Positions 1-54,698 of a DNA stretch of 54,698 bases are shown piece after piece. The translations under genes and the position numbers were made by a program. The stretch lies in IMG/VR virus record IMGVR_UViG_3300032334_000224, positions 1 to 54,698 of that record, one strand, 5' to 3'. Position 1 is the stretch's first letter, and each line of letters opens with the position of its first letter. Below the pieces are notes generated by a model. That model was not told the origin of the DNA and did no database searches. It saw only the letters and a list, made by a program, of their open reading frames with translations. Source of the stretch: a virus (Duplodnaviria; Caudoviricetes).

Positions 1-1
1 A

Positions 2-424
2 TACGGTTATGGCAACTGGTATGACTACTGCGTAGGCGAGTGGGGCACCAAGTGGGATGTAGGCGCGGATGGCACAACTGATGTGCATCCAGATGGCAAG
101 ATGCTACACACCTACTTCGACTCAGCGTGGAGTCCTCCGGTAGCGGCCTACGAGAAGTTGACTGAGATGGGCTTTACCGTAGGCGCAATGTATTACGAAC
201 CAGGCATGGCCTACGCTGGGATCTACGACAGCGAGACTGGTGATGAAGAATACAACTTAGAAGGTATGAGTAGCCAGCAGGTCGCCGATGAGATCCCTGC
301 AGAACTAGACGAGGCCTTTGGCATCAGCGAATGCATCGCAGAATACGAGGCTGAGGAAACCGAAGAGCTCACAGAGTGGATCAAAGACGGTGCAGAGCAA
401 CGCACCAAGTTGGGGTTAGAGTGA
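2..424 (+). CDS. DUF1281/YubB ferredoxin-like phage protein (5'-truncated)
   Basis: Frame is open from position 2 (YGYGNWYDYCVGEWGTKWDV). Motifs WGTKWD, FDSAWSPP and YYEPGM are typical of the family. Confidence 0.75.
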   Translation, partial: YGYGNWYDYCVGEWGTKWDVGADGTTDVHPDGKMLHTYFDSAWSPPVAAYEKLTEMGFTVGAMYYEPGMAYAGIYDSETGDEEYNLEGMSSQQVADEIPAELDEAFGISECIAEYEAEETEELTEWIKDGAEQRTKLGLE

Positions 425-711
425 GTCTAATCAAACTCGATCGACGCTACAACGGGCACCAGCACTGGACCCATAAGTGGGAAAAGTATGGTTATGGTGC
501 TGAGGCCCGTAGCAAGATCATCCTTAACTTCTTTGACATACGGGAATACCTAACTCGAATGAACGGACTGGGCTGTTTCGAGTTTGAAGCGGGATGGCTA
601 CAGCGAGCAGGACGGGCAGTGCCTGAATGGGGCTTTAATGAGGCGGGCAACGTGTTCCTCAGAGACAGCGCATTGGTTAACTTCCGATTAGCACAGGAGA
701 AATGGCAATAA
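421..711 (+). CDS. hypothetical early protein
   Basis: GTG at 421 overlaps the upstream stop (GTGA coupling). Confidence 0.6.
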   Translation: MSLIKLDRRYNGHQHWTHKWEKYGYGAEARSKIILNFFDIREYLTRMNGLGCFEFEAGWLQRAGRAVPEWGFNEAGNVFLRDSALVNFRLAQEKWQ

Positions 712-902
712 TGGCAACTGGTAAACGAGTATTTGAGTTCAAGTTTGAAGTCATCTGTACCGGAGAGGGTACAGCGGACGAAGTGAGGATCGAGGAAATG
801 ATCGATCTCTCCATGCAGGATCTGGTCTATGACGATGAGTTCATCACCGCCCTAGACGAGAAGGAAGCAGTGACTATTCGAGTGTCTAGATTGGACAAAT
901 GA
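711..902 (+). CDS. small acidic hypothetical protein
   Basis: ATG at 711 is coupled to the upstream TAA; MATGKRVFEF... Confidence 0.6.
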   Translation: MATGKRVFEFKFEVICTGEGTADEVRIEEMIDLSMQDLVYDDEFITALDEKEAVTIRVSRLDK

Positions 903-906
903 ATGG

Positions 907-935
907 TTGACTGTTTGGTAGCTTGATGCTACAAT
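907..935 (+). promoter_or_regulatory. sigma70-type early promoter P1
   Basis: TTGACT-N17-TACAAT with extended -10 TG. Confidence 0.85.
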
Positions 936-990
936 AATAACATGCTGAATATTTGGCATAACTTTAACACACACAGAAAGAGGTAACAAA

Positions 991-1293
991 ATGGCAACTG
1001 ATAAAAAGTTTAGCGTAGCGGGTGTTTCGACACTTGAAGGCAAGACCAAGATTCGTTTCGCGAATGATACGATGCGAATCAAGATCCTTGCAAAGAACGG
1101 CCACACCAACGTGGACCTGATCAATCTCCCCAACGAGATGACCAAGGCTGAGATCGCAGCATACATGACCGCAGAAGGTTTTGGTGCTGATAAGCCTGAA
1201 GTACAAGCGGCGATCGCTTACATCGCCAAGAAGAATCCTGCGCCAGTCGCAGTGAAACAAGCAGCCCCGCAGAAAGCTGCTGTTACTGCCTAA
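991..1293 (+). CDS. conserved hypothetical phage protein
   Basis: GAGGT SD, own promoter and downstream terminator. Confidence 0.8.
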   Translation: MATDKKFSVAGVSTLEGKTKIRFANDTMRIKILAKNGHTNVDLINLPNEMTKAEIAAYMTAEGFGADKPEVQAAIAYIAKKNPAPVAVKQAAPQKAAVTA

Positions 1294-1324
1294 TACGGTT
1301 CGCTCCCCGTAAGGCAGTGTTGAA

Positions 1325-1355
1325 AGGCCCTACTTTATGTAGGGTCTTTTTTTTT
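1325..1355 (+). terminator. intrinsic terminator
   Basis: AGGCCCTAC-TTTAT-GTAGGGTCT stem followed by a T run. Confidence 0.85.
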
Positions 1356-1357
1356 GG

Positions 1358-1386
1358 TTGACAAACCTAGCATCTGATGCTACAAT
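1358..1386 (+). promoter_or_regulatory. sigma70-type early promoter P2
   Basis: TTGACA-N17-TACAAT with extended -10 TG. Confidence 0.9.
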
Positions 1387-1417
1387 ACAACTATCAACTA
1401 AAGAAAGTGAGCGAAAC

Positions 1418-1660
1418 ATGAATAACAAACTAAAAGCCGCAACATTTGTAGTAATCTACACATTGGGCATCGTCCTAGCAGTTGGCACAGTCCAGCTCAT
1501 CCTTAACTACCTGGATCCCACGTTGGAGCAACTGGGAGTTGGTTTCTCAGTGCTGTTGTTGGCCTACGCTATGAAGATGATGTTTGATATGCGTTTGGGC
1601 CAGCTAGAAGCACGTGATCGCTTGAACAAGATCACTGAGAACAATCCTACACTTAAATAA
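1418..1660 (+). CDS. two-TM membrane protein
   Basis: ATG 1418 lies downstream of P2; two hydrophobic segments. Confidence 0.7.
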   Translation: MNNKLKAATFVVIYTLGIVLAVGTVQLILNYLDPTLEQLGVGFSVLLLAYAMKMMFDMRLGQLEARDRLNKITENNPTLK

Positions 1661-1664
1661 CTGT

Positions 1665-2042
1665 ATGGAAGACATCATCTTAAACTGCCTGCTGTTCTTT
1701 GTGGCATTTGGCCTAGGCGTGTTGGCTTCAGGTCATTTCCACAGGAAAATTCTTCATGAGCTGCTGCGGGAACTTGGAATCACTCCCCAGCAACTGGAAG
1801 AACTACAGCATCGATTAGCATCACAGATCGATGCTGGAGAGAACGGTCTAGAGTTGGTTGAAATCCGTCTCGAGAAGCACCAGGGATTGATATTCGCGTA
1901 TCGCTGCGATGATCATCAATTCCTAGGCCAGGGAACATCAATTGAGGACTTGACGAAGAGTCTCAGCAATAGGCTGCAGGGAGTTCGACTTGTGATCCGC
2001 AGCGAGAACGGTGCAGATCTGTTGCAAAAAAACAACACCTAA
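1665..2042 (+). CDS. membrane-anchored hypothetical protein
   Basis: N-terminal hydrophobic helix followed by a soluble domain (FLGQGTS). Confidence 0.75.
   Translation: MEDIILNCLLFFVAFGLGVLASGHFHRKILHELLRELGITPQQLEELQHRLASQIDAGENGLELVEIRLEKHQGLIFAYRCDDHQFLGQGTSIEDLTKSLSNRLQGVRLVIRSENGADLLQKNNT
2020..2037. promoter_or_regulatory. palindromic regulator site TGTTG-N8-CAACA (copy 1)
   Basis: TGTTGCAAAAAAACAACA, ending 10 nt upstream of the P3 -35. Confidence 0.65.
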
Positions 2043-2047
2043 ATCGG

Positions 2048-2076
2048 TTGACAGATTGGACGCAGAGTGCTATACT
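2048..2076 (+). promoter_or_regulatory. sigma70-type early promoter P3
   Basis: TTGACA-N17-TATACT with extended -10 TG. Confidence 0.9.
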
Positions 2077-2106
2077 AGAGGCATAGTAAGTAAACAGGAG
2101 CGTAAA

Positions 2107-2190
2107 ATGTCAGACACAGAAATCCTCGTAACAACAGCAGTGGTAACAGCAATCTTCTTCGTGAAGGTCTGGATCCTCTCTAAGATCTAA
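2107..2190 (+). CDS. 27-aa single-TM microprotein (not in ORF track)
   Basis: AGGAG at 2096-2100; MSDTEILVTTAVVTAIFFVKVWILSKI*; first ORF after P3. Confidence 0.7.
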   Translation: MSDTEILVTTAVVTAIFFVKVWILSKI

Positions 2191-2200
2191 GGACACACAA

Positions 2201-2536
2201 ATGAAACTACACATTAGCTGTCAGTTTATGGAAAACTACGGTGCCCACGATTGGGACGGAGTAGGTCAGTGCCCGCAACACTGGAAGTTCAAGGGTGGCG
2301 AAGACTACTTCTACCCCTTAGGTGATTCAGCAGCTGATTGGGACATTCCAAAGCTGGTTGATGCGCTGCGCGGTCGGGTGGAATGGGATGAGGACTACAG
2401 CCGCCAGTACATCGTAGGTACAGCAGTTGTGGAGGACGACTTCATGACTGAATACGAGAAGAGTCAGTTAGAGTACGATGGTAAGGTCACCTACCCGGCG
2501 GTGACACTGTTAGATCTCAACGAGGAGACAGCATGA
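2201..2536 (+). CDS. conserved hypothetical phage protein
   Basis: TAAGGA SD; ENYGAHDWDG..CPQ.WKFKGG motif. Confidence 0.8.
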   Translation: MKLHISCQFMENYGAHDWDGVGQCPQHWKFKGGEDYFYPLGDSAADWDIPKLVDALRGRVEWDEDYSRQYIVGTAVVEDDFMTEYEKSQLEYDGKVTYPAVTLLDLNEETA

Positions 2537-2649
2537 AAGCAGTGATAGTGATCCTGGCCCTTGCGGCCCTAAGTGCCTGCTCAACAGTAGCAGGAGTCGG
2601 TAAAGATATACAAAGCTCAGCTGAGTGGACCAAGGAGAAGATGAAGTGA
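2533..2649 (+). CDS. entericidin EcnA/B-family lipoprotein (not in ORF track)
   Basis: GAGGAG SD and ATGA overlap. MKAVIVILALAALSACSTVAGVGKDIQSSAEWTKEKMK* has lipobox LSAC followed by TVAGVGKDIQ. Confidence 0.8.
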   Translation: MKAVIVILALAALSACSTVAGVGKDIQSSAEWTKEKMK

Positions 2650-2915
2650 AATCCCTGATAATTGCAGCCATGATTGTAGCCGGGGTCGCGCCCGTGCAAG
2701 CCCAAGACATTACTCCACGTGAGCTGCTGGGCATCACCGTGGGAGCCATCATTGGCTACGAATTGACCAAGCAGCGAGACGAACCCCGCCCGGTAATTCA
2801 GCAGCAGCAGGTCATCATAGCCCACAGACACGAGCCACGTAGGGTTTGCTGGAATCGTCAGCTCTACAACGCAGGCGGTCCCCCTGTGATCGTTCAGGAA
2901 TGTCAATACCAATAG
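2646..2915 (+). CDS. secreted protein with glycine-zipper-like segment
   Basis: GTG 2646 after AAGGAG; signal peptide ending VQA; LLGITVGAIIG. Confidence 0.7.
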   Translation: MKSLIIAAMIVAGVAPVQAQDITPRELLGITVGAIIGYELTKQRDEPRPVIQQQQVIIAHRHEPRRVCWNRQLYNAGGPPVIVQECQYQ

Positions 2916-2933
2916 TGTTGTAAAAATACCACA
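2916..2933. promoter_or_regulatory. palindromic regulator site (copy 2)
   Basis: TGTTGTAAAAATACCACA, ending 10 nt upstream of the P4 -35. Confidence 0.6.
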
Positions 2934-2943
2934 GTCTTTTTGG

Positions 2944-2972
2944 TTGACATTTTGGACAACAGGTGTTATACT
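2944..2972 (+). promoter_or_regulatory. sigma70-type early promoter P4
   Basis: TTGACA-N17-TATACT with extended -10 TG. Confidence 0.9.
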
Positions 2973-3001
2973 ATGTACATAGTAAGAAATAAGGACAAGA
3001 G

Positions 3002-3226
3002 ATGATAAACACCTGTTTGCAATGGCTAGGAACTACAGCGTTAATCGCAATGTATGTAGTGATGAGCTTCTACCCTAACCTGCATCCACTGAACATTCTG
3101 TTGGGACTCTGCGGTGGTGTCTGCTACTTTGCTTGGAGTTACAGAGTCCGTAACAAACCTCAGCAGCTGGTTAACATGGCAGGGATCTTGGTCTGTGCCG
3201 CTGGACTATTAAAGGTATATCTATGA
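3002..3226 (+). CDS. three-TM small membrane protein
   Basis: TAAGGA SD; three hydrophobic helices. Confidence 0.75.
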   Translation: MINTCLQWLGTTALIAMYVVMSFYPNLHPLNILLGLCGGVCYFAWSYRVRNKPQQLVNMAGILVCAAGLLKVYL

Positions 3227-3441
3227 TACTCAACAACCTAACAGATCGTCAACGCTTGGTAGCTGATATCCTTTGGATGAGCGAAAGCAAGGAAGACCTC
3301 AACCTTAGGCTGCGAAGCCTCCCACGTGAGGATCAATTCTCCGCAGCAGCGATCACTGAATTGATGATCATGGGCGGAGACGAGGTCAGCAATACCCAGG
3401 ACGCAGCTAGGGTTTTAGCTAAGTTTCGGTTGACGAACTAG
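3223..3441 (+). CDS. hypothetical protein
   Basis: ATGA coupling to the previous gene. Confidence 0.7.
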   Translation: MILNNLTDRQRLVADILWMSESKEDLNLRLRSLPREDQFSAAAITELMIMGGDEVSNTQDAARVLAKFRLTN

Positions 3442-3458
3442 CATTTTGGACATATAAT
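3430..3458 (+). promoter_or_regulatory. sigma70-type early promoter P5
   Basis: TTGACG-N17-TATAAT. Confidence 0.85.
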
Positions 3459-3490
3459 AGACACATAGCAACAAACAGTAGGAGCGATAT

Positions 3491-3697
3491 ATGACAATCA
3501 CAGTAGCACAAATGATCCAGGCATTGCAGGCATTGCCTCAGGACGCAGAGTTGGTAGTGACTGCCACAGGTTATTACTGTTATTCGGAGTTGGGCGACAT
3601 CATGTTGCCAGAAGCCTACACCATAGAGGGTGAGGACGAGGATATCAAGCAGGGCACACAGGTGTTCCGCATCGGCCACAGTCATCAAAGTTATTAA
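3491..3697 (+). CDS. hypothetical protein (MTV.QLI..LQ.LP.DA.V type)
   Basis: AGGAG SD; N-terminus typical of small early phage proteins. Confidence 0.75.
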   Translation: MTITVAQMIQALQALPQDAELVVTATGYYCYSELGDIMLPEAYTIEGEDEDIKQGTQVFRIGHSHQSY

Positions 3698-3706
3698 GGA
3701 GCTGAT

Positions 3707-3946
3707 ATGAAAATCAATGAGATCCAGACCTACAAGACCTTCGGTACAATCCAATGCGTACTGGATGAGGATGGTCGCAAGTGCTATAACTATACGCACA
3801 CATTCTTCGGCGAAACTGTCACGGAAGACACCCTGAAAGCTGCCCGAGAGATGCTGGAATACGATCAAGAACAAGCACAGAAGATCCGTGCCGCGATCAA
3901 CACACTGCGTGTGAGAGGCTACAAAGTCTATAAAGAAATCGGTTGA
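3707..3946 (+). CDS. hypothetical protein
   Basis: TAAGGAG SD. Confidence 0.75.
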   Translation: MKINEIQTYKTFGTIQCVLDEDGRKCYNYTHTFFGETVTEDTLKAAREMLEYDQEQAQKIRAAINTLRVRGYKVYKEIG

Positions 3947-3971
3947 CAGTTTGGACAACTGGTAGTATAAT
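3943..3971 (+). promoter_or_regulatory. sigma70-type early promoter P6
   Basis: Perfect TTGACA-N17-TATAAT. Confidence 0.92.
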
Positions 3972-4002
3972 ACACACATACAAACGCAACTAGGAGCAGG
4001 CA

Positions 4003-4221
4003 ATGGACTACCCAAAACGCATTATCCCGGGCTTCGGTGAAGTGGGCGTAGACTCTGAAGCATCACCAGGTAACGGCAGCTACTATGTAAAGGTCTATGA
4101 CGGCAGCTACGACAGCTTGGGATTTGACACAGAAGACGAAGCCTATGCTGAACTAGTGGCCATGCGCGAGGAACTCCGTGATGCTATCCAGGCCATGCGC
4201 GAGGCAGACAGCCGTATATGA
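4003..4221 (+). CDS. hypothetical protein
   Basis: AGGAG SD after P6. Confidence 0.7.
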   Translation: MDYPKRIIPGFGEVGVDSEASPGNGSYYVKVYDGSYDSLGFDTEDEAYAELVAMREELRDAIQAMREADSRI

Positions 4222-4313
4222 TGGACATCAGAGACTCAGCAGCACTGGTCTTTATCGTGGCAGTCTTGCCCACAATCCTACTAGGGTTATTGATCTTTTG
4301 GTTGACAATCTGA
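4218..4313 (+). CDS. 31-aa single-TM microprotein (not in ORF track)
   Basis: ATGA overlap; MMDIRDSAALVFIVAVLPTILLGLLIFWLTI*. Confidence 0.55.
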   Translation: MMDIRDSAALVFIVAVLPTILLGLLIFWLTI

Positions 4314-4330
4314 TGTTTTGGATATACAAT
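4302..4330 (+). promoter_or_regulatory. sigma70-type early promoter P7
   Basis: TTGACA-N17-TACAAT. Confidence 0.88.
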
Positions 4331-4362
4331 ACACACATACATTAACAAACAAGGAGCAACAC

Positions 4363-4545
4363 ATGTCAGAACGTTCAGCATTTTTCGTATTCATCGTAGG
4401 CCTGCTTATGACCATCGGCGCTGTGGGCGGCATTGAGAACTCAGTAGAGAACTCTGCATTACTGTCTAGCATGGTAGTGGCCATAGTGGGTCTGTTAGTG
4501 ATGTATTGTGGTGTGTTGGGATTGCGTAATGCAGACTTATACTAA
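4363..4545 (+). CDS. two-TM membrane protein
   Basis: AAGGAG SD before ATG 4363; GLLMTIGAVGGIE. Confidence 0.75.
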   Translation: MSERSAFFVFIVGLLMTIGAVGGIENSVENSALLSSMVVAIVGLLVMYCGVLGLRNADLY

Positions 4546-4741
4546 GCTCACTGCTGTTGTGTTAACCCTAGCACTAACAGCCTGTGGCACTATACACGAT
4601 CGCAGAGATGCTCCTTGGGATCCACCCGCAGGCTCAGGACGCACACTGTTAGATCAGATCCCTAACTGGGATAACGCAGCAGCAAAGATCTGCTGTGGCC
4701 GTCTGCGTGTATGTGAAGCACATCAGAGCCCACGTTGTTAG
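4529..4741 (+). CDS. Cys-rich lipoprotein
   Basis: Signal peptide with lipobox LTAC; C-terminal CC..C..C. Confidence 0.7.
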   Translation: MQTYTKLTAVVLTLALTACGTIHDRRDAPWDPPAGSGRTLLDQIPNWDNAAAKICCGRLRVCEAHQSPRC

Positions 4742-4757
4742 CAGCTGAAGGACACAT

Positions 4758-4982
4758 ATGGGATACATCGTATACAACACAGCATCAGGACGTGCAGATC
4801 GCTACTATAAACTAGAGCGCACAGCACGAGCACAGGCTACAAAGCGCAACAGAGATCCCTACAGGTCAAAGTTCGAAGCCGGCGAGTACCGAGCCATCAG
4901 CTATGCAGCCTACGAAGGTGTGCTGATGGGACTCAAGGATGCCAACCTGAAGTACTGGGATTGGTTGAACTCGGCGAGGTGA
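4758..4982 (+). CDS. basic hypothetical protein
   Basis: AAGGA SD. Confidence 0.7.
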   Translation: MGYIVYNTASGRADRYYKLERTARAQATKRNRDPYRSKFEAGEYRAISYAAYEGVLMGLKDANLKYWDWLNSAR

Positions 4983-5038
4983 TGGACGATGGTGGGGTGA
5001 TGCCTCCATGGTGGGGGTGGGGGGCATAGTGTGTGTAG

Positions 5039-5056
5039 TGTTGTATTTTAGCAACA
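5039..5056. promoter_or_regulatory. palindromic regulator site (copy 3, inverted)
   Basis: TGTTGTATTTTAGCAACA; reverse complement TGTTGCTAAAATACAACA matches copies 1 and 2. Confidence 0.6.
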
Positions 5057-5160
5057 GTGGTAGCAAATCACCACCCTGAAATGATAAGTACTCCACCCAA
5101 AATTTATGCGCGACCAAATTTTTATCCCTGTATACCCATTTCAGCACAATAAATATCACT

Positions 5161-5358
5161 ATGCGTAAACTCTATCTCACACTAAATCTCACTCCCGCTC
5201 CAGTGTTTTTCTTGGGCTTTATTCACAGTTTCTATTATCCCAGCATTGTCTGCGGCACAGATCATGCCATGACTATAATGTGGTTCACCATGTTCGTTGC
5301 GCATTTGGCACCGTGGGTCATGTATCTACAGCAGCGTTACCTTTCCAGGAACACTTAG
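5161..5358 (+). CDS. small membrane protein
   Basis: TAAATA 5150-5155 lies 5 nt before the ATG; hydrophobic. Confidence 0.6.
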   Translation: MRKLYLTLNLTPAPVFFLGFIHSFYYPSIVCGTDHAMTIMWFTMFVAHLAPWVMYLQQRYLSRNT

Positions 5359-5535
5359 GCAACAGTGATAGTTGCCCTGTATGACACTCCACGCATCCCA
5401 GTAGTACATTTCCACTAGATCTCGACGATCTTCTACCCACATGAGATCACACATCTGTATACGACCGCCCGGACCCTGTATGACACAGTCCCAACGGTTT
5501 TGGCTATTGCGAGCATGATGTTCAAGAGTGATCAT
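5326..5535 (-). CDS. hypothetical protein
   Basis: TATATA-N5-ATG (5541-5546) supports a start at 5535 (MITLEHH...). Confidence 0.5.
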   Translation of the reverse strand: MITLEHHARNSQNRWDCVIQGPGGRIQMCDLMWVEDRRDLVEMYYWDAWSVIQGNYHCCLSVPGKVTLL

Positions 5536-5565
5536 TACTGTATATAGCACTAGATATATAACTCT

Positions 5566-5646
5566 ATGTATACACCCATACCCCAAGACTCAGTTCTAGT
5601 TGAAATCATTCTGGAACTGCTAAAACTATACTCTACTACCCTATGA
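5566..5646 (+). CDS. 26-aa microprotein (not in ORF track)
   Basis: TATATA-N5-ATG; MYTPIPQDSVLVEIILELLKLYSTTL*; ATGA overlap with the next gene. Confidence 0.45.
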   Translation: MYTPIPQDSVLVEIILELLKLYSTTL

Positions 5647-5861
5647 CTATTTTTATTCCAGTGTTGATTATCTGCATAAATGCTCAGTGCGAGTTCCAGC
5701 AGGCCATGACCTATTATCTTGCGGAATCACAGTGTCGCACGGTCATGCACACACAGCGAGATGCCATGCGAACTCTGACTCTACGTGCAGGCACCACAGC
5801 AGTTATAGAAGGCACCTGCATCTCTGCTGACATCAAGGCCATTAGAGGCTATTCCCTATAA
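5643..5861 (+). CDS. Cys-containing hypothetical protein
   Basis: Hydrophobic N-terminus with C-x4-C. Confidence 0.65.
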   Translation: MTIFIPVLIICINAQCEFQQAMTYYLAESQCRTVMHTQRDAMRTLTLRAGTTAVIEGTCISADIKAIRGYSL

Positions 5862-5862
5862 C

Positions 5863-6066
5863 GTGGAGTTACTGTCTAGAGTTCTTCCTAAGCTGATATC
5901 TATGCTGTTGTCATGGATGGACTCCGCTAATCTACGGGATCAGATGTACTCACAGGCACAGCGTATAGAGATCCTAGAAACAGCACTGGAGGACATAGAT
6001 CGTGTTAATGCAGCTGGTGCTAAGGATGCTATAATAGCTAAAATCGTTGCTAACACTAGAAAATAA
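5863..6066 (+). CDS. coiled-coil hypothetical protein
   Basis: Follows the previous gene directly; heptad-like sequence. Confidence 0.55.
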   Translation: MELLSRVLPKLISMLLSWMDSANLRDQMYSQAQRIEILETALEDIDRVNAAGAKDAIIAKIVANTRK

Positions 6067-6086
6067 ACTGCGTATATAATAGAAGT

Positions 6087-6165
6087 AAAAAAATCTGCGC
6101 TTAACACTTCGTGTAAAAAACCGTTTACGCTTCGCGCTGTCAAAATTTCTGCGCCCGGCTTCGCC
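6087..6165. other. cluster of three triloop mini-hairpins plus TCTGCGC repeats (candidate origin/priming signal)
   Basis: ACAC-TTC-GTGT, CGC-TTC-GCG and GGC-TTC-GCC in an intergenic gap. Confidence 0.5.
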
Positions 6166-6201
6166 TGCTGGTAAGTATATGACCCTACAAGGACAACACC
6201 T

Positions 6202-6555
6202 ATGACACTCTCACAAATCATCGCAGCCAATCTAGCAGCACTGGTTCTGCTTTACTTGGTATATCATCGTATCACTTGGGCAAAAATCCGTGAATGCTAC
6301 GGCATGTGGTTTACCCGTGAATATTGGACAGACTATAATACTGTGGAATTTTTAAGCTGGACGGCCAAGGCCATGATCATCGTTCCTGGTTTGATCTTTG
6401 GCCTACAGATATGGTGGCTTTACTTCTTTACACTGGTAACAAGTCTGACACTGATCTGGGCCAGTGAAAAGAAACTGTTGCCCACACTGGTGGGATTTAA
6501 CACCATTTGGGCTTGGATCAGCTGCATGGTTCTAGCACAGCATTTGGTTAAATAA
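6202..6555 (+). CDS. multi-TM membrane protein
   Basis: AAGGA SD; several Trp-rich hydrophobic helices. Confidence 0.8.
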   Translation: MTLSQIIAANLAALVLLYLVYHRITWAKIRECYGMWFTREYWTDYNTVEFLSWTAKAMIIVPGLIFGLQIWWLYFFTLVTSLTLIWASEKKLLPTLVGFNTIWAWISCMVLAQHLVK

Positions 6556-6579
6556 TACATAGTTCAAAGAGGACTCACT

Positions 6580-6798
6580 ATGCCATTTTTAATCGTTAAA
6601 GCACGTAACACTGTCACTGGACAGACTCAAAAACAACAGGACCTAACAGGCCACAGGTTCACCATGGAACAGCGCAGTCTAGCTGAAGATCGCGCTCGTC
6701 AGTTTGCAGAAACACTGAGTCAGCGCACTGGAGATACTTGGACGGGATTAGTTGAAGAATACGAGCCCGTGGCTCGTATCATTGATACAGATAATTAA
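6580..6798 (+). CDS. hypothetical protein
   Basis: TAAATA 6549-6554 and GAGGA SD. Confidence 0.75.
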   Translation: MPFLIVKARNTVTGQTQKQQDLTGHRFTMEQRSLAEDRARQFAETLSQRTGDTWTGLVEEYEPVARIIDTDN

Positions 6799-7213
6799 CT
6801 GAATCTGAGTTTTCTCTATAAGTTTTGGCCCCATTCCTATGATGGAACTTGCGGGCCATTTCTGTCTTTGGGCTCAGGGTAACGTAGGTGGTTACTTCAG
6901 GTTGGTCTGCTTGTATCTGTTTTTGTGCCTGTTGTATAAGCTCGCGTCCAGCACCTGCTGCATAACTCCAAATAGTGTAAAACACCGCGGTATTGGTGTT
7001 GACAACAGAGTCAGCTAGGTCTTCCACTGATTCGGGTATTTTAGCCAGGAACTTCACACAGGTCACTGCCAGAGGCTGACCATCATCATCTTTCAACACA
7101 AAGATTTTACTGTTGTCGTTGACTCGCTGTTCTCGGGGGATTTCTGGACGTACTGGGTCGTCCTTGATCAAGGCTAATAGTTGGTCTTCCAGGGAATTAA
7201 TGATGTGTAACAT
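6779..7213 (-). CDS. GNAT-fold protein resembling the malonyl-CoA decarboxylase catalytic core
   Basis: Motifs AVFYTIWS, G.GRELI, TYVTLSP and F..RNGA. Confidence 0.65.
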   Translation of the reverse strand: MLHIINSLEDQLLALIKDDPVRPEIPREQRVNDNSKIFVLKDDDGQPLAVTCVKFLAKIPESVEDLADSVVNTNTAVFYTIWSYAAGAGRELIQQAQKQIQADQPEVTTYVTLSPKTEMARKFHHRNGAKTYRENSDSVNYLYQ

Positions 7214-7241
7214 AGTGTGTCGTGCTCGCTTATAACAGTTT

Positions 7242-7270
7242 ATTATATGCGTATTTATCGACTATGTCAA
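7242..7270 (-). promoter_or_regulatory. dual promoter: sigma70 with nested late TAAATA
   Basis: TTGACA-TAGTCGA-TAAATA-CGCA-TATAAT (17-nt spacer). Confidence 0.8.
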
Positions 7271-7274
7271 ATTT

Positions 7275-7976
7275 TTAGTTTTTTGTGTTTTCCAAACTGA
7301 GTTCGCGATCTTCCAACTCACGGATTTTCTCACTGAGCTCATCTATGACACCAGTGTTGCGGAGTGCCTTGAATGCGATGTTTTCCGTAGACCATTCACC
7401 AGCACGTTCCAGGCCTGCTTTGCGCATGTTGGTGATCTTGTCTTTGACTGCCTGCAGTCGTTTGGCATCACCTGTGATTATGGCCGCTGCAATGTCGTGT
7501 GTGACAGCAGCCACTTTGGCATCAATGGCTGTATCGTTGACATTGGGTTTGGCTTTTTTAGGTTCAATGACCCAACGATCACGCATGATGCTGTAGACGC
7601 CCGTTGAATGATGTGGTTCTGCAGAGCCCTGTATATAACACTCCACAGGCAGTCCTTTGATAGTGATGTTGTGATGTTCGCCCCAAAGAGCTTTTTTAGC
7701 TGAAAACAGCTCACGTGCTTCTTCGCTGACTTCACCTTTGACCACTAGATGTAGATCTAGATCACTGAACTTGGTCCAGTTGTAGTTGGCATTTGAACCA
7801 GTGACTGTGATGTCTATGATGTCCAAATCCACGCCCACGAACTTTTCAAATACTTCTGCGATACGTTTCAGCTTGTCGCTGACTCTGGGATCCAACTGAT
7901 CGCCGTCCCAGATCTTGGGATTCAGTGTAGAGTTAACACTGACATAATAGCTACCGGCAAACTCGTTTAGTCTCAC
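7275..7976 (-). CDS. Pol-beta superfamily nucleotidyltransferase
   Basis: hGS..SDLDLH motif plus a third carboxylate in PVECY; GTG start; MRLNEF N-terminus. Confidence 0.85.
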   Translation of the reverse strand: MRLNEFAGSYYVSVNSTLNPKIWDGDQLDPRVSDKLKRIAEVFEKFVGVDLDIIDITVTGSNANYNWTKFSDLDLHLVVKGEVSEEARELFSAKKALWGEHHNITIKGLPVECYIQGSAEPHHSTGVYSIMRDRWVIEPKKAKPNVNDTAIDAKVAAVTHDIAAAIITGDAKRLQAVKDKITNMRKAGLERAGEWSTENIAFKALRNTGVIDELSEKIRELEDRELSLENTKN

Positions 7977-7977
7977 C

Positions 7978-8337
7978 TTATACTCCGTACTTGTTGCGTT
8001 TAAGCTGAGCCACTGGGCTCTGCGTGTCTACAGTATGCGATTCGTGGCTCTTTTTATCTGTGATAGCACGGCCATTGACCTTCATATGCTTGTTGGCCTT
8101 GTTAATGATGTCAGCATCGCCCTGTGAATAAGCAATAGTAACCATTTTGCTGCTGCTTGGCCCTACTTCAGACATGTTGGTATCTTCAGGTGAACCTGCC
8201 AGTGCTATACCGTATCTATACATGGAATAGACATTGCCGTTGTCCAGTTGCGGAAACATCTGCATGTCTGGAATAGCAGCCTTGGCGCTGCGTCTTATTG
8301 GCTTTGAGGATTCGTTGATAAACTCGCTGGCTCTCAT
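7978..8337 (-). CDS. putative internal head protein, paralogue 1
   Basis: MRASEFINE start; Y..YR.G.A.A; C-terminal RNKYGV. Confidence 0.7.
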   Translation of the reverse strand: MRASEFINESSKPIRRSAKAAIPDMQMFPQLDNGNVYSMYRYGIALAGSPEDTNMSEVGPSSSKMVTIAYSQGDADIINKANKHMKVNGRAITDKKSHESHTVDTQSPVAQLKRNKYGV

Positions 8338-8338
8338 C

Positions 8339-8731
8339 TTAAACTCCGTAGCGATTTTTCTTGATTTTGGCCACGGCGCTCTGGGTAGCAGTTCCTTTGG
8401 CTTCACGGCTTTTATTGTCAGTGATACGTGTGGGTTGTACGCCCATCATCTTTGAAGCCAGTTTAATGGTTTCTTCATCTTCAGGAGTGTACATGACCTG
8501 TACTAGGTTTTCTGCCCAGGATGATTCCTGTTCAAAACTCACGTCACCGGCGGCATCAGCACGAGCAGCGGCTGTGGCTACTCCCATGCGATACTGCATA
8601 TAGGGATCTGTGTTTCTTAACTGGCGCTGTACGAATACCCCTGGTAGAGCCGCATCTTTGTCTGCTGCAACAGGGGCAGCAACACCGTGGGCTTTAGCAG
8701 TATATTCTACAATAAATTCTTTTGCTCGCAT
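8339..8731 (-). CDS. putative internal head protein, paralogue 2
   Basis: MRAKEFIVE start; YMQYRMGVA; C-terminal KNRYGV; TAAATA 4 nt upstream. Confidence 0.7.
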   Translation of the reverse strand: MRAKEFIVEYTAKAHGVAAPVAADKDAALPGVFVQRQLRNTDPYMQYRMGVATAAARADAAGDVSFEQESSWAENLVQVMYTPEDEETIKLASKMMGVQPTRITDNKSREAKGTATQSAVAKIKKNRYGV

Positions 8732-8734
8732 CCA

Positions 8735-8974
8735 TTATTTAGCCCACATTAGATGATAGTTGACAGCAGTGATTTCGTCATAGAACTCTGCTACTAACTT
8801 GCATTTGCTTGTGGATTTATCCAGCACCAGTTGGCATTGATGCTTGGGCTGTTTCAGCAGCCATTCCACATGATCTATGCCCAGGGTTTTCTGCACCTTG
8901 GGCCAATCTATGTCAATGTACTCGCCTTCACTGGGAAACCACTGCGTTAAAACAACACGTCTAGTCTTCATCAC
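8735..8974 (-). CDS. hypothetical protein
   Basis: Packed between the helicase and the 8731 gene. Confidence 0.7.
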   Translation of the reverse strand: MMKTRRVVLTQWFPSEGEYIDIDWPKVQKTLGIDHVEWLLKQPKHQCQLVLDKSTSKCKLVAEFYDEITAVNYHLMWAK

Positions 8975-10415
8975 TGTCCATGTTATTCAGGATTTCACGT
9001 AGTTTGGTGCTTTCTACATGAGCCCGGACTTTGGGTTTGGCTAGATCAAACCCTTCTTTGGGCGTAGCACGTTCCCACTCTGTGTTTCCAGATTCTTCGC
9101 GATTCTGCTGTATTGTGGTCTTGCGTTTGATATCGTCGATGATACTGCTGGCACCACGTGATGTTGCACCACTGTGCTCCTGCTCATCTTCTGGCAGATC
9201 TGTGATTTTCAGAGATTCTAGATTGAACTCTAAGTCCACTTTCATGCCTACACCACTGCTTGAACGAGTTTTCATCAACTGTATTTGATAGCGTCCACGC
9301 TCACGCATTGCTCGACTGGTAAAGATACCAAACACGTTATCCGCAGTTTGAATCTTACTCAAGCCACCTGAAATATGACTGTGATCAAACTCAACTTCTT
9401 CAACTGCTCCACGATTCAACTGTGCCGCAGTTACAAACACACAGTTCTTTTCAACTGCCAAGTTACGCAGTTCTTCTGACACATACTTGTCTTTGATAAA
9501 CAAGTCTGCTGGTGAAATCTTTTTACTTACAGGCATCAACAAGTCCAAATAGTCAACTAACAACACGTCAACTTTGCTGCCTGTTTTGATTTCATATTCT
9601 TTCAAATAAGCTCGAATGTCATTGGCTGTTTTGCCCGATGGCATATACTTGACCTGTAGTTTGCCTGACTTCTTGCCAATGATACGAACCTTCATTTCCA
9701 CATCATCGATGTCTTTGAAAATCTCTTTGGTTGCAATACCAGTTAACATTGCATCAATACGCATAGACACCAGTTCTTCTGAAAGTTCCAATGTTAGGTA
9801 CACAACGTTCAAGCCCAACAATGCCCAGTTAACACCTAGATTTGCCAAGAACAATGATTTACCTGCTCCTGATCCGCCTGCAAAGATGTTGAGTTCTCCA
9901 CGGTTCATACCACCAAACAGTCTACGATCTAAACTAGGCCATCCTGTAGATACCTGTCCGTTCTTGTCTTTGATCTTCATCAATCGACCGCGTGGATCAG
10001 CAAAGTAATCAGTGCCCATGTCTTTGGCTAGGCCGATCTGTACTGCTTCTTTGACCATTACTTCCACAGCACCGTAGTCATGCTTTTCTAACAGATCTGC
10101 AGAGTTAATGATCGCACGTTCTAGTGCTTTGTGTCGAGTAAACTGTTCGAACTCATCCATGAACCAATCCATGTGTCCATCTTTGAGATCTTCGGGTCTA
10201 ACAAGGTCAGTTCTGCAGTTGGCATTGACCATGTTGTAGTCTGGCAACACGTTATACTCTTTGGCATAGACGTTGATAAACTCTGCCGCATCTTGTAGTT
10301 TGCGGTCAAATAGTGTGTAATCAAAAATACCTTGACAGCGTACAAATGTTTCAGCATCTGACAGCATTATTTCAAGATATAGTTTCTGTACTTCGGGTCC
10401 GTAATCTTTAATCAT
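8961..10415 (-). CDS. DnaB-like replicative helicase (T4 gp41-like)
   Basis: Walker A GGSGAGKS, VDYLDLL, TAAQLNR, KTR. Confidence 0.95.
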   Translation of the reverse strand: MIKDYGPEVQKLYLEIMLSDAETFVRCQGIFDYTLFDRKLQDAAEFINVYAKEYNVLPDYNMVNANCRTDLVRPEDLKDGHMDWFMDEFEQFTRHKALERAIINSADLLEKHDYGAVEVMVKEAVQIGLAKDMGTDYFADPRGRLMKIKDKNGQVSTGWPSLDRRLFGGMNRGELNIFAGGSGAGKSLFLANLGVNWALLGLNVVYLTLELSEELVSMRIDAMLTGIATKEIFKDIDDVEMKVRIIGKKSGKLQVKYMPSGKTANDIRAYLKEYEIKTGSKVDVLLVDYLDLLMPVSKKISPADLFIKDKYVSEELRNLAVEKNCVFVTAAQLNRGAVEEVEFDHSHISGGLSKIQTADNVFGIFTSRAMRERGRYQIQLMKTRSSSGVGMKVDLEFNLESLKITDLPEDEQEHSGATSRGASSIIDDIKRKTTIQQNREESGNTEWERATPKEGFDLAKPKVRAHVESTKLREILNNMDSDED

Positions 10416-10422
10416 ATGTACT

Positions 10423-10451
10423 ATTATATACTCTAGTTAAACACAGGTAAA
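10423..10451 (-). promoter_or_regulatory. sigma70-type promoter, probably leaderless (helicase)
   Basis: TTTACC-N17-TATAAT-N7-ATG. Confidence 0.6.
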
Positions 10452-11905
10452 CCATACTTTTGACTCCATGTCATCGAATCGCAGATATCGTTGACCATTG
10501 GTTCACCTTTGATGTTGAGGCTGGTGTTAAGCAACATAGGACAGCCAGTTTTTGCATACCATATTTCCAATAACTCTCTAAACTGTGGATTGTCTGTTTT
10601 GTTTACAGTCTGAACTCTGCTGGTTTTATCTATGTGTACCACGGCCGGAAAAGACTCAGATTCCAAACAAGGCGCAATAAATTGCATGTAAGTCGTTGAT
10701 TTTGTTGGCATTTTAAAATAGGAATTTGCGAATTCTTCTAATATTGCAGGAGCGAAGGGTCTGAACTGCTCACGATGCTTAATATCGTTAATAAGAGCCT
10801 TAATTTCCGGACCACGCGGATCTGCTATCAAACTGCGGTTTCCTAGAGCCCTTGGCCCAAACTCAGCACGACCTCTAGCTAGTCCGCAGATTTTGTGTTG
10901 TAGAAGATAATCTACGATCTCGTGATTGTCAGTCTTATAGCCAATGTCGTAGCCTAGATAAACACCAGGCCAATCTATTGCTTGTTTTTGATGTGCCAGT
11001 ACAGCACCAATAGCACTGCCACTGTCTCCGGGTGCAGGCATGATCCAAACATTTTCAAAATACTTGTAGGCTATGGGATTAGCTGAACAGTTAAGAGCAC
11101 ATCCGCCCATCAACACTAGATTCTTGCTGTCAACTAATTTCAAAGCATAATGTAGAGTGCTTTCAAACAGCATTTCATATACTGCCTGTGTTGCCGCAGC
11201 AATGTCGTAGATATCTTGCTGTGAAGTTAAATCAGGTCTCCAATATCTACAGCCTCTATGAAGATTTTCTTTGAAATATAATAGTCCGCCCATGTCCCAT
11301 GTTGGGTAGCTTACAAAGTCGTTCATCATGTCACGAACTAACCCATTGGGGTTTCCCAATGCTGCCATGCCCATTAGGATATATTCTTCTTCGTTGGGTT
11401 TCAGTCCGCATCGCTGTGTCATTGCTGAATAAAACAGCCCTATACTATGCGGATATGATATTGAATATAGTTTTTTAAGTTTGTTACCACAGCCATGCCA
11501 TATTGACAGTGTGTCGTATTCGCCTATTGCATCTATGACAACTACACAGGCTTCGTCAAACCCTGATGTATAGTATCCTGCTGCCGCATGGCTGCGATGA
11601 TGGCTGACAGTTTTTACAGGAGCAGTGATATTAAACTTATTGAGATATCTTTTTACATTGTTATCAATCCACCCTTGTCCAGCTTCAAACTGTCTAAAGG
11701 ATTTTAACCAAGGTTTCTCATACCAACAGACAAGATCAGCAGCACCGAAGTTTTCAGTTGCATATGATACCAGCTCTGCATTAAGATCTGGGTCATTTTT
11801 GATTTTACTGAATCGTTCAGACTCACTGGCAAACACCAGTTTGTTATCATGAAATACTGCTAATGCGGCATTGTGACTAGCCGCTGATAGTCCCCAAGTA
11901 ATCAT
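10433..11905 (-). CDS. NodU/CmcH-family carbamoyltransferase
   Basis: HNAA..ERFS, HH.SHAA, DAIGE, GGCALN, GD.G.AIG, EFGPRALGNRS, FRPFAP, LNTSLN. Confidence 0.95.
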   Translation of the reverse strand: MITWGLSAASHNAALAVFHDNKLVFASESERFSKIKNDPDLNAELVSYATENFGAADLVCWYEKPWLKSFRQFEAGQGWIDNNVKRYLNKFNITAPVKTVSHHRSHAAAGYYTSGFDEACVVVIDAIGEYDTLSIWHGCGNKLKKLYSISYPHSIGLFYSAMTQRCGLKPNEEEYILMGMAALGNPNGLVRDMMNDFVSYPTWDMGGLLYFKENLHRGCRYWRPDLTSQQDIYDIAAATQAVYEMLFESTLHYALKLVDSKNLVLMGGCALNCSANPIAYKYFENVWIMPAPGDSGSAIGAVLAHQKQAIDWPGVYLGYDIGYKTDNHEIVDYLLQHKICGLARGRAEFGPRALGNRSLIADPRGPEIKALINDIKHREQFRPFAPAILEEFANSYFKMPTKSTTYMQFIAPCLESESFPAVVHIDKTSRVQTVNKTDNPQFRELLEIWYAKTGCPMLLNTSLNIKGEPMVNDICDSMTWSQKYGLPVFN

Positions 11906-12018
11906 TTGTAAATGAACGGATCTCTTTCTCGTAGTTCTTTGAGTTTTCTTTTAAGACGATAATGATCTCTAATCGCAATGTAAGGACTTATCAGAAAATC
12001 TATAATCTTTCTAATCAT
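11902..12018 (-). CDS. 38-aa basic microprotein coupled to the carbamoyltransferase (not in ORF track)
   Basis: MIRKIIDFLISPYIAIRDHYRLKRKLKELRERDPFIYK*; overlaps both neighbours. Confidence 0.7.
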   Translation of the reverse strand: MIRKIIDFLISPYIAIRDHYRLKRKLKELRERDPFIYK

Positions 12019-13036
12019 TTTCTTTTTCTCTCTTTAACTTGTTTTCTAAATTCTTCAAGGCCATCTGCAGTCTAATCTGTCCACGCTGTGCTGTTTTGAT
12101 TAGGTCAACGATTACAAACAGCTTGCCATATCTCTGTACAGCATCGGCACAGTCTTTTACATCTGCATCCCAGTTCGGAAATGCCACAGCCCAGTCGTTT
12201 TCTATGGCTCGATTAATCAAAATCAAACCAGCTTCATCTTGGTCAGGAACTACGATAACTTCGCTGCCTAGACTATTAATTATTCGTTCTTGCTGTTCTG
12301 CTACGTCATTGGTTAACAGTGCTACACCGCCGATTGATAATGCGTCAAACGGGCCTTCACAAACAAACACATACTTCTGTTCTTCTGATTGTGCATCTAC
12401 ATTAAAAACAAAATGCGGGTGTTGATCTGATAGATATTTAGGTTTTCCGTCCCTGATTTTACGAGCAGTACTGCCTACAATTTTACCTTCGTAGGTGAAG
12501 GCGATAATAACCCTCTCATTATATCCTGCTGCAGGAGACCAGTATAGTTGTTTACTGTTAGGATCAAATCCTCTATTGATGACATATTGAATAGTGTCTA
12601 TTAGATTTTGTCTTAGATCTTCAGTAAGACTTATTGGATCACAAGCCCATTCCCATAATGTTTTAGAGTCTTCAGGCAAATCTTTAGGCCCAAAGACAAC
12701 TTTAGCATCTTCGATCTTATGTTCGTATTCTGGACTTTCTGTTTTAAGTGCTTCAAATATCAGTGTGTTGATGTCGTCATCGCTGGCTCCTAGCCATTTA
12801 CAGAGATTTTTAAACTTGTTGGATATTGGACGACCGGGTAACCAGCTGGCTGTGAACTTGCAGTTAAAGCAGTTGAATACTATTCCTTGATCAAACCTTA
12901 GCCCTCCACGTTTACGAGTATCCGGACTATGCCCGCGATGACCGCAACATGGTGCATTGAAACTAGTCCAACCAGAAGGGCTACTCTTAGCACGAGGTGG
13001 GATTAGTGTTCGAAATTTGTCAACAACTAGAGTCAT
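12011..13036 (-). CDS. DNA primase (DnaG/gp61-like)
   Basis: Zn-binding APCC..FNCFNC; TOPRIM EGPFD and PDQD. Confidence 0.93.
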   Translation of the reverse strand: MTLVVDKFRTLIPPRAKSSPSGWTSFNAPCCGHRGHSPDTRKRGGLRFDQGIVFNCFNCKFTASWLPGRPISNKFKNLCKWLGASDDDINTLIFEALKTESPEYEHKIEDAKVVFGPKDLPEDSKTLWEWACDPISLTEDLRQNLIDTIQYVINRGFDPNSKQLYWSPAAGYNERVIIAFTYEGKIVGSTARKIRDGKPKYLSDQHPHFVFNVDAQSEEQKYVFVCEGPFDALSIGGVALLTNDVAEQQERIINSLGSEVIVVPDQDEAGLILINRAIENDWAVAFPNWDADVKDCADAVQRYGKLFVIVDLIKTAQRGQIRLQMALKNLENKLKREKEND

Positions 13037-13042
13037 GCATAC

Positions 13043-13071
13043 AGTATACTATCTGTATAAGACCTTGTCAA
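13043..13071 (-). promoter_or_regulatory. sigma70-type promoter, probably leaderless (primase)
   Basis: TTGACA-N17-TATACT-N6-ATG. Confidence 0.8.
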
Positions 13072-13861
13072 CAGTTCCTGTAGTTGGTAGGTGTTTAATT
13101 CTAAAAAAGTTCCATTTACCTACAACATTGGAATATTTTACATTGGAGTTTGTTATCGTTTGAGTGCTGATATCTACCCAGTTTTTTGGTGTAGCACCGT
13201 CATCGATACTGCCTTGAATAATCACTGTACCGGTATAGTTTGTGCTATAGATTTGAAAACTGTGTAGACTCTGCGGTGTAGCGAGTTGACCTTTACAGTC
13301 TATTAAACTACTGACATAATATTTAGGATCAGTGTATCCAGTTGTGCCTGGATTGATATATGCGAATGTGCTGACATTGAGACTTTGTTCGGCAATGCTC
13401 TCGGTGTCTCCAGATACTTCCATAGTTCCTATAACCCCGTACTGGCTGTCCATGTACATGGGTGTTCTTGAAGTCACACGATATTCTGTGGCACTAACTG
13501 TTTCACGGATTTCTTGAACAACGGTATAGTTATAGAAACCCGGTTCTAGATCTAAAAGGTCTGCTCTAGTAATAGTGGCATATACTTTGCCGGTTGCTGC
13601 TGCTACTGTTACGCAATCTTTCTTAACCACTAAGTCATTGGCCTCTCTGGTGATGATGTTAAATACCAAAACAGAGCCAGTTATGTCTGTGGATTTTTGA
13701 TCGGAATTGCGTACCTGTAGATCAATGCGATTATCTACACTACGATAAATTTTTAGATTGCGATTATACACTCTACGATACCTCTCTAGTTGCCAGGAAG
13801 CCAGCGTATTAGTAAATACGTCTATCTTATTTGGATATAAATAAACTGAATTAAGTTGCAT
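13049..13861 (-). CDS. beta-rich virion structural protein (putative baseplate/head accessory)
   Basis: Ig/jelly-roll-like pattern; TAAATA 13882-13887 upstream. Confidence 0.6.
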   Translation of the reverse strand: MQLNSVYLYPNKIDVFTNTLASWQLERYRRVYNRNLKIYRSVDNRIDLQVRNSDQKSTDITGSVLVFNIITREANDLVVKKDCVTVAAATGKVYATITRADLLDLEPGFYNYTVVQEIRETVSATEYRVTSRTPMYMDSQYGVIGTMEVSGDTESIAEQSLNVSTFAYINPGTTGYTDPKYYVSSLIDCKGQLATPQSLHSFQIYSTNYTGTVIIQGSIDDGATPKNWVDISTQTITNSNVKYSNVVGKWNFFRIKHLPTTGTVDKVLYR

Positions 13862-13890
13862 ACATTAGCGGACCTTTAAAGTATTTATCG

Positions 13891-14262
13891 ATGAGAATTA
13901 CAGACAACCTGCAGGAAAACTTCCCGTTCATTAGCGTTATCAACCATGTAGATAAAGAATACGTGGGCATCATTATCAATCAAGATGCTCAAGTGACCAG
14001 CATGTACGATTATGTCGCTATACGTTCTGAAGACGAAAAACGCCGGTTTCTAGAACTAGGAGAAGCTTGGTGGTGGGAGTCTAATCGACAGATACCAATC
14101 AACATTTTCTTAAGCAAAGAGATAATCGAGTTTAGATATGTTATACGCAACTTCAGCACCAAAGACGTAAAAGTAATGCTTGGTCCTGTTACAAGCCTAA
14201 ATGACATTATTGTAAAGCGTATCAAGCGTAAGAGCATCACGCTTGTGAGAAAAGGCAGTTAA
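13891..14262 (+). CDS. conserved hypothetical protein
   Basis: YVGIIIN..WWWESNRQIPINIFL; TATAAATA at 13836-13843. Confidence 0.8.
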   Translation: MRITDNLQENFPFISVINHVDKEYVGIIINQDAQVTSMYDYVAIRSEDEKRRFLELGEAWWWESNRQIPINIFLSKEIIEFRYVIRNFSTKDVKVMLGPVTSLNDIIVKRIKRKSITLVRKGS

Positions 14263-14837
14263 CTAAACTCGTAACTGATCTGTTCACAGATAAGATTCAT
14301 CTGTACCACAATAGCAGTGGCGTATGCAATAGCATGTGACTTCTTAAAAAAGTATTCGTCATTCTCGGGCTTCGTCCAGATCTCCGTCATAATCGTAGTC
14401 CATTCTTTCCCAATCAGATAACGTTTCGCCGGTCGTATCATAGCTATCACTGCCGCCAACTGGTCGATAGATTTTGGCTTGGTTTGTCTTAGAATAGACC
14501 CATGCCCATTCACATGGAACAGGTTCTGGGTAAACTCGTCTTGCTCTAGTAGATCCCATAGTGGTTCAGTCTCCATTAGTTGAATGAGATGTGCTTCATC
14601 TCTCACGCCTTTATAGATTCCAACATTGAGGAAATCTATTTTAAAATATCCTCGATCTTCTGCTTCGTTATAGGGAACAGCAGATAGTCCACTAACTGCA
14701 TCAACAGGAACTTCATGAAAATACACGCCAGTATTGTGCTTGACCAGTTTTGAATCTTCTTCTCTACTGGCCCTGATGTGTTTGAACAAACCTAATGCTT
14801 GTTCACGATCAAGAAAGTCTATGTCAATATCAGGCAT
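14259..14837 (-). CDS. miniature DNA polymerase III alpha (DnaE)-like protein
   Basis: PDIDID, H.TGV, GYFKIDFL, IRP and FKKSHA.AYA motifs in DnaE order. Confidence 0.85.
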   Translation of the reverse strand: MPDIDIDFLDREQALGLFKHIRASREEDSKLVKHNTGVYFHEVPVDAVSGLSAVPYNEAEDRGYFKIDFLNVGIYKGVRDEAHLIQLMETEPLWDLLEQDEFTQNLFHVNGHGSILRQTKPKSIDQLAAVIAMIRPAKRYLIGKEWTTIMTEIWTKPENDEYFFKKSHAIAYATAIVVQMNLICEQISYEFS

Positions 14838-15030
14838 TCGGTGGCACCCATTTTGCTGCTTCTGTTTTCTTCCAATAGTTATTACCGTCGGTTACATGTC
14901 CAGTATACACTTCGCCGGTTTCTTTGTCAACCAACATCCATTTTTCCGGACATCTAGTATAAACTACCAGAGTTTTTGGCTCTGGTAGTTCTTCTACTAC
15001 TGTGTTGTCGATTAACAGTCTTGTTCTCAT
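14830..15030 (-). CDS. hypothetical protein
   Basis: T.CP.KW.LVD.ETGEVY.G; translationally coupled. Confidence 0.7.
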   Translation of the reverse strand: MRTRLLIDNTVVEELPEPKTLVVYTRCPEKWMLVDKETGEVYTGHVTDGNNYWKKTEAAKWVPPNA

Positions 15031-15254
15031 TAGTTAAGTCGCGTTGTTTCAAATAACAATAAGGGCAATGTATCTGCTAGAAACTGTGCGTATTCTTCTG
15101 CATCTTCATCGTCTTCAAATCCTGAAAACTTAACATATACATCTGGAGATTCGTTTCCAACAACTACTTCAATATCAATGTCATCTCTGGAAATAAATTC
15201 TTCGTTTTCTTTTAACTCTTCTTCTTCAATAATAGGTTCTGGTCTTTTTGGCAT
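15030..15254 (-). CDS. acidic hypothetical protein
   Basis: Stop and start overlap on both sides. Confidence 0.7.
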   Translation of the reverse strand: MPKRPEPIIEEEELKENEEFISRDDIDIEVVVGNESPDVYVKFSGFEDDEDAEEYAQFLADTLPLLLFETTRLN

Positions 15255-15937
15255 TACAGTATCTTCGCCTCCTTGATGACGTCTTTAACTAACTCGGTAT
15301 CTGCAGGCAATGCTTTAAATCTACGCACCCAGAACTGCGGATCTATCATAGGACTGACTATCTCCAACTGTTCATCATTCATGCGTTTTAACAGTTCCTT
15401 GCCTGACTTGCTATTTAATAATATCCACGGAGATATCAATCCTTCTTTAATGTCATGCGTGGCCCTGTTTAAATTTACGTATTGAAAATAGTGTTCCCAC
15501 TGCGCAGAGTTTGTGTCTGCCCAATCCATCATATTTTTAATAGTACGCTGTATTGCTCCGTCTGCAGGTTCTTTCTTTATGAGGTCTGCAATGTATTGCT
15601 CATAGAGTTCGTCTCTGCACCAGTGGTCTAGTTTAACTCCGCTTTTAATAACAAAGTCTATAAACATCTCTGGGTATATAGGAGCGGTGTTGACTAGAAA
15701 ACTACCAAACTTTACAAATGCTGTATAGAAAGAACTTGTGGAAAATTCTTCAAAAGTTTTAGGTTGTTTTGCTTTTTGTGTAAGCTCGTAGAATCTTTGG
15801 AATGTTAACAATCCCATCTGTACGTGCTTTTCGGACTTGCTTAAATGTCTACGTTTCTGTTCGCAAATATGAACTACTAAAGTTTTTTCTTTAGCAAATA
15901 GTTTGTTACAGAATTCGCATTTATAGTTTAACTGCAT
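15254..15937 (-). CDS. N-terminal zinc-finger protein
   Basis: YKCEFCNKLF..H.C; start MQLNYK at 15937. Confidence 0.75.
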   Translation of the reverse strand: MQLNYKCEFCNKLFAKEKTLVVHICEQKRRHLSKSEKHVQMGLLTFQRFYELTQKAKQPKTFEEFSTSSFYTAFVKFGSFLVNTAPIYPEMFIDFVIKSGVKLDHWCRDELYEQYIADLIKKEPADGAIQRTIKNMMDWADTNSAQWEHYFQYVNLNRATHDIKEGLISPWILLNSKSGKELLKRMNDEQLEIVSPMIDPQFWVRRFKALPADTELVKDVIKEAKIL

Positions 15938-16400
15938 TGATTTGTTTTTTATCCCAACCAAGTTTCTCACAGTAGGCCTTTATTTCTTTATCAGTTGTGA
16001 TAGCTGCTAATGTTTCAATGTCTGACATTTTCATGTCTGGAAATAGTTCTGCTAAAAACTCTTCTTTTTTATTTTTTTGTCTTTTCAAAGGAAGCCATTC
16101 ATGGAAGAATGTCTTTTTAGTTTCATGACTGCATAGACAAAGTGTCTGCCAAACCAGTTTAGGATGTTTTTGAATATCATTCCAGTTCTTGTTATAGAAC
16201 TCGTTGGTAGTTAATAGAAAATGCTCTTGCAGTTCTCTATTTGAACTTTTTATGTTGCTGATATATCGATTGAGATTCCAAAAATCGCCTTTGATTTCTT
16301 TGCGACCTTCTTCGGAAGAAGCATCCCAAAGTTCTTTGATACCCATGTCAACTGCGGGTATCATGTCTTTGAAAAGGTCTACGTGTTTATTTTGTCCCAT
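15921..16400 (-). CDS. clamp loader small subunit (T4 gp62-like)
   Basis: LNRYIS..NE..N..HPKL.W pattern and replication context. Confidence 0.6.
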   Translation of the reverse strand: MGQNKHVDLFKDMIPAVDMGIKELWDASSEEGRKEIKGDFWNLNRYISNIKSSNRELQEHFLLTTNEFYNKNWNDIQKHPKLVWQTLCLCSHETKKTFFHEWLPLKRQKNKKEEFLAELFPDMKMSDIETLAAITTDKEIKAYCEKLGWDKKQINAVKL

Positions 16401-16683
16401 GGTCTTTGCTCAAATGATATATTAGTATAGCACGTTCTAGGGCTTCTTGTAAAGCACTATTTGTTTTGGCGGCTCGCCGAATATCGCCCCACAGCTTATT
16501 CTCCATTATATGATCGTGTAATGGGCGACCGTCGCCTGTTCTTGTATCAAACCCGGGTTTGGTAGGATCATAGTCCCATCCTATTGCTTCCCTCGTGCTT
16601 GGATCAGCACCAAATTCTCGAGCGTATGTCACACCGCCGTTTCTCTCATAAATGTAACGTGCTCCTGGTTTAAGAGTCCCCAT
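16387..16683 (-). CDS. conserved hypothetical protein
   Basis: YIYER.GG.TYARE.G. Confidence 0.75.
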   Translation of the reverse strand: MGTLKPGARYIYERNGGVTYAREFGADPSTREAIGWDYDPTKPGFDTRTGDGRPLHDHIMENKLWGDIRRAAKTNSALQEALERAILIYHLSKDHGTK

Positions 16684-16684
16684 A

Positions 16685-17221
16685 TCACTTCCTTAATACA
16701 AAATGAACGTCCGGTAATCCCGGTTTATATTCTACAGTTTCTGCAACTTCTATCTTAGAAGTTGTGAATGTTTCTTTGATTTTTTCAATCCACCAGTGCG
16801 GCTCATGCACTGACAAATGAGCATTACGACCATCGGGCAGTTTCTTTTTGGCTGGGTAACAGGCCACAATCAGCCATGCTGATTTGGTAAACAGTTGATC
16901 CATTGAGCATAGTGTTTGATCTAGATATTCCGGTTCAATATGTTCAATGACATCGTTTGATACAAGACATTCGTATGTTCTAGTTGGAAAGTTTTCATAT
17001 TCAGGTACTCCTGGATCGTATCCTTCTATAACTGATATGTTTGGAAAATCTGAGATAATCAAAGACATCATACGACCGTGAGCGCATCCAAAATCTAAAA
17101 TGCTCTGTGGCGATTCGACTGATATGAAATCTTTTATGTAAGGATACTTAGGCAGCTTTTCTTTGAAACGATGGCCTTCGGCCATAACTTGTATCTGTTT
17201 TTTATATTCTGCTGAAATCAT
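16685..17221 (-). CDS. class I SAM methyltransferase
   Basis: ILDFGCAHG, GYDPG, DVIEHI. Confidence 0.88.
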   Translation of the reverse strand: MISAEYKKQIQVMAEGHRFKEKLPKYPYIKDFISVESPQSILDFGCAHGRMMSLIISDFPNISVIEGYDPGVPEYENFPTRTYECLVSNDVIEHIEPEYLDQTLCSMDQLFTKSAWLIVACYPAKKKLPDGRNAHLSVHEPHWWIEKIKETFTTSKIEVAETVEYKPGLPDVHFVLRK

Positions 17222-17907
17222 AAAAGGTCTTTGTTTCTAGTTAACGACAATGCGTGTATTCCCTCATCTGCATACTGAGGATGTAATCTTGCTAAACTTG
17301 GATATGTATTTTGTATATCTACGATATCTAATCCTAGCATATGATCGGTAGGCATAAATCCGTTAGTGTCAATCCATGCCAATAATTTTGCACAAGCAAT
17401 GGGTTTAATGAAATATGCATATGCACCACGAGAATACATGCCACACATTCCTAGATGCATTTCGTCAGGCGGGCGTATGACTAACTCGTCGTTGAGATGA
17501 CTTTCAATCCTTTTATTATATTTCATGTTATAGGGATTTACATTATCGAGCTTTAATACATCTGTAAATCTATCGAGTAAGTCTTCGGGTATAGATCTCA
17601 ACATATACCCGTCGTGTTCTAGTATAAGAAACGGTACATTATCTTCAACACACTTTTTCCATAGATAATAGTGACTTAAAAAACAACCGTATATTCCGGG
17701 ACTGCCTTTCTTAAACTTCTTTACCTCGTGAATATTGAGTCTTTCAAGATGCTGTTTATATTCAAGACCATTAATGGCATCGAAGTATTCCACAGCAATT
17801 CCAAACTTAGCAGCTTGCTCAACACATTCGTCAGCAACTGGTTCGGAAATACTATTTCCTTTGAGCCTTATTATAAAGGTCTTATAGGCTGTTTCATTCG
17901 TTTTAAT
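17218..17907 (-). CDS. GT25-family glycosyltransferase (start uncertain, possibly ATT 17907)
   Basis: KTFIIRL..FDAING, GCFLSHYYLW, LILEHD. Confidence 0.8.
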   Translation of the reverse strand: MKTNETAYKTFIIRLKGNSISEPVADECVEQAAKFGIAVEYFDAINGLEYKQHLERLNIHEVKKFKKGSPGIYGCFLSHYYLWKKCVEDNVPFLILEHDGYMLRSIPEDLLDRFTDVLKLDNVNPYNMKYNKRIESHLNDELVIRPPDEMHLGMCGMYSRGAYAYFIKPIACAKLLAWIDTNGFMPTDHMLGLDIVDIQNTYPSLARLHPQYADEGIHALSLTRNKDLL

Positions 17908-18644
17908 AACAATCTCCTTTGCTGTTCGGCCTTGTTGTCACCCTTCTGATGAGCGAAATGATATCTTAACATAGAATGCCCGATTGGATTACTATCGCTG
18001 GCCATTACAGTATTTAGATCAAAGAATAACCATGGATCCCATGATAATCTCAACTGATCAAATAACCACGAATCGTGTGTCTGTTCGTGATCTATAAATT
18101 TTCCTGAGGTATATAGATCTTCCCATTCTTGCATAAACTTATGTATTCTAGGATGATTCATATTGAATGCCATAAATCCGCATTCTGAATATCTAGAGGG
18201 TCTGCCTACATATGTTACCATAAAGTTATCTAAACAAACTGTAGATAAAAATGGCACATCAACTTGATTGATAGTGGTTATATCGCAGTCGAGCCATATC
18301 AGCCACCCCTTAGGTGTTTGTTTTGCTCTATGCCAAATAGCAAATGTTTTGTGAGCAAACTTAATAGCATTAAACTTAAAATCATTTCCTCCTCGTCCAT
18401 TAGCACGGGGATCGTTTTTCCAAGTTTCTGCAAACTCTATGTACTCTGGACACTGTTCATAAAAATCAATCCATTGCATTCTTGATGAAAATGTTTTTCT
18501 TTCAGGTATTGATTTTAGATTTATATTATCGTAATACAAATAGATATCTTGATCTCTAGGCCAACGTTCATCGAGAAATGTCATGTTAGCACAGGCCACT
18601 TCTTCCCAATACGTTTGATTGAAGTTAGTTAGCAGTGTGTACAT
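17871..18644 (-). CDS. GT-A fold glycosyltransferase
   Basis: F.HK.FAI, WLDCD (DxD), YSECGF, HDSW.FD; paralogue of 24001-24804. Confidence 0.8.
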   Translation of the reverse strand: MYTLLTNFNQTYWEEVACANMTFLDERWPRDQDIYLYYDNINLKSIPERKTFSSRMQWIDFYEQCPEYIEFAETWKNDPRANGRGGNDFKFNAIKFAHKTFAIWHRAKQTPKGWLIWLDCDITTINQVDVPFLSTVCLDNFMVTYVGRPSRYSECGFMAFNMNHPRIHKFMQEWEDLYTSGKFIDHEQTHDSWLFDQLRLSWDPWLFFDLNTVMASDSNPIGHSMLRYHFAHQKGDNKAEQQRRLLLKRMKQPIRPL

Positions 18645-19170
18645 TTTCTAAAAGATAAACGCCTATTTTTTTACCTTCCCAGTGTTGTGTTATCTGTGGA
18701 AAGGTTTCGACCATTTCTTGATGACTCCAATCATCTTTAATGTGTCTTTCATATGGGTTACCCTCTACTTCATCTTGAGGAAAATGAATGATAGGAATAC
18801 TAATAATCACACGTCTGGCACAGGTCAGTAACTTATCCATTAACTCTATCGCTTCATCTTTGGTCATATGTTCTAACACATCACCAGCAAATACAAGATC
18901 AACAGGAGCAAACTGTTGATAATCGATTAATCTAACATCCTGATTTTCTATGTGATTGTAACGATTTCTTAAATCGTATTCTATGATATACGGCTCCCAT
19001 ACTTCGACGCCGATCCATCTAGCATGTCTAAGAAGATCTGATTTATGAGAAAATAGTTTGTGGTAAGTTCCGTTGCCTACGCCTAGGTCGACTACAGTTT
19101 TTACATTTGATGAAAACTCTGTGATCCATAGGCGTATTGCTTCTTTACCTTCTTTGCTGCTAGATGGCAT
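18625..19170 (-). CDS. class I SAM methyltransferase
   Basis: VVDLGVGNG, GVEVW, GDVLEHM. Confidence 0.88.
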   Translation of the reverse strand: MPSSSKEGKEAIRLWITEFSSNVKTVVDLGVGNGTYHKLFSHKSDLLRHARWIGVEVWEPYIIEYDLRNRYNHIENQDVRLIDYQQFAPVDLVFAGDVLEHMTKDEAIELMDKLLTCARRVIISIPIIHFPQDEVEGNPYERHIKDDWSHQEMVETFPQITQHWEGKKIGVYLLENVHTAN

Positions 19171-19181
19171 ATAAGGTTCCT

Positions 19182-19529
19182 TTATTTTTTAGAATAGCCA
19201 ACTGTATCTCGTTGAATATCTTCGTGATCGAACTCTGCCCAATATAGTTCAAATGCCACAGTATTTTCTAGTGCTTCGAACTGATGGTATTCTCCAGGAG
19301 CAACTCGACCATAATCACCTGGTCCAAGAATAGTTTCATCTACTAGGTCGTAGTTATTTTTCCATACACGGATCAACAGTTTACCGGATTCAACAAAGAA
19401 TCCATTCCATTTAAACTGGTGTTTGTGTTTAGAACAGACGCCGCCTTTTTTGGCTTCGATACGATGGAACTCTAACACACCGTTGGCTTCAAGGAGTTCT
19501 GTTTGACCCCATACTTTACCTGCTTTCAT
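19182..19529 (-). CDS. cupin-domain protein (sugar isomerase-like)
   Basis: SKHKH..F.VESG..V.PGEYHQF. Confidence 0.85.
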   Translation of the reverse strand: MKAGKVWGQTELLEANGVLEFHRIEAKKGGVCSKHKHQFKWNGFFVESGKLLIRVWKNNYDLVDETILGPGDYGRVAPGEYHQFEALENTVAFELYWAEFDHEDIQRDTVGYSKK

Positions 19530-19561
19530 GATTCACCTTTCAGTTTGTCTTTTTACTTATC

Positions 19562-20068
19562 TTACAGTATCTTGTCTAACTGCAAAACTTCGCTCTGCCT
19601 TGAAACTTCTTTAACAAAATATGCACATGGAGGATTTGGACCATCATGTAATGGAACTGTTAATAATTGTCCATTTTTCATCTTTGGAAAATACCATTTA
19701 ACATCTTGAAAAATATTTACGATTTCGATGCTCATAAACTCTGCTTTAAAACCTTTTACTGGATTAAAAATAAATGCATCAAATCCACGCTCATTAATAC
19801 TTGTAAGTGGCAATACTTCTGGATCAAGTCCGCATTCTTTGTCGCCTACTACCATGCACCAATCTAAAGGCATTTGTATTTCATAACCACCAATCTTCAA
19901 TAGGATCGCTGGACTATTAAATGATTCAAGGAATATCAAAGGCATAAAAAAGAAATCAGGCTCGTGTGGATTGCTGTTATCTAAAACAGAAAATCTCGTA
20001 TCCTCGTCTACTTCTTCCGGTAGTTCGTTTAAGTCAAAAGACTTGTTATCTAATGTTAATATTCTCAT
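19562..20068 (-). CDS. conserved hypothetical protein (possible degenerate Hint-like beta fold)
   Basis: Coupled to uvsW; all-beta pattern. Confidence 0.6.
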   Translation of the reverse strand: MRILTLDNKSFDLNELPEEVDEDTRFSVLDNSNPHEPDFFFMPLIFLESFNSPAILLKIGGYEIQMPLDWCMVVGDKECGLDPEVLPLTSINERGFDAFIFNPVKGFKAEFMSIEIVNIFQDVKWYFPKMKNGQLLTVPLHDGPNPPCAYFVKEVSRQSEVLQLDKIL

Positions 20069-21519
20069 ATAGTTACCTTGGTTATTGTAAAGGGGTATTT
20101 CGCCTCCTTATAGTATTTCTTTCTCTCAGTTAAATGTCGCTTGGCATATTTGCATCCGCCAGTTATGTCCCATATTTGTACGAAGTCTTTGTCTTCCGCT
20201 TTTCTAATACCTCGCCCAATAGATTGTATAACCCTAACAAAGCTCTTTCCGGGCTCAAGAAGAACCAGATTAAAAATCCTAGGAATATTAATACCCACAG
20301 CGGCCACACCATAAGTCGCCACAATAATCTTGTTATCACTTGTTTTAATTTCGTCATATTCTTCTTTCCTGTCGTCTAGTTTCATACCACCACTAACAAA
20401 TACAGCTTCAGGAATTAAGTCTATTAACTTGTTGCCAGTATCAATTCTATTAATCAATACCAATGTATTTCCTGTCAGGCTCACTTCTTTAACTTTATTA
20501 CTAATCCATGTTAATCTTTTTTCATCAGTAACTAAAAACGTATACTCGTCTTGAAAACTTCTAAAAACTTCGATGTCGTTGGTCTGTAAAATATTAATCT
20601 GTAGATTTGCCAACACACCTTTTTCCTGTAAATCGTGTGCAGATACTTGATTAATCACAGGGCCAATGCTGGCAAGTATGCCTTGAAACTCCCACGCTTC
20701 TTTAGGTACAGTTCCTGTTAAGCCCCAGCGTATGGCACAGTTCTTAAAGTTCTGTGTAAGAAGTTTAGTCAATACTTCTGCTTTTGCCTGGTGAACTTCA
20801 TCAATGATAATGGCATTGACACCTTCGGCAAATTCTGCCAATGTCAGTGCTTCTTCGTCATAGCTTTTCTTATCTAATACATTAAGACTCTGCCACGTAC
20901 AGATTGTGTGAGTCTTGCCTAGTTCTTTTCTATCACCAAAATATACACCAACATCAAGTCCGAGATTTCGATAATCTTCTTCAGTTTGTACAACTAGTGA
21001 TTTGTTAGGAACAATAACCATTGTGCGACCATAAGGCTCACAAAGATGACTGAGAGTAGCTGTTGTAATGGTTTTTCCTGCACCTGTGGCAACCTCTTGT
21101 AGACTCTGCGGATTCTCTAGAAACTTGTTTACTACATCATATTGATAGTCACGTAGTATGATAGGTTGACCTGCATTGGGATGTCCTTTAGGCCAAGTCT
21201 TGCCTTTGTCTGCCCAGAAGTTTTCTGTTACAGGAGTAAATTTAAAGTCATGAGATGTACGAAGATCTTCAACTTCTATGTCATATCCTGCTTCGTCTAT
21301 GATAGGCAATATAATATCAAGATGTGCCAGATATCCAGTTCCGCCAATGCCAAAATATGTTTTAGTTCCGTCCCAACGACCAAGTTTGTATGCCGGCATG
21401 TGTCTTGCATAAGGTAAATCAAACTTTAACTTATTGACAATTTTTCTCCGTGTCTCTACCGACAAGCCGTCGACTTTGATGTTTACTTCATCTTTTATTG
21501 TAAGTTTACAACTCGACAA
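20065..21519 (-). CDS. uvsW: SF2 helicase UvsW
   Basis: ATGAGKT, DEVH, TGT, QSIGRGIR. Confidence 0.93.
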   Translation of the reverse strand: MSSCKLTIKDEVNIKVDGLSVETRRKIVNKLKFDLPYARHMPAYKLGRWDGTKTYFGIGGTGYLAHLDIILPIIDEAGYDIEVEDLRTSHDFKFTPVTENFWADKGKTWPKGHPNAGQPIILRDYQYDVVNKFLENPQSLQEVATGAGKTITTATLSHLCEPYGRTMVIVPNKSLVVQTEEDYRNLGLDVGVYFGDRKELGKTHTICTWQSLNVLDKKSYDEEALTLAEFAEGVNAIIIDEVHQAKAEVLTKLLTQNFKNCAIRWGLTGTVPKEAWEFQGILASIGPVINQVSAHDLQEKGVLANLQINILQTNDIEVFRSFQDEYTFLVTDEKRLTWISNKVKEVSLTGNTLVLINRIDTGNKLIDLIPEAVFVSGGMKLDDRKEEYDEIKTSDNKIIVATYGVAAVGINIPRIFNLVLLEPGKSFVRVIQSIGRGIRKAEDKDFVQIWDITGGCKYAKRHLTERKKYYKEAKYPFTITKVTI

Positions 21520-22693
21520 TTTCTTGTTTCCCTATAGTAGTTGGTTTAATATTTCCCAGATATATCACGCAATAATGCGAATCTAGCCATTGCTTTACTA
21601 GCTGGCTGCTGTTGGGAAATAAGTTATTTGTTACTAACAGTTTAACAGGTTTTTCATCGTGAAACAACCACTTAGCTGGTCTATGATTAAAAATATAAAT
21701 CCTGCCATCTTCAACTTTTCCACCATGCCCGCTTTCGCTGACCCATTGATTGAAGTTATTAGTATCAAGTTCTTTGCTTAATCTAAAACAAACACGGACA
21801 TCTTCTTTTGGTATGTTCGATTTTACTACATCTTCGGAAAATGTTCGAACCCATGCTTGTGCGTCACCGGCCCGATCTAATATAATACATACCTTTCCTT
21901 GAACTTGAGAGCAGAGTGTTAGAAATGTGGTATTGTCTTTTATCCAAAACAGATTTTGATCAGAGGATGCGATTTTTTCCACTAACGGATTTACAACAGC
22001 ATTTGGATTTTTCATATATCTGAATCCCATGCTCTTTGCCAACATCAAATCATGTTCAACAACACCGTTAGCGTTATGAGAAAACCAAGTTTCGGTTTCT
22101 ACATCGGCATTTTTCAAACTTACCCAGTCTGAAGATATTTCAGCAACTGGCAAAATGTCATCTTGTGTCTGCCAAATTTCTTCAACTTCACCTACGGCGA
22201 TCATGAAAGTATCGTCAATATCAAAGTTATGTTTTTTAGCAAACTCGTATAACTGAATGAGATTAAAATCATAGAGATTTAGTATTCTCAACTTTCTTTC
22301 ATGATCCCAAACAGAGCTAAATCTATCAATTTCTTCCTCAAACTCTTTTTTTAGTTGATAAGGAAATCTCAAACATACTACAGGAAGTCCTTGCGGATTT
22401 ATTTCTACAAATATTTTCTTGCTAAGGTCAATGACTCGAAACGGGTTCTTCCATTTAGGTTCTACCAACAGATGTCGATAGTCAAATCCTGCTACAAAAA
22501 TGAGATTTTTGTGTTTTTCTAAGATTTTTAATATGTAGTTGGCCTGTGCTTCTGTAAGCTGTTTGCCAGCCTCAATAAGATTGCAAAAGTTTGTAGCGGC
22601 AGATTTATCAAGGCGATTGATATTGATTCGTTGGTTGTCTGCAAAGTCTAAAAACTCAACAAAAACGTCTTCAATGTATTCAGATGTTAACAT
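21506..22693 (-). CDS. hypothetical protein
   Basis: 395-aa ORF with its own promoter, upstream of uvsW. Confidence 0.8.
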   Translation of the reverse strand: MLTSEYIEDVFVEFLDFADNQRININRLDKSAATNFCNLIEAGKQLTEAQANYILKILEKHKNLIFVAGFDYRHLLVEPKWKNPFRVIDLSKKIFVEINPQGLPVVCLRFPYQLKKEFEEEIDRFSSVWDHERKLRILNLYDFNLIQLYEFAKKHNFDIDDTFMIAVGEVEEIWQTQDDILPVAEISSDWVSLKNADVETETWFSHNANGVVEHDLMLAKSMGFRYMKNPNAVVNPLVEKIASSDQNLFWIKDNTTFLTLCSQVQGKVCIILDRAGDAQAWVRTFSEDVVKSNIPKEDVRVCFRLSKELDTNNFNQWVSESGHGGKVEDGRIYIFNHRPAKWLFHDEKPVKLLVTNNLFPNSSQLVKQWLDSHYCVIYLGNIKPTTIGKQEIVEL

Positions 22694-22699
22694 TTTTAA

Positions 22700-22728
22700 A
22701 GTATAACACTTTAAAAAATGAATGTCAA
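22700..22728 (-). promoter_or_regulatory. sigma70-type promoter, probably leaderless
   Basis: TTGACA-N17-TATACT-N6-ATG with extended -10 TG. Confidence 0.82.
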
Positions 22729-22735
22729 CAAAAAA

Positions 22736-23569
22736 TTACAATTTATTTTTAAGAAGTCTTGATAACGGAATGCCTTGCGATATTTCGTCAACAGTCCATT
22801 CTGTATGACAAAGTTTTGCAAACCATTCAGTTCTGTCTGGTAGTGAAATTTTCTCAAGATTTTCGAAATTTCCAGAGACAGGAGAGGCCAAACTTGAAGA
22901 ATCACAGATCACCGGAATGCCAGCTATTGCTGCCTGTACTGCCGGACCACTGTTGTGATTAATCACGCAATGATAGTTATAAAAAATATCGAAACCGTCA
23001 TAAGTGTTAGGAACACGGTTAGGAGTTTCAAAAATAATTCCTGGAATTTTCAGGGGAAAAAGTGACCGAGGATGGGGTCTTACAATAATTCTTCGATCAG
23101 TAAGTTGCCTAACTTTTGCAACCATGCCTTCAGCCCATTGACGCATGGTAGGTTGACCTTCCCATTGAAGACTTTGTTCATGTTGACAAGCTATGAGAAT
23201 TTCACCTCTTCGTTTTTTCTGTTCAGGCTCCAGAAAAATCCCCAATTTTTCATGGCGATTAGCATCTATGTCATCTGAGTTGCCAAACTCTCCTAACCCG
23301 TTGATGTTATTAAAACATAGTCTCCATGTTTCGCCTCTGCTAAGGTTTCCTACTTCGATAATGATCACTGGTTTGTTTTCAGCTCGACATTTTTCGTAGA
23401 TAGCTTTGTTGGCTAACATGCGTCCCCACCATAAAACTGACCAAATTACCGCTATATCTTCGGCATGATCTACTACTGAATGTCCTAAGGCCGACACCCC
23501 TTGTTCAAAGGCGTCGAACACCGGTCCACTGTTTAATGCGCCGTGCTCTCGATAAAGTTTGAATCTCAT
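22736..23569 (-). CDS. KpsS/KpsC-like (capsule synthesis) glycosyltransferase
   Basis: Start MRFKLY; VRPHP, INHNSGPAVQAAIAGIPV, R.EW..L. Confidence 0.75.
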   Translation of the reverse strand: MRFKLYREHGALNSGPVFDAFEQGVSALGHSVVDHAEDIAVIWSVLWWGRMLANKAIYEKCRAENKPVIIIEVGNLSRGETWRLCFNNINGLGEFGNSDDIDANRHEKLGIFLEPEQKKRRGEILIACQHEQSLQWEGQPTMRQWAEGMVAKVRQLTDRRIIVRPHPRSLFPLKIPGIIFETPNRVPNTYDGFDIFYNYHCVINHNSGPAVQAAIAGIPVICDSSSLASPVSGNFENLEKISLPDRTEWFAKLCHTEWTVDEISQGIPLSRLLKNKL

Positions 23570-23606
23570 TTTTGCCTCATAAATAACAGAGTGTTTAATT
23601 ATAGTT

Positions 23607-23999
23607 ATGAATAAAATCGTAAAACGCCTGACAAAGCTGACAGGAATTCCAAATAACGCAGTTGTAATAGGTACTGGGTTTGGGATAATGTCTGACATAC
23701 TGGAAACCTATAAATCGGTCTTTCTTTTCTCAGATAATCCTCCAACATTTAAATCAAGAACTCTAATATATAGAGAAAACTTTGATGATATTGCACCATT
23801 ATGCGATATCACAGCCATTATTGTAGACCGAGATAAGGTCTACAGCTTGTCACACCTTAGACCCTTGTGGTCTAGAGCAAGACCTGTTATATTTGTTGAA
23901 GGCGATGAAATAATTAACCGAACTGAATCAAAAATATTATGGGACGGCGGTTACCGTCCCGTAGAACAAGTTGGCTTTTGCCACGTATGGAAACTATAA
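23607..23999 (+). CDS. degenerate Rossmann/methyltransferase-like protein
   Basis: AVVIGTGFG; TAAATA at about 23580. Confidence 0.55.
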   Translation: MNKIVKRLTKLTGIPNNAVVIGTGFGIMSDILETYKSVFLFSDNPPTFKSRTLIYRENFDDIAPLCDITAIIVDRDKVYSLSHLRPLWSRARPVIFVEGDEIINRTESKILWDGGYRPVEQVGFCHVWKL

Positions 24000-24000
24000 A

Positions 24001-24804
24001 ATGAAAATTGCAGTAGTAACTACCTTTCACCCCGAAGGTTTAAAAAAATATGCTCAGAATATGATTCATAGCTTCTGTGAAAACTGGCCAGAGGAGGTAA
24101 CACTTCATATCTATCCAGAGGAATGCAATCCTGCGATTAGAAATCACAATCATGTGACATTAAAAAGACTAGAAGAAGTGCCAGAACTCAAGGCATTCAA
24201 AGAAAAGTGGCGAGATGTGCCAAAAGCCAACGGAGATGTCAGCGATGACCCTATAAGAAGTAAACGTCGAGACTCTGGAAAGGGATTTAAATGGGATGCT
24301 GTGAGATTTGCTCACAAAGTCTATGCTATTTTTGATTGTGCTAGGACCACAGACGCAGATATCTTGCTATGGATGGATGCAGACATGATTTGTCATAGTC
24401 CGATTACAAAAGAAACTATTTTAAGACTGTGTCCTCCAGAAAAAGATTTGTGTTTCTTAGGCCGCCGGGGAAAATTTAGTGAATGCGGATTGTACTCTAT
24501 GAATTTACGCAGTCCTGCTACTCAAATATTTTTACAGAAGTTTCAGACAATGTATGATCAAGCCGAAACTGGTATTTTTACGCTTGATGAATGGCATGAT
24601 AGTTTTGTTTTTGATGCTGTTCGGTTACAAACCAGTTTGAATGAGTTAGATTGGAGTGGGCATATCATTACTGGTGAAGGGCATCCATTAATTAACAGCG
24701 AATGGGGTGCGTATCTAGATCATCTCAAAGGCAAACGCAAGGATTACGGCAAAAGCCTAGCAACAGATTTAAAAGTTAACAGAAAAGAAGGATATTGGCA
24801 ATGA
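24001..24804 (+). CDS. GT-A fold glycosyltransferase
   Basis: RFAHKVYAI, WMDAD, SECG, WHDSFVFD, DHLKG. Confidence 0.82.
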   Translation: MKIAVVTTFHPEGLKKYAQNMIHSFCENWPEEVTLHIYPEECNPAIRNHNHVTLKRLEEVPELKAFKEKWRDVPKANGDVSDDPIRSKRRDSGKGFKWDAVRFAHKVYAIFDCARTTDADILLWMDADMICHSPITKETILRLCPPEKDLCFLGRRGKFSECGLYSMNLRSPATQIFLQKFQTMYDQAETGIFTLDEWHDSFVFDAVRLQTSLNELDWSGHIITGEGHPLINSEWGAYLDHLKGKRKDYGKSLATDLKVNRKEGYWQ

Positions 24805-25448
24805 TAGAATCACATGGATTTTGGTTTCCGGACTATGACACACATTTTCCGAAGATGCTGGCGAAAGGAATGAAGAATGACGGCGTTGCCAGATATCAAT
24901 GGCGGGCTCGAGACGCTGCGATTGAAGCCTGCGATAATAAAAGAATATGTATTGACATTGGAGCCAATGTTGGTCTATGGGCCTGTGACCTTGTTAAATC
25001 TTTTGTAGAAGTTATTGCATTTGAACCAGTGGCAGAGTTTAGAGAATGCTTTGAAAAGAATGTTAAATCGCCTAACTATAAAATAATGCCAGTGGCATTA
25101 GGACGAGAAGAGTCATTTATTGAAATGAATGTGGTTCAAGGTAATACAGGGCACAGTCATATCAATCCGGAGTCATTTGGTAAAGGTACTATTCCATTAA
25201 AAACACTAGATAGTTATAATTTTACCAATGTTGATATGATAAAGATTGATGTCGAAGGATTCGAGGAAGAAATACTAGCAGGTGCAATAAAAACTATTAC
25301 ATTAAATAAACCTGTTATTGTAGTAGAGCAACAGAAGCATGAATACAAAGATGCTATGACTGATTTGCCTTCTATTAAAATCTTAGAAAACATGGGATAT
25401 CGAGTAATCGGACAAGTTAAGAAAGACTGGATACTTAAATGTCAATAA
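24795..25448 (+). CDS. FkbM-family methyltransferase
   Basis: IDIGANVG, AFEP, IKIDVEGFE. Confidence 0.93.
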   Translation: MAMIESHGFWFPDYDTHFPKMLAKGMKNDGVARYQWRARDAAIEACDNKRICIDIGANVGLWACDLVKSFVEVIAFEPVAEFRECFEKNVKSPNYKIMPVALGREESFIEMNVVQGNTGHSHINPESFGKGTIPLKTLDSYNFTNVDMIKIDVEGFEEEILAGAIKTITLNKPVIVVEQQKHEYKDAMTDLPSIKILENMGYRVIGQVKKDWILKCQ

Positions 25449-25461
25449 TAAAGGAGTGACG

Positions 25462-26433
25462 ATGAAAAAAGCATTAGTATTAGGTGGGGGCGGCTTTATT
25501 GGGTCGCATATGGTAAATCGATTAAAGGCAGAAGGGTTTTGGGTAAGAGCTGTGGATTTAAAATACCCAGAGTTTTCAGAAACACAAGCCGACGATTTTA
25601 TTCAAGGGGATCTCAGAGATCCTGTTGTTTGTAGATCTGCAGTTGATCAAAAGTTTGATGAGGTATATCAGTTCGCAGCCGACATGGGTGGCGCTGGTTT
25701 TGTTTTCACTGGAGAAAATGATGCTGATATTATGCATAATTCAGCACTTATTAACCTCAATGTCTTGGAAGCATGTTTAAGACGCAACAGCAAAAAAATA
25801 TTTTATTCAGGATCTGCCTGCATGTATCCTGAACACAATCAAATGGATCCTGACAATCCTAACTGCGAAGAAAGCAGTGCTTACCCTGCAAATCCTGATA
25901 GTGAATACGGATGGGAAAAGTTATTCAGCGAAAGATTGTACATGGCATTCGCAAGAAACTATGGTTTTGAATCACGCATTGCAAGATATCATAATATCTT
26001 CGGTCCGGAAGGCACATGGCAAGGCGGCAGAGAAAAAGCACCTGCGGCTATATGTAGAAAAGTTGCTATGGCAGCAGATGGAGATGAGATTGAAATCTGG
26101 GGTGATGGTAAACAGACTAGATCTTTTCTAATCATTGACGAATGCATCGAAGGATCTTTAAAACTAATGAGGTCTGATTTTATGGGTCCTGTAAATATCG
26201 GGTCTGATGAAATGGTAACTATCAATCAGTTAGTTGATATGGTTGCTGAGGTTGCTGGTAAACAGATTATTAAAAACCATATCCCTGGACCAGAGGGTGT
26301 TAGAGGAAGAAACTCCGACAATAATCTAATAAAAGAGAAACTAGGATGGGCTCCTAGCAACTCTTTGAAATGGGGCTTAGAAAAAACATATCCTTGGATC
26401 CTAGAACAGATTAACAGAGGTAAAAATGCATAA
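25462..26433 (+). CDS. NAD-dependent epimerase, GDP-mannose 3,5-epimerase-like
   Basis: GGGGFIG, AADMGGAGF, SAC.YP, YGWEK, GGREKAPAA.CRK, GPEGVRGRNSDN. Confidence 0.9.
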   Translation: MKKALVLGGGGFIGSHMVNRLKAEGFWVRAVDLKYPEFSETQADDFIQGDLRDPVVCRSAVDQKFDEVYQFAADMGGAGFVFTGENDADIMHNSALINLNVLEACLRRNSKKIFYSGSACMYPEHNQMDPDNPNCEESSAYPANPDSEYGWEKLFSERLYMAFARNYGFESRIARYHNIFGPEGTWQGGREKAPAAICRKVAMAADGDEIEIWGDGKQTRSFLIIDECIEGSLKLMRSDFMGPVNIGSDEMVTINQLVDMVAEVAGKQIIKNHIPGPEGVRGRNSDNNLIKEKLGWAPSNSLKWGLEKTYPWILEQINRGKNA

Positions 26434-27418
26434 ACCCACATTAGTTATTGTCGGCGGCCATATTGATCGGCTTATGTCGTTTGGCTTTGACGAGTGTTGG
26501 AAAGAAGTAGCAACAAAATATTTTAACTTCGAACACTACGAAGAAAACAAAACATATGACAGGGCTACTACTTTCTTAATGATGGCTCAGGCATATCTTG
26601 ATCCAGGAATACGTGAAAGTTTTAAAGATAAGAAAGTTATTATTGACTTAACATGGGAAGGTAAGTATGCCAAATGGGGCGAAACGTATATTAACAAAGA
26701 ACCCCATCATATTGTGTTATACGGAAGTTATTCACCAATCGAAGAACCGGGTGCTGTATTTTCTCCAAACTTCTTTTGGTATAATACCAGCTTGGCTAAT
26801 ATCTTCAGAGGCTATCACAAGTATGTTCCTAACAGAAACTATTCTAAAAAGTTTCTCATGCCTATCGGAAGAAAACGCCAATGGAGAGATCGAGTAGTCG
26901 ACATGCTTGAACCCTATCTCGATGATGCATATTGGAGTTATCAGAGAAGAGACAAAGCATTACCGGACGATCAAGTGACAAAACGATATGACATTTATTT
27001 TCAAAATCCTATGTGGTATGACGATACTTGTTTTAGTCTTGTGCTAGAATCGTTAACTACTCAAACTATTACACACGAATCTCCAATTTTTCTAACAGAA
27101 AAAATGTTTAAACCGTTTAGTGGTCAGCAACCGTATATGGTTGTGTCCGCAGCTAACACATTGAAATTTTTATCAGATCAGGGATTCGAAACTTATGATA
27201 ACCTGTTCAATGAACAGTACGACATCGAAACAGACTTTGAGAAAAAGATGAACATCATAGTTGATAACATAAAAAACTATGAAAAAGGTCCTCATGATGC
27301 TATTACATTAGAAAAGATAGATCATAACTTTAATAGATTTTATGATGTAGAAACTATTACAGCAGGGTTTGAAAGAGAACTTGTAAACCCTATATACAAA
27401 TACATCAACTCAAATTAG
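26426..27418 (+). CDS. GT10 (fucosyltransferase)-like protein
   Basis: FSLVLES..FLTEK.FKP motif; GFETYD. Confidence 0.65.
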   Translation: MHKPTLVIVGGHIDRLMSFGFDECWKEVATKYFNFEHYEENKTYDRATTFLMMAQAYLDPGIRESFKDKKVIIDLTWEGKYAKWGETYINKEPHHIVLYGSYSPIEEPGAVFSPNFFWYNTSLANIFRGYHKYVPNRNYSKKFLMPIGRKRQWRDRVVDMLEPYLDDAYWSYQRRDKALPDDQVTKRYDIYFQNPMWYDDTCFSLVLESLTTQTITHESPIFLTEKMFKPFSGQQPYMVVSAANTLKFLSDQGFETYDNLFNEQYDIETDFEKKMNIIVDNIKNYEKGPHDAITLEKIDHNFNRFYDVETITAGFERELVNPIYKYINSN

Positions 27419-28316
27419 GTCGTAGCAAGCATAGGCGTTCTCGCATAAAACGCCATGCTTCGCCAAATGCGATCTCTTCTTCGTTCCAATGACTTTGAGA
27501 AATCCTATTAACCCATTCTTCTCTGTCAAATAAAATAGGATTTTCTATCGTTGATAGATCTGTATTGCAAATAGGGTTTGTCTGGCTTCTATAACTTTCA
27601 GGATCAGTGACAAACGCAGGAACACCATTTATAAGACTGGCAACTCCTGGACTGCTATTATATGTTATAGTAGCATGTGCTTTATAGAAATCTTCTACAA
27701 TAGTTGCATTAGTGCTGATCTTATAATCATTGCTGAATCTTAGTTGTTCTTGTTTTCTGTCACCTGGATGTTTTCTAACTACTATAGGCCTGTCAGTGTA
27801 TTGTCTAATAGCAGCAACAGTATTATCAAGCCATGTCTGTACATTAGTACCATCCATACTCCATCCGTCGACTCGTTGTAGGCATATGAGGATATGACGA
27901 CCTTTACTGTATGGTTTTAGTTCAATATCTAGTTTTCGACTTATTGATTCCCATCGAGTGTTATCTATTTTATTGTCAAAATAGAAACCGGTATGTGGAA
28001 ATATTCCGTTAAGACTGTATCTAAGATAATAGTTTGCTAGATTGGGGTTTGCAAACTGAAATAAGTTACTATCAATGATGATAGTATTTTCGTTATTGTC
28101 TAATACATTTCGACGCAGTTGTAGGTGTGCAGATGCAACGTCTCTATGAACAAATCCCTGTAATAACGCAACATCTGCATCAACTAATCTGTGATCAGTA
28201 ACATACTCAACAGTGTCGCCAAGAATAGATATCCCTTGACCGAATCGTCTAAGGGCTGCGATTTTAATTTCGCTTTTATTTTTAGGTACTGCTGCCAGAT
28301 ATATTGCTATTTTCAC
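27405..28316 (-). CDS. KpsS/KpsC-like glycosyltransferase
   Basis: VRKHP, ITYNSSPGV.SL.NGVP, REEW. Confidence 0.75.
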   Translation of the reverse strand: MKIAIYLAAVPKNKSEIKIAALRRFGQGISILGDTVEYVTDHRLVDADVALLQGFVHRDVASAHLQLRRNVLDNNENTIIIDSNLFQFANPNLANYYLRYSLNGIFPHTGFYFDNKIDNTRWESISRKLDIELKPYSKGRHILICLQRVDGWSMDGTNVQTWLDNTVAAIRQYTDRPIVVRKHPGDRKQEQLRFSNDYKISTNATIVEDFYKAHATITYNSSPGVASLINGVPAFVTDPESYRSQTNPICNTDLSTIENPILFDREEWVNRISQSHWNEEEIAFGEAWRFMRERLCLLRPNLS

Positions 28317-29928
28317 TTAGGATTCCCCATGCGGTGCCATCTCTCATTTCTAGTTCTGTAAACTGACTGTATGCTAAATGGCATGCCCAGTTAAACACTT
28401 CATCCTTAGAAGGAATGTATGGTCTTTCTATTTCGGCTAAAGATTTAGAACACAATGAATGCGCAGCATTGGGACCAAGTGTGATTGCTGGTTTGCCGAG
28501 TAGCAATGCCTCAGTGGCCGCAATACTATTAAAAGTTACTAAGCAATGAACATTATTATCTAGGGCCTGTGCTAGTGTATTAGTATGAACTCTCGCAGAT
28601 CTACCTTGTTTTAATCTAATAACGATCGGTCTATCAGTGTGTTGCTTGATAGTATTAACAGTTTCTTCCATCCACTGCTCGAGATCTAAATCAAAGAATG
28701 CCATAACTTTAGCACTAGGTGGACATACTAAAATATCACGTCCTGGTCTAAACTTTTTCAGTTTGACACCACATCTCTCAAATCTATCTGCAGGACGCTC
28801 GATCACAGGATAGATATTTTGTAAGTGATTTTTTGTACAGCGATGATATGTTTTCTTTTTGCCGTTGCCAAAATATCCAGTGTCAATATAATAGAAATCT
28901 CTTTTCTTTTCCCAACAGTCATGTATCTGTTTTCGTTTAGCAATGCCACGTATAACCACAGGAGTTGTGTCATTTTCTACTTTACTATATGTGGTAATCT
29001 GGCCGCCTGATCCCATGATGAACCCGTACAGCCACGGATCATATACTGCACCTTTTTCAGCGTATCTAAATTCGCTATCAATAGCTTGGATGTTGTTGTT
29101 CTGCACTTTACTAATTTCCTCTAATAGAGTTTCCTTGGTTGTACTGTAATATTCATTTTTCGGATCAACTCGATACTCGATTAGTTTATCTATCACAGAG
29201 TTAATAGCTGGAGGGAGGTGAGCATACTTATGCGGTACTGGAGGTGATATCAAAGAGCGTTCGTATACATTTCTTTCTCTTTCCCAAAGAGCTCCATACT
29301 CACAATGTGCATAGTTGTCAAACCAAGGACCGCCTTCAGTATAGTGTATGGCCATAGGAATACCATTTTGCGGTTGTTTATAATGCCCTACTAGCCAGTT
29401 CCATTGATGGCTAATATCTCCGATCTCGTGATCTTCTAACCAACTAAATCTATGTAGGAATTGTCCATCCTGTGAGTTAACTTGTTCCGGAGTAAGGCCC
29501 TGTTTATTTTTTGGATGTCCGCAGTTAATTAACATTAGCGAGCTCCAGTTTTTACGTGGATACGGCAACTGTTGTTGTCCGTCCATCTTTGTTCCGGCTG
29601 GAGGATTGTAATCATGCTTAACAACCATCACTGCATATCGTTCATCTTTAAGATCAAATAAGTGTTTGACATCTTCAAGGAACAGGAAATCACAGTCGCA
29701 AAAAATAGCCCACCCTTCGTAGTTCATAAGATACGGCACTAAGAATCTAGTAAATGTAAACTCTGTAGAACTCATAGGATCTACTTCTCTGGTGTAGATT
29801 CCTTGCTCTCTCAACTCATCTTGCTTTAAAGGTATAACTTCTGCAGAATCTCGTCTTCTAATAATGCTGCTTCGACATACCTGATAAGCAATATCTTCGC
29901 GACTATCCCAACCAACAAAAATTTTCAT
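28282..29928 (-). CDS. bifunctional GT8-like plus KpsS-like glycosyltransferase
   Basis: N-domain IFVGWDSRE, STEFTFTRF, DCDF, YPRKNWSS, HYTEGGPW; C-domain YIDTGYF, VTFNSIAATEA. Confidence 0.8.
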   Translation of the reverse strand: MKIFVGWDSREDIAYQVCRSSIIRRRDSAEVIPLKQDELREQGIYTREVDPMSSTEFTFTRFLVPYLMNYEGWAIFCDCDFLFLEDVKHLFDLKDERYAVMVVKHDYNPPAGTKMDGQQQLPYPRKNWSSLMLINCGHPKNKQGLTPEQVNSQDGQFLHRFSWLEDHEIGDISHQWNWLVGHYKQPQNGIPMAIHYTEGGPWFDNYAHCEYGALWERERNVYERSLISPPVPHKYAHLPPAINSVIDKLIEYRVDPKNEYYSTTKETLLEEISKVQNNNIQAIDSEFRYAEKGAVYDPWLYGFIMGSGGQITTYSKVENDTTPVVIRGIAKRKQIHDCWEKKRDFYYIDTGYFGNGKKKTYHRCTKNHLQNIYPVIERPADRFERCGVKLKKFRPGRDILVCPPSAKVMAFFDLDLEQWMEETVNTIKQHTDRPIVIRLKQGRSARVHTNTLAQALDNNVHCLVTFNSIAATEALLLGKPAITLGPNAAHSLCSKSLAEIERPYIPSKDEVFNWACHLAYSQFTELEMRDGTAWGILSENSNISGSST

Positions 29929-30734
29929 ATTGTTTCTTCTTCTAACATTGTTTTGGCTTTGCCATTTTTTAATTCTGATACATGGAACTGGCCATAGGCT
30001 AAATGGCAGGCCCACTGATATATTTTATCCATTTCTGGATAATATGGGTTTTCGATTTGAGTTAAATCTTGACTAGATACTGGACTAGCTGCATTGCATG
30101 GAGCGAGAGTAAATGTAGGTATACCGTACATTACTGCTTCTGTGGCAGCATTTGAGTTGAATGTCACTAATGCAAATACATCATTATCGAGAGCATTTTT
30201 TAATGTATCTGTCTGTACTCTATCTATTCTATTCGGCGCCCGCTCTCTTACTTCTACAGGACGATCTGTATGTTGTTTTATAATGTTAACAGTGTCAATG
30301 ACCCATTGTTCTAAATCAATATCATAGAACTTACAGGGCTTTATATCTGGCTTAGCGATTAAAATCTTGCGACCATCTTTTTTCCACGGAGTTAACTTTT
30401 TTCCAAACTGTTCCCAACGATCGCTGGGTCTTGGTACTATTTCTCCGTGTTGTAGATTGTTTTTAACTATTCGATGCCAATACTTCCACCCATTGGGATT
30501 GGCTGTTGTTTTTTCATTACCAAAGTATCCAGTGTCCATATAAAAGAAATCTCGTTGGTCGGCCCAACACTGTTTCATGATTTTATGTTTTAGGATACCA
30601 CGCAATGCGATTGGATCTGTGCTGTCGCTGTAGTTAAAATATTCAGTATTAACAGGCACGGCGTTATCAGCTGTTGCCATGGCGTTGATGTATTCATCTG
30701 TGCCGTCTTTGCTGAGGTAGATCCACTTTCTCAT
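29925..30734 (-). CDS. KpsS/KpsC-like glycosyltransferase
   Basis: YMDTGYFG, VTFNSNAATEA..GIP; close paralogue of the C-domain of the adjacent gene. Confidence 0.78.
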   Translation of the reverse strand: MRKWIYLSKDGTDEYINAMATADNAVPVNTEYFNYSDSTDPIALRGILKHKIMKQCWADQRDFFYMDTGYFGNEKTTANPNGWKYWHRIVKNNLQHGEIVPRPSDRWEQFGKKLTPWKKDGRKILIAKPDIKPCKFYDIDLEQWVIDTVNIIKQHTDRPVEVRERAPNRIDRVQTDTLKNALDNDVFALVTFNSNAATEAVMYGIPTFTLAPCNAASPVSSQDLTQIENPYYPEMDKIYQWACHLAYGQFHVSELKNGKAKTMLEEETI

Positions 30735-31492
30735 CTACGCTCGATATCCTCTTCTGCGCATTCATCTCCGTATTGTATTTCTACAACCTTTAACGGTGCA
30801 TTGTGGGGATTGGTCAGTTGATGCCATTCGTGTGTTAGTATCTTAGTGTCAATATGCTTTCTAAGAATAATCGATGGCAAGGAATAACCACTAGACATTT
30901 CTCTGTTAACTAAAGCTTCACCCTCACTGACAATCCAATACTCTGCACGATTTTTATGTCGCTGCATTGATAAACTACATCCCGGATTAACTGTAAGCTC
31001 TTTAACTTTCAATCCCGGAACTTCGTGTAAGACACGATAGTAACCCCAAGGACGTTCTGTCTTAGGAGCTTTCCATTCTTGGAGAATCCAACTGCTAGAG
31101 TTGGCTTTATTAAAACCACCTATGCCAAAATGGAATTCTAGATTGTCGTCATCTATATCCATTTCTGGAATATTTTCGTCAGTGCGATCGCCACCGTTAG
31201 CGAAAATAATTTTATCGTTAGGGTAACTCTGTCGTACCATCCAGATAGCACGTTTAGCACTACCGTCACTGTCATCGAAATCGATAACAAAATCAACTCC
31301 TACAATACTTTTAACAACGGCAGATCGTTCTGGATAGGGCATAAAAGGCGCACCCTTTTTGCGTGTTAACCATGCATCTGAGTTAACACCAACAACAAGT
31401 ATGTCGCCTAGTTCTTTTGCTGCTTTGATATAAGCAATGTGACCTGAGTGGATCGGATCAAACCCACCTGTAATAAGTACAATCTTTTTCAT
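30731..31492 (-). CDS. cytidylyltransferase fused to a mannose-6-phosphate isomerase-type cupin
   Basis: GGFDPIHSGH, GVNSD, ANGGDR; RPWGYY, LSMQRH..R.EYW, EIQYG..EEDIER. Confidence 0.9.
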   Translation of the reverse strand: MKKIVLITGGFDPIHSGHIAYIKAAKELGDILVVGVNSDAWLTRKKGAPFMPYPERSAVVKSIVGVDFVIDFDDSDGSAKRAIWMVRQSYPNDKIIFANGGDRTDENIPEMDIDDDNLEFHFGIGGFNKANSSSWILQEWKAPKTERPWGYYRVLHEVPGLKVKELTVNPGCSLSMQRHKNRAEYWIVSEGEALVNREMSSGYSLPSIILRKHIDTKILTHEWHQLTNPHNAPLKVVEIQYGDECAEEDIERR

Positions 31493-31513
31493 GCAGATAT
31501 TTATCTGCGCATA

Positions 31514-32032
31514 TTACCTGCTGGTATTGATACGGAATTCTAACACAAGTTCAGCATCACTTTGCCAATCAGCAAACTGTGATCGCCACCATTCTTCATC
31601 TTTTAATAAAGCATAGGGTTTGGATTTTAAACTTGAGGGCTTCGGTGGTTGGAGTTGTAGTGTTATATAACAGAACTTTGCAGATACTCGTTCTAGTCGA
31701 GATTTTATTTCTTTTAGTTCATCTTCTGTTACAAAATATAATACATCTAAACAAATAGATCCGTCAAACTTTTGATTCCAATCTGGTTCTTTTGCTAACG
31801 GTTCATATGCAGGATCAAACTGATAAATGTTGTCTAGATCCAATCCAAACTGTTCATGTACTTTGTATTCTGTATATTGTACACCTTTTCCACACCCATA
31901 GTCTAATAGAGTTTTACAACTGTATTTGTCTATTAAATTCTTGATAGCATCAGCATATTGCATAGTGCCTTTGCCACTCCATGTGTTTTGTGTAGCATGG
32001 AAAGTTTTACTTCGTTCTAGCTGTTCGCTCAT
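31514..32032 (-). CDS. class I SAM methyltransferase
   Basis: LLDYGCGKG, FDPA, C.DVL. Confidence 0.85.
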   Translation of the reverse strand: MSEQLERSKTFHATQNTWSGKGTMQYADAIKNLIDKYSCKTLLDYGCGKGVQYTEYKVHEQFGLDLDNIYQFDPAYEPLAKEPDWNQKFDGSICLDVLYFVTEDELKEIKSRLERVSAKFCYITLQLQPPKPSSLKSKPYALLKDEEWWRSQFADWQSDAELVLEFRINTSR

Positions 32033-32484
32033 AGAGTTGCGTCTTCAAGTCCTGCTGTGCGCAGTTTAACAATGTTAGATACTTGCCACTGTTTAATGTC
32101 AAGTGCTTTGATAATGCCTAGCCATTTATTTCGGAGTAGAGCAAAATCATTGATAATTTTTTCAAAGTCAACTACATCGGCCTCGCCTTCTACAAACTTT
32201 TCACAGTCTCTAGAAGACAAGGACCTTTGATAGTTTTCTAAATATTTACGAAAGTGCTGACTACGAAGTCGACGAAGTTCGATATTGAGATATTCTAAGA
32301 TACCTTCAATCTCCTGTAACTGATTAAATCGGTTTTCAACGATACCTGGCATCTGTGCCGAAATCTTTTCTAAACTACCTGATACTTTGCAATCAAACTT
32401 TGCTTGAAGTAACTCAGCTTCGTAGAATGCAACTGCATCCGGAATATTAGAAATATCCTTGCTAACCTTATCGTACCAGTTCAT
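32029..32484 (-). CDS. uvsY: recombination mediator UvsY
   Basis: Helical protein ending K.WQ..NIVKLR.AG, close to uvsX. Confidence 0.8.
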   Translation of the reverse strand: MNWYDKVSKDISNIPDAVAFYEAELLQAKFDCKVSGSLEKISAQMPGIVENRFNQLQEIEGILEYLNIELRRLRSQHFRKYLENYQRSLSSRDCEKFVEGEADVVDFEKIINDFALLRNKWLGIIKALDIKQWQVSNIVKLRTAGLEDATL

Positions 32485-32720
32485 TAATCCTCGTCTTCGT
32501 AATATTCATCTTCGTCTTCACTATAGTCTTCACCATCAGTTGCATACTCAATGGCTTGGTCTAAGTAAGGATCGATTCCTAACAGATTATCTAATACAGA
32601 CTCCTTAATACCGTGATCTAACAAAGTATTAACAAAGTCTGCGGCTACGTCTTTCTTTTGCTTTTCAGGAATATGCTCGACAACAACATTCCATAAGTCT
32701 GCAATCAAATCATCTTTCAT
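32484..32720 (-). CDS. small acidic protein
   Basis: Coupled between uvsX and uvsY. Confidence 0.75.
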   Translation of the reverse strand: MKDDLIADLWNVVVEHIPEKQKKDVAADFVNTLLDHGIKESVLDNLLGIDPYLDQAIEYATDGEDYSEDEDEYYEDED

Positions 32721-33796
32721 TCAGTGACCTCCAAGTCTGATTCAACTGTAGTAGTTATCTCAGAACCGGATTTTTCACCGTGTTTAGAAATATCTTCCAT
32801 AACCTTATCAAGTCCTTGGTTGTCATTGCGTTCCCATGCCTTACGGAACTGTTTGATGATTTCACCATCAGTGGTCGTATAGACAAGACTGTTTCCTTCT
32901 TTCTTAAGCATGCCTTTGGCTTCAAACAAGTCGACCAGTCCACTATATGGATTCATACCTGTTTCATAAGGAATCTTTACTTGCACACTTTCAAACGGTT
33001 TAGCGTAGCGTGTTTTCATTACCTTACATGCGGCACGAATACCTTTTACTTCGCTAATCTTATTACCATCTTCGTCTTCTTTAAGTTTCAATTTACGCAT
33101 TGCTACTACGATTGAACTTGCATAGATAAAACCTTGACCACCTGAAATCTTGTCATCTGGATCAAACATATCTTGCGAAGCGTATGTGTGATTAGTGGCA
33201 ACTAGACCAATGTTATGACTTCCGAACATGTTAACACAGTTACGAACAAGTGCGGTTAGTGCCTTGGGCTTACGACCCATATCACCTTTTAAATCGCCTG
33301 CTTCGAACTGATTAACGTCTGTTGGCGTTAGCAACATACCCAACGAATCAATAACAAAAAGGATCTTAGGACGATCTTCTTCGTTCATTGTTTTGTATTC
33401 TGCAATAAACTCAACAATGGTTTTTGCCACGTCATCGATCATAGCCATGTTCAACTTTAACAGTTTATCAGGACTTGTATCTACGCCTAGGGCATGAAGC
33501 CATTTTTCATCTAGAGCATTTTCTGTATCGATTAAGATTGGATAAATGCCTTGTGCTTGTGCATTCTTAACTAGATTGCCTGAGCAGATAAATGATTTAC
33601 CTGCGCCAGATTCGCCAGCGAATACAGTAACCTTACCTAACGGAATACCTCGATTAAAGTCACCACTAATCAAATAGTTTAGAGCAAAGTTATTAGTTGA
33701 TACCCAGTCAGTTGGGTCATTGAAACCAATGCTCAGACCTTCAATAGATTTAGTGATTGACTTTCTAAATTTAGAAATGTCAAATGCTTTAGCCAT
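32717..33796 (-). CDS. uvsX: RecA-like recombinase UvsX
   Basis: GESGAGKS, IDTENA, IDSLGM, SGG.G..Y. Confidence 0.95.
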   Translation of the reverse strand: MAKAFDISKFRKSITKSIEGLSIGFNDPTDWVSTNNFALNYLISGDFNRGIPLGKVTVFAGESGAGKSFICSGNLVKNAQAQGIYPILIDTENALDEKWLHALGVDTSPDKLLKLNMAMIDDVAKTIVEFIAEYKTMNEEDRPKILFVIDSLGMLLTPTDVNQFEAGDLKGDMGRKPKALTALVRNCVNMFGSHNIGLVATNHTYASQDMFDPDDKISGGQGFIYASSIVVAMRKLKLKEDEDGNKISEVKGIRAACKVMKTRYAKPFESVQVKIPYETGMNPYSGLVDLFEAKGMLKKEGNSLVYTTTDGEIIKQFRKAWERNDNQGLDKVMEDISKHGEKSGSEITTTVESDLEVTE

Positions 33797-33797
33797 A

Positions 33798-33989
33798 TTA
33801 GTTATCCAAGTCCATAGTGTTCCACTCTTTGATTACATCAAGTAGTTCTTGTTCTGTATTACAGACTGTCTTGGTAGTCTTCCAATCTTCTTTTTTATCA
33901 CGTCCACCAATTTCTACCATCCAAGCGTTGTCATAACGATTGATAGTGATCGATTCATTTACTTTTACAAGTTTAGTTAGTTTAGCCAT
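33798..33989 (-). CDS. hypothetical protein
   Basis: AGGAG SD. Confidence 0.75.
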   Translation of the reverse strand: MAKLTKLVKVNESITINRYDNAWMVEIGGRDKKEDWKTTKTVCNTEQELLDVIKEWNTMDLDN

Positions 33990-34010
33990 ATTGTTTCTCC
34001 TAAGTGATAG

Positions 34011-34036
34011 AGAGTGCGAGCGTGTGCCCGCACTCT
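34011..34036. other. intergenic hairpin after the SSB gene
   Basis: AGAGTGCG-N10-CGCACTCT without a clear U tract. Confidence 0.55.
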
Positions 34037-34046
34037 TGTTTAGCTA

Positions 34047-35027
34047 TTACTGCTTCTGACGGTTACGAATCATGGCAAGGATATCTTGCGCACGACTGTT
34101 GTCACCTGCTGGTGCTGCTGCAGGAGCAGCCGCTGCCGGAGCACTGGCTACCGGTGCTGGTGTGTCATCAGCATCTTCGTCAACCGGAGCGGCTGCACGA
34201 GTAGTTGCTTTATTAGGATCACCTGTGGCTTGACCCATGCCTGCGGGTTTGAAGTATTGACCCCAACGATCCATATCATAGGGTTCACCATCTACAGATG
34301 CTTCAAACATCTCCTTCATGACCTTGAGTTCAACATCAGTTGGTTTCTTAGGCAAGAAGTCTGACAAGTTAAACAGTTGGTGAGTCTGGAGTGCTGATTG
34401 TTCAACATCAGTCAATGCACGTTCACGACGACTCCACTTTGAAGTAGAATAGTCAGCGAATCCGCCTTTGCTAGTCTTAGCAATACGGAAGTCGACACCC
34501 TTAAGGTAGTCAGTTGGCAATTCATCCAACTCTGGATCCATCAACGCACTACGAATGATTTGATAGATTTGAGGTCCGATGATAAATCTACGGATTGGAT
34601 TTTCTGGGATCTTATCTTCCTTAAGCGGATCTTCAACAATGAAGCCTTGGAAAATGTATGAACGCTTTTTCCAATACTTACGACCCATTTCTTCTAGTGC
34701 TTTGTCTTTGAACCAACCACGCACTTCGCTGAGGATAGGACAAACAGAACCGTCATTATACATTTCCACGCATGGAACTTGTACTTGAACTGGTTTAGAA
34801 TCTGTTTCACCTTTGATACCTGCGAAAGGTAGCTTGATCATTGCACGTTCTACCCAGAAGAATGTATTGGCTGTGTTGCCATCTGGAAGGAAACGGATAA
34901 CCGCTTCTTTGCCTTCTTGCATGTTCCAATGTGGGTAAATTGCGTTGTCTCCACCGCCGGTGGATTGTCCTGTGGACTTTGATTGTGCTTCTTGAAGTTT
35001 AGCACGGATTTCTGCGAGAGTTGCCAT
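34047..35027 (-). CDS. single-stranded DNA-binding protein (gp32-like)
   Basis: IRFLPD, CP, YWKKR, KGG.ADY..S.W; low-complexity tail; AGGAGG SD. Confidence 0.93.
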   Translation of the reverse strand: MATLAEIRAKLQEAQSKSTGQSTGGGDNAIYPHWNMQEGKEAVIRFLPDGNTANTFFWVERAMIKLPFAGIKGETDSKPVQVQVPCVEMYNDGSVCPILSEVRGWFKDKALEEMGRKYWKKRSYIFQGFIVEDPLKEDKIPENPIRRFIIGPQIYQIIRSALMDPELDELPTDYLKGVDFRIAKTSKGGFADYSTSKWSRRERALTDVEQSALQTHQLFNLSDFLPKKPTDVELKVMKEMFEASVDGEPYDMDRWGQYFKPAGMGQATGDPNKATTRAAAPVDEDADDTPAPVASAPAAAAPAAAPAGDNSRAQDILAMIRNRQKQ

Positions 35028-35083
35028 TTTAAATGCCTCCTATGTTATGCCTAAAATGTTTATATGCCTTATGCACATGTTTT

Positions 35084-35112
35084 ATTATGCGCTTTTTATT
35101 TATCAAGGTCAA
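35084..35112 (-). promoter_or_regulatory. dual promoter for SSB: sigma70 with nested TAAATA
   Basis: TTGACC-TTGA-TAAATA-AAAAGCG-CATAAT (17-nt spacer). Confidence 0.75.
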
Positions 35113-35148
35113 CGATTATCTGCTGTTTTTTTGATAATGTTTTACCAA

Positions 35149-35177
35149 AAGAAAAGTGGGTCATGCCCACTTTTCTT
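35149..35177 (-). terminator. intrinsic terminator (possibly bidirectional)
   Basis: AAGAAAAGTGGG-N5-CCCACTTTTCTT. Confidence 0.8.
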
Positions 35178-35345
35178 GGTACTTTGCTAGTGCTAACTGT
35201 CTAGCTAGCCACAATCTAAATCTCACATAATCTGACAATACATCTTCGTGTACTATCTTGCCAAACTCTCTGCTTCTTAGATTGCGACCAAATGTGACTT
35301 CGTCGTCGACAACGTAGTCATCATTATCGTCGAGACCTAAATTAC
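35161..35345 (-). CDS. protein-like reading frame without a nearby canonical start
   Basis: Acidic stretch followed by LSDYVRFRLWLARQLALAKY helix; lies in the +1 frame of the upstream gene. Confidence 0.45.
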
Positions 35346-35563
35346 TTTGCTGCTGGAGTTGCGGCCTTTGTGGATTCGGCTGCTGCTTTAGGTGCGTCTT
35401 TCTTAGCACTGTCGCTTTTTGCAGGCTTTTTCTCGTCCTTCTTAACTTCTGCCTTAGCTGGTGCGCTTGCAGCTGGTGTTGGAGTTGCAGGAGCCTTAGC
35501 TGGTTCTGCAGCGAAAGCTGACAATGCAAAAGCTGATACGATGATTGCGATTACTGATTTCAT
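35342..35563 (-). CDS. secreted Ala/Lys/Pro-rich protein (acid-shock-protein-like)
   Basis: AAGGA SD; signal peptide ending AFA; low complexity. Confidence 0.8.
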   Translation of the reverse strand: MKSVIAIIVSAFALSAFAAEPAKAPATPTPAASAPAKAEVKKDEKKPAKSDSAKKDAPKAAAESTKAATPAAK

Positions 35564-35670
35564 TTTAAAGTTTCCTTTATGTTGTTGTACGCAAAGAATC
35601 TTCCCTGCGTATATATATAACGCTCTAGTAAGACTAAAAGTTTACAACAAAGTTTAATTTCATTTGTCCA

Positions 35671-35693
35671 AAAGAAAGGGCACCTAAGTGCCC
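35671..35693 (-). terminator. intrinsic terminator
   Basis: GGGCAC-N4-GTGCCC followed by TTTCTTTT on the - strand. Confidence 0.75.
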
Positions 35694-35737
35694 AATCTAA
35701 CGAGTGCTTAATCCACTCTAACCGCAACGAACAATCT

Positions 35738-37486
35738 TTACATGCCTGATAATTCTTTAATACGAGCTAATTCTGCTAGTTCTGGATTTTGGTTGGTGCT
35801 TTGTTGTGGTGCCATTCTTTCTACCATTTTGCGAGCAACGTGTTCTGCACGTTCTCCAAACTTCTTACCTACCATTAATGCAACGCCTTCTGGACCTTTA
35901 GGGAATGTGCCTGACTCTTTGTCATAGAATGAATGAATAAACTCTGCAAGTTCTTGTACATTCATGCTGCTGTGGCCTTCTCTGCCTTCTTCGTTATCAT
36001 CACTTTGTGTAACTGGTTCTTCAGCCGGTGCTTCTTGTGCTGCTGGTTCTTCAGCCGGTGCTTCTTGTTCTGCACCTTGTGCATTAGGATCAAAATCACC
36101 AAAGTCTAGTTGTTCTAATGCTTCTGGAGCATATAGTTCTAACCAACCTTGAATCAGTCCACGTACATCGACGTTTTCATCTTCTTTTGATTGTGCTTTG
36201 ATTTGCTGTTGTAGTTGCGGATCATCGATAATGCCTTTGAGACTTTCAATGGCGTTGCTGCCATCTACACCTGCTGGAAATGCTTGGCCTACTAACTGTT
36301 GTAAGTTTTGTATTACAGCCTGTTGCTCATCTGGATCTTGACTTTGTATTGCACTTTCTTCGCCTAGTCCCATTACCCAAGATTCGAATCTGTCGAACTC
36401 GTCTTGATTCTCAATAATTTCTAGGTCTTGTGTTGTATCTTCTTGTTCTGATGTCATGTCGACTATGTCGTTGTTGCCTATTTCGTTTTCTTTCATTAGG
36501 CGATATAGTACAGGGAATACTGATGCAATGTCTTCTTTAAAGTTACGTACTGTAAATTTTTCTGTGAAATCTTCTACTACTTCTTGTGGAACTTCTAATG
36601 GTGATTGAGCTGCGAACGATTCTTTATAAGCCTCATAGTGACTTTGTTTTGAAAGAGCCTTGATCTGTTCACGCAATCTGTTTAGTGCTTCAGAGCTGCG
36701 TTCTACGATGTTATTTGTTTCTGAGTTCATTAGATCGTTACGAACAACATAGTTGCCAAAGCTTCTTAGTTGTGCAATCTCTTCACTCATCTTGATAATG
36801 CTTTCACCGACGGAGTCGTATGGTTTGCCACCGTTGGCAACGTGACGTTGCATAGCACGAGCACCTGCTAGATGAATGAAAGGATATTTAAATCTTTCAC
36901 CGTCTGCGTTTTCTACAAACAAGCCTGAAATGTTGCGGCTTCTTGCGCCAGGTGCCATGTCATCTGCTAATGCTTGACTATGCTTGATAATCAATCTTGT
37001 GTCCATTAGCTTTTGATAGCTCATGGTCTTTGAGCCATATAAGCTGCTTTCACTCATAATACTTTCTCCGACGGGGTTATTGATAGTACTTGCTGTATCT
37101 TGTTTAGGTTGAGAATTCTGTGATAAAAACTCGAAGTCACGCTTGTCTAAATTGTCTTTAGAGATATCGCGTGTATCAAAGTTTAACAGTCTGCGCTTGG
37201 CAAAGAATCTCAACTCTTTCAAAAAGCCGTACCAGTTATCTTTTTGGCTGTCATCCATTGCTTCCGTTATGCCGTGACTGAAATACACTTTCATAGAGTT
37301 AGGTTCTGCTAGGCTAATGCTAACATGTCCAACTGGTGTTTGGCCTTCCATATAATCAAAATCAAAGAATCTTGCTTCTTCAGGATTGATTGTGATTTGC
37401 CCAGTTTCAGCGCCTAGCTTTAGACCAGTGAAACGGCTTCTAATTTTATAGAATAAATCGGTTGCGATGTTGTTTGTTGCGTCCAT
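35738..37486 (-). CDS. putative head/core structural protein
   Basis: TAAATA-N5-ATG; next to terminase; acidic C-terminal half; GERF.YPF.HL.GARAM.RHV. Confidence 0.7.
   Translation of the reverse strand: MDATNNIATDLFYKIRSRFTGLKLGAETGQITINPEEARFFDFDYMEGQTPVGHVSISLAEPNSMKVYFSHGITEAMDDSQKDNWYGFLKELRFFAKRRLLNFDTRDISKDNLDKRDFEFLSQNSQPKQDTASTINNPVGESIMSESSLYGSKTMSYQKLMDTRLIIKHSQALADDMAPGARSRNISGLFVENADGERFKYPFIHLAGARAMQRHVANGGKPYDSVGESIIKMSEEIAQLRSFGNYVVRNDLMNSETNNIVERSSEALNRLREQIKALSKQSHYEAYKESFAAQSPLEVPQEVVEDFTEKFTVRNFKEDIASVFPVLYRLMKENEIGNNDIVDMTSEQEDTTQDLEIIENQDEFDRFESWVMGLGEESAIQSQDPDEQQAVIQNLQQLVGQAFPAGVDGSNAIESLKGIIDDPQLQQQIKAQSKEDENVDVRGLIQGWLELYAPEALEQLDFGDFDPNAQGAEQEAPAEEPAAQEAPAEEPVTQSDDNEEGREGHSSMNVQELAEFIHSFYDKESGTFPKGPEGVALMVGKKFGERAEHVARKMVERMAPQQSTNQNPELAELARIKELSGM
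36013..36068. repeat. 26-bp perfect direct repeat, 30-bp period
   Basis: CTGGTTCTTCAGCCGGTGCTTCTTGT twice; encodes QEAPAEEP twice. Confidence 0.9.
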
Positions 37487-37497
37487 AGTTATATTTA

Positions 37498-39084
37498 TCA
37501 AAAGCCGCTGCTTACAAAGATCGGCAAGGGCATCTGTTCCTCTGTGAGTTTTTCAGTCATTTTATCGTAGATCTTAGGATCCCAGTCTGCTAGTACGCCT
37601 GCCATGCGTACAACCAGCAGCGTAGAGCTTACTAGATCGTCATGCTCGCCGGTTTTAGCACCAAAGCCGACGCCATGTGCTACAAAAGTTTTTAGTTCGG
37701 AAATCAGTGCTTTTGAGTTGATTTTCATTTTCTTGGTTTCAATCATGTTTTTCAACTGACTACAAGTTGCGATTTTAGTACGGTGAGTTGTGTTAAATCC
37801 CTTTCGGAACTTGCGCATATGCCCTCTACGGATAGGTTCGCTTAGGAATAATCCATGGAAGTTTTCTTCACCTAAATCACTGATAACAATCAATGCTGCT
37901 TCGCCAAGTGTGTTGTTTTCAACAGTATAATACAGTTGAGGAGTGCCGCCTTTTTCCACACCGCGATCATTGATATATTTTAATATCTCTCGCATATGCT
38001 TGACTTGTGCTTGGATAGGAGTTAAGTTATGTCTCCACTCTGCTACCTGTATCATACTGGGCATTTCGTAGACCTGTATAGCACCGTAATCTCCGCCGGT
38101 ACCTAGGCTAGGATCTAATGCTATAAGATATGTGGCTTTGGGATCGATGTCTTTGTACCAACGTGTTTGTCCCATTGTCATCACAGGATCTATACCCTGC
38201 ATTTCTGCTAACTTGACAGCGTTGATCAGTGTTTCGTCAAAAATCAAGAACTCGCAGTCAAATTCTCGACGGAAGCGTTCTTCACCGATTTTTGCACGTT
38301 CTGTTTGTGCCCATTTCTCATCACGATCTGGATGTTCTGCCCAGTGTGCGAAGTATGGGAAGAATCCGTTTACACCTAGTTTTGTTTCGTTGCCGTATTC
38401 GTCAAACTTGTTGTTGGCTTCAGTCCAAATCATAGCAAACTGATCTTCGTCTGAGTTTGGTGTTGATGTAATAATAGCACGACCACCTGTTGACAATGTT
38501 GGTGATAGCGCAGTCCAGAACTCTTTGGCTTTTTCTGGTGGTTGCACGAATGCAAACTCATCACAGTAGATCAATGAAAGAGATTTACCACGTCCTGTGT
38601 TTTCTGTAGTTGTTGTTGCCTGTATACGGGCACCGTTATCATATTCGATGGTATTACGGTTATAGCTGATAACACCTGCACGGATAAAGTCGGGTAAGTT
38701 TTCATAACCGTAACGATAGCGGTTCATAATATCCTGCGCACCTTCATACTTGTGAGCAGCGATCAATACCTGTGCTTCCGGAACAAACATAGTGAACCAT
38801 AACAGGTATCCGCAGGCGCAGGTGGTCTTACCCATCTGACGTGGCAACATTGCAATCACGTCTTTGTGATCGTTGTATGCTTCAATTAAGCGTACTTGAT
38901 ATTCGTAAGGTTCAAACTTAATAGCACCGCGGACTGGGTGCTGTATCATTAAAAAGTTACGCATGAAATACAAGGGTCCTGTAACAGGATCCATACATGC
39001 TTCTAGATGTTTTACTTCTTCAAGGGTATAACGTTCGGGCTTGTGAGCCTTCTTGATTAATACGCCGTCTAGTGATTTTGCCAT
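37498..39084 (-). CDS. terL: terminase large subunit (gp17-like)
   Basis: PRQMGKT, CDEFAF, TSTPN, ALDPS.G.GGD, HDDLV. Confidence 0.97.
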   Translation of the reverse strand: MAKSLDGVLIKKAHKPERYTLEEVKHLEACMDPVTGPLYFMRNFLMIQHPVRGAIKFEPYEYQVRLIEAYNDHKDVIAMLPRQMGKTTCACGYLLWFTMFVPEAQVLIAAHKYEGAQDIMNRYRYGYENLPDFIRAGVISYNRNTIEYDNGARIQATTTTENTGRGKSLSLIYCDEFAFVQPPEKAKEFWTALSPTLSTGGRAIITSTPNSDEDQFAMIWTEANNKFDEYGNETKLGVNGFFPYFAHWAEHPDRDEKWAQTERAKIGEERFRREFDCEFLIFDETLINAVKLAEMQGIDPVMTMGQTRWYKDIDPKATYLIALDPSLGTGGDYGAIQVYEMPSMIQVAEWRHNLTPIQAQVKHMREILKYINDRGVEKGGTPQLYYTVENNTLGEAALIVISDLGEENFHGLFLSEPIRRGHMRKFRKGFNTTHRTKIATCSQLKNMIETKKMKINSKALISELKTFVAHGVGFGAKTGEHDDLVSSTLLVVRMAGVLADWDPKIYDKMTEKLTEEQMPLPIFVSSGF

Positions 39085-39097
39085 ACTTTATTTAATG

Positions 39098-39125
39098 AAA
39101 AAAATAGGCTCCGTGGAGCCTATTT
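39098..39125 (-). terminator. intrinsic terminator
   Basis: AAATAGGCTC-N4-GAGCCTATTT plus a T run on the - strand. Confidence 0.85.
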
Positions 39126-39142
39126 GGTTTTTCTGTTTATTA

Positions 39143-39823
39143 TTATTTTGCTTTAGCTTCAGCAAGTCTTCTGCCTAGTTCAGCTTTGATCATAGCACGT
39201 AGATCGCTTTCTGGCATTGCCATAGGGTTGTCGCCTTGTCGATAGCTGTGTTTTGTCATTTGCTTTGGCTTGTTTAGATCATTACCATCTGGGATAGCAG
39301 CTTTGATCCCGTAGGTTTCTGGACCAGGAGCACCTGTTGGAGCATTGCCAAATCCTTCGTCTTCTTTCTCTGCTTTGTGATCATCCATATCGTGATCGCC
39401 ATCACCGTCTACGTCTCCCATAGCTTTCTGGATAGAGTCAACAGAGTTATCGCCATCACCGTCACCACCGATGTCAATCTCCATTCCGCCTTCTGGTTCT
39501 GTGTCTAGAGGAAGCATTTTTAGAGGAGGTAGCGATGGTTTAATGCTAGCGATACTTGGCTCGGCGGAAATACCATGCAATGGTTCAGACTTTTGATTAA
39601 TCATATCTGGATTAACCTTTGTCAATAGCTTCATTAACTCAGCAATATCATCCATGCCTTGTGCATTGATGTTAACACTCATTGATGGAGGAGGAGTGTC
39701 TGGTTTGTGATCCATGCCCATTGGACTTGGCATTCCCATTGGTTCACCGCACTCTTCAATAGATGCTTCTTGAACCGGGGCATCCAGTTCTCTCATTTTT
39801 GACATTAGATCTTGAAAATTCAT
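39143..39823 (-). CDS. acidic low-complexity head/scaffold-like protein
   Basis: DVDGDGDHD motif; co-transcribed with the 40387 gene. Confidence 0.6.
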   Translation of the reverse strand: MNFQDLMSKMRELDAPVQEASIEECGEPMGMPSPMGMDHKPDTPPPSMSVNINAQGMDDIAELMKLLTKVNPDMINQKSEPLHGISAEPSIASIKPSLPPLKMLPLDTEPEGGMEIDIGGDGDGDNSVDSIQKAMGDVDGDGDHDMDDHKAEKEDEGFGNAPTGAPGPETYGIKAAIPDGNDLNKPKQMTKHSYRQGDNPMAMPESDLRAMIKAELGRRLAEAKAK

Positions 39824-39826
39824 TTA

Positions 39827-40387
39827 TTAACTCCCTACAGGGCTTTTAGCACCGTTTTTATCTTGTTTATTTTTTGACATCTTGTATTCTGCGCCCATGC
39901 CGTCTTTCTTACGTTGCTTGGCCGTTTTCTCTAAATCTTTTAAGAAACCTTTGTTGAAATCAGCACCAAAGTAATCTTTGTGCTTGACTTTGGTATTACC
40001 TGCGTCTAACTCTTTTTCACTTAGCAGTGCTTCACCGCTGGGCTCGTCTTCAGCAGTTGGTTCTTCAGTTGGTTCACCGCTTCCACGTACACGGAAACAG
40101 GCTTCATCTAATCCCATCTCTTTAACTATCAATGCGATCTGAGGAGATGTTGTTGGATATTCGCAAATCACTTCAAAAATTGTAACTTCACAATTTTTCA
40201 TTTGAGGGAAGTCTAGCGGAGATTCTTGTATAGGCGTTGTACTGAGCTTTTCAAGCTTCATAACTCCACAGCAATCAAGCTGTGTTTTTAACTGCTTTTG
40301 AAAGTTCTCAGGTAACTCGCCGGCAACTTTGACCTTGAAGCTATAGACTTTTTTGCTTTCGGTAAGATAATCTTTAAAAGTTTTCAT
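39827..40387 (-). CDS. putative internal head protein
   Basis: MKTFKDYLTE resembles the T4 capsid-targeting sequence; TAAATA-N5-ATG. Confidence 0.7.
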   Translation of the reverse strand: MKTFKDYLTESKKVYSFKVKVAGELPENFQKQLKTQLDCCGVMKLEKLSTTPIQESPLDFPQMKNCEVTIFEVICEYPTTSPQIALIVKEMGLDEACFRVRGSGEPTEEPTAEDEPSGEALLSEKELDAGNTKVKHKDYFGADFNKGFLKDLEKTAKQRKKDGMGAEYKMSKNKQDKNGAKSPVGS

Positions 40388-40395
40388 AGTAATAT

Positions 40396-40875
40396 TTAGC
40401 TCTTTTGACCTAGTTTCTTGAGTAGCTCGTTACGGTCAGTGATCACGTAGCCAACACCGTTAAGTACATCATTTGGATCTTCCGGTGAATCTTTATCCAT
40501 TTTTAACTTCTTAAGTTGTAGATCTACAGCTTTTAGTTTTTTATCAATTTTAGCAGTTTTGGCACTGATAGCGTTGCTCATCATGCTGGCAGCTACTTCA
40601 AAAATACGTCCGCTGTATCGTACTTCTACATTCATTCCTAGATCCATAAGATCATCATAGGCTTTTTCTGCTTTGTCAGCTAGATTATCCAGTTCCGAGT
40701 CGTCGATGTTGTCAAGCTCTTGAATCTGCGGCAATCCGCGGGTGATTTCCTGTACCGCTTGTAGACTTTTTTCTAGATTGTTAATCTCTTCGTGCGTGGG
40801 TTTTTCAACCGGAGCAATCTCGGGTGTGCTGTTAGCTTCTTCTAAGTTAAAAAGTTCTTCTAATTTTTTAGTCAT
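40396..40875 (-). CDS. putative terminase small subunit
   Basis: Helical R.FEV...M pattern, C-terminal V.TDRNELL, near terL. Confidence 0.6.
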   Translation of the reverse strand: MTKKLEELFNLEEANSTPEIAPVEKPTHEEINNLEKSLQAVQEITRGLPQIQELDNIDDSELDNLADKAEKAYDDLMDLGMNVEVRYSGRIFEVAASMMSNAISAKTAKIDKKLKAVDLQLKKLKMDKDSPEDPNDVLNGVGYVITDRNELLKKLGQKS

Positions 40876-40882
40876 ACTTTAC

Positions 40883-41323
40883 TTATTTCCGTTTGCCACC
40901 TTGATGGAAAATATCGCCTTCATTTACTATGCGAAATTTTAATCCCTGCTGCTTGCACCAAGCAGTAGCAGCTTCCCATTTTGCCATATTTTTAACATAC
41001 TGTTCTTGATTGTATCTACTTTTGCCTACTTTTTCTAAGATAGTTTGGCTTTCAGGTTTTATCTCTACTACCTCTGCATGTTTCCCACCATTCTTATCAT
41101 TGTAGACAATAAAGAAATCAGGAACATAAATCGTGTATTTTCCAGTTAGTGGATCTCTATATGGAATCTGTATACTTTCACTGGCCCATTTTTCAACACC
41201 TTGATGCTCGTCTAGCATTCTCATAAACACAAACTCCCAACTGCTGCGAGCCAACGGAGTTTTTTTCCCAACATATTTGTCAGGATTCTTCATGTCAAAT
41301 CGACCTTGTGCAAAGTTAGGCAT
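40883..41323 (-). CDS. head completion nuclease (T4 gp4/TnsA-like)
   Basis: RSSWE, WASE..IPY, Y.PDF, EIKP, N.AKW.AA. Confidence 0.9.
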   Translation of the reverse strand: MPNFAQGRFDMKNPDKYVGKKTPLARSSWEFVFMRMLDEHQGVEKWASESIQIPYRDPLTGKYTIYVPDFFIVYNDKNGGKHAEVVEIKPESQTILEKVGKSRYNQEQYVKNMAKWEAATAWCKQQGLKFRIVNEGDIFHQGGKRK

Positions 41324-41688
41324 TATGGATCAACGTGTCTATTTTGATTAGTGACTATGTTCTTGGTTCTAAACCCTAGTGTCGACGTCGGAGTTCTGTT
41401 GTTGTTTAATATTTCTCCAACCAGCTGGCTCATTTGCATGCCTGTGAAATCTTTTAATGTGTCGAGTATTTGGGCTACAGGTGTTCCATCTATCTTTGCC
41501 TGCTTTAATAAAGTAGCTGTAACTACTAATGCAGCATCTTTGTCGAATCCTTTCTTTTCAAAGAAGCTTACAGTAAAGCTATAATCATTAGCATTAAACT
41601 CTAAGGGTGCTGAACCATAGCTATCGAAAAATAGTTTAGTCGCTGCACCACTATCAGTTTGTTCGGTTATAGGAAGATTAGTTGCCAT
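41323..41688 (-). CDS. hypothetical structural protein
   Basis: Located in the tail/head operon. Confidence 0.7.
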   Translation of the reverse strand: MATNLPITEQTDSGAATKLFFDSYGSAPLEFNANDYSFTVSFFEKKGFDKDAALVVTATLLKQAKIDGTPVAQILDTLKDFTGMQMSQLVGEILNNNRTPTSTLGFRTKNIVTNQNRHVDP

Positions 41689-41691
41689 GCT

Positions 41692-42765
41692 TTAACCTAT
41701 CATTGTTTTTTGACTTGCGGGAGTGGTGTCTTGATTTGCTTTACTCTTAGGAAAGACCGCTCCTACTATCCCACCTACTGTAGAAATAGCTCCCGAGATA
41801 TTTCCAGGATTCGTTAAGATATTAACTGCTTCATTTTTTAGTTGATCTTTGGTTAGGCCTTTGAAGTTCTTATAGGTATTAATGGTCTTGATAGCAGTAC
41901 CGAGGAATCCACCAAAGCTGCCAAATGTTGCGCCGGATCCCACATCACCAAATATCTGTTCTAGGCCATCTAATACGCCGCCATCACCGGTAAGAGTAGC
42001 GACTCCGCCGCCTGCAACACTTAGTGGACTAGACACAGTATCATAATGTAACATGGCAAATCCTTTTGGACTATTGATTCTTACATTGCCTGCAGAATAT
42101 TGAACTGCTTCATATTCTAATGTCATTGTACTTTCGATAAAGTCACCTTCGGCATAGGCAACTGAACCGTGTTGCCATGATTTGATTCTAGGATTTATCA
42201 ATGTATACCCTAAGAAGCGTCTGCGGCTCATAGTATAGATTGATATCGATTTAAAGAAATCTACACTCTTGTCGTTGTCCATACCGTATCTAAATAGGTC
42301 TTTCTTTGTGTCAGTTGGTCTTAAATGATTTGCTTCAAACCCAGCTGATGGAACATGTCTATCAGAAACATAATAGCCATAATAAAGAGCCCACATCGCG
42401 TTAACAATACCGGCACTATCATCATGCATGGTAATATTAACATCATCATATTTGATTGATTTGTATAATAATTTTTTTCTATTATATTGATTTTTTACAA
42501 CACTTTCAAAACTAAACTTAGGAAGGTCTGCTGATTTGACTAACATACCAACTTCGTCTTTGTGCTTCTGTTGCCATTCTGCTGATTGTATTGCCGCAGG
42601 ATCTATTTCAAATCTTACATAGAAAAGAAACTTAGATCTCGGAGCGAGTCTAAATGTATCATCGACGAACATGCGGGTTGCATGTTGGAAGTTGGCGACA
42701 ATGCCCTTGGGCCGTGTTAACCCATTGACAGCACCATTTAAAAATCGAGTAAAGAAGTTGGCCAT
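41692..42765 (-). CDS. tail tube-like baseplate protein (gp54/gp48-like)
   Basis: LVKS.DLP, NQYNR, I.MHDD tube-fold pattern. Confidence 0.7.
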   Translation of the reverse strand: MANFFTRFLNGAVNGLTRPKGIVANFQHATRMFVDDTFRLAPRSKFLFYVRFEIDPAAIQSAEWQQKHKDEVGMLVKSADLPKFSFESVVKNQYNRKKLLYKSIKYDDVNITMHDDSAGIVNAMWALYYGYYVSDRHVPSAGFEANHLRPTDTKKDLFRYGMDNDKSVDFFKSISIYTMSRRRFLGYTLINPRIKSWQHGSVAYAEGDFIESTMTLEYEAVQYSAGNVRINSPKGFAMLHYDTVSSPLSVAGGGVATLTGDGGVLDGLEQIFGDVGSGATFGSFGGFLGTAIKTINTYKNFKGLTKDQLKNEAVNILTNPGNISGAISTVGGIVGAVFPKSKANQDTTPASQKTMIG

Positions 42766-42782
42766 AATAATATTTATGTCAC

Positions 42783-42806
42783 AAAAAAACCCGAGTAAAA
42801 CTCGGG
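42783..42806 (-). terminator. intrinsic terminator after the tail tube gene
   Basis: CCCGAGT-N3-ACTCGGG plus T7 on the - strand. Confidence 0.85.
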
Positions 42807-42829
42807 CTTTCTTGATGTTTGCTTATTGA

Positions 42830-43471
42830 TTAAGCTGTTTGTGTACCAGCACCTGTTACAGTTGTACCAAGTGTACGGCCTACTGCTGCACCAATACCAC
42901 CTGCAATACTTGTTGTGGAAGCGCCTGCTGCCCACTGTTCCATATTATCAAAGCGGATTGTTAGAGCAACTGTTGCTGCTTCGTTTGTACCGTAGTTCAA
43001 ATCACCGTAGTCTGCGTTCTGTACAAAACAACCATAGCAGTTGATTGTTTCAAGAACGTTTGGAGCTAGAGCAGCATTGCCGCCGTCTAGAACTTCGATA
43101 CGTGTTGTAAACTTGTAATCGATACCTGAACGTGCAGAAGCCTGTTCCATGAAGTCGAACTGTTTCTGAATCTGTTGACCAACTAGCTTCTGTACTTCAC
43201 CACTTGCGTCATCACGCAATGTTAGTGTAATAGCTTCGAAGCTTGGCTTACCAGCTAGGTATACTTTGCTGTTGTAGATATCTAATGTCATTTCTTCAAA
43301 TGAAACTTTAGGTCTAGTAACATCAGAAACCTGTTTAGTAAGTTCAGTTGCTGCTGTAACGCCAAAGTTGATAAGTGTCACTCTAAAGCGATACTTTAGC
43401 TTTGGCATCAACAATACTTGTTGGCCGTTGGCTGTCGGTACTGTAAAGTTATTTAACGAGGTAATAGCCAT
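42830..43471 (-). CDS. tail tube protein (gp19-like)
   Basis: Follows the sheath; PKL.YRFRV, YLAGK, LRDD, GCF..YGDLNY. Confidence 0.88.
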   Translation of the reverse strand: MAITSLNNFTVPTANGQQVLLMPKLKYRFRVTLINFGVTAATELTKQVSDVTRPKVSFEEMTLDIYNSKVYLAGKPSFEAITLTLRDDASGEVQKLVGQQIQKQFDFMEQASARSGIDYKFTTRIEVLDGGNAALAPNVLETINCYGCFVQNADYGDLNYGTNEAATVALTIRFDNMEQWAAGASTTSIAGGIGAAVGRTLGTTVTGAGTQTA

Positions 43472-43473
43472 TT

Positions 43474-46400
43474 TTAAATCTCTCCTGTATTTTTAACACG
43501 TAGTGGAATGTAGATGAATTCAATAGCCTTAACTGGTTCAATAGCAACGTCTACCCACAGCTCATTACGATCGATTCTGCTGTTTGTGTTGTTTGTTTCA
43601 TCACAAACCACAGCAAAGTCATAAAGTGCTCTTAGACCTACTAGTTCTAATAACAAGCTCTCTACTGCCTGCTTGATCTCATCACGTGTGATCTTATCGT
43701 TTGGTTCAAACACATATGGACGAGCTAGCTTGTTCAACTGGCTACGTAGGTAAACTACCAAACGTGCTACGTTGATTCTATCTAATGCACTTGCGTTTCT
43801 TGCACGAGTCTTCTGACCATAGTTAACCAAGCCAACACCGTTAAAGAATGTGATTGGGTTAATCTTTAGATCATATAGTGTATCGCGTTGTCCGTTGTTC
43901 AATGCTACTGTTTGGAACTCGCCGCTTGTGGAATCTAAGTAACCAACTGCTGTTGCGTTAGTAATGCCACCGCGTCTTGTACCTGCTGGAGCAAACCATG
44001 GATATGAAACGTTGTCGCTTAGAGCGATAGTTTTCAACATCAAGTGACTTGCTGGAACAACTGCGTTTGTACCGCTTAGGTCTGTGGTAAATCCATTCGG
44101 ATAAAACACTGCCATATATTCGTCATATGTAACAATACCGTTGTCACCGTTGTCAGTGACTAAGTTGGCGTTTGTACCCCAGTTAGTCAATGATGTAGCA
44201 TCAGCTGGTAAGCGGAATGGTGTATCACCGACCACGAACGCTGTCAAGCCACGGTCGATATTCAAGTTAACTAGGTTGCTCATTAGCTCAGGATATCCTG
44301 GGCAAGCAATCAAGTTAAAGTTACGTCTTTCTTCGTCACGGATTTCAGCACTTGTGTCAACTACACTCTTCATTGCTGCTACAATAACAGCACGTTGAGC
44401 GTGGCGACCAAATGTTCCTGAACCGTCTTCGTTATTTGGTGAAGCTGTAGTCCAGCGATCAGTTGCATAAGCACTCATGCTTGCATTGTTCATGCGTGGA
44501 TTATCATCAGCTGTGTTAACATAGTTGTTGTTGTAACGTTTTACGTTACCACCACTTCTACGTAGGTTCCATAGCAACATACCTTTTGGATATAGTGCAG
44601 GATCTGGAGCGTCAAAGTCTAAGAAGTCGCTAGTTAGAAGATCTTTAATAGATGCTGCTGTGTTACCAGTTGCACCAGCTGCGCCATAACGTGCATCAGC
44701 AAACAAAATACCTTCTTCTGTTACTTGGTCAGTCTTGTCGATCTGAGTCCATTCTAAGTTAGTTGCACTCCAACGATAGATAGTTGGGAAGTCTTCTAGC
44801 GGTGCTGTGCTGATCCATAGATCGCCTTCAACTAATGCTGTACCATCGCTTTGTGTAGTTGGTTTAGTAGCAGTTACTTGTGGACCGCTTGGATCTGTAG
44901 TAGCATATCCTGCGCTGAAGTTTTTGTAACCTTTCCAAGTTGTGCCGTTGTGAATCATAATATCCACTTCGCTGAACTCTGGATTGTACCATAGTTGGCC
45001 ATCTGCTGGCTCGTTTAATGGCTCATTGCTGGTAGCATGGAACCCAGCTACGCAGAATGGTTGCCAGTTAGAAGCTAGATAATCTTCTGTTGCTGCTGTT
45101 GGCAATGCGTAGAAGTTTGCTGTGCCTGCTGAAGTATCAAGATTGAATACTGCAAACAACAATGAAACAGGAGCGCCTGTACCATCTGTGAATCTAATGT
45201 CACCACCTAACTTGTGATAAATCTGTAGTTCGTTAGCATCAGTTACAGAAGCTTCAACGTTAACAAAACCTGCTGCGTTAATAGCTGCGGCAATAGTTAA
45301 TGCGTCAGCTGCTGAGTTAGCTGCTGTAAAGCTGATTGTTTTTGCTGTGTCAAGACCAGCTTGGCCTTTGATCGACTCAGCCATTGTAAATGTTTTTGCA
45401 CCAACTGTAAGTGTACCTGTTGCAACTACTGTTGAAGTAATAGATGTATTACCAGTTGATGCTCTACGCCACATTCTAAAAGAAGCTGTTGCAGGGCTTA
45501 AATCATATCCTGATTCTTCATCAGCATTTGATTGAACTGTTAATGTGTTCACTGATAGATTTAATCCACCACCAGAACGATCTAGATAATACAAAGCAGC
45601 GTTAGTTGTAGCATAGATAGGAGCTTCTTCTGCTACCCATGATTCTGTAGAACTCTGCCAGTACTTAACTCTCCAACGTGCTCCCATGTTTGGTTCTGTG
45701 GTCTTAACCCATACTGAACCAGTTGGACGTGGATTTGTATCTGTCGACTTCCACTCTGGAACTTGAGTATGTGGAGTCATTTGTAGTGTTGGACCGTAGA
45801 ATGTACCAGCTGTTAGACCTAGCTGTGTGAAATCTGCTGTACCTGTTGCAATAACGATAGCGTTACTCTTTGTTGAATCGCCAGGACCACCTTGGGTTGT
45901 ACCAAAGTCGTTTGAGCCGTTTGTGTATAGATATAACTTGCTGCTCACTGCACGAGCTGTAATACCTGTTAGGCCTAGTCCATTGATTGTGGATACCAAG
46001 TTAGTTAATGATTGGCCGCCGCTGATATTTACAGTTGTGCCGTTGATTGTAAAGTTACCTGCAGTTAGTGTTGCTGCAGAAATAGTATTGCTTACTACTG
46101 TTGGGAGGCTTGCTGCCCAATCGTTAGAACCAACTAATACCCATTGTCCAACTGCAACACCAGCTTGTGTATTGCCTGCTGATTTCAAATAGATCTTTGC
46201 ATATTCTCTGCTGGCTGTAAATGAACCTGTGCCTTTTACAGTTTGGAATACCACAGCGTAGTCGCCGATAGAACCAACTGAAGTTCTTGGAACACCACTT
46301 AGTACTTTTGCTTCGTCGTCGTCAGTTAATACCATTGGGTCTTTGCTGGCAAATTTCTGACCGCCAGTTGTGCTAACTGCTGCACCATTCCATTCTTGGA

Positions 46401-46839
46401 TGCCGAACGCTGTGTCTTGTGTGTTTACCCACCATGCGCCGTTGTTTGGCATTGCTCCCGGGGCGTCTGCTGATCCTTCTAGCTGTGCTAGGTCGACGTC
46501 AGCACGTACTAGGAAGGCTGCGTTGCTAACTCCTAGCAAGCTGTAAGCTGCTAAAAGTCCATATTCGTTTCTTTCGCCACCGTGTACTGGATTTGCGGAA
46601 GCTGTCTTCTCGAAAAACGGTACACCAAACATATCTACTAGATCTTTTTGGCTGGTTAGTTTAAATGCTTTTCCAGCATTTGCTTTTGTGGTAGCTGCGG
46701 CAGTACCTGTGCCTGCTGCATTTGATTTGTCTTGGCCAGTTGCTACAACAATCAGTGGAGTTGTACCTGGCTCTGCAGGTGTATAAAAACTCTCATCGAT
46801 TACCGTAACGCTTACGCCGGGTGATTGTAATGTCGCCAT
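43474..46839 (-). CDS. contractile tail sheath protein (gp18-like) with large insertions
   Basis: L.SPGV.V..D.S N-terminus; PWFAPAG..RG, INPI, LDRINV.RL, FEPND, PVKAIEFI. Confidence 0.96.
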   Translation of the reverse strand: MATLQSPGVSVTVIDESFYTPAEPGTTPLIVVATGQDKSNAAGTGTAAATTKANAGKAFKLTSQKDLVDMFGVPFFEKTASANPVHGGERNEYGLLAAYSLLGVSNAAFLVRADVDLAQLEGSADAPGAMPNNGAWWVNTQDTAFGIQEWNGAAVSTTGGQKFASKDPMVLTDDDEAKVLSGVPRTSVGSIGDYAVVFQTVKGTGSFTASREYAKIYLKSAGNTQAGVAVGQWVLVGSNDWAASLPTVVSNTISAATLTAGNFTINGTTVNISGGQSLTNLVSTINGLGLTGITARAVSSKLYLYTNGSNDFGTTQGGPGDSTKSNAIVIATGTADFTQLGLTAGTFYGPTLQMTPHTQVPEWKSTDTNPRPTGSVWVKTTEPNMGARWRVKYWQSSTESWVAEEAPIYATTNAALYYLDRSGGGLNLSVNTLTVQSNADEESGYDLSPATASFRMWRRASTGNTSITSTVVATGTLTVGAKTFTMAESIKGQAGLDTAKTISFTAANSAADALTIAAAINAAGFVNVEASVTDANELQIYHKLGGDIRFTDGTGAPVSLLFAVFNLDTSAGTANFYALPTAATEDYLASNWQPFCVAGFHATSNEPLNEPADGQLWYNPEFSEVDIMIHNGTTWKGYKNFSAGYATTDPSGPQVTATKPTTQSDGTALVEGDLWISTAPLEDFPTIYRWSATNLEWTQIDKTDQVTEEGILFADARYGAAGATGNTAASIKDLLTSDFLDFDAPDPALYPKGMLLWNLRRSGGNVKRYNNNYVNTADDNPRMNNASMSAYATDRWTTASPNNEDGSGTFGRHAQRAVIVAAMKSVVDTSAEIRDEERRNFNLIACPGYPELMSNLVNLNIDRGLTAFVVGDTPFRLPADATSLTNWGTNANLVTDNGDNGIVTYDEYMAVFYPNGFTTDLSGTNAVVPASHLMLKTIALSDNVSYPWFAPAGTRRGGITNATAVGYLDSTSGEFQTVALNNGQRDTLYDLKINPITFFNGVGLVNYGQKTRARNASALDRINVARLVVYLRSQLNKLARPYVFEPNDKITRDEIKQAVESLLLELVGLRALYDFAVVCDETNNTNSRIDRNELWVDVAIEPVKAIEFIYIPLRVKNTGEI

Positions 46840-46946
46840 GTACCTATTCTCCTGGTAATAGTTTTGCTCAAAGTATTTAGCAGTTTAGACGGAAACCGGC
46901 TTCTTATACCATAAGATAAAGGGGCTGAAAAGGTGTAAATATCGTT

Positions 46947-47282
46947 ATGAGACCACTTTGTAAATGCGGGCAGAGGCCAAAAGCCGTGAACTATAAGAAA
47001 GAAGGTAGAGTTTACTATCGGAGTCTCTGCGAAATCTGCATGTCACACGGAGTTAATCATGGAATACCCCGCTGGTTTAGAGCAGGGTATAAGATGAAAC
47101 CACAATGTGATAAGTGCGGATTTAAAAGTCCCCACAAAGAAGTTTTTAGAGTATTTCACATAGACGGCGATTTAAACAACTGCCGTCACAACAATCTTAA
47201 AACTGTGTGTTCAAACTGTGCTTCTGTGTTAAGCAAAGAGGGAGTTGCTTGGAGACAAGGTGATCTCACTGCTGACTTTTAA
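46947..47282 (+). CDS. zinc-binding HNH-like protein
   Basis: C.C..C..C; CDKCG..HIDG..N..NL..C.NC; TAAATA-N5-ATG. Confidence 0.8.
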   Translation: MRPLCKCGQRPKAVNYKKEGRVYYRSLCEICMSHGVNHGIPRWFRAGYKMKPQCDKCGFKSPHKEVFRVFHIDGDLNNCRHNNLKTVCSNCASVLSKEGVAWRQGDLTADF

Positions 47283-47888
47283 CAGATCTGCAGACTGTGT
47301 ATACAACTGATCAATAGTACCGTTATTGTTAATGATCTGATCAAAGTCGCTACCTAACCATGCCCATTCAGATGCATGGATTCCCATACGTTTCATTTCG
47401 TTTAGAGAGATGTTTGATCCGTTATTAGCAGCAAGAGCATGTTCGTACCAATCAGGTAATGCTCCACGTTGTACCCAAACAATGGTTCCACCTGCATTTT
47501 TAATGGCTGAGATTTCGTTAGGAAAACGACAATCGCTGATTACCACATTATCTTTTGAGTTACGGATTTTATTTTCTAAGCTGGCAATCCAAATATCATC
47601 ATGGAAGCCTTTGCGACATACTTCGGTACCCCAATATTGCAGCACCCATCTAGGAGTTAGTGTAGGCATTGCCAGTCGTTCTGCCCACCAAGGATCTACA
47701 CATTCGCGCCATTCTCGAGCTTCTTTAGTTCGCCCTTCAAGCATAGTTCGATCCCAGCCAAATACATTTGCTACAGCGTCTTTAAGAGTACTGGCAAATG
47801 ACTCTCGTCTAAATTCATGGAAGTTAACTAGATAGTCAGCAACAGTGTCCTTGCCGCTGCCAATAAAACCGCATATACCTATGATCAT
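47229..47888 (-). CDS. deoxynucleoside monophosphate kinase (T4 gp1-like)
   Basis: GFIGSGKDT, PR..LQ.WGTE, DCRFPNE, HASE. Confidence 0.93.
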   Translation of the reverse strand: MIIGICGFIGSGKDTVADYLVNFHEFRRESFASTLKDAVANVFGWDRTMLEGRTKEAREWRECVDPWWAERLAMPTLTPRWVLQYWGTEVCRKGFHDDIWIASLENKIRNSKDNVVISDCRFPNEISAIKNAGGTIVWVQRGALPDWYEHALAANNGSNISLNEMKRMGIHASEWAWLGSDFDQIINNNGTIDQLYTQSADLLKVSSEITLSPSNSLFA

Positions 47889-47907
47889 AAATGTCTCCTA
47901 TAAAGAC

Positions 47908-47936
47908 ATTATAATATAGATTAGTTATAAGGTCAA
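47908..47936 (-). promoter_or_regulatory. sigma70-type promoter of the dNMP kinase
   Basis: TTGACC-N17-TATAAT; AGGAG SD downstream. Confidence 0.8.
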
Positions 47937-48691
47937 CCAGTTATCCAGGTGTAGCCGCTGCCGCCGGGAACCAATTTCATGAGATCGTCTATGAGCTTGT
48001 CCATTTCAGCTTGTGCTTCGGTTTTCATTGCAGAACCATTTAATGCACTGCCGCCACCGGGTCCTGCGATTTGAGCAAACTTTTCACGTGCTTGGCCTAG
48101 CATCATTTTGCAGTTTGCAAGTGCATAGTCTTTGATCCATTGGCCTGAATAGGCATCGTCGATGATAACAAAATCTGGTTTGATATTATAAACCATTAGC
48201 ATTACTGATTCTTCTGACCTAGGACGTTGATGTATGATCAACTTACGACTCTGTGCATTCCAGGTAAAGTTAATAAATGCACCAAACATTTTACCTACGA
48301 GTTCTTGGTATTGGCTGAATAGTTCATAGGTTAGTAGTCCGCCCATATTTGTTGATGACAGCAAATAGGTATTTGTATAGGCCATATTAAATGGCTCAAA
48401 AACAGTTCCGCCAGACCCACCGCCTGTTCTAGAACCAATGCTTCTTCTAAAAATCTGTCGAACCTGCTGTATTTCTTTAGCTAAAATGTATTCGTTTTGA
48501 TCTACTTGTAGAGTTAGAAATACATAACTTTCTTCTACAGCATTATCTGAACGTTGACGAAATACTGCAAGAGCGCGATTTAATGCTGTTTCGTAGTGGA
48601 TTGGATCGAGTTCTATATCGATCATACCATCGCCTAGCATAGCTTTGCAATAGTCGTAAACTGCTTGTTTGGATTGGTCTATTTGGCTCAT
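47933..48691 (-). CDS. neck protein (gp13-like)
   Basis: LG...IEL, WIKDY.LA..K..LG..R.KF, LNG. Confidence 0.88.
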   Translation of the reverse strand: MSQIDQSKQAVYDYCKAMLGDGMIDIELDPIHYETALNRALAVFRQRSDNAVEESYVFLTLQVDQNEYILAKEIQQVRQIFRRSIGSRTGGGSGGTVFEPFNMAYTNTYLLSSTNMGGLLTYELFSQYQELVGKMFGAFINFTWNAQSRKLIIHQRPRSEESVMLMVYNIKPDFVIIDDAYSGQWIKDYALANCKMMLGQAREKFAQIAGPGGGSALNGSAMKTEAQAEMDKLIDDLMKLVPGGSGYTWITG

Positions 48692-48696
48692 ACTGT

Positions 48697-48717
48697 TATT
48701 TATCGTAGCGGTAAATA
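48697..48717. promoter_or_regulatory. divergent pair of late TAAATA promoters
   Basis: TATTTA at 48697-48702 (-) and TAAATA at 48712-48717 (+), 5 and 7 nt from their ATGs. Confidence 0.75.
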
Positions 48718-48724
48718 TACTACT

Positions 48725-49993
48725 ATGCCAAGACTCAGTTTATACCGTCCCGAAAAGGGCAACGATTTTAGATTTATAGATAAAACCATTTGGGAAATGT
48801 TCCAAGTTGGCGGCACGGATGTGCTAGTCCACAAGTACATAGGCCCGGGCTCATCATCTGCGGGTGCTAGCCCATCTGCTCCTACGTATTCTGGAACAAA
48901 TGAAACCCAGATACAAGATCTGTTATTTTTAGAAAATCGTGATAGAAAATACGATCCCGATGTTTATCTACTTCGCGGAGTTTACAGTATACAAGACATC
49001 GATTTTAATCTAAGTCAGTTTGGTTTATTTTTACAAAATGACACTATTTTTATTACATTCCACATCAATGATACTGTTGAGAAACTAGGAAGAAAAATAA
49101 TGAGCGGTGATGTTATTGAGTTACCGCACTTAAAAGATGAGTTCGCATTAAATGATTTTCAGTTTGCACTAAAAAGATTCTATGTCATTGAAGAAGTTAA
49201 TCGAGCAGCTGAAGGATTTTCAGTAACGTGGTATCCTCATTTATACAGAGCAAAATGTAAACCATTAGTTGATAGTCAAGAGTTTAAGCAGATCCTTGAT
49301 GGCGCTGCTGGCGAAGGCAGCAACCAAAGTCTCAGAGACATTATGTCTACCTATGAAAAAGAAATGCAGATTACTCAAGCAGTTCTTGATCAAGCAGAAG
49401 CAGATGCACCTAAGAGCGGCTTCGACACATCAAAATATTGGACTGTACAAAAAGACGGATTCGGAAATGTTGACCTAGTTACTGTTGATAGTACTGCAAC
49501 AGCAGAATACAGTGCTGACAGCGAGCTACAGGCAACAGATGAAGAAGGTAATCTGTTATTTGATACCGATGGCAATCCAGTATATGTTGGAGCCACAGCA
49601 TCAACGATGAATGTTAGCCCGGATCACAACGACTATCCCGGATATATTATCGGAGACGGTATACCAGGTAACGGTGCTCCGTTAACTTCAGGCATATCTT
49701 TCCCTTTAAATCCTCAGATTGGCCAGTTCTGTTTGAGAAAAGATTATCTACCTAATAGACTTTTTAGATACGACGGTGTACGTTGGATCAAGATAGAAGA
49801 TATTAAACGTATGACTATGAGCAATCTAGGACCAAGCGATACAGGTACCGGCGATAGATTTGAAGGACGAGATGATAGACTTACACAAAAGACCAGCTTC
49901 ATTAATAACAATAAAGAAGCTGTTATTAACAATCATGTAGTTAAAGAAAAACAAAGCCTATCTAAGGCGCTTAGACCACAGGCGGACGAATAA
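48725..49993 (+). CDS. neck protein (gp14-like) with C-terminal extension
   Basis: Start MPRLSLY; LSQFGL, GDVIELP; flanked by gp13-like and gp15-like genes. Confidence 0.75.
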   Translation: MPRLSLYRPEKGNDFRFIDKTIWEMFQVGGTDVLVHKYIGPGSSSAGASPSAPTYSGTNETQIQDLLFLENRDRKYDPDVYLLRGVYSIQDIDFNLSQFGLFLQNDTIFITFHINDTVEKLGRKIMSGDVIELPHLKDEFALNDFQFALKRFYVIEEVNRAAEGFSVTWYPHLYRAKCKPLVDSQEFKQILDGAAGEGSNQSLRDIMSTYEKEMQITQAVLDQAEADAPKSGFDTSKYWTVQKDGFGNVDLVTVDSTATAEYSADSELQATDEEGNLLFDTDGNPVYVGATASTMNVSPDHNDYPGYIIGDGIPGNGAPLTSGISFPLNPQIGQFCLRKDYLPNRLFRYDGVRWIKIEDIKRMTMSNLGPSDTGTGDRFEGRDDRLTQKTSFINNNKEAVINNHVVKEKQSLSKALRPQADE

Positions 49994-51501
49994 TGGATTA
50001 TTTTTATGACGGTCAGATAAGACGCTATGTAACACAGTTTATGCGTGTGTTTATAGGGTTTAAGTATAAAACAGGTGGTGATGTCCCAGAAGAACGTCAA
50101 GTTCCTGTGTTGTATGGCGATATGACTCGTATGGTAGCCAGTATTATTAAAGAAAACTCAGAAAATAAAATGAATACTGTTCCAAGAATCGCTTGTTATA
50201 TCAGCGGTCTTGAACTAGATTCTACAAGATTAACAGATCCAACATTTATTAGTAAAGTTAATATAAGACAACGAGCTTACACTACAGATCAAGATACTGG
50301 TATAGTAGAGTTTCAAAACTATCAGGGCGGAAACTACACTGTTGAAAGATTAATGCCTACCCCATTTAAACTTTCAATGAAAGCAGATATATGGACTTCA
50401 AACACAGATCAAAAACTTCAGCTACTCGAACAACTTTTAGTTTTGTTTAATCCCAGCCTTGAAGTACAGACCACAGACAACTACATAGATTGGACTAGTC
50501 TTAGTGTTATTAACTTATCGAGTTTGACATTTACATCTAGAACCATTCCACAAGGTGGAGAATCTGAAATAGATGTATGCTCGATTGAGTTTGACATGCC
50601 TATATACATATCTCCTCCAACTAAAGTTAAGAAACTTGGTGTTGTAAGATCTATTATTGCCAACATGTTTAATGACGATGGTAGCATAAAAACACTTGAT
50701 GATTTGATTTATAATGTTGAAAATACAGGTGGAACTACTGGATCTGGAAATAGCTCCGGAACCAGTACCGTTAACCTATCCGTACTTGCATCTCAACGTA
50801 AAAATAATCTCAGCGGTAGGTACGGTGTTTATCTGTTTAAATCTGAAAACGGACAATCACACGACTATGATGTAACTTTAATTCTACCCACCAAAGAAGA
50901 TTTTCCAACTAACTGGAGGAAAATGTTAGAAAACTCTGGAGGTTTCATCGACGGAATTAGTAAAATATTCTTTATGCAGCCAACAGGTTATGAAATGGGA
51001 GGAACATTTATCCTCAATCCAATGGATGAATCTAAGTTAATAGTTACTCTAGAAGATATTCCTTCGAACACTAGTATCGACGGAGCATCGTATATTGATG
51101 CTATCATCGATCCTTATAAGTTCAATCCTGTTGAAGTCTATGGCGGACAGGCAAACTTTCCAGCATTACGTTATTTGATGTTAGACGATGTAAATCCAAG
51201 TTCAAATGTAGGACAATCTTATGGACAGCCTAGTGATGACAGCGTTGCTACATTATACGATGGTCCAGATGCATGGAAAGATCTCAACGGAAACGATCCT
51301 GTAATAAAAGCTAACTCTATTATTAAATGGGATACAGTTCTAAAAAAATGGATCACTATATTTGATCCAACTACTACAGACACCACGTATATTACCAACG
51401 CTAGAACCGGCATACAATACCGTTGGGATGGGGAACAGTGGCTGAAATCTTTTGAGGGCGAGTATGCGCCAGGTTATTGGAGATTGCAGTTAGACGGCTG
51501 A
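49993..51501 (+). CDS. tail sheath stabiliser/terminator (gp15-like), extended
   Basis: YFYD.QIRRY, VPV.YG, PRI, P.PF, Q.LEQL..FNP. Confidence 0.85.
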   Translation: MDYFYDGQIRRYVTQFMRVFIGFKYKTGGDVPEERQVPVLYGDMTRMVASIIKENSENKMNTVPRIACYISGLELDSTRLTDPTFISKVNIRQRAYTTDQDTGIVEFQNYQGGNYTVERLMPTPFKLSMKADIWTSNTDQKLQLLEQLLVLFNPSLEVQTTDNYIDWTSLSVINLSSLTFTSRTIPQGGESEIDVCSIEFDMPIYISPPTKVKKLGVVRSIIANMFNDDGSIKTLDDLIYNVENTGGTTGSGNSSGTSTVNLSVLASQRKNNLSGRYGVYLFKSENGQSHDYDVTLILPTKEDFPTNWRKMLENSGGFIDGISKIFFMQPTGYEMGGTFILNPMDESKLIVTLEDIPSNTSIDGASYIDAIIDPYKFNPVEVYGGQANFPALRYLMLDDVNPSSNVGQSYGQPSDDSVATLYDGPDAWKDLNGNDPVIKANSIIKWDTVLKKWITIFDPTTTDTTYITNARTGIQYRWDGEQWLKSFEGEYAPGYWRLQLDG

Positions 51502-51511
51502 TAAGTACGTG

Positions 51512-51907
51512 ATGCAACAACGTGCTGGTTTATTATTCCTCGCTAAAACTACTGGTAGAATCCTTTTGATCTTAGAAGATCAAAAATGGACAGTACCAAC
51601 TTTTCCTAGACAAAATGCACTGCTCGATGATGCACGAATATTGTTAGACCAATATGCACAGGGAAGGATATTGCCCATTGAGCTATATCTGTCAGAAGAT
51701 CGAGGATTTGAATACGGAACGTATGTCTGCTTAGTTGATGCTGAGTTTTTAACAACAGCATGTACAACTATGGCATGGTCGGATTTTGATCATTTGCCAA
51801 AACAACTTCACACTGGTCTTAAGACAACATTAAATAATCAGGTTATACGTGTGAAAATTAATACTATTATGGAGTTAGAAAATGCTACCAACTTTGGAAC
51901 AAAGTGA
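51512..51907 (+). CDS. degenerate Nudix-fold protein
   Basis: RAG.LF.A..TGRILL start and F.Y.TY.C.V..EF, but no Nudix box. Confidence 0.6.
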   Translation: MQQRAGLLFLAKTTGRILLILEDQKWTVPTFPRQNALLDDARILLDQYAQGRILPIELYLSEDRGFEYGTYVCLVDAEFLTTACTTMAWSDFDHLPKQLHTGLKTTLNNQVIRVKINTIMELENATNFGTK

Positions 51908-52139
51908 AAGATTTCAGAAAGAATTTCGAGAGTTCAACGAGAAGATCACACAACTCACTGATACTACTTTAAGAAACGAAATGAACAACTGTTTGATGCA
52001 GTTATTGAGTGAGGTTCGAGCTATCGATCAACATATGTTTGATCCTAAGGCTGCTGAAGTTAGTCAGTCTAGAGATAAAATTGCAGCACTAAGAAAAAAG
52101 TTAGATAGAACTCTTAATCAAACAGTCAAAACTGTGTGA
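51882..52139 (+). CDS. helical hypothetical protein
   Basis: GGAG SD; coiled-coil pattern. Confidence 0.65.
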   Translation: MLPTLEQSERFQKEFREFNEKITQLTDTTLRNEMNNCLMQLLSEVRAIDQHMFDPKAAEVSQSRDKIAALRKKLDRTLNQTVKTV

Positions 52140-52747
52140 GTTTTTCCTGTTCCTGCGGTTCCTTTAAACCAAATATCAAATGATAAAGAATATCTCGTTT
52201 GACGAGATTGGTTAATGCCCACTTCATGCATTGTGGTTGATGGGAACATAACTAGCATTCCTGGTTTTGGAGGAATGCTGACATACGAACAGTTGGTTTT
52301 ATTGATAGATTTATAAGAAAACTCTATAGATCCAAACTTGGTATTTTGCAAATCATGTAAAATAAGATTTCCGCTGTTGGCATCTGATTGCAAATACAAC
52401 ACTCCAGATAAAACACTATTGGGATGATTATGCCTGCGCCCAAACCCTCCATGCTGTGATTTTACAAACCACGATCTGCTGATATAAAACTCTACAGGAT
52501 CAATGACTTCAAACTCTTTGAACATATAGTCATTGACATTTTTCAATATAAAAGATTCTAGGTCTACAAGTTCTAAAGTTTTTAGTATGTTTACTTCTTT
52601 GGTATAAGAAATATTTGTAGGTTCCTGTGCTACATCAGACAGGTCTAACACATATTCGGCTGTTTCAAAGGCAGACTGTTCTTGAGTAGAAAAAGATCTA
52701 CCCAAATCAGCTGTTAATATCGATTTAGAAAAAAGTTGATGTATCAT
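52118..52747 (-). CDS. 2OG-Fe(II) oxygenase-like protein (TIGR02466 type)
   Basis: SW, HNHPNS.LSGVLYL, G.LVMFPS..HEV, R.SLSF. Confidence 0.88.
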   Translation of the reverse strand: MIHQLFSKSILTADLGRSFSTQEQSAFETAEYVLDLSDVAQEPTNISYTKEVNILKTLELVDLESFILKNVNDYMFKEFEVIDPVEFYISRSWFVKSQHGGFGRRHNHPNSVLSGVLYLQSDANSGNLILHDLQNTKFGSIEFSYKSINKTNCSYVSIPPKPGMLVMFPSTTMHEVGINQSRQTRYSLSFDIWFKGTAGTGKTHTVLTV

Positions 52748-52748
52748 A

Positions 52749-52784
52749 AGTTTGCTTGGACATTATTATATATCCAAGCAAACT
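52749..52784. repeat. perfect 12-bp inverted repeat
   Basis: AGTTTGCTTGGA-N12-TCCAAGCAAACT. Confidence 0.85.
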
Positions 52785-52794
52785 GTGATGTTGA

Positions 52795-54696
52795 TTAAGC
52801 CTGAGCTTCACCCCAACGCACAATAACGTTAACTGGTGTCGCTGTTCCAGAAACTTTATACACGTTGATGGCCAATACGTCTGGACCGTTGGGGAATGTA
52901 CCTCGACCGCCTAGTGTAGTATTTGTGAGTTCTTTCAACTGTGCCAAACTTAACGAAATAGAATCGCCTGGGTTTGATACGAATGAAAATACCTGTTCTC
53001 CTGGCAATGCGTAAGCAGCGCCAAACTGGAATTTCAATGTGCTGGCCGCATTTACTGAGGTATTCAAACTCTGTGTAAATGCCACCCTGTAAACTGTAGT
53101 TCCGGTAATGTTACCACCACTGGTATAAGATCCGTTAGCTGTGTGACTATAAGTTACCTGTGTGGTACTGCAACTGATTACAGTATAGTTTCCGTTATAG
53201 TTAGTAGTAGCACTAACAATACCAGAAACTGTGATTGGAGACCCGACGGTAAACGGAGCCGTTGCTTGTGTGGCATAAGTCAATGTTACTGTAGAACCAG
53301 TACCAGTGGCGTTGGTTACTGTAATGCTGCTAGCACCAAATTTTCTTGCAGAAACGGCACTGACAAATGTTCCCGCTGGAAACTGTGTTTGATCGGATGC
53401 TACTTTAGTACCGATGCTGGCCAATGACGCATCCCAAGTACTTTGAGTAAAGAACAAATAGTTGGTTTTGTTATACGAAGCAGCACTACCCGCGGCAGTA
53501 ACGTTAACGGCTGCGTTGTTACCAGACCCAGTTGTAGTTGTTCCGTTTGCCACCGCTGACATTACGATACGTGTGTAGCTGACACCTGCTACCACAGTAT
53601 AACCTGTGGTAATAGCAGTGATAGTTTGACCACCGGTAATATTAGTTGTCATGCTTAGTGTATCACCAATAGCAATACTAGAAACTGCATATTCTGTGTC
53701 AGTCATTAAGAAATCATTTCTAGTTGTAGCTAGTGCTGCTGCATATGTAATAGAAGCAATAGAGTTATAGTTGACTGTGGTAGTTGCAAACGACCCAGAT
53801 GCAGTTGTGCCGTTTGCAACACCGCTCATTGTGATTCTGGTATAGGCCACACCGCTAATGGTATATGCAGATGTCTGTACTGTTGATACTGTTTGACTAG
53901 CAGTAATGTAACTGGTTAAACTTAACACATCACCGACACGTAGACCGGACGAAGCATAGTTGGTATTGCTCACCAAGAAATCTGTACGAGATGAACTAAT
54001 CGCAGATGAATAGTTATTGGCAACTGTTGACTGAATCTGCACGTTGGTAATGTTGGCACCAGCAGTGCTTGAGTTAACAGAGTTAACACTCATAGTGATC
54101 ATAGTAAAACCTGTACCATTAACTGCTCTTGTCACTGAAGTGATAGGAACTACGTTGGTATAACCGTTAACCCAAATAGTATCACCAACTACAATCGGAG
54201 TAGTCAATGCATCATAGGCAGCATTAGTAATATAAACAGTATTTCTCAAGTTTGACACTGCTTGTATAACACTTCCGTTGTTACCAACAATAGTAACAAA
54301 CTGGTTCACTGTGGCAAAACCCTGTGCTGCAATGCTACCAACACTTGTGCTAAAGCTGACTGCACGAATTTGTGTGGCAAATGCACCTTGGATCGTTGCT
54401 GTTGATGTCGTTGCATTACCTCCCCATACCACAGAACCGCCAGGCGCAATCTGAGCAAAACTAGGCTGTCCACCTGCTGCTGCGTTTGATAAACCACCCC
54501 AAGTAATATTATTTGGATCAACAGGATAGTTTTGAGGGTTTAGAACACCCTCAATAACAATCGCGCCGCCACCGCTTACACTATCTGAGGAAATCGCAAT
54601 TTCCTGCAATAGCAACTGCGCACGATTTAACAGTTCTTTTTCTCCTAGGTCACCTGTTTGTGCGTTTGAAACACTAGGTGCTAGACGAATTAAGAA
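52795..54696 (-). CDS. tail fibre/virion structural protein, C-terminal part (continues beyond window)
   Basis: Frame is open to the window edge (FLIRLAPSVSNA...); Thr/Ser/Gly-rich with internal repeats. Confidence 0.8.
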   Translation of the reverse strand, partial: FLIRLAPSVSNAQTGDLGEKELLNRAQLLLQEIAISSDSVSGGGAIVIEGVLNPQNYPVDPNNITWGGLSNAAAGGQPSFAQIAPGGSVVWGGNATTSTATIQGAFATQIRAVSFSTSVGSIAAQGFATVNQFVTIVGNNGSVIQAVSNLRNTVYITNAAYDALTTPIVVGDTIWVNGYTNVVPITSVTRAVNGTGFTMITMSVNSVNSSTAGANITNVQIQSTVANNYSSAISSSRTDFLVSNTNYASSGLRVGDVLSLTSYITASQTVSTVQTSAYTISGVAYTRITMSGVANGTTASGSFATTTVNYNSIASITYAAALATTRNDFLMTDTEYAVSSIAIGDTLSMTTNITGGQTITAITTGYTVVAGVSYTRIVMSAVANGTTTTGSGNNAAVNVTAAGSAASYNKTNYLFFTQSTWDASLASIGTKVASDQTQFPAGTFVSAVSARKFGASSITVTNATGTGSTVTLTYATQATAPFTVGSPITVSGIVSATTNYNGNYTVISCSTTQVTYSHTANGSYTSGGNITGTTVYRVAFTQSLNTSVNAASTLKFQFGAAYALPGEQVFSFVSNPGDSISLSLAQLKELTNTTLGGRGTFPNGPDVLAINVYKVSGTATPVNVIVRWGEAQA

Positions 54697-54698
54697 TG

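Follow-up and report, generated by a model that had tools for sequence, protein, structure and literature searches.

Apart from the early promoters of phage N4, there is essentially no system in which hairpins extruded from double-stranded phage DNA have been proven to act as a signal. The N4 hairpins are reported to extrude at physiological superhelical density, with extrusion determined by the C:G closing pair together with the 5′ G and the 3′ A of the loop, and the variable bases of the stem need only pair (PMC4496689). The same determinants recur, selected for pairing, at one fixed landmark in the genomes of a large, uncultured group of giant phages. Here, a 79-bp stretch of a metagenomic virus record (positions 6087 to 6165) lies at the heart of a cis-acting DNA element that is conserved in a clade of jumbo myoviruses, with a single locus per genome. 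No description of this element was found in the open-access literature searched.

The DNA analysed, referred to below as the window, spans an entire virus record of IMG/VR (linear, 54,698 bp; CheckV completeness, 15%) and has the gene content of a myovirus. Its T4-like core comprises a DnaB/gp41-like helicase (8961-10415, − strand), a primase (12011-13036, − strand), UvsX, UvsY, a gp32-like SSB, the large terminase, the tail sheath, and the tail tube. Related metagenome records reach 353-356 kb at a completeness of 96-98%, and the clade that bears the element consists of uncultured jumbo myoviruses of about 350 kb, mostly from freshwater samples, with a core of T4-like helicase, primase, UvsX, and gp32. 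Among isolates, PA5oct-type jumbo phages have the most similar helicase, but at only 54.6% amino-acid identity, and they differ in the order of the genes past it. A megablast search of positions 4500-7500 against isolated phages returned no match, and the sole pattern match in PA5oct was rejected as a copy because the place reads as repetitive coding sequence. Bases 1-7200 of the window, which contain the element, are set apart by a GC content of 0.45-0.49 (about 0.36-0.45 in the rest) and by small ORFs on the + strand that have no PHROG match.

The element is a tandem array in an intergenic spacer of 135 nt (6067..6201, + strand), located between an ORF at 5863-6066 and the gene of a conserved 117-aa membrane protein at 6202-6555 (both on the + strand), the latter following directly after the spacer. 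The array begins straight after a stop codon, and each of its units is composed of an A/T tract, a short GC box of the (T/C)TGCGC or TTTACCGC type, and a C-TTC-G inverted repeat. On the + strand, the three units read AAAAAAATCTGCGC-TTA-ACAC TTC GTGT, AAAAAACCGTTTA-CGC TTC GCG, and AAAATTTCTGCGC-CC-GGC TTC GCC, with A-tract starts that are 27 nt and again 27 nt apart. The tract and box of unit 1 (6088..6100) belong to the AAAAATCTGCGC box type common to the relatives and precede a hairpin with a stem of 4 bp (6104..6114; ACAC-GAA-GTGT on the − strand). Those of unit 2 (6115..6127) are of the GTTT(T)A(C)CGC box type, which is also found in six relatives (L205, L148, L112, L004, L082, and L198), and are followed by a hairpin with a stem of 3 bp (6128..6136). 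The third hairpin (6157..6165; stem, 3 bp) is preceded by an A/T tract and box at 6142..6154 and includes, like the second, the heptamer GCTTCGC, the complement of the d(GCGAAGC) mini-hairpin. The first-pass annotation had already pointed out the three hairpins, with GAA loops on the − strand, which are present exactly where it placed them, and an A-tract and box ahead of two of them; the A-tract before the middle hairpin is an addition to that description. Its reading of the − strand also agrees with the published accounts of extrudable DNA mini-hairpins, as far as the available portions of these sources describe them (PMC13037366, PMC4496689).

Six nucleotides past the third hairpin lies TGGTAAGTATATG (6170..6181, + strand), a putative late-type or extended −10-like element with the core TAAGTA, which is TAAATA in relatives. 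It is followed by a candidate ORF of eight codons (MTLQGQHL*; 6179..6205, + strand) that overlaps the start of the gene of the 117-aa protein. The first bases of this ORF, GTATATGACC, match the start of the full gene that follows the array in four relatives (L137, L150, L152, and L156), and the short ORF is probably a remnant of that gene.

Taken singly, the hairpins are weak and of a common kind, as would be expected if the array were a chance cluster of short palindromes without function. Hairpins that combine a TTC or GAA loop with at least 3 bp of stem number 33 in the window, and each hairpin of the array scores only −1.2 to −2.1 kcal/mol with parameters that may omit the measured extra stability of GNA mini-hairpins. 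Nearest-neighbor DNA folding of the array region yielded no signal (z = −0.27 for the − strand and 0.01 for the + strand), and neither did RNA folding (z = 0.84 and −0.38). Because the computed energies are unremarkable, the hairpins must be argued for from their clustering, conservation, and covariation. A C..G closing pair is present in only 7 of the 33 hairpins, and 3 of these 7 fall in the array. When the window was simulated 400 times with a first-order Markov model, a pair of such hairpins within 62 nt turned up in 5 runs and a trio in none, and the analytic expectation for the triple is 1.5e-5. Together with the compensatory changes and the fixed genomic position in about 37 other records, these figures make a chance cluster extremely improbable.

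The same composite array is present in about 37 other IMG/VR records, a count obtained by reading the match listings. These records comprise 25 of 78 matches in one pattern scan and 11 of 80 fetched matches in a second scan, 3 of which were already listed; further loci came from the neighborhoods of the 117-aa protein. The remaining matches of the pattern scans are chance hits or unrelated contigs. Look-alike units were also noticed in several unrelated viral contigs (L095/L155/L157, L106, L121, and L139/L151); they were set aside as support because their orientation to neighboring genes is inconsistent and because they were chosen by the search pattern itself. IMG/VR contains 228 relatives of the 117-aa protein; in most of the 80 loci that were fetched, the gene of this protein follows directly after another conserved gene without an array, which is present in a subset. 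Every copy of the array follows the same grammar: an A/T tract; a box that reads AAAAATCTGCGC, AAATTTTGCGC, or GTTTTACCGC; a spacer; and a small C-TTC-G inverted repeat. The distance from box to loop is 4-7 nt (11 nt in one case), the stems range from 2 to 6 bp, and the units recur every 24-32 nt, two or three times, with only two units in several relatives. The array is always co-oriented with the flanking genes, which places C-GAA-G on the strand that templates these genes (the − strand in the window).

The pairing itself was assessed in a loop-centered alignment of 44 distinct hairpins, comprising every CTTCG in the array regions and five hairpins with TCT or TTT loops at the position of hairpin 1. 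The alignment omits eight sites that read CTCTG or CTTTG and have a stem of 1-2 bp; seven of them lie in flanks with no preceding array-type box, and the eighth (L130) overlaps the first hairpin of its array. The first pair is C:G in all 44 hairpins. The second is G:C in 38 and A:T in 6 and is never unpaired, and the third is C:G in 18, T:A in 11, G:C in 5, and A:T in 2, with 8 unpaired. The covariation score was matched by none of 500 shuffles, in a sample that is modest and whose rows are related sequences, and pairing falls from 70% to 23-31% when the 3′ partner is slid by one column. The most direct case is the pair ACAC..GTGT (window) and ACGC..GCGT (L208) in units that are otherwise nearly identical. 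Of the 44 hairpins, 39 have a TTC loop (GAA on the − strand); TCT and TTT loops occur only with stems of 4-5 bp, and stems of 2 bp (9 of 44) occur only with TTC, as exactly GCTTCGC. This relationship between loop and stem length suggests selection on hairpin stability and, together with the covariation, indicates that pairing, and apparently also stability, is under selection.

These results bear out part of the interpretation in the first-pass annotation, in that the array is a conserved hairpin-based cis element: the hairpins recur in related genomes with Watson-Crick compensatory changes, as it had suggested checking, and at a fixed place. The annotation had named a transcribed RNA whose structure explains the hairpins as one of the findings that would speak against it; no such structure emerged, neither in the RNA folding nor in an Rfam search of positions 4500-7500, which gave no match at E values up to 1 and thus no assignment to a known family.

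A different role of RNA would be that of protein-binding sites in the early transcript, where a single-stranded box and a small hairpin whose stem varies and whose loop is fixed, arranged in the manner of the lambda nut sites (boxA and boxB), would act in antitermination, processing, or stability of read-through RNA. The co-orientation of the units with the flanking genes, their location in a transcribed spacer after a stop codon and below many early promoters, and the narrow range of the box-to-loop distance are all compatible with such sites, and some of the boxes (GCGCUUAAC) show what we take to be a partial resemblance to boxA. The pairs themselves argue otherwise, since no G-U wobble is found among the 88 cells at the two covarying positions and the stems of 2 bp could not be held by RNA. 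DNA is favored over RNA by the exclusively Watson-Crick pairs, by the 2-bp stems, and by the A(n)T(n)-GCGC tracts, and both these tracts and the exact complement of GCGAAGC are easier to understand as features of DNA. With neither a folding signal nor an Rfam match in its favor, a role as protein-binding sites in RNA is unlikely.

The array is confined to one locus per genome. The strict pattern is found in one place (or as two adjacent units) in each of 10 related records, including those of 356 kb and 282 kb, and reversed-pattern controls had no matches. Record G006 has no trio of C-TTC-G hairpins other than the array at 6570-6636. A covariance model of one unit, run over the window, the whole of G006, and five more whole records, recovered one array in every record searched whole, including those of 356 and 353 kb, which are 96-98% complete. 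All matches with an E value of ≤0.05 lie inside one array except four: a lone unit in G006 (351,078-351,112, − strand), its homolog in G013 (107,455-107,489, + strand), a weak match in G006 (L186) that is not array-like, and a marginal match in G011 (E value, 0.049).

The lone units of G006 and G013 are inverted with respect to the array, lie 12-14 kb upstream of it, and have flanking sequence in common. An inverted unit is present also in G012, at a distance of 20.8 kb on the upstream side of the array; the model scores it weakly (E value, 0.45), and it was recognized by eye from its AAATTTTGCGC box and a TTC hairpin of 7 bp. Within the DNA searched, no lone inverted unit was seen in G011, G014, G008, or G007. 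An invertible segment was considered as the background of the inverted partner and rejected, because a conserved AAA+ gene keeps the orientation of the array in all six records that contain both, and no inversion was seen. Where present, the lone inverted units are located at the opposite edge of a promoter block from the array.

This block is the most conspicuous feature of the upstream region. Seven strong sigma-70-type promoter cassettes (GGTTGACA-N17-TAtAAT) are located at 905..4341 (+ strand) of the window, and all read towards the array. A regular-expression count of consensus promoters upstream of the array gave 16 in G006, 16 in G013, 27 in G012, 23 in G011, and 20 in G014, all of them aimed at the array and the last one 1.5-3.0 kb before it. 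The block looks like an early, host-takeover region. On the other side, the array is located 2.4-5.9 kb past the 3′ end of the helicase gene and in convergent orientation to it in 7 of 7 records, and the nearby strand switch is convergent, not divergent.

The array is often followed closely by a TAAATA motif, which is present within 70 nt past the last hairpin in 11 of 25 arrays as opposed to 2% of random 70-nt windows. TAATTA or TAAGTA is found in 8 further arrays of the 25, and the window itself has TAAGTA. TAAATA-N5-ATG is the usual gene-start arrangement in the phage of the window, for example, at the terminase and tail tube genes, and resembles the T4 late promoter. A combination of the box as −35 and TAAATA as −10 element was dropped because the spacing, estimated by eye, is inconsistent (about 12-19 nt). 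Such an array is missing from dozens of further late-type promoters of the window, as it is from the seven early promoters, which indicates that the array is not a general part of promoters.

The genes on both sides of the array vary among the relatives, and the array persists. Its location between ORFans in a variable region and the clustering of contig ends upstream of it would suit a cassette of the PeSL type, described as a stem-loop, an AT-rich tract, and a promoter in the available text of two reports (PMC2839356; PMC4122927), or else a plain terminator, which would chiefly end transcription and provide a homology anchor for gene shuffling in a hyperplastic region. PeSLs, however, occur in many copies and have their own sigma-70 promoter and stable terminating stem-loops, and the array is a single locus. 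A promoter scan detected no sigma-70-like site at 6067-6201, and no terminator-like site, with a stem of at least 5 bp and a T-run, was found there on either strand. The low folding energies of the hairpins, the A-tracts that precede them in the window, and the lack of a T-run after any of them likewise rule against an intrinsic terminator. The phage does have canonical intrinsic terminators elsewhere in the window, ahead of the genes at 37498-39084 and 41692-42765, and could thus have used a plain terminator at this site. The true analog of PeSLs in the window is the seven-copy promoter cassette, which has no hairpins. A PeSL-like or terminator function of the array is very unlikely.

Many arrays lie within a few kilobases of a contig end (51 nt to 6.6 kb), which would also be the case for a packaging site or a physical end of the genome. 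This explanation was rejected because the distances to the end vary and the array lies deep inside several long records; it is internal in G008 and G011-G014. A fixed packaging end at the array is unlikely, and the assembly breaks upstream of it are probably caused by the repeated promoter cassettes and variable genes.

Between the promoter block and the array lies a second conserved intergenic element, a spacer of 178 nt (4983..5160, + strand) with homologous spacers in 7 of 7 long relatives. Its 5′ part is rich in G and its center holds a small hairpin; AAATCACCACCC, GATAAGTAC, a box, and the TAAATA-N5-ATG of the ORF starting at 5161 follow in this order. Across the relatives, the near-invariant blocks AAATCACC and ATAAGTAC are followed by AATTTTTT(G/A)CGC, and the small hairpin shows some covariation. 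The element has a length of about 190 nt and precedes the array by 0.85-1.9 kb in each of the seven relatives examined, two of which (G007 and G008) are nearly identical, with identical offsets, and probably represent the same strain. Its distance from the array and the intervening genes vary among the relatives. Part of the element is a box without a hairpin, AAAATTTATGCGC (5099..5111, + strand), which agrees with the tract and box of the third unit in 12 of 13 positions, as had been noted before. Nowhere else does the window match them with one mismatch or fewer, and chance predicts 0.09 such matches. The first-pass annotation had connected this box and the G-tract with the array, and the connection is real in that both belong to an element conserved upstream of the array in 7 of 7 relatives.

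The single array and its distant inverted partner recall two-site origins of replication, such as ori/crr of P4. As an origin or priming signal, the units would represent iterons or single-strand initiation signals, and the extruded or exposed C-GAA-G hairpins would be read by an initiator, a primosome of the gp59/gp41/gp61 type, or a primase. In favor of such a signal are the presence of one locus per genome of about 350 kb with an inverted partner in three records and the conserved place beside the helicase-primase module in 7 of 7 records, close to a strand switch. Comparable mini-hairpins are reported for the primase site of G4 and for ssiA of RSF1010 (PMC13037366), and T4 oriE, as described in the accessible part of PMC3016281, has evenly spaced direct repeats, with T4 origins tending towards strand switches. 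At least three evenly spaced direct repeats at a single locus, the mark of iterons, are present in the window; several relatives have only two. A conserved AAA+ ATPase (phrog_1250), encoded 1.2-15 kb upstream of the array, shows a weak, P-loop-like similarity to Cdc6 and RFC (E values, 0.25-0.97), but the linkage of its gene to the array is not tight, and the 6 kb that the window offers do not contain it. Other features also disagree with an origin. No long A+T-rich unwinding element was found (A/T runs, ≤13 nt; GC content of 6001-8000, 0.45), the strand switch is convergent, and rightward forks would meet about 330 kb of head-on genes. Since the stems differ between the units, a single sequence-specific dimer cannot read the repeats, and a pure replication signal would need neither the constant co-direction with the flanking genes nor the promoter after the array. 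An origin or priming signal is the main rival of the reading preferred below, if on the improbable side.

The context of the array points at least as much to transcription as to replication, because the array lies at the far end of the early promoter block, has a late-type promoter next to it, is co-oriented with the genes, and is located at a convergent strand switch. Our preferred reading, held tentatively and with somewhat less than even confidence, is that DNA hairpins that can be extruded as in N4 form, together with protein-binding boxes, a boundary or switch between early and late transcription. Negative supercoiling would extrude the mini-hairpins, as in the early promoters of N4, and a protein of the phage or the host would bind each box with its extruded hairpin. 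In this bound state, the array would act as a polar boundary or switch, which might stop or handle read-through from the upstream early promoters before it reaches the convergent replication genes. Alternatively, or additionally, it could set the state of the adjacent late promoter. Against an N4-like mechanism stand the stems of 2-6 bp, which are shorter than the 5-7 bp of the N4 promoters, and the unremarkable folding energies of both strands, and no candidate for the binding protein emerged. A boundary does not obviously explain the lone inverted unit upstream, where no outward promoters were seen, and a single locus beside the helicase-primase module fits a replication element equally well.

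A broader formulation leaves the process open. Mini-hairpins with C-GAA-G on the template strand, extruded as in N4 and combined with boxes, might serve an unknown enzyme in a lineage without an N4-type polymerase, with the array and its inverted partner bracketing the early region. The enzyme may be a primosome or primase, as in a cruciform-type origin, or a transcription factor or polymerase. A giant virion RNA polymerase with a T7-like domain, like that of N4, was sought with PF00940, which had no matches in G006 and G012, in a search whose control also gave no signal; in G006, the three largest ORFs are similar to tail-fiber and structural PHROG families. We regard this formulation as rather unlikely.

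Should the array prove to be a boundary, switch, or origin, it would be the first cis-acting element through which the organization of early and late expression, or the start of replication, could be approached in these genomes of about 350 kb. It is also of practical use, because it is short, easily recognized, and marks where the hypervariable early region ends and assemblies tend to break.

Among the known systems, the intercistronic CUUCGG hairpins of T4 RNA, reportedly described by Tuerk and colleagues in 1988, are reminiscent of the array, which likewise places CTTCG in spacers of T4-like phages. The array differs in that the C pairs with the G of CTTCG and leaves a loop of 3 nt. The tetraloop is in the wrong register, since a slide of the 3′ partner by +1 pairs 31% of the cells, as opposed to 70% in the triloop register. 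The array can also be likened to the iterons of lambda-type origins, which are evenly spaced direct repeats. A similar likeness exists to oriE of T4, where evenly spaced direct repeats, punctuated by A-tracts, occur once, near replication genes and a strand switch, although the accessible part of the source calls the role of the iterons undefined even there (PMC3016281). Unlike both kinds of iterons, the repeats of the array differ in their palindromic part, and neither an A+T-rich unwinding element nor an adjacent initiator gene was found.

The G4 origin and ssiA of RSF1010, in the portion of PMC13037366 available, share with the array a compact mini-hairpin of the GNA type, similar to GCGAAGC, beside a recognized sequence, and in some records the array also has an inverted partner. 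By contrast, these signals reside on single-stranded phage or plasmid DNA, are set in longer hairpins, and are served by a known cognate primase, and the inverted partner of the array is not adjacent but 12-21 kb away. With the PeSLs of T4-type phages, as described in the available text of PMC2839356, the array has in common that conserved intergenic stem-loops and an AT-rich tract lie between ORFans whose neighbors are shuffled. However, PeSLs are dispersed in many copies and combine a sigma-70 promoter with stable terminator hairpins, whereas the array is a single, promoterless locus of mini-hairpins; it matches PeSLs neither in copy number nor in promoter nor in terminator stem, and an identity with PeSLs was rejected.

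The closest agreement is with the promoters P1-P3 of N4, which, according to the parts of PMC4496689 and PMC13037366 at hand, likewise consist of a GC-rich heptamer flanked by variable inverted repeats. In both systems, a 3-nt loop with a 5′ G and a 3′ A is closed by a C:G pair on the template strand upstream of co-oriented genes, and the bases of the stem vary freely provided that they pair. N4 has three such promoters, and the array in the window has three hairpins. Transcription from the N4 promoters begins about 11 nt downstream of the center of the loop, inside a conserved sequence that spans −17 to +1. The two differ in stem length, which is 5-7 bp in N4 and 3-4 bp in the window, and in arrangement, because the N4 promoters are hundreds of base pairs apart at the genome end that enters first, whereas the array is one tandem cluster deep inside the genome. 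What is new about this DNA mini-hairpin signal is the phage group in which it occurs and the tandem architecture of its boxes and hairpins.

Immediately downstream of the array of three box-and-hairpin units, the start of the gene encoding the conserved 117-aa membrane protein is overlapped by an ORF of only eight codons (6179–6205, + strand). In the viral loci L137, L150, L152, and L156, the array is followed by a full-length gene (encoding MTTLHTFGCS...) that begins with the same bases as this ORF, which is therefore probably a deletion remnant. The convergent block is opened by two ORFs on the − strand. One (6779–7213) has its match in the malonyl-CoA decarboxylase C-terminal (GNAT-like) family, the other (7275–7976) in a nucleotidyltransferase family; the gene of the former family is conserved beside the array region in the related long record G006 too.

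Upstream of the array, an intergenic element roughly 190 nt long (4983–5160, + strand) is conserved in all seven of the long relatives examined. It starts G-rich and continues with a small hairpin that covaries, the near-invariant blocks AAATCACC and ATAAGTAC, and finally AATTTTTTGCGC. The element could be a structured RNA, for which consensus folding provides weak support, or an activator-dependent (middle-type) promoter. Eight genes in the window carry TAAATA exactly 5 nt ahead of the start codon, including those at 5161–5358 (+), 37498–39084 (−), 39827–40387 (−), and 41692–42765 (−). The gap is too short to accommodate a ribosome-binding site, which suggests that these sites are late-type promoters yielding leaderless mRNAs.

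Lone box-and-hairpin units are present in G006 (351,078–351,112, −; L194:11078–11112) and two other long relatives, G013 (107,455–107,489, +; L318:2455–2489) and G012 (329,530–329,561, +; L314:9530–9561). Each is oriented opposite to the main array and lies 12–21 kb from it, where the block of early promoters has its distant boundary. The units of G006 and G013 have flanking sequence in common; that of G013 is followed by a TTGACT-N17-TATAGT promoter and that of G012 by TATAAATA. A gene for a conserved AAA+ ATPase (phrog_1250, unknown function; some 300 aa; L177:4040–4936 in G006) has homologs in L317, L315, L322, L320, L314, L026, and L083–L086, and its place is always in the early block, at a distance of 1.2–15 kb on the upstream side of the array. 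The likeness of its P-loop to Cdc6 and RFC is weak, and the gene is absent from the 6 kb upstream of the array in the window.

Look-alike units, picked out by the search pattern itself, occur in intergenic regions of unrelated viral contigs (L095, L155, L157; L106/L164/L170; L121; L139/L151), where AATTTTGCGC precedes a 5–7-bp hairpin with a C-TTC-G loop. They adjoin three DnaA-box-like TTATCCACA repeats in L121 and a AAATAACG-N-CGTTATTT palindrome in L095, L155, and L157, with stems that vary from contig to contig.

Each small ORF at 905–4341 (+) is preceded by one of seven cassettes of 40–45 nt, (TTTT)GGTTGACA-N17-TA(T/C)A(A/C)T-ACACATA, and related records contain 16–27 such cassettes in succession. 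The seven cassettes resemble strong early promoters of the host type, and it is they that are the proper PeSL-like repeats of this phage, the counterparts of the promoter-early stem-loops of T4-type phages.
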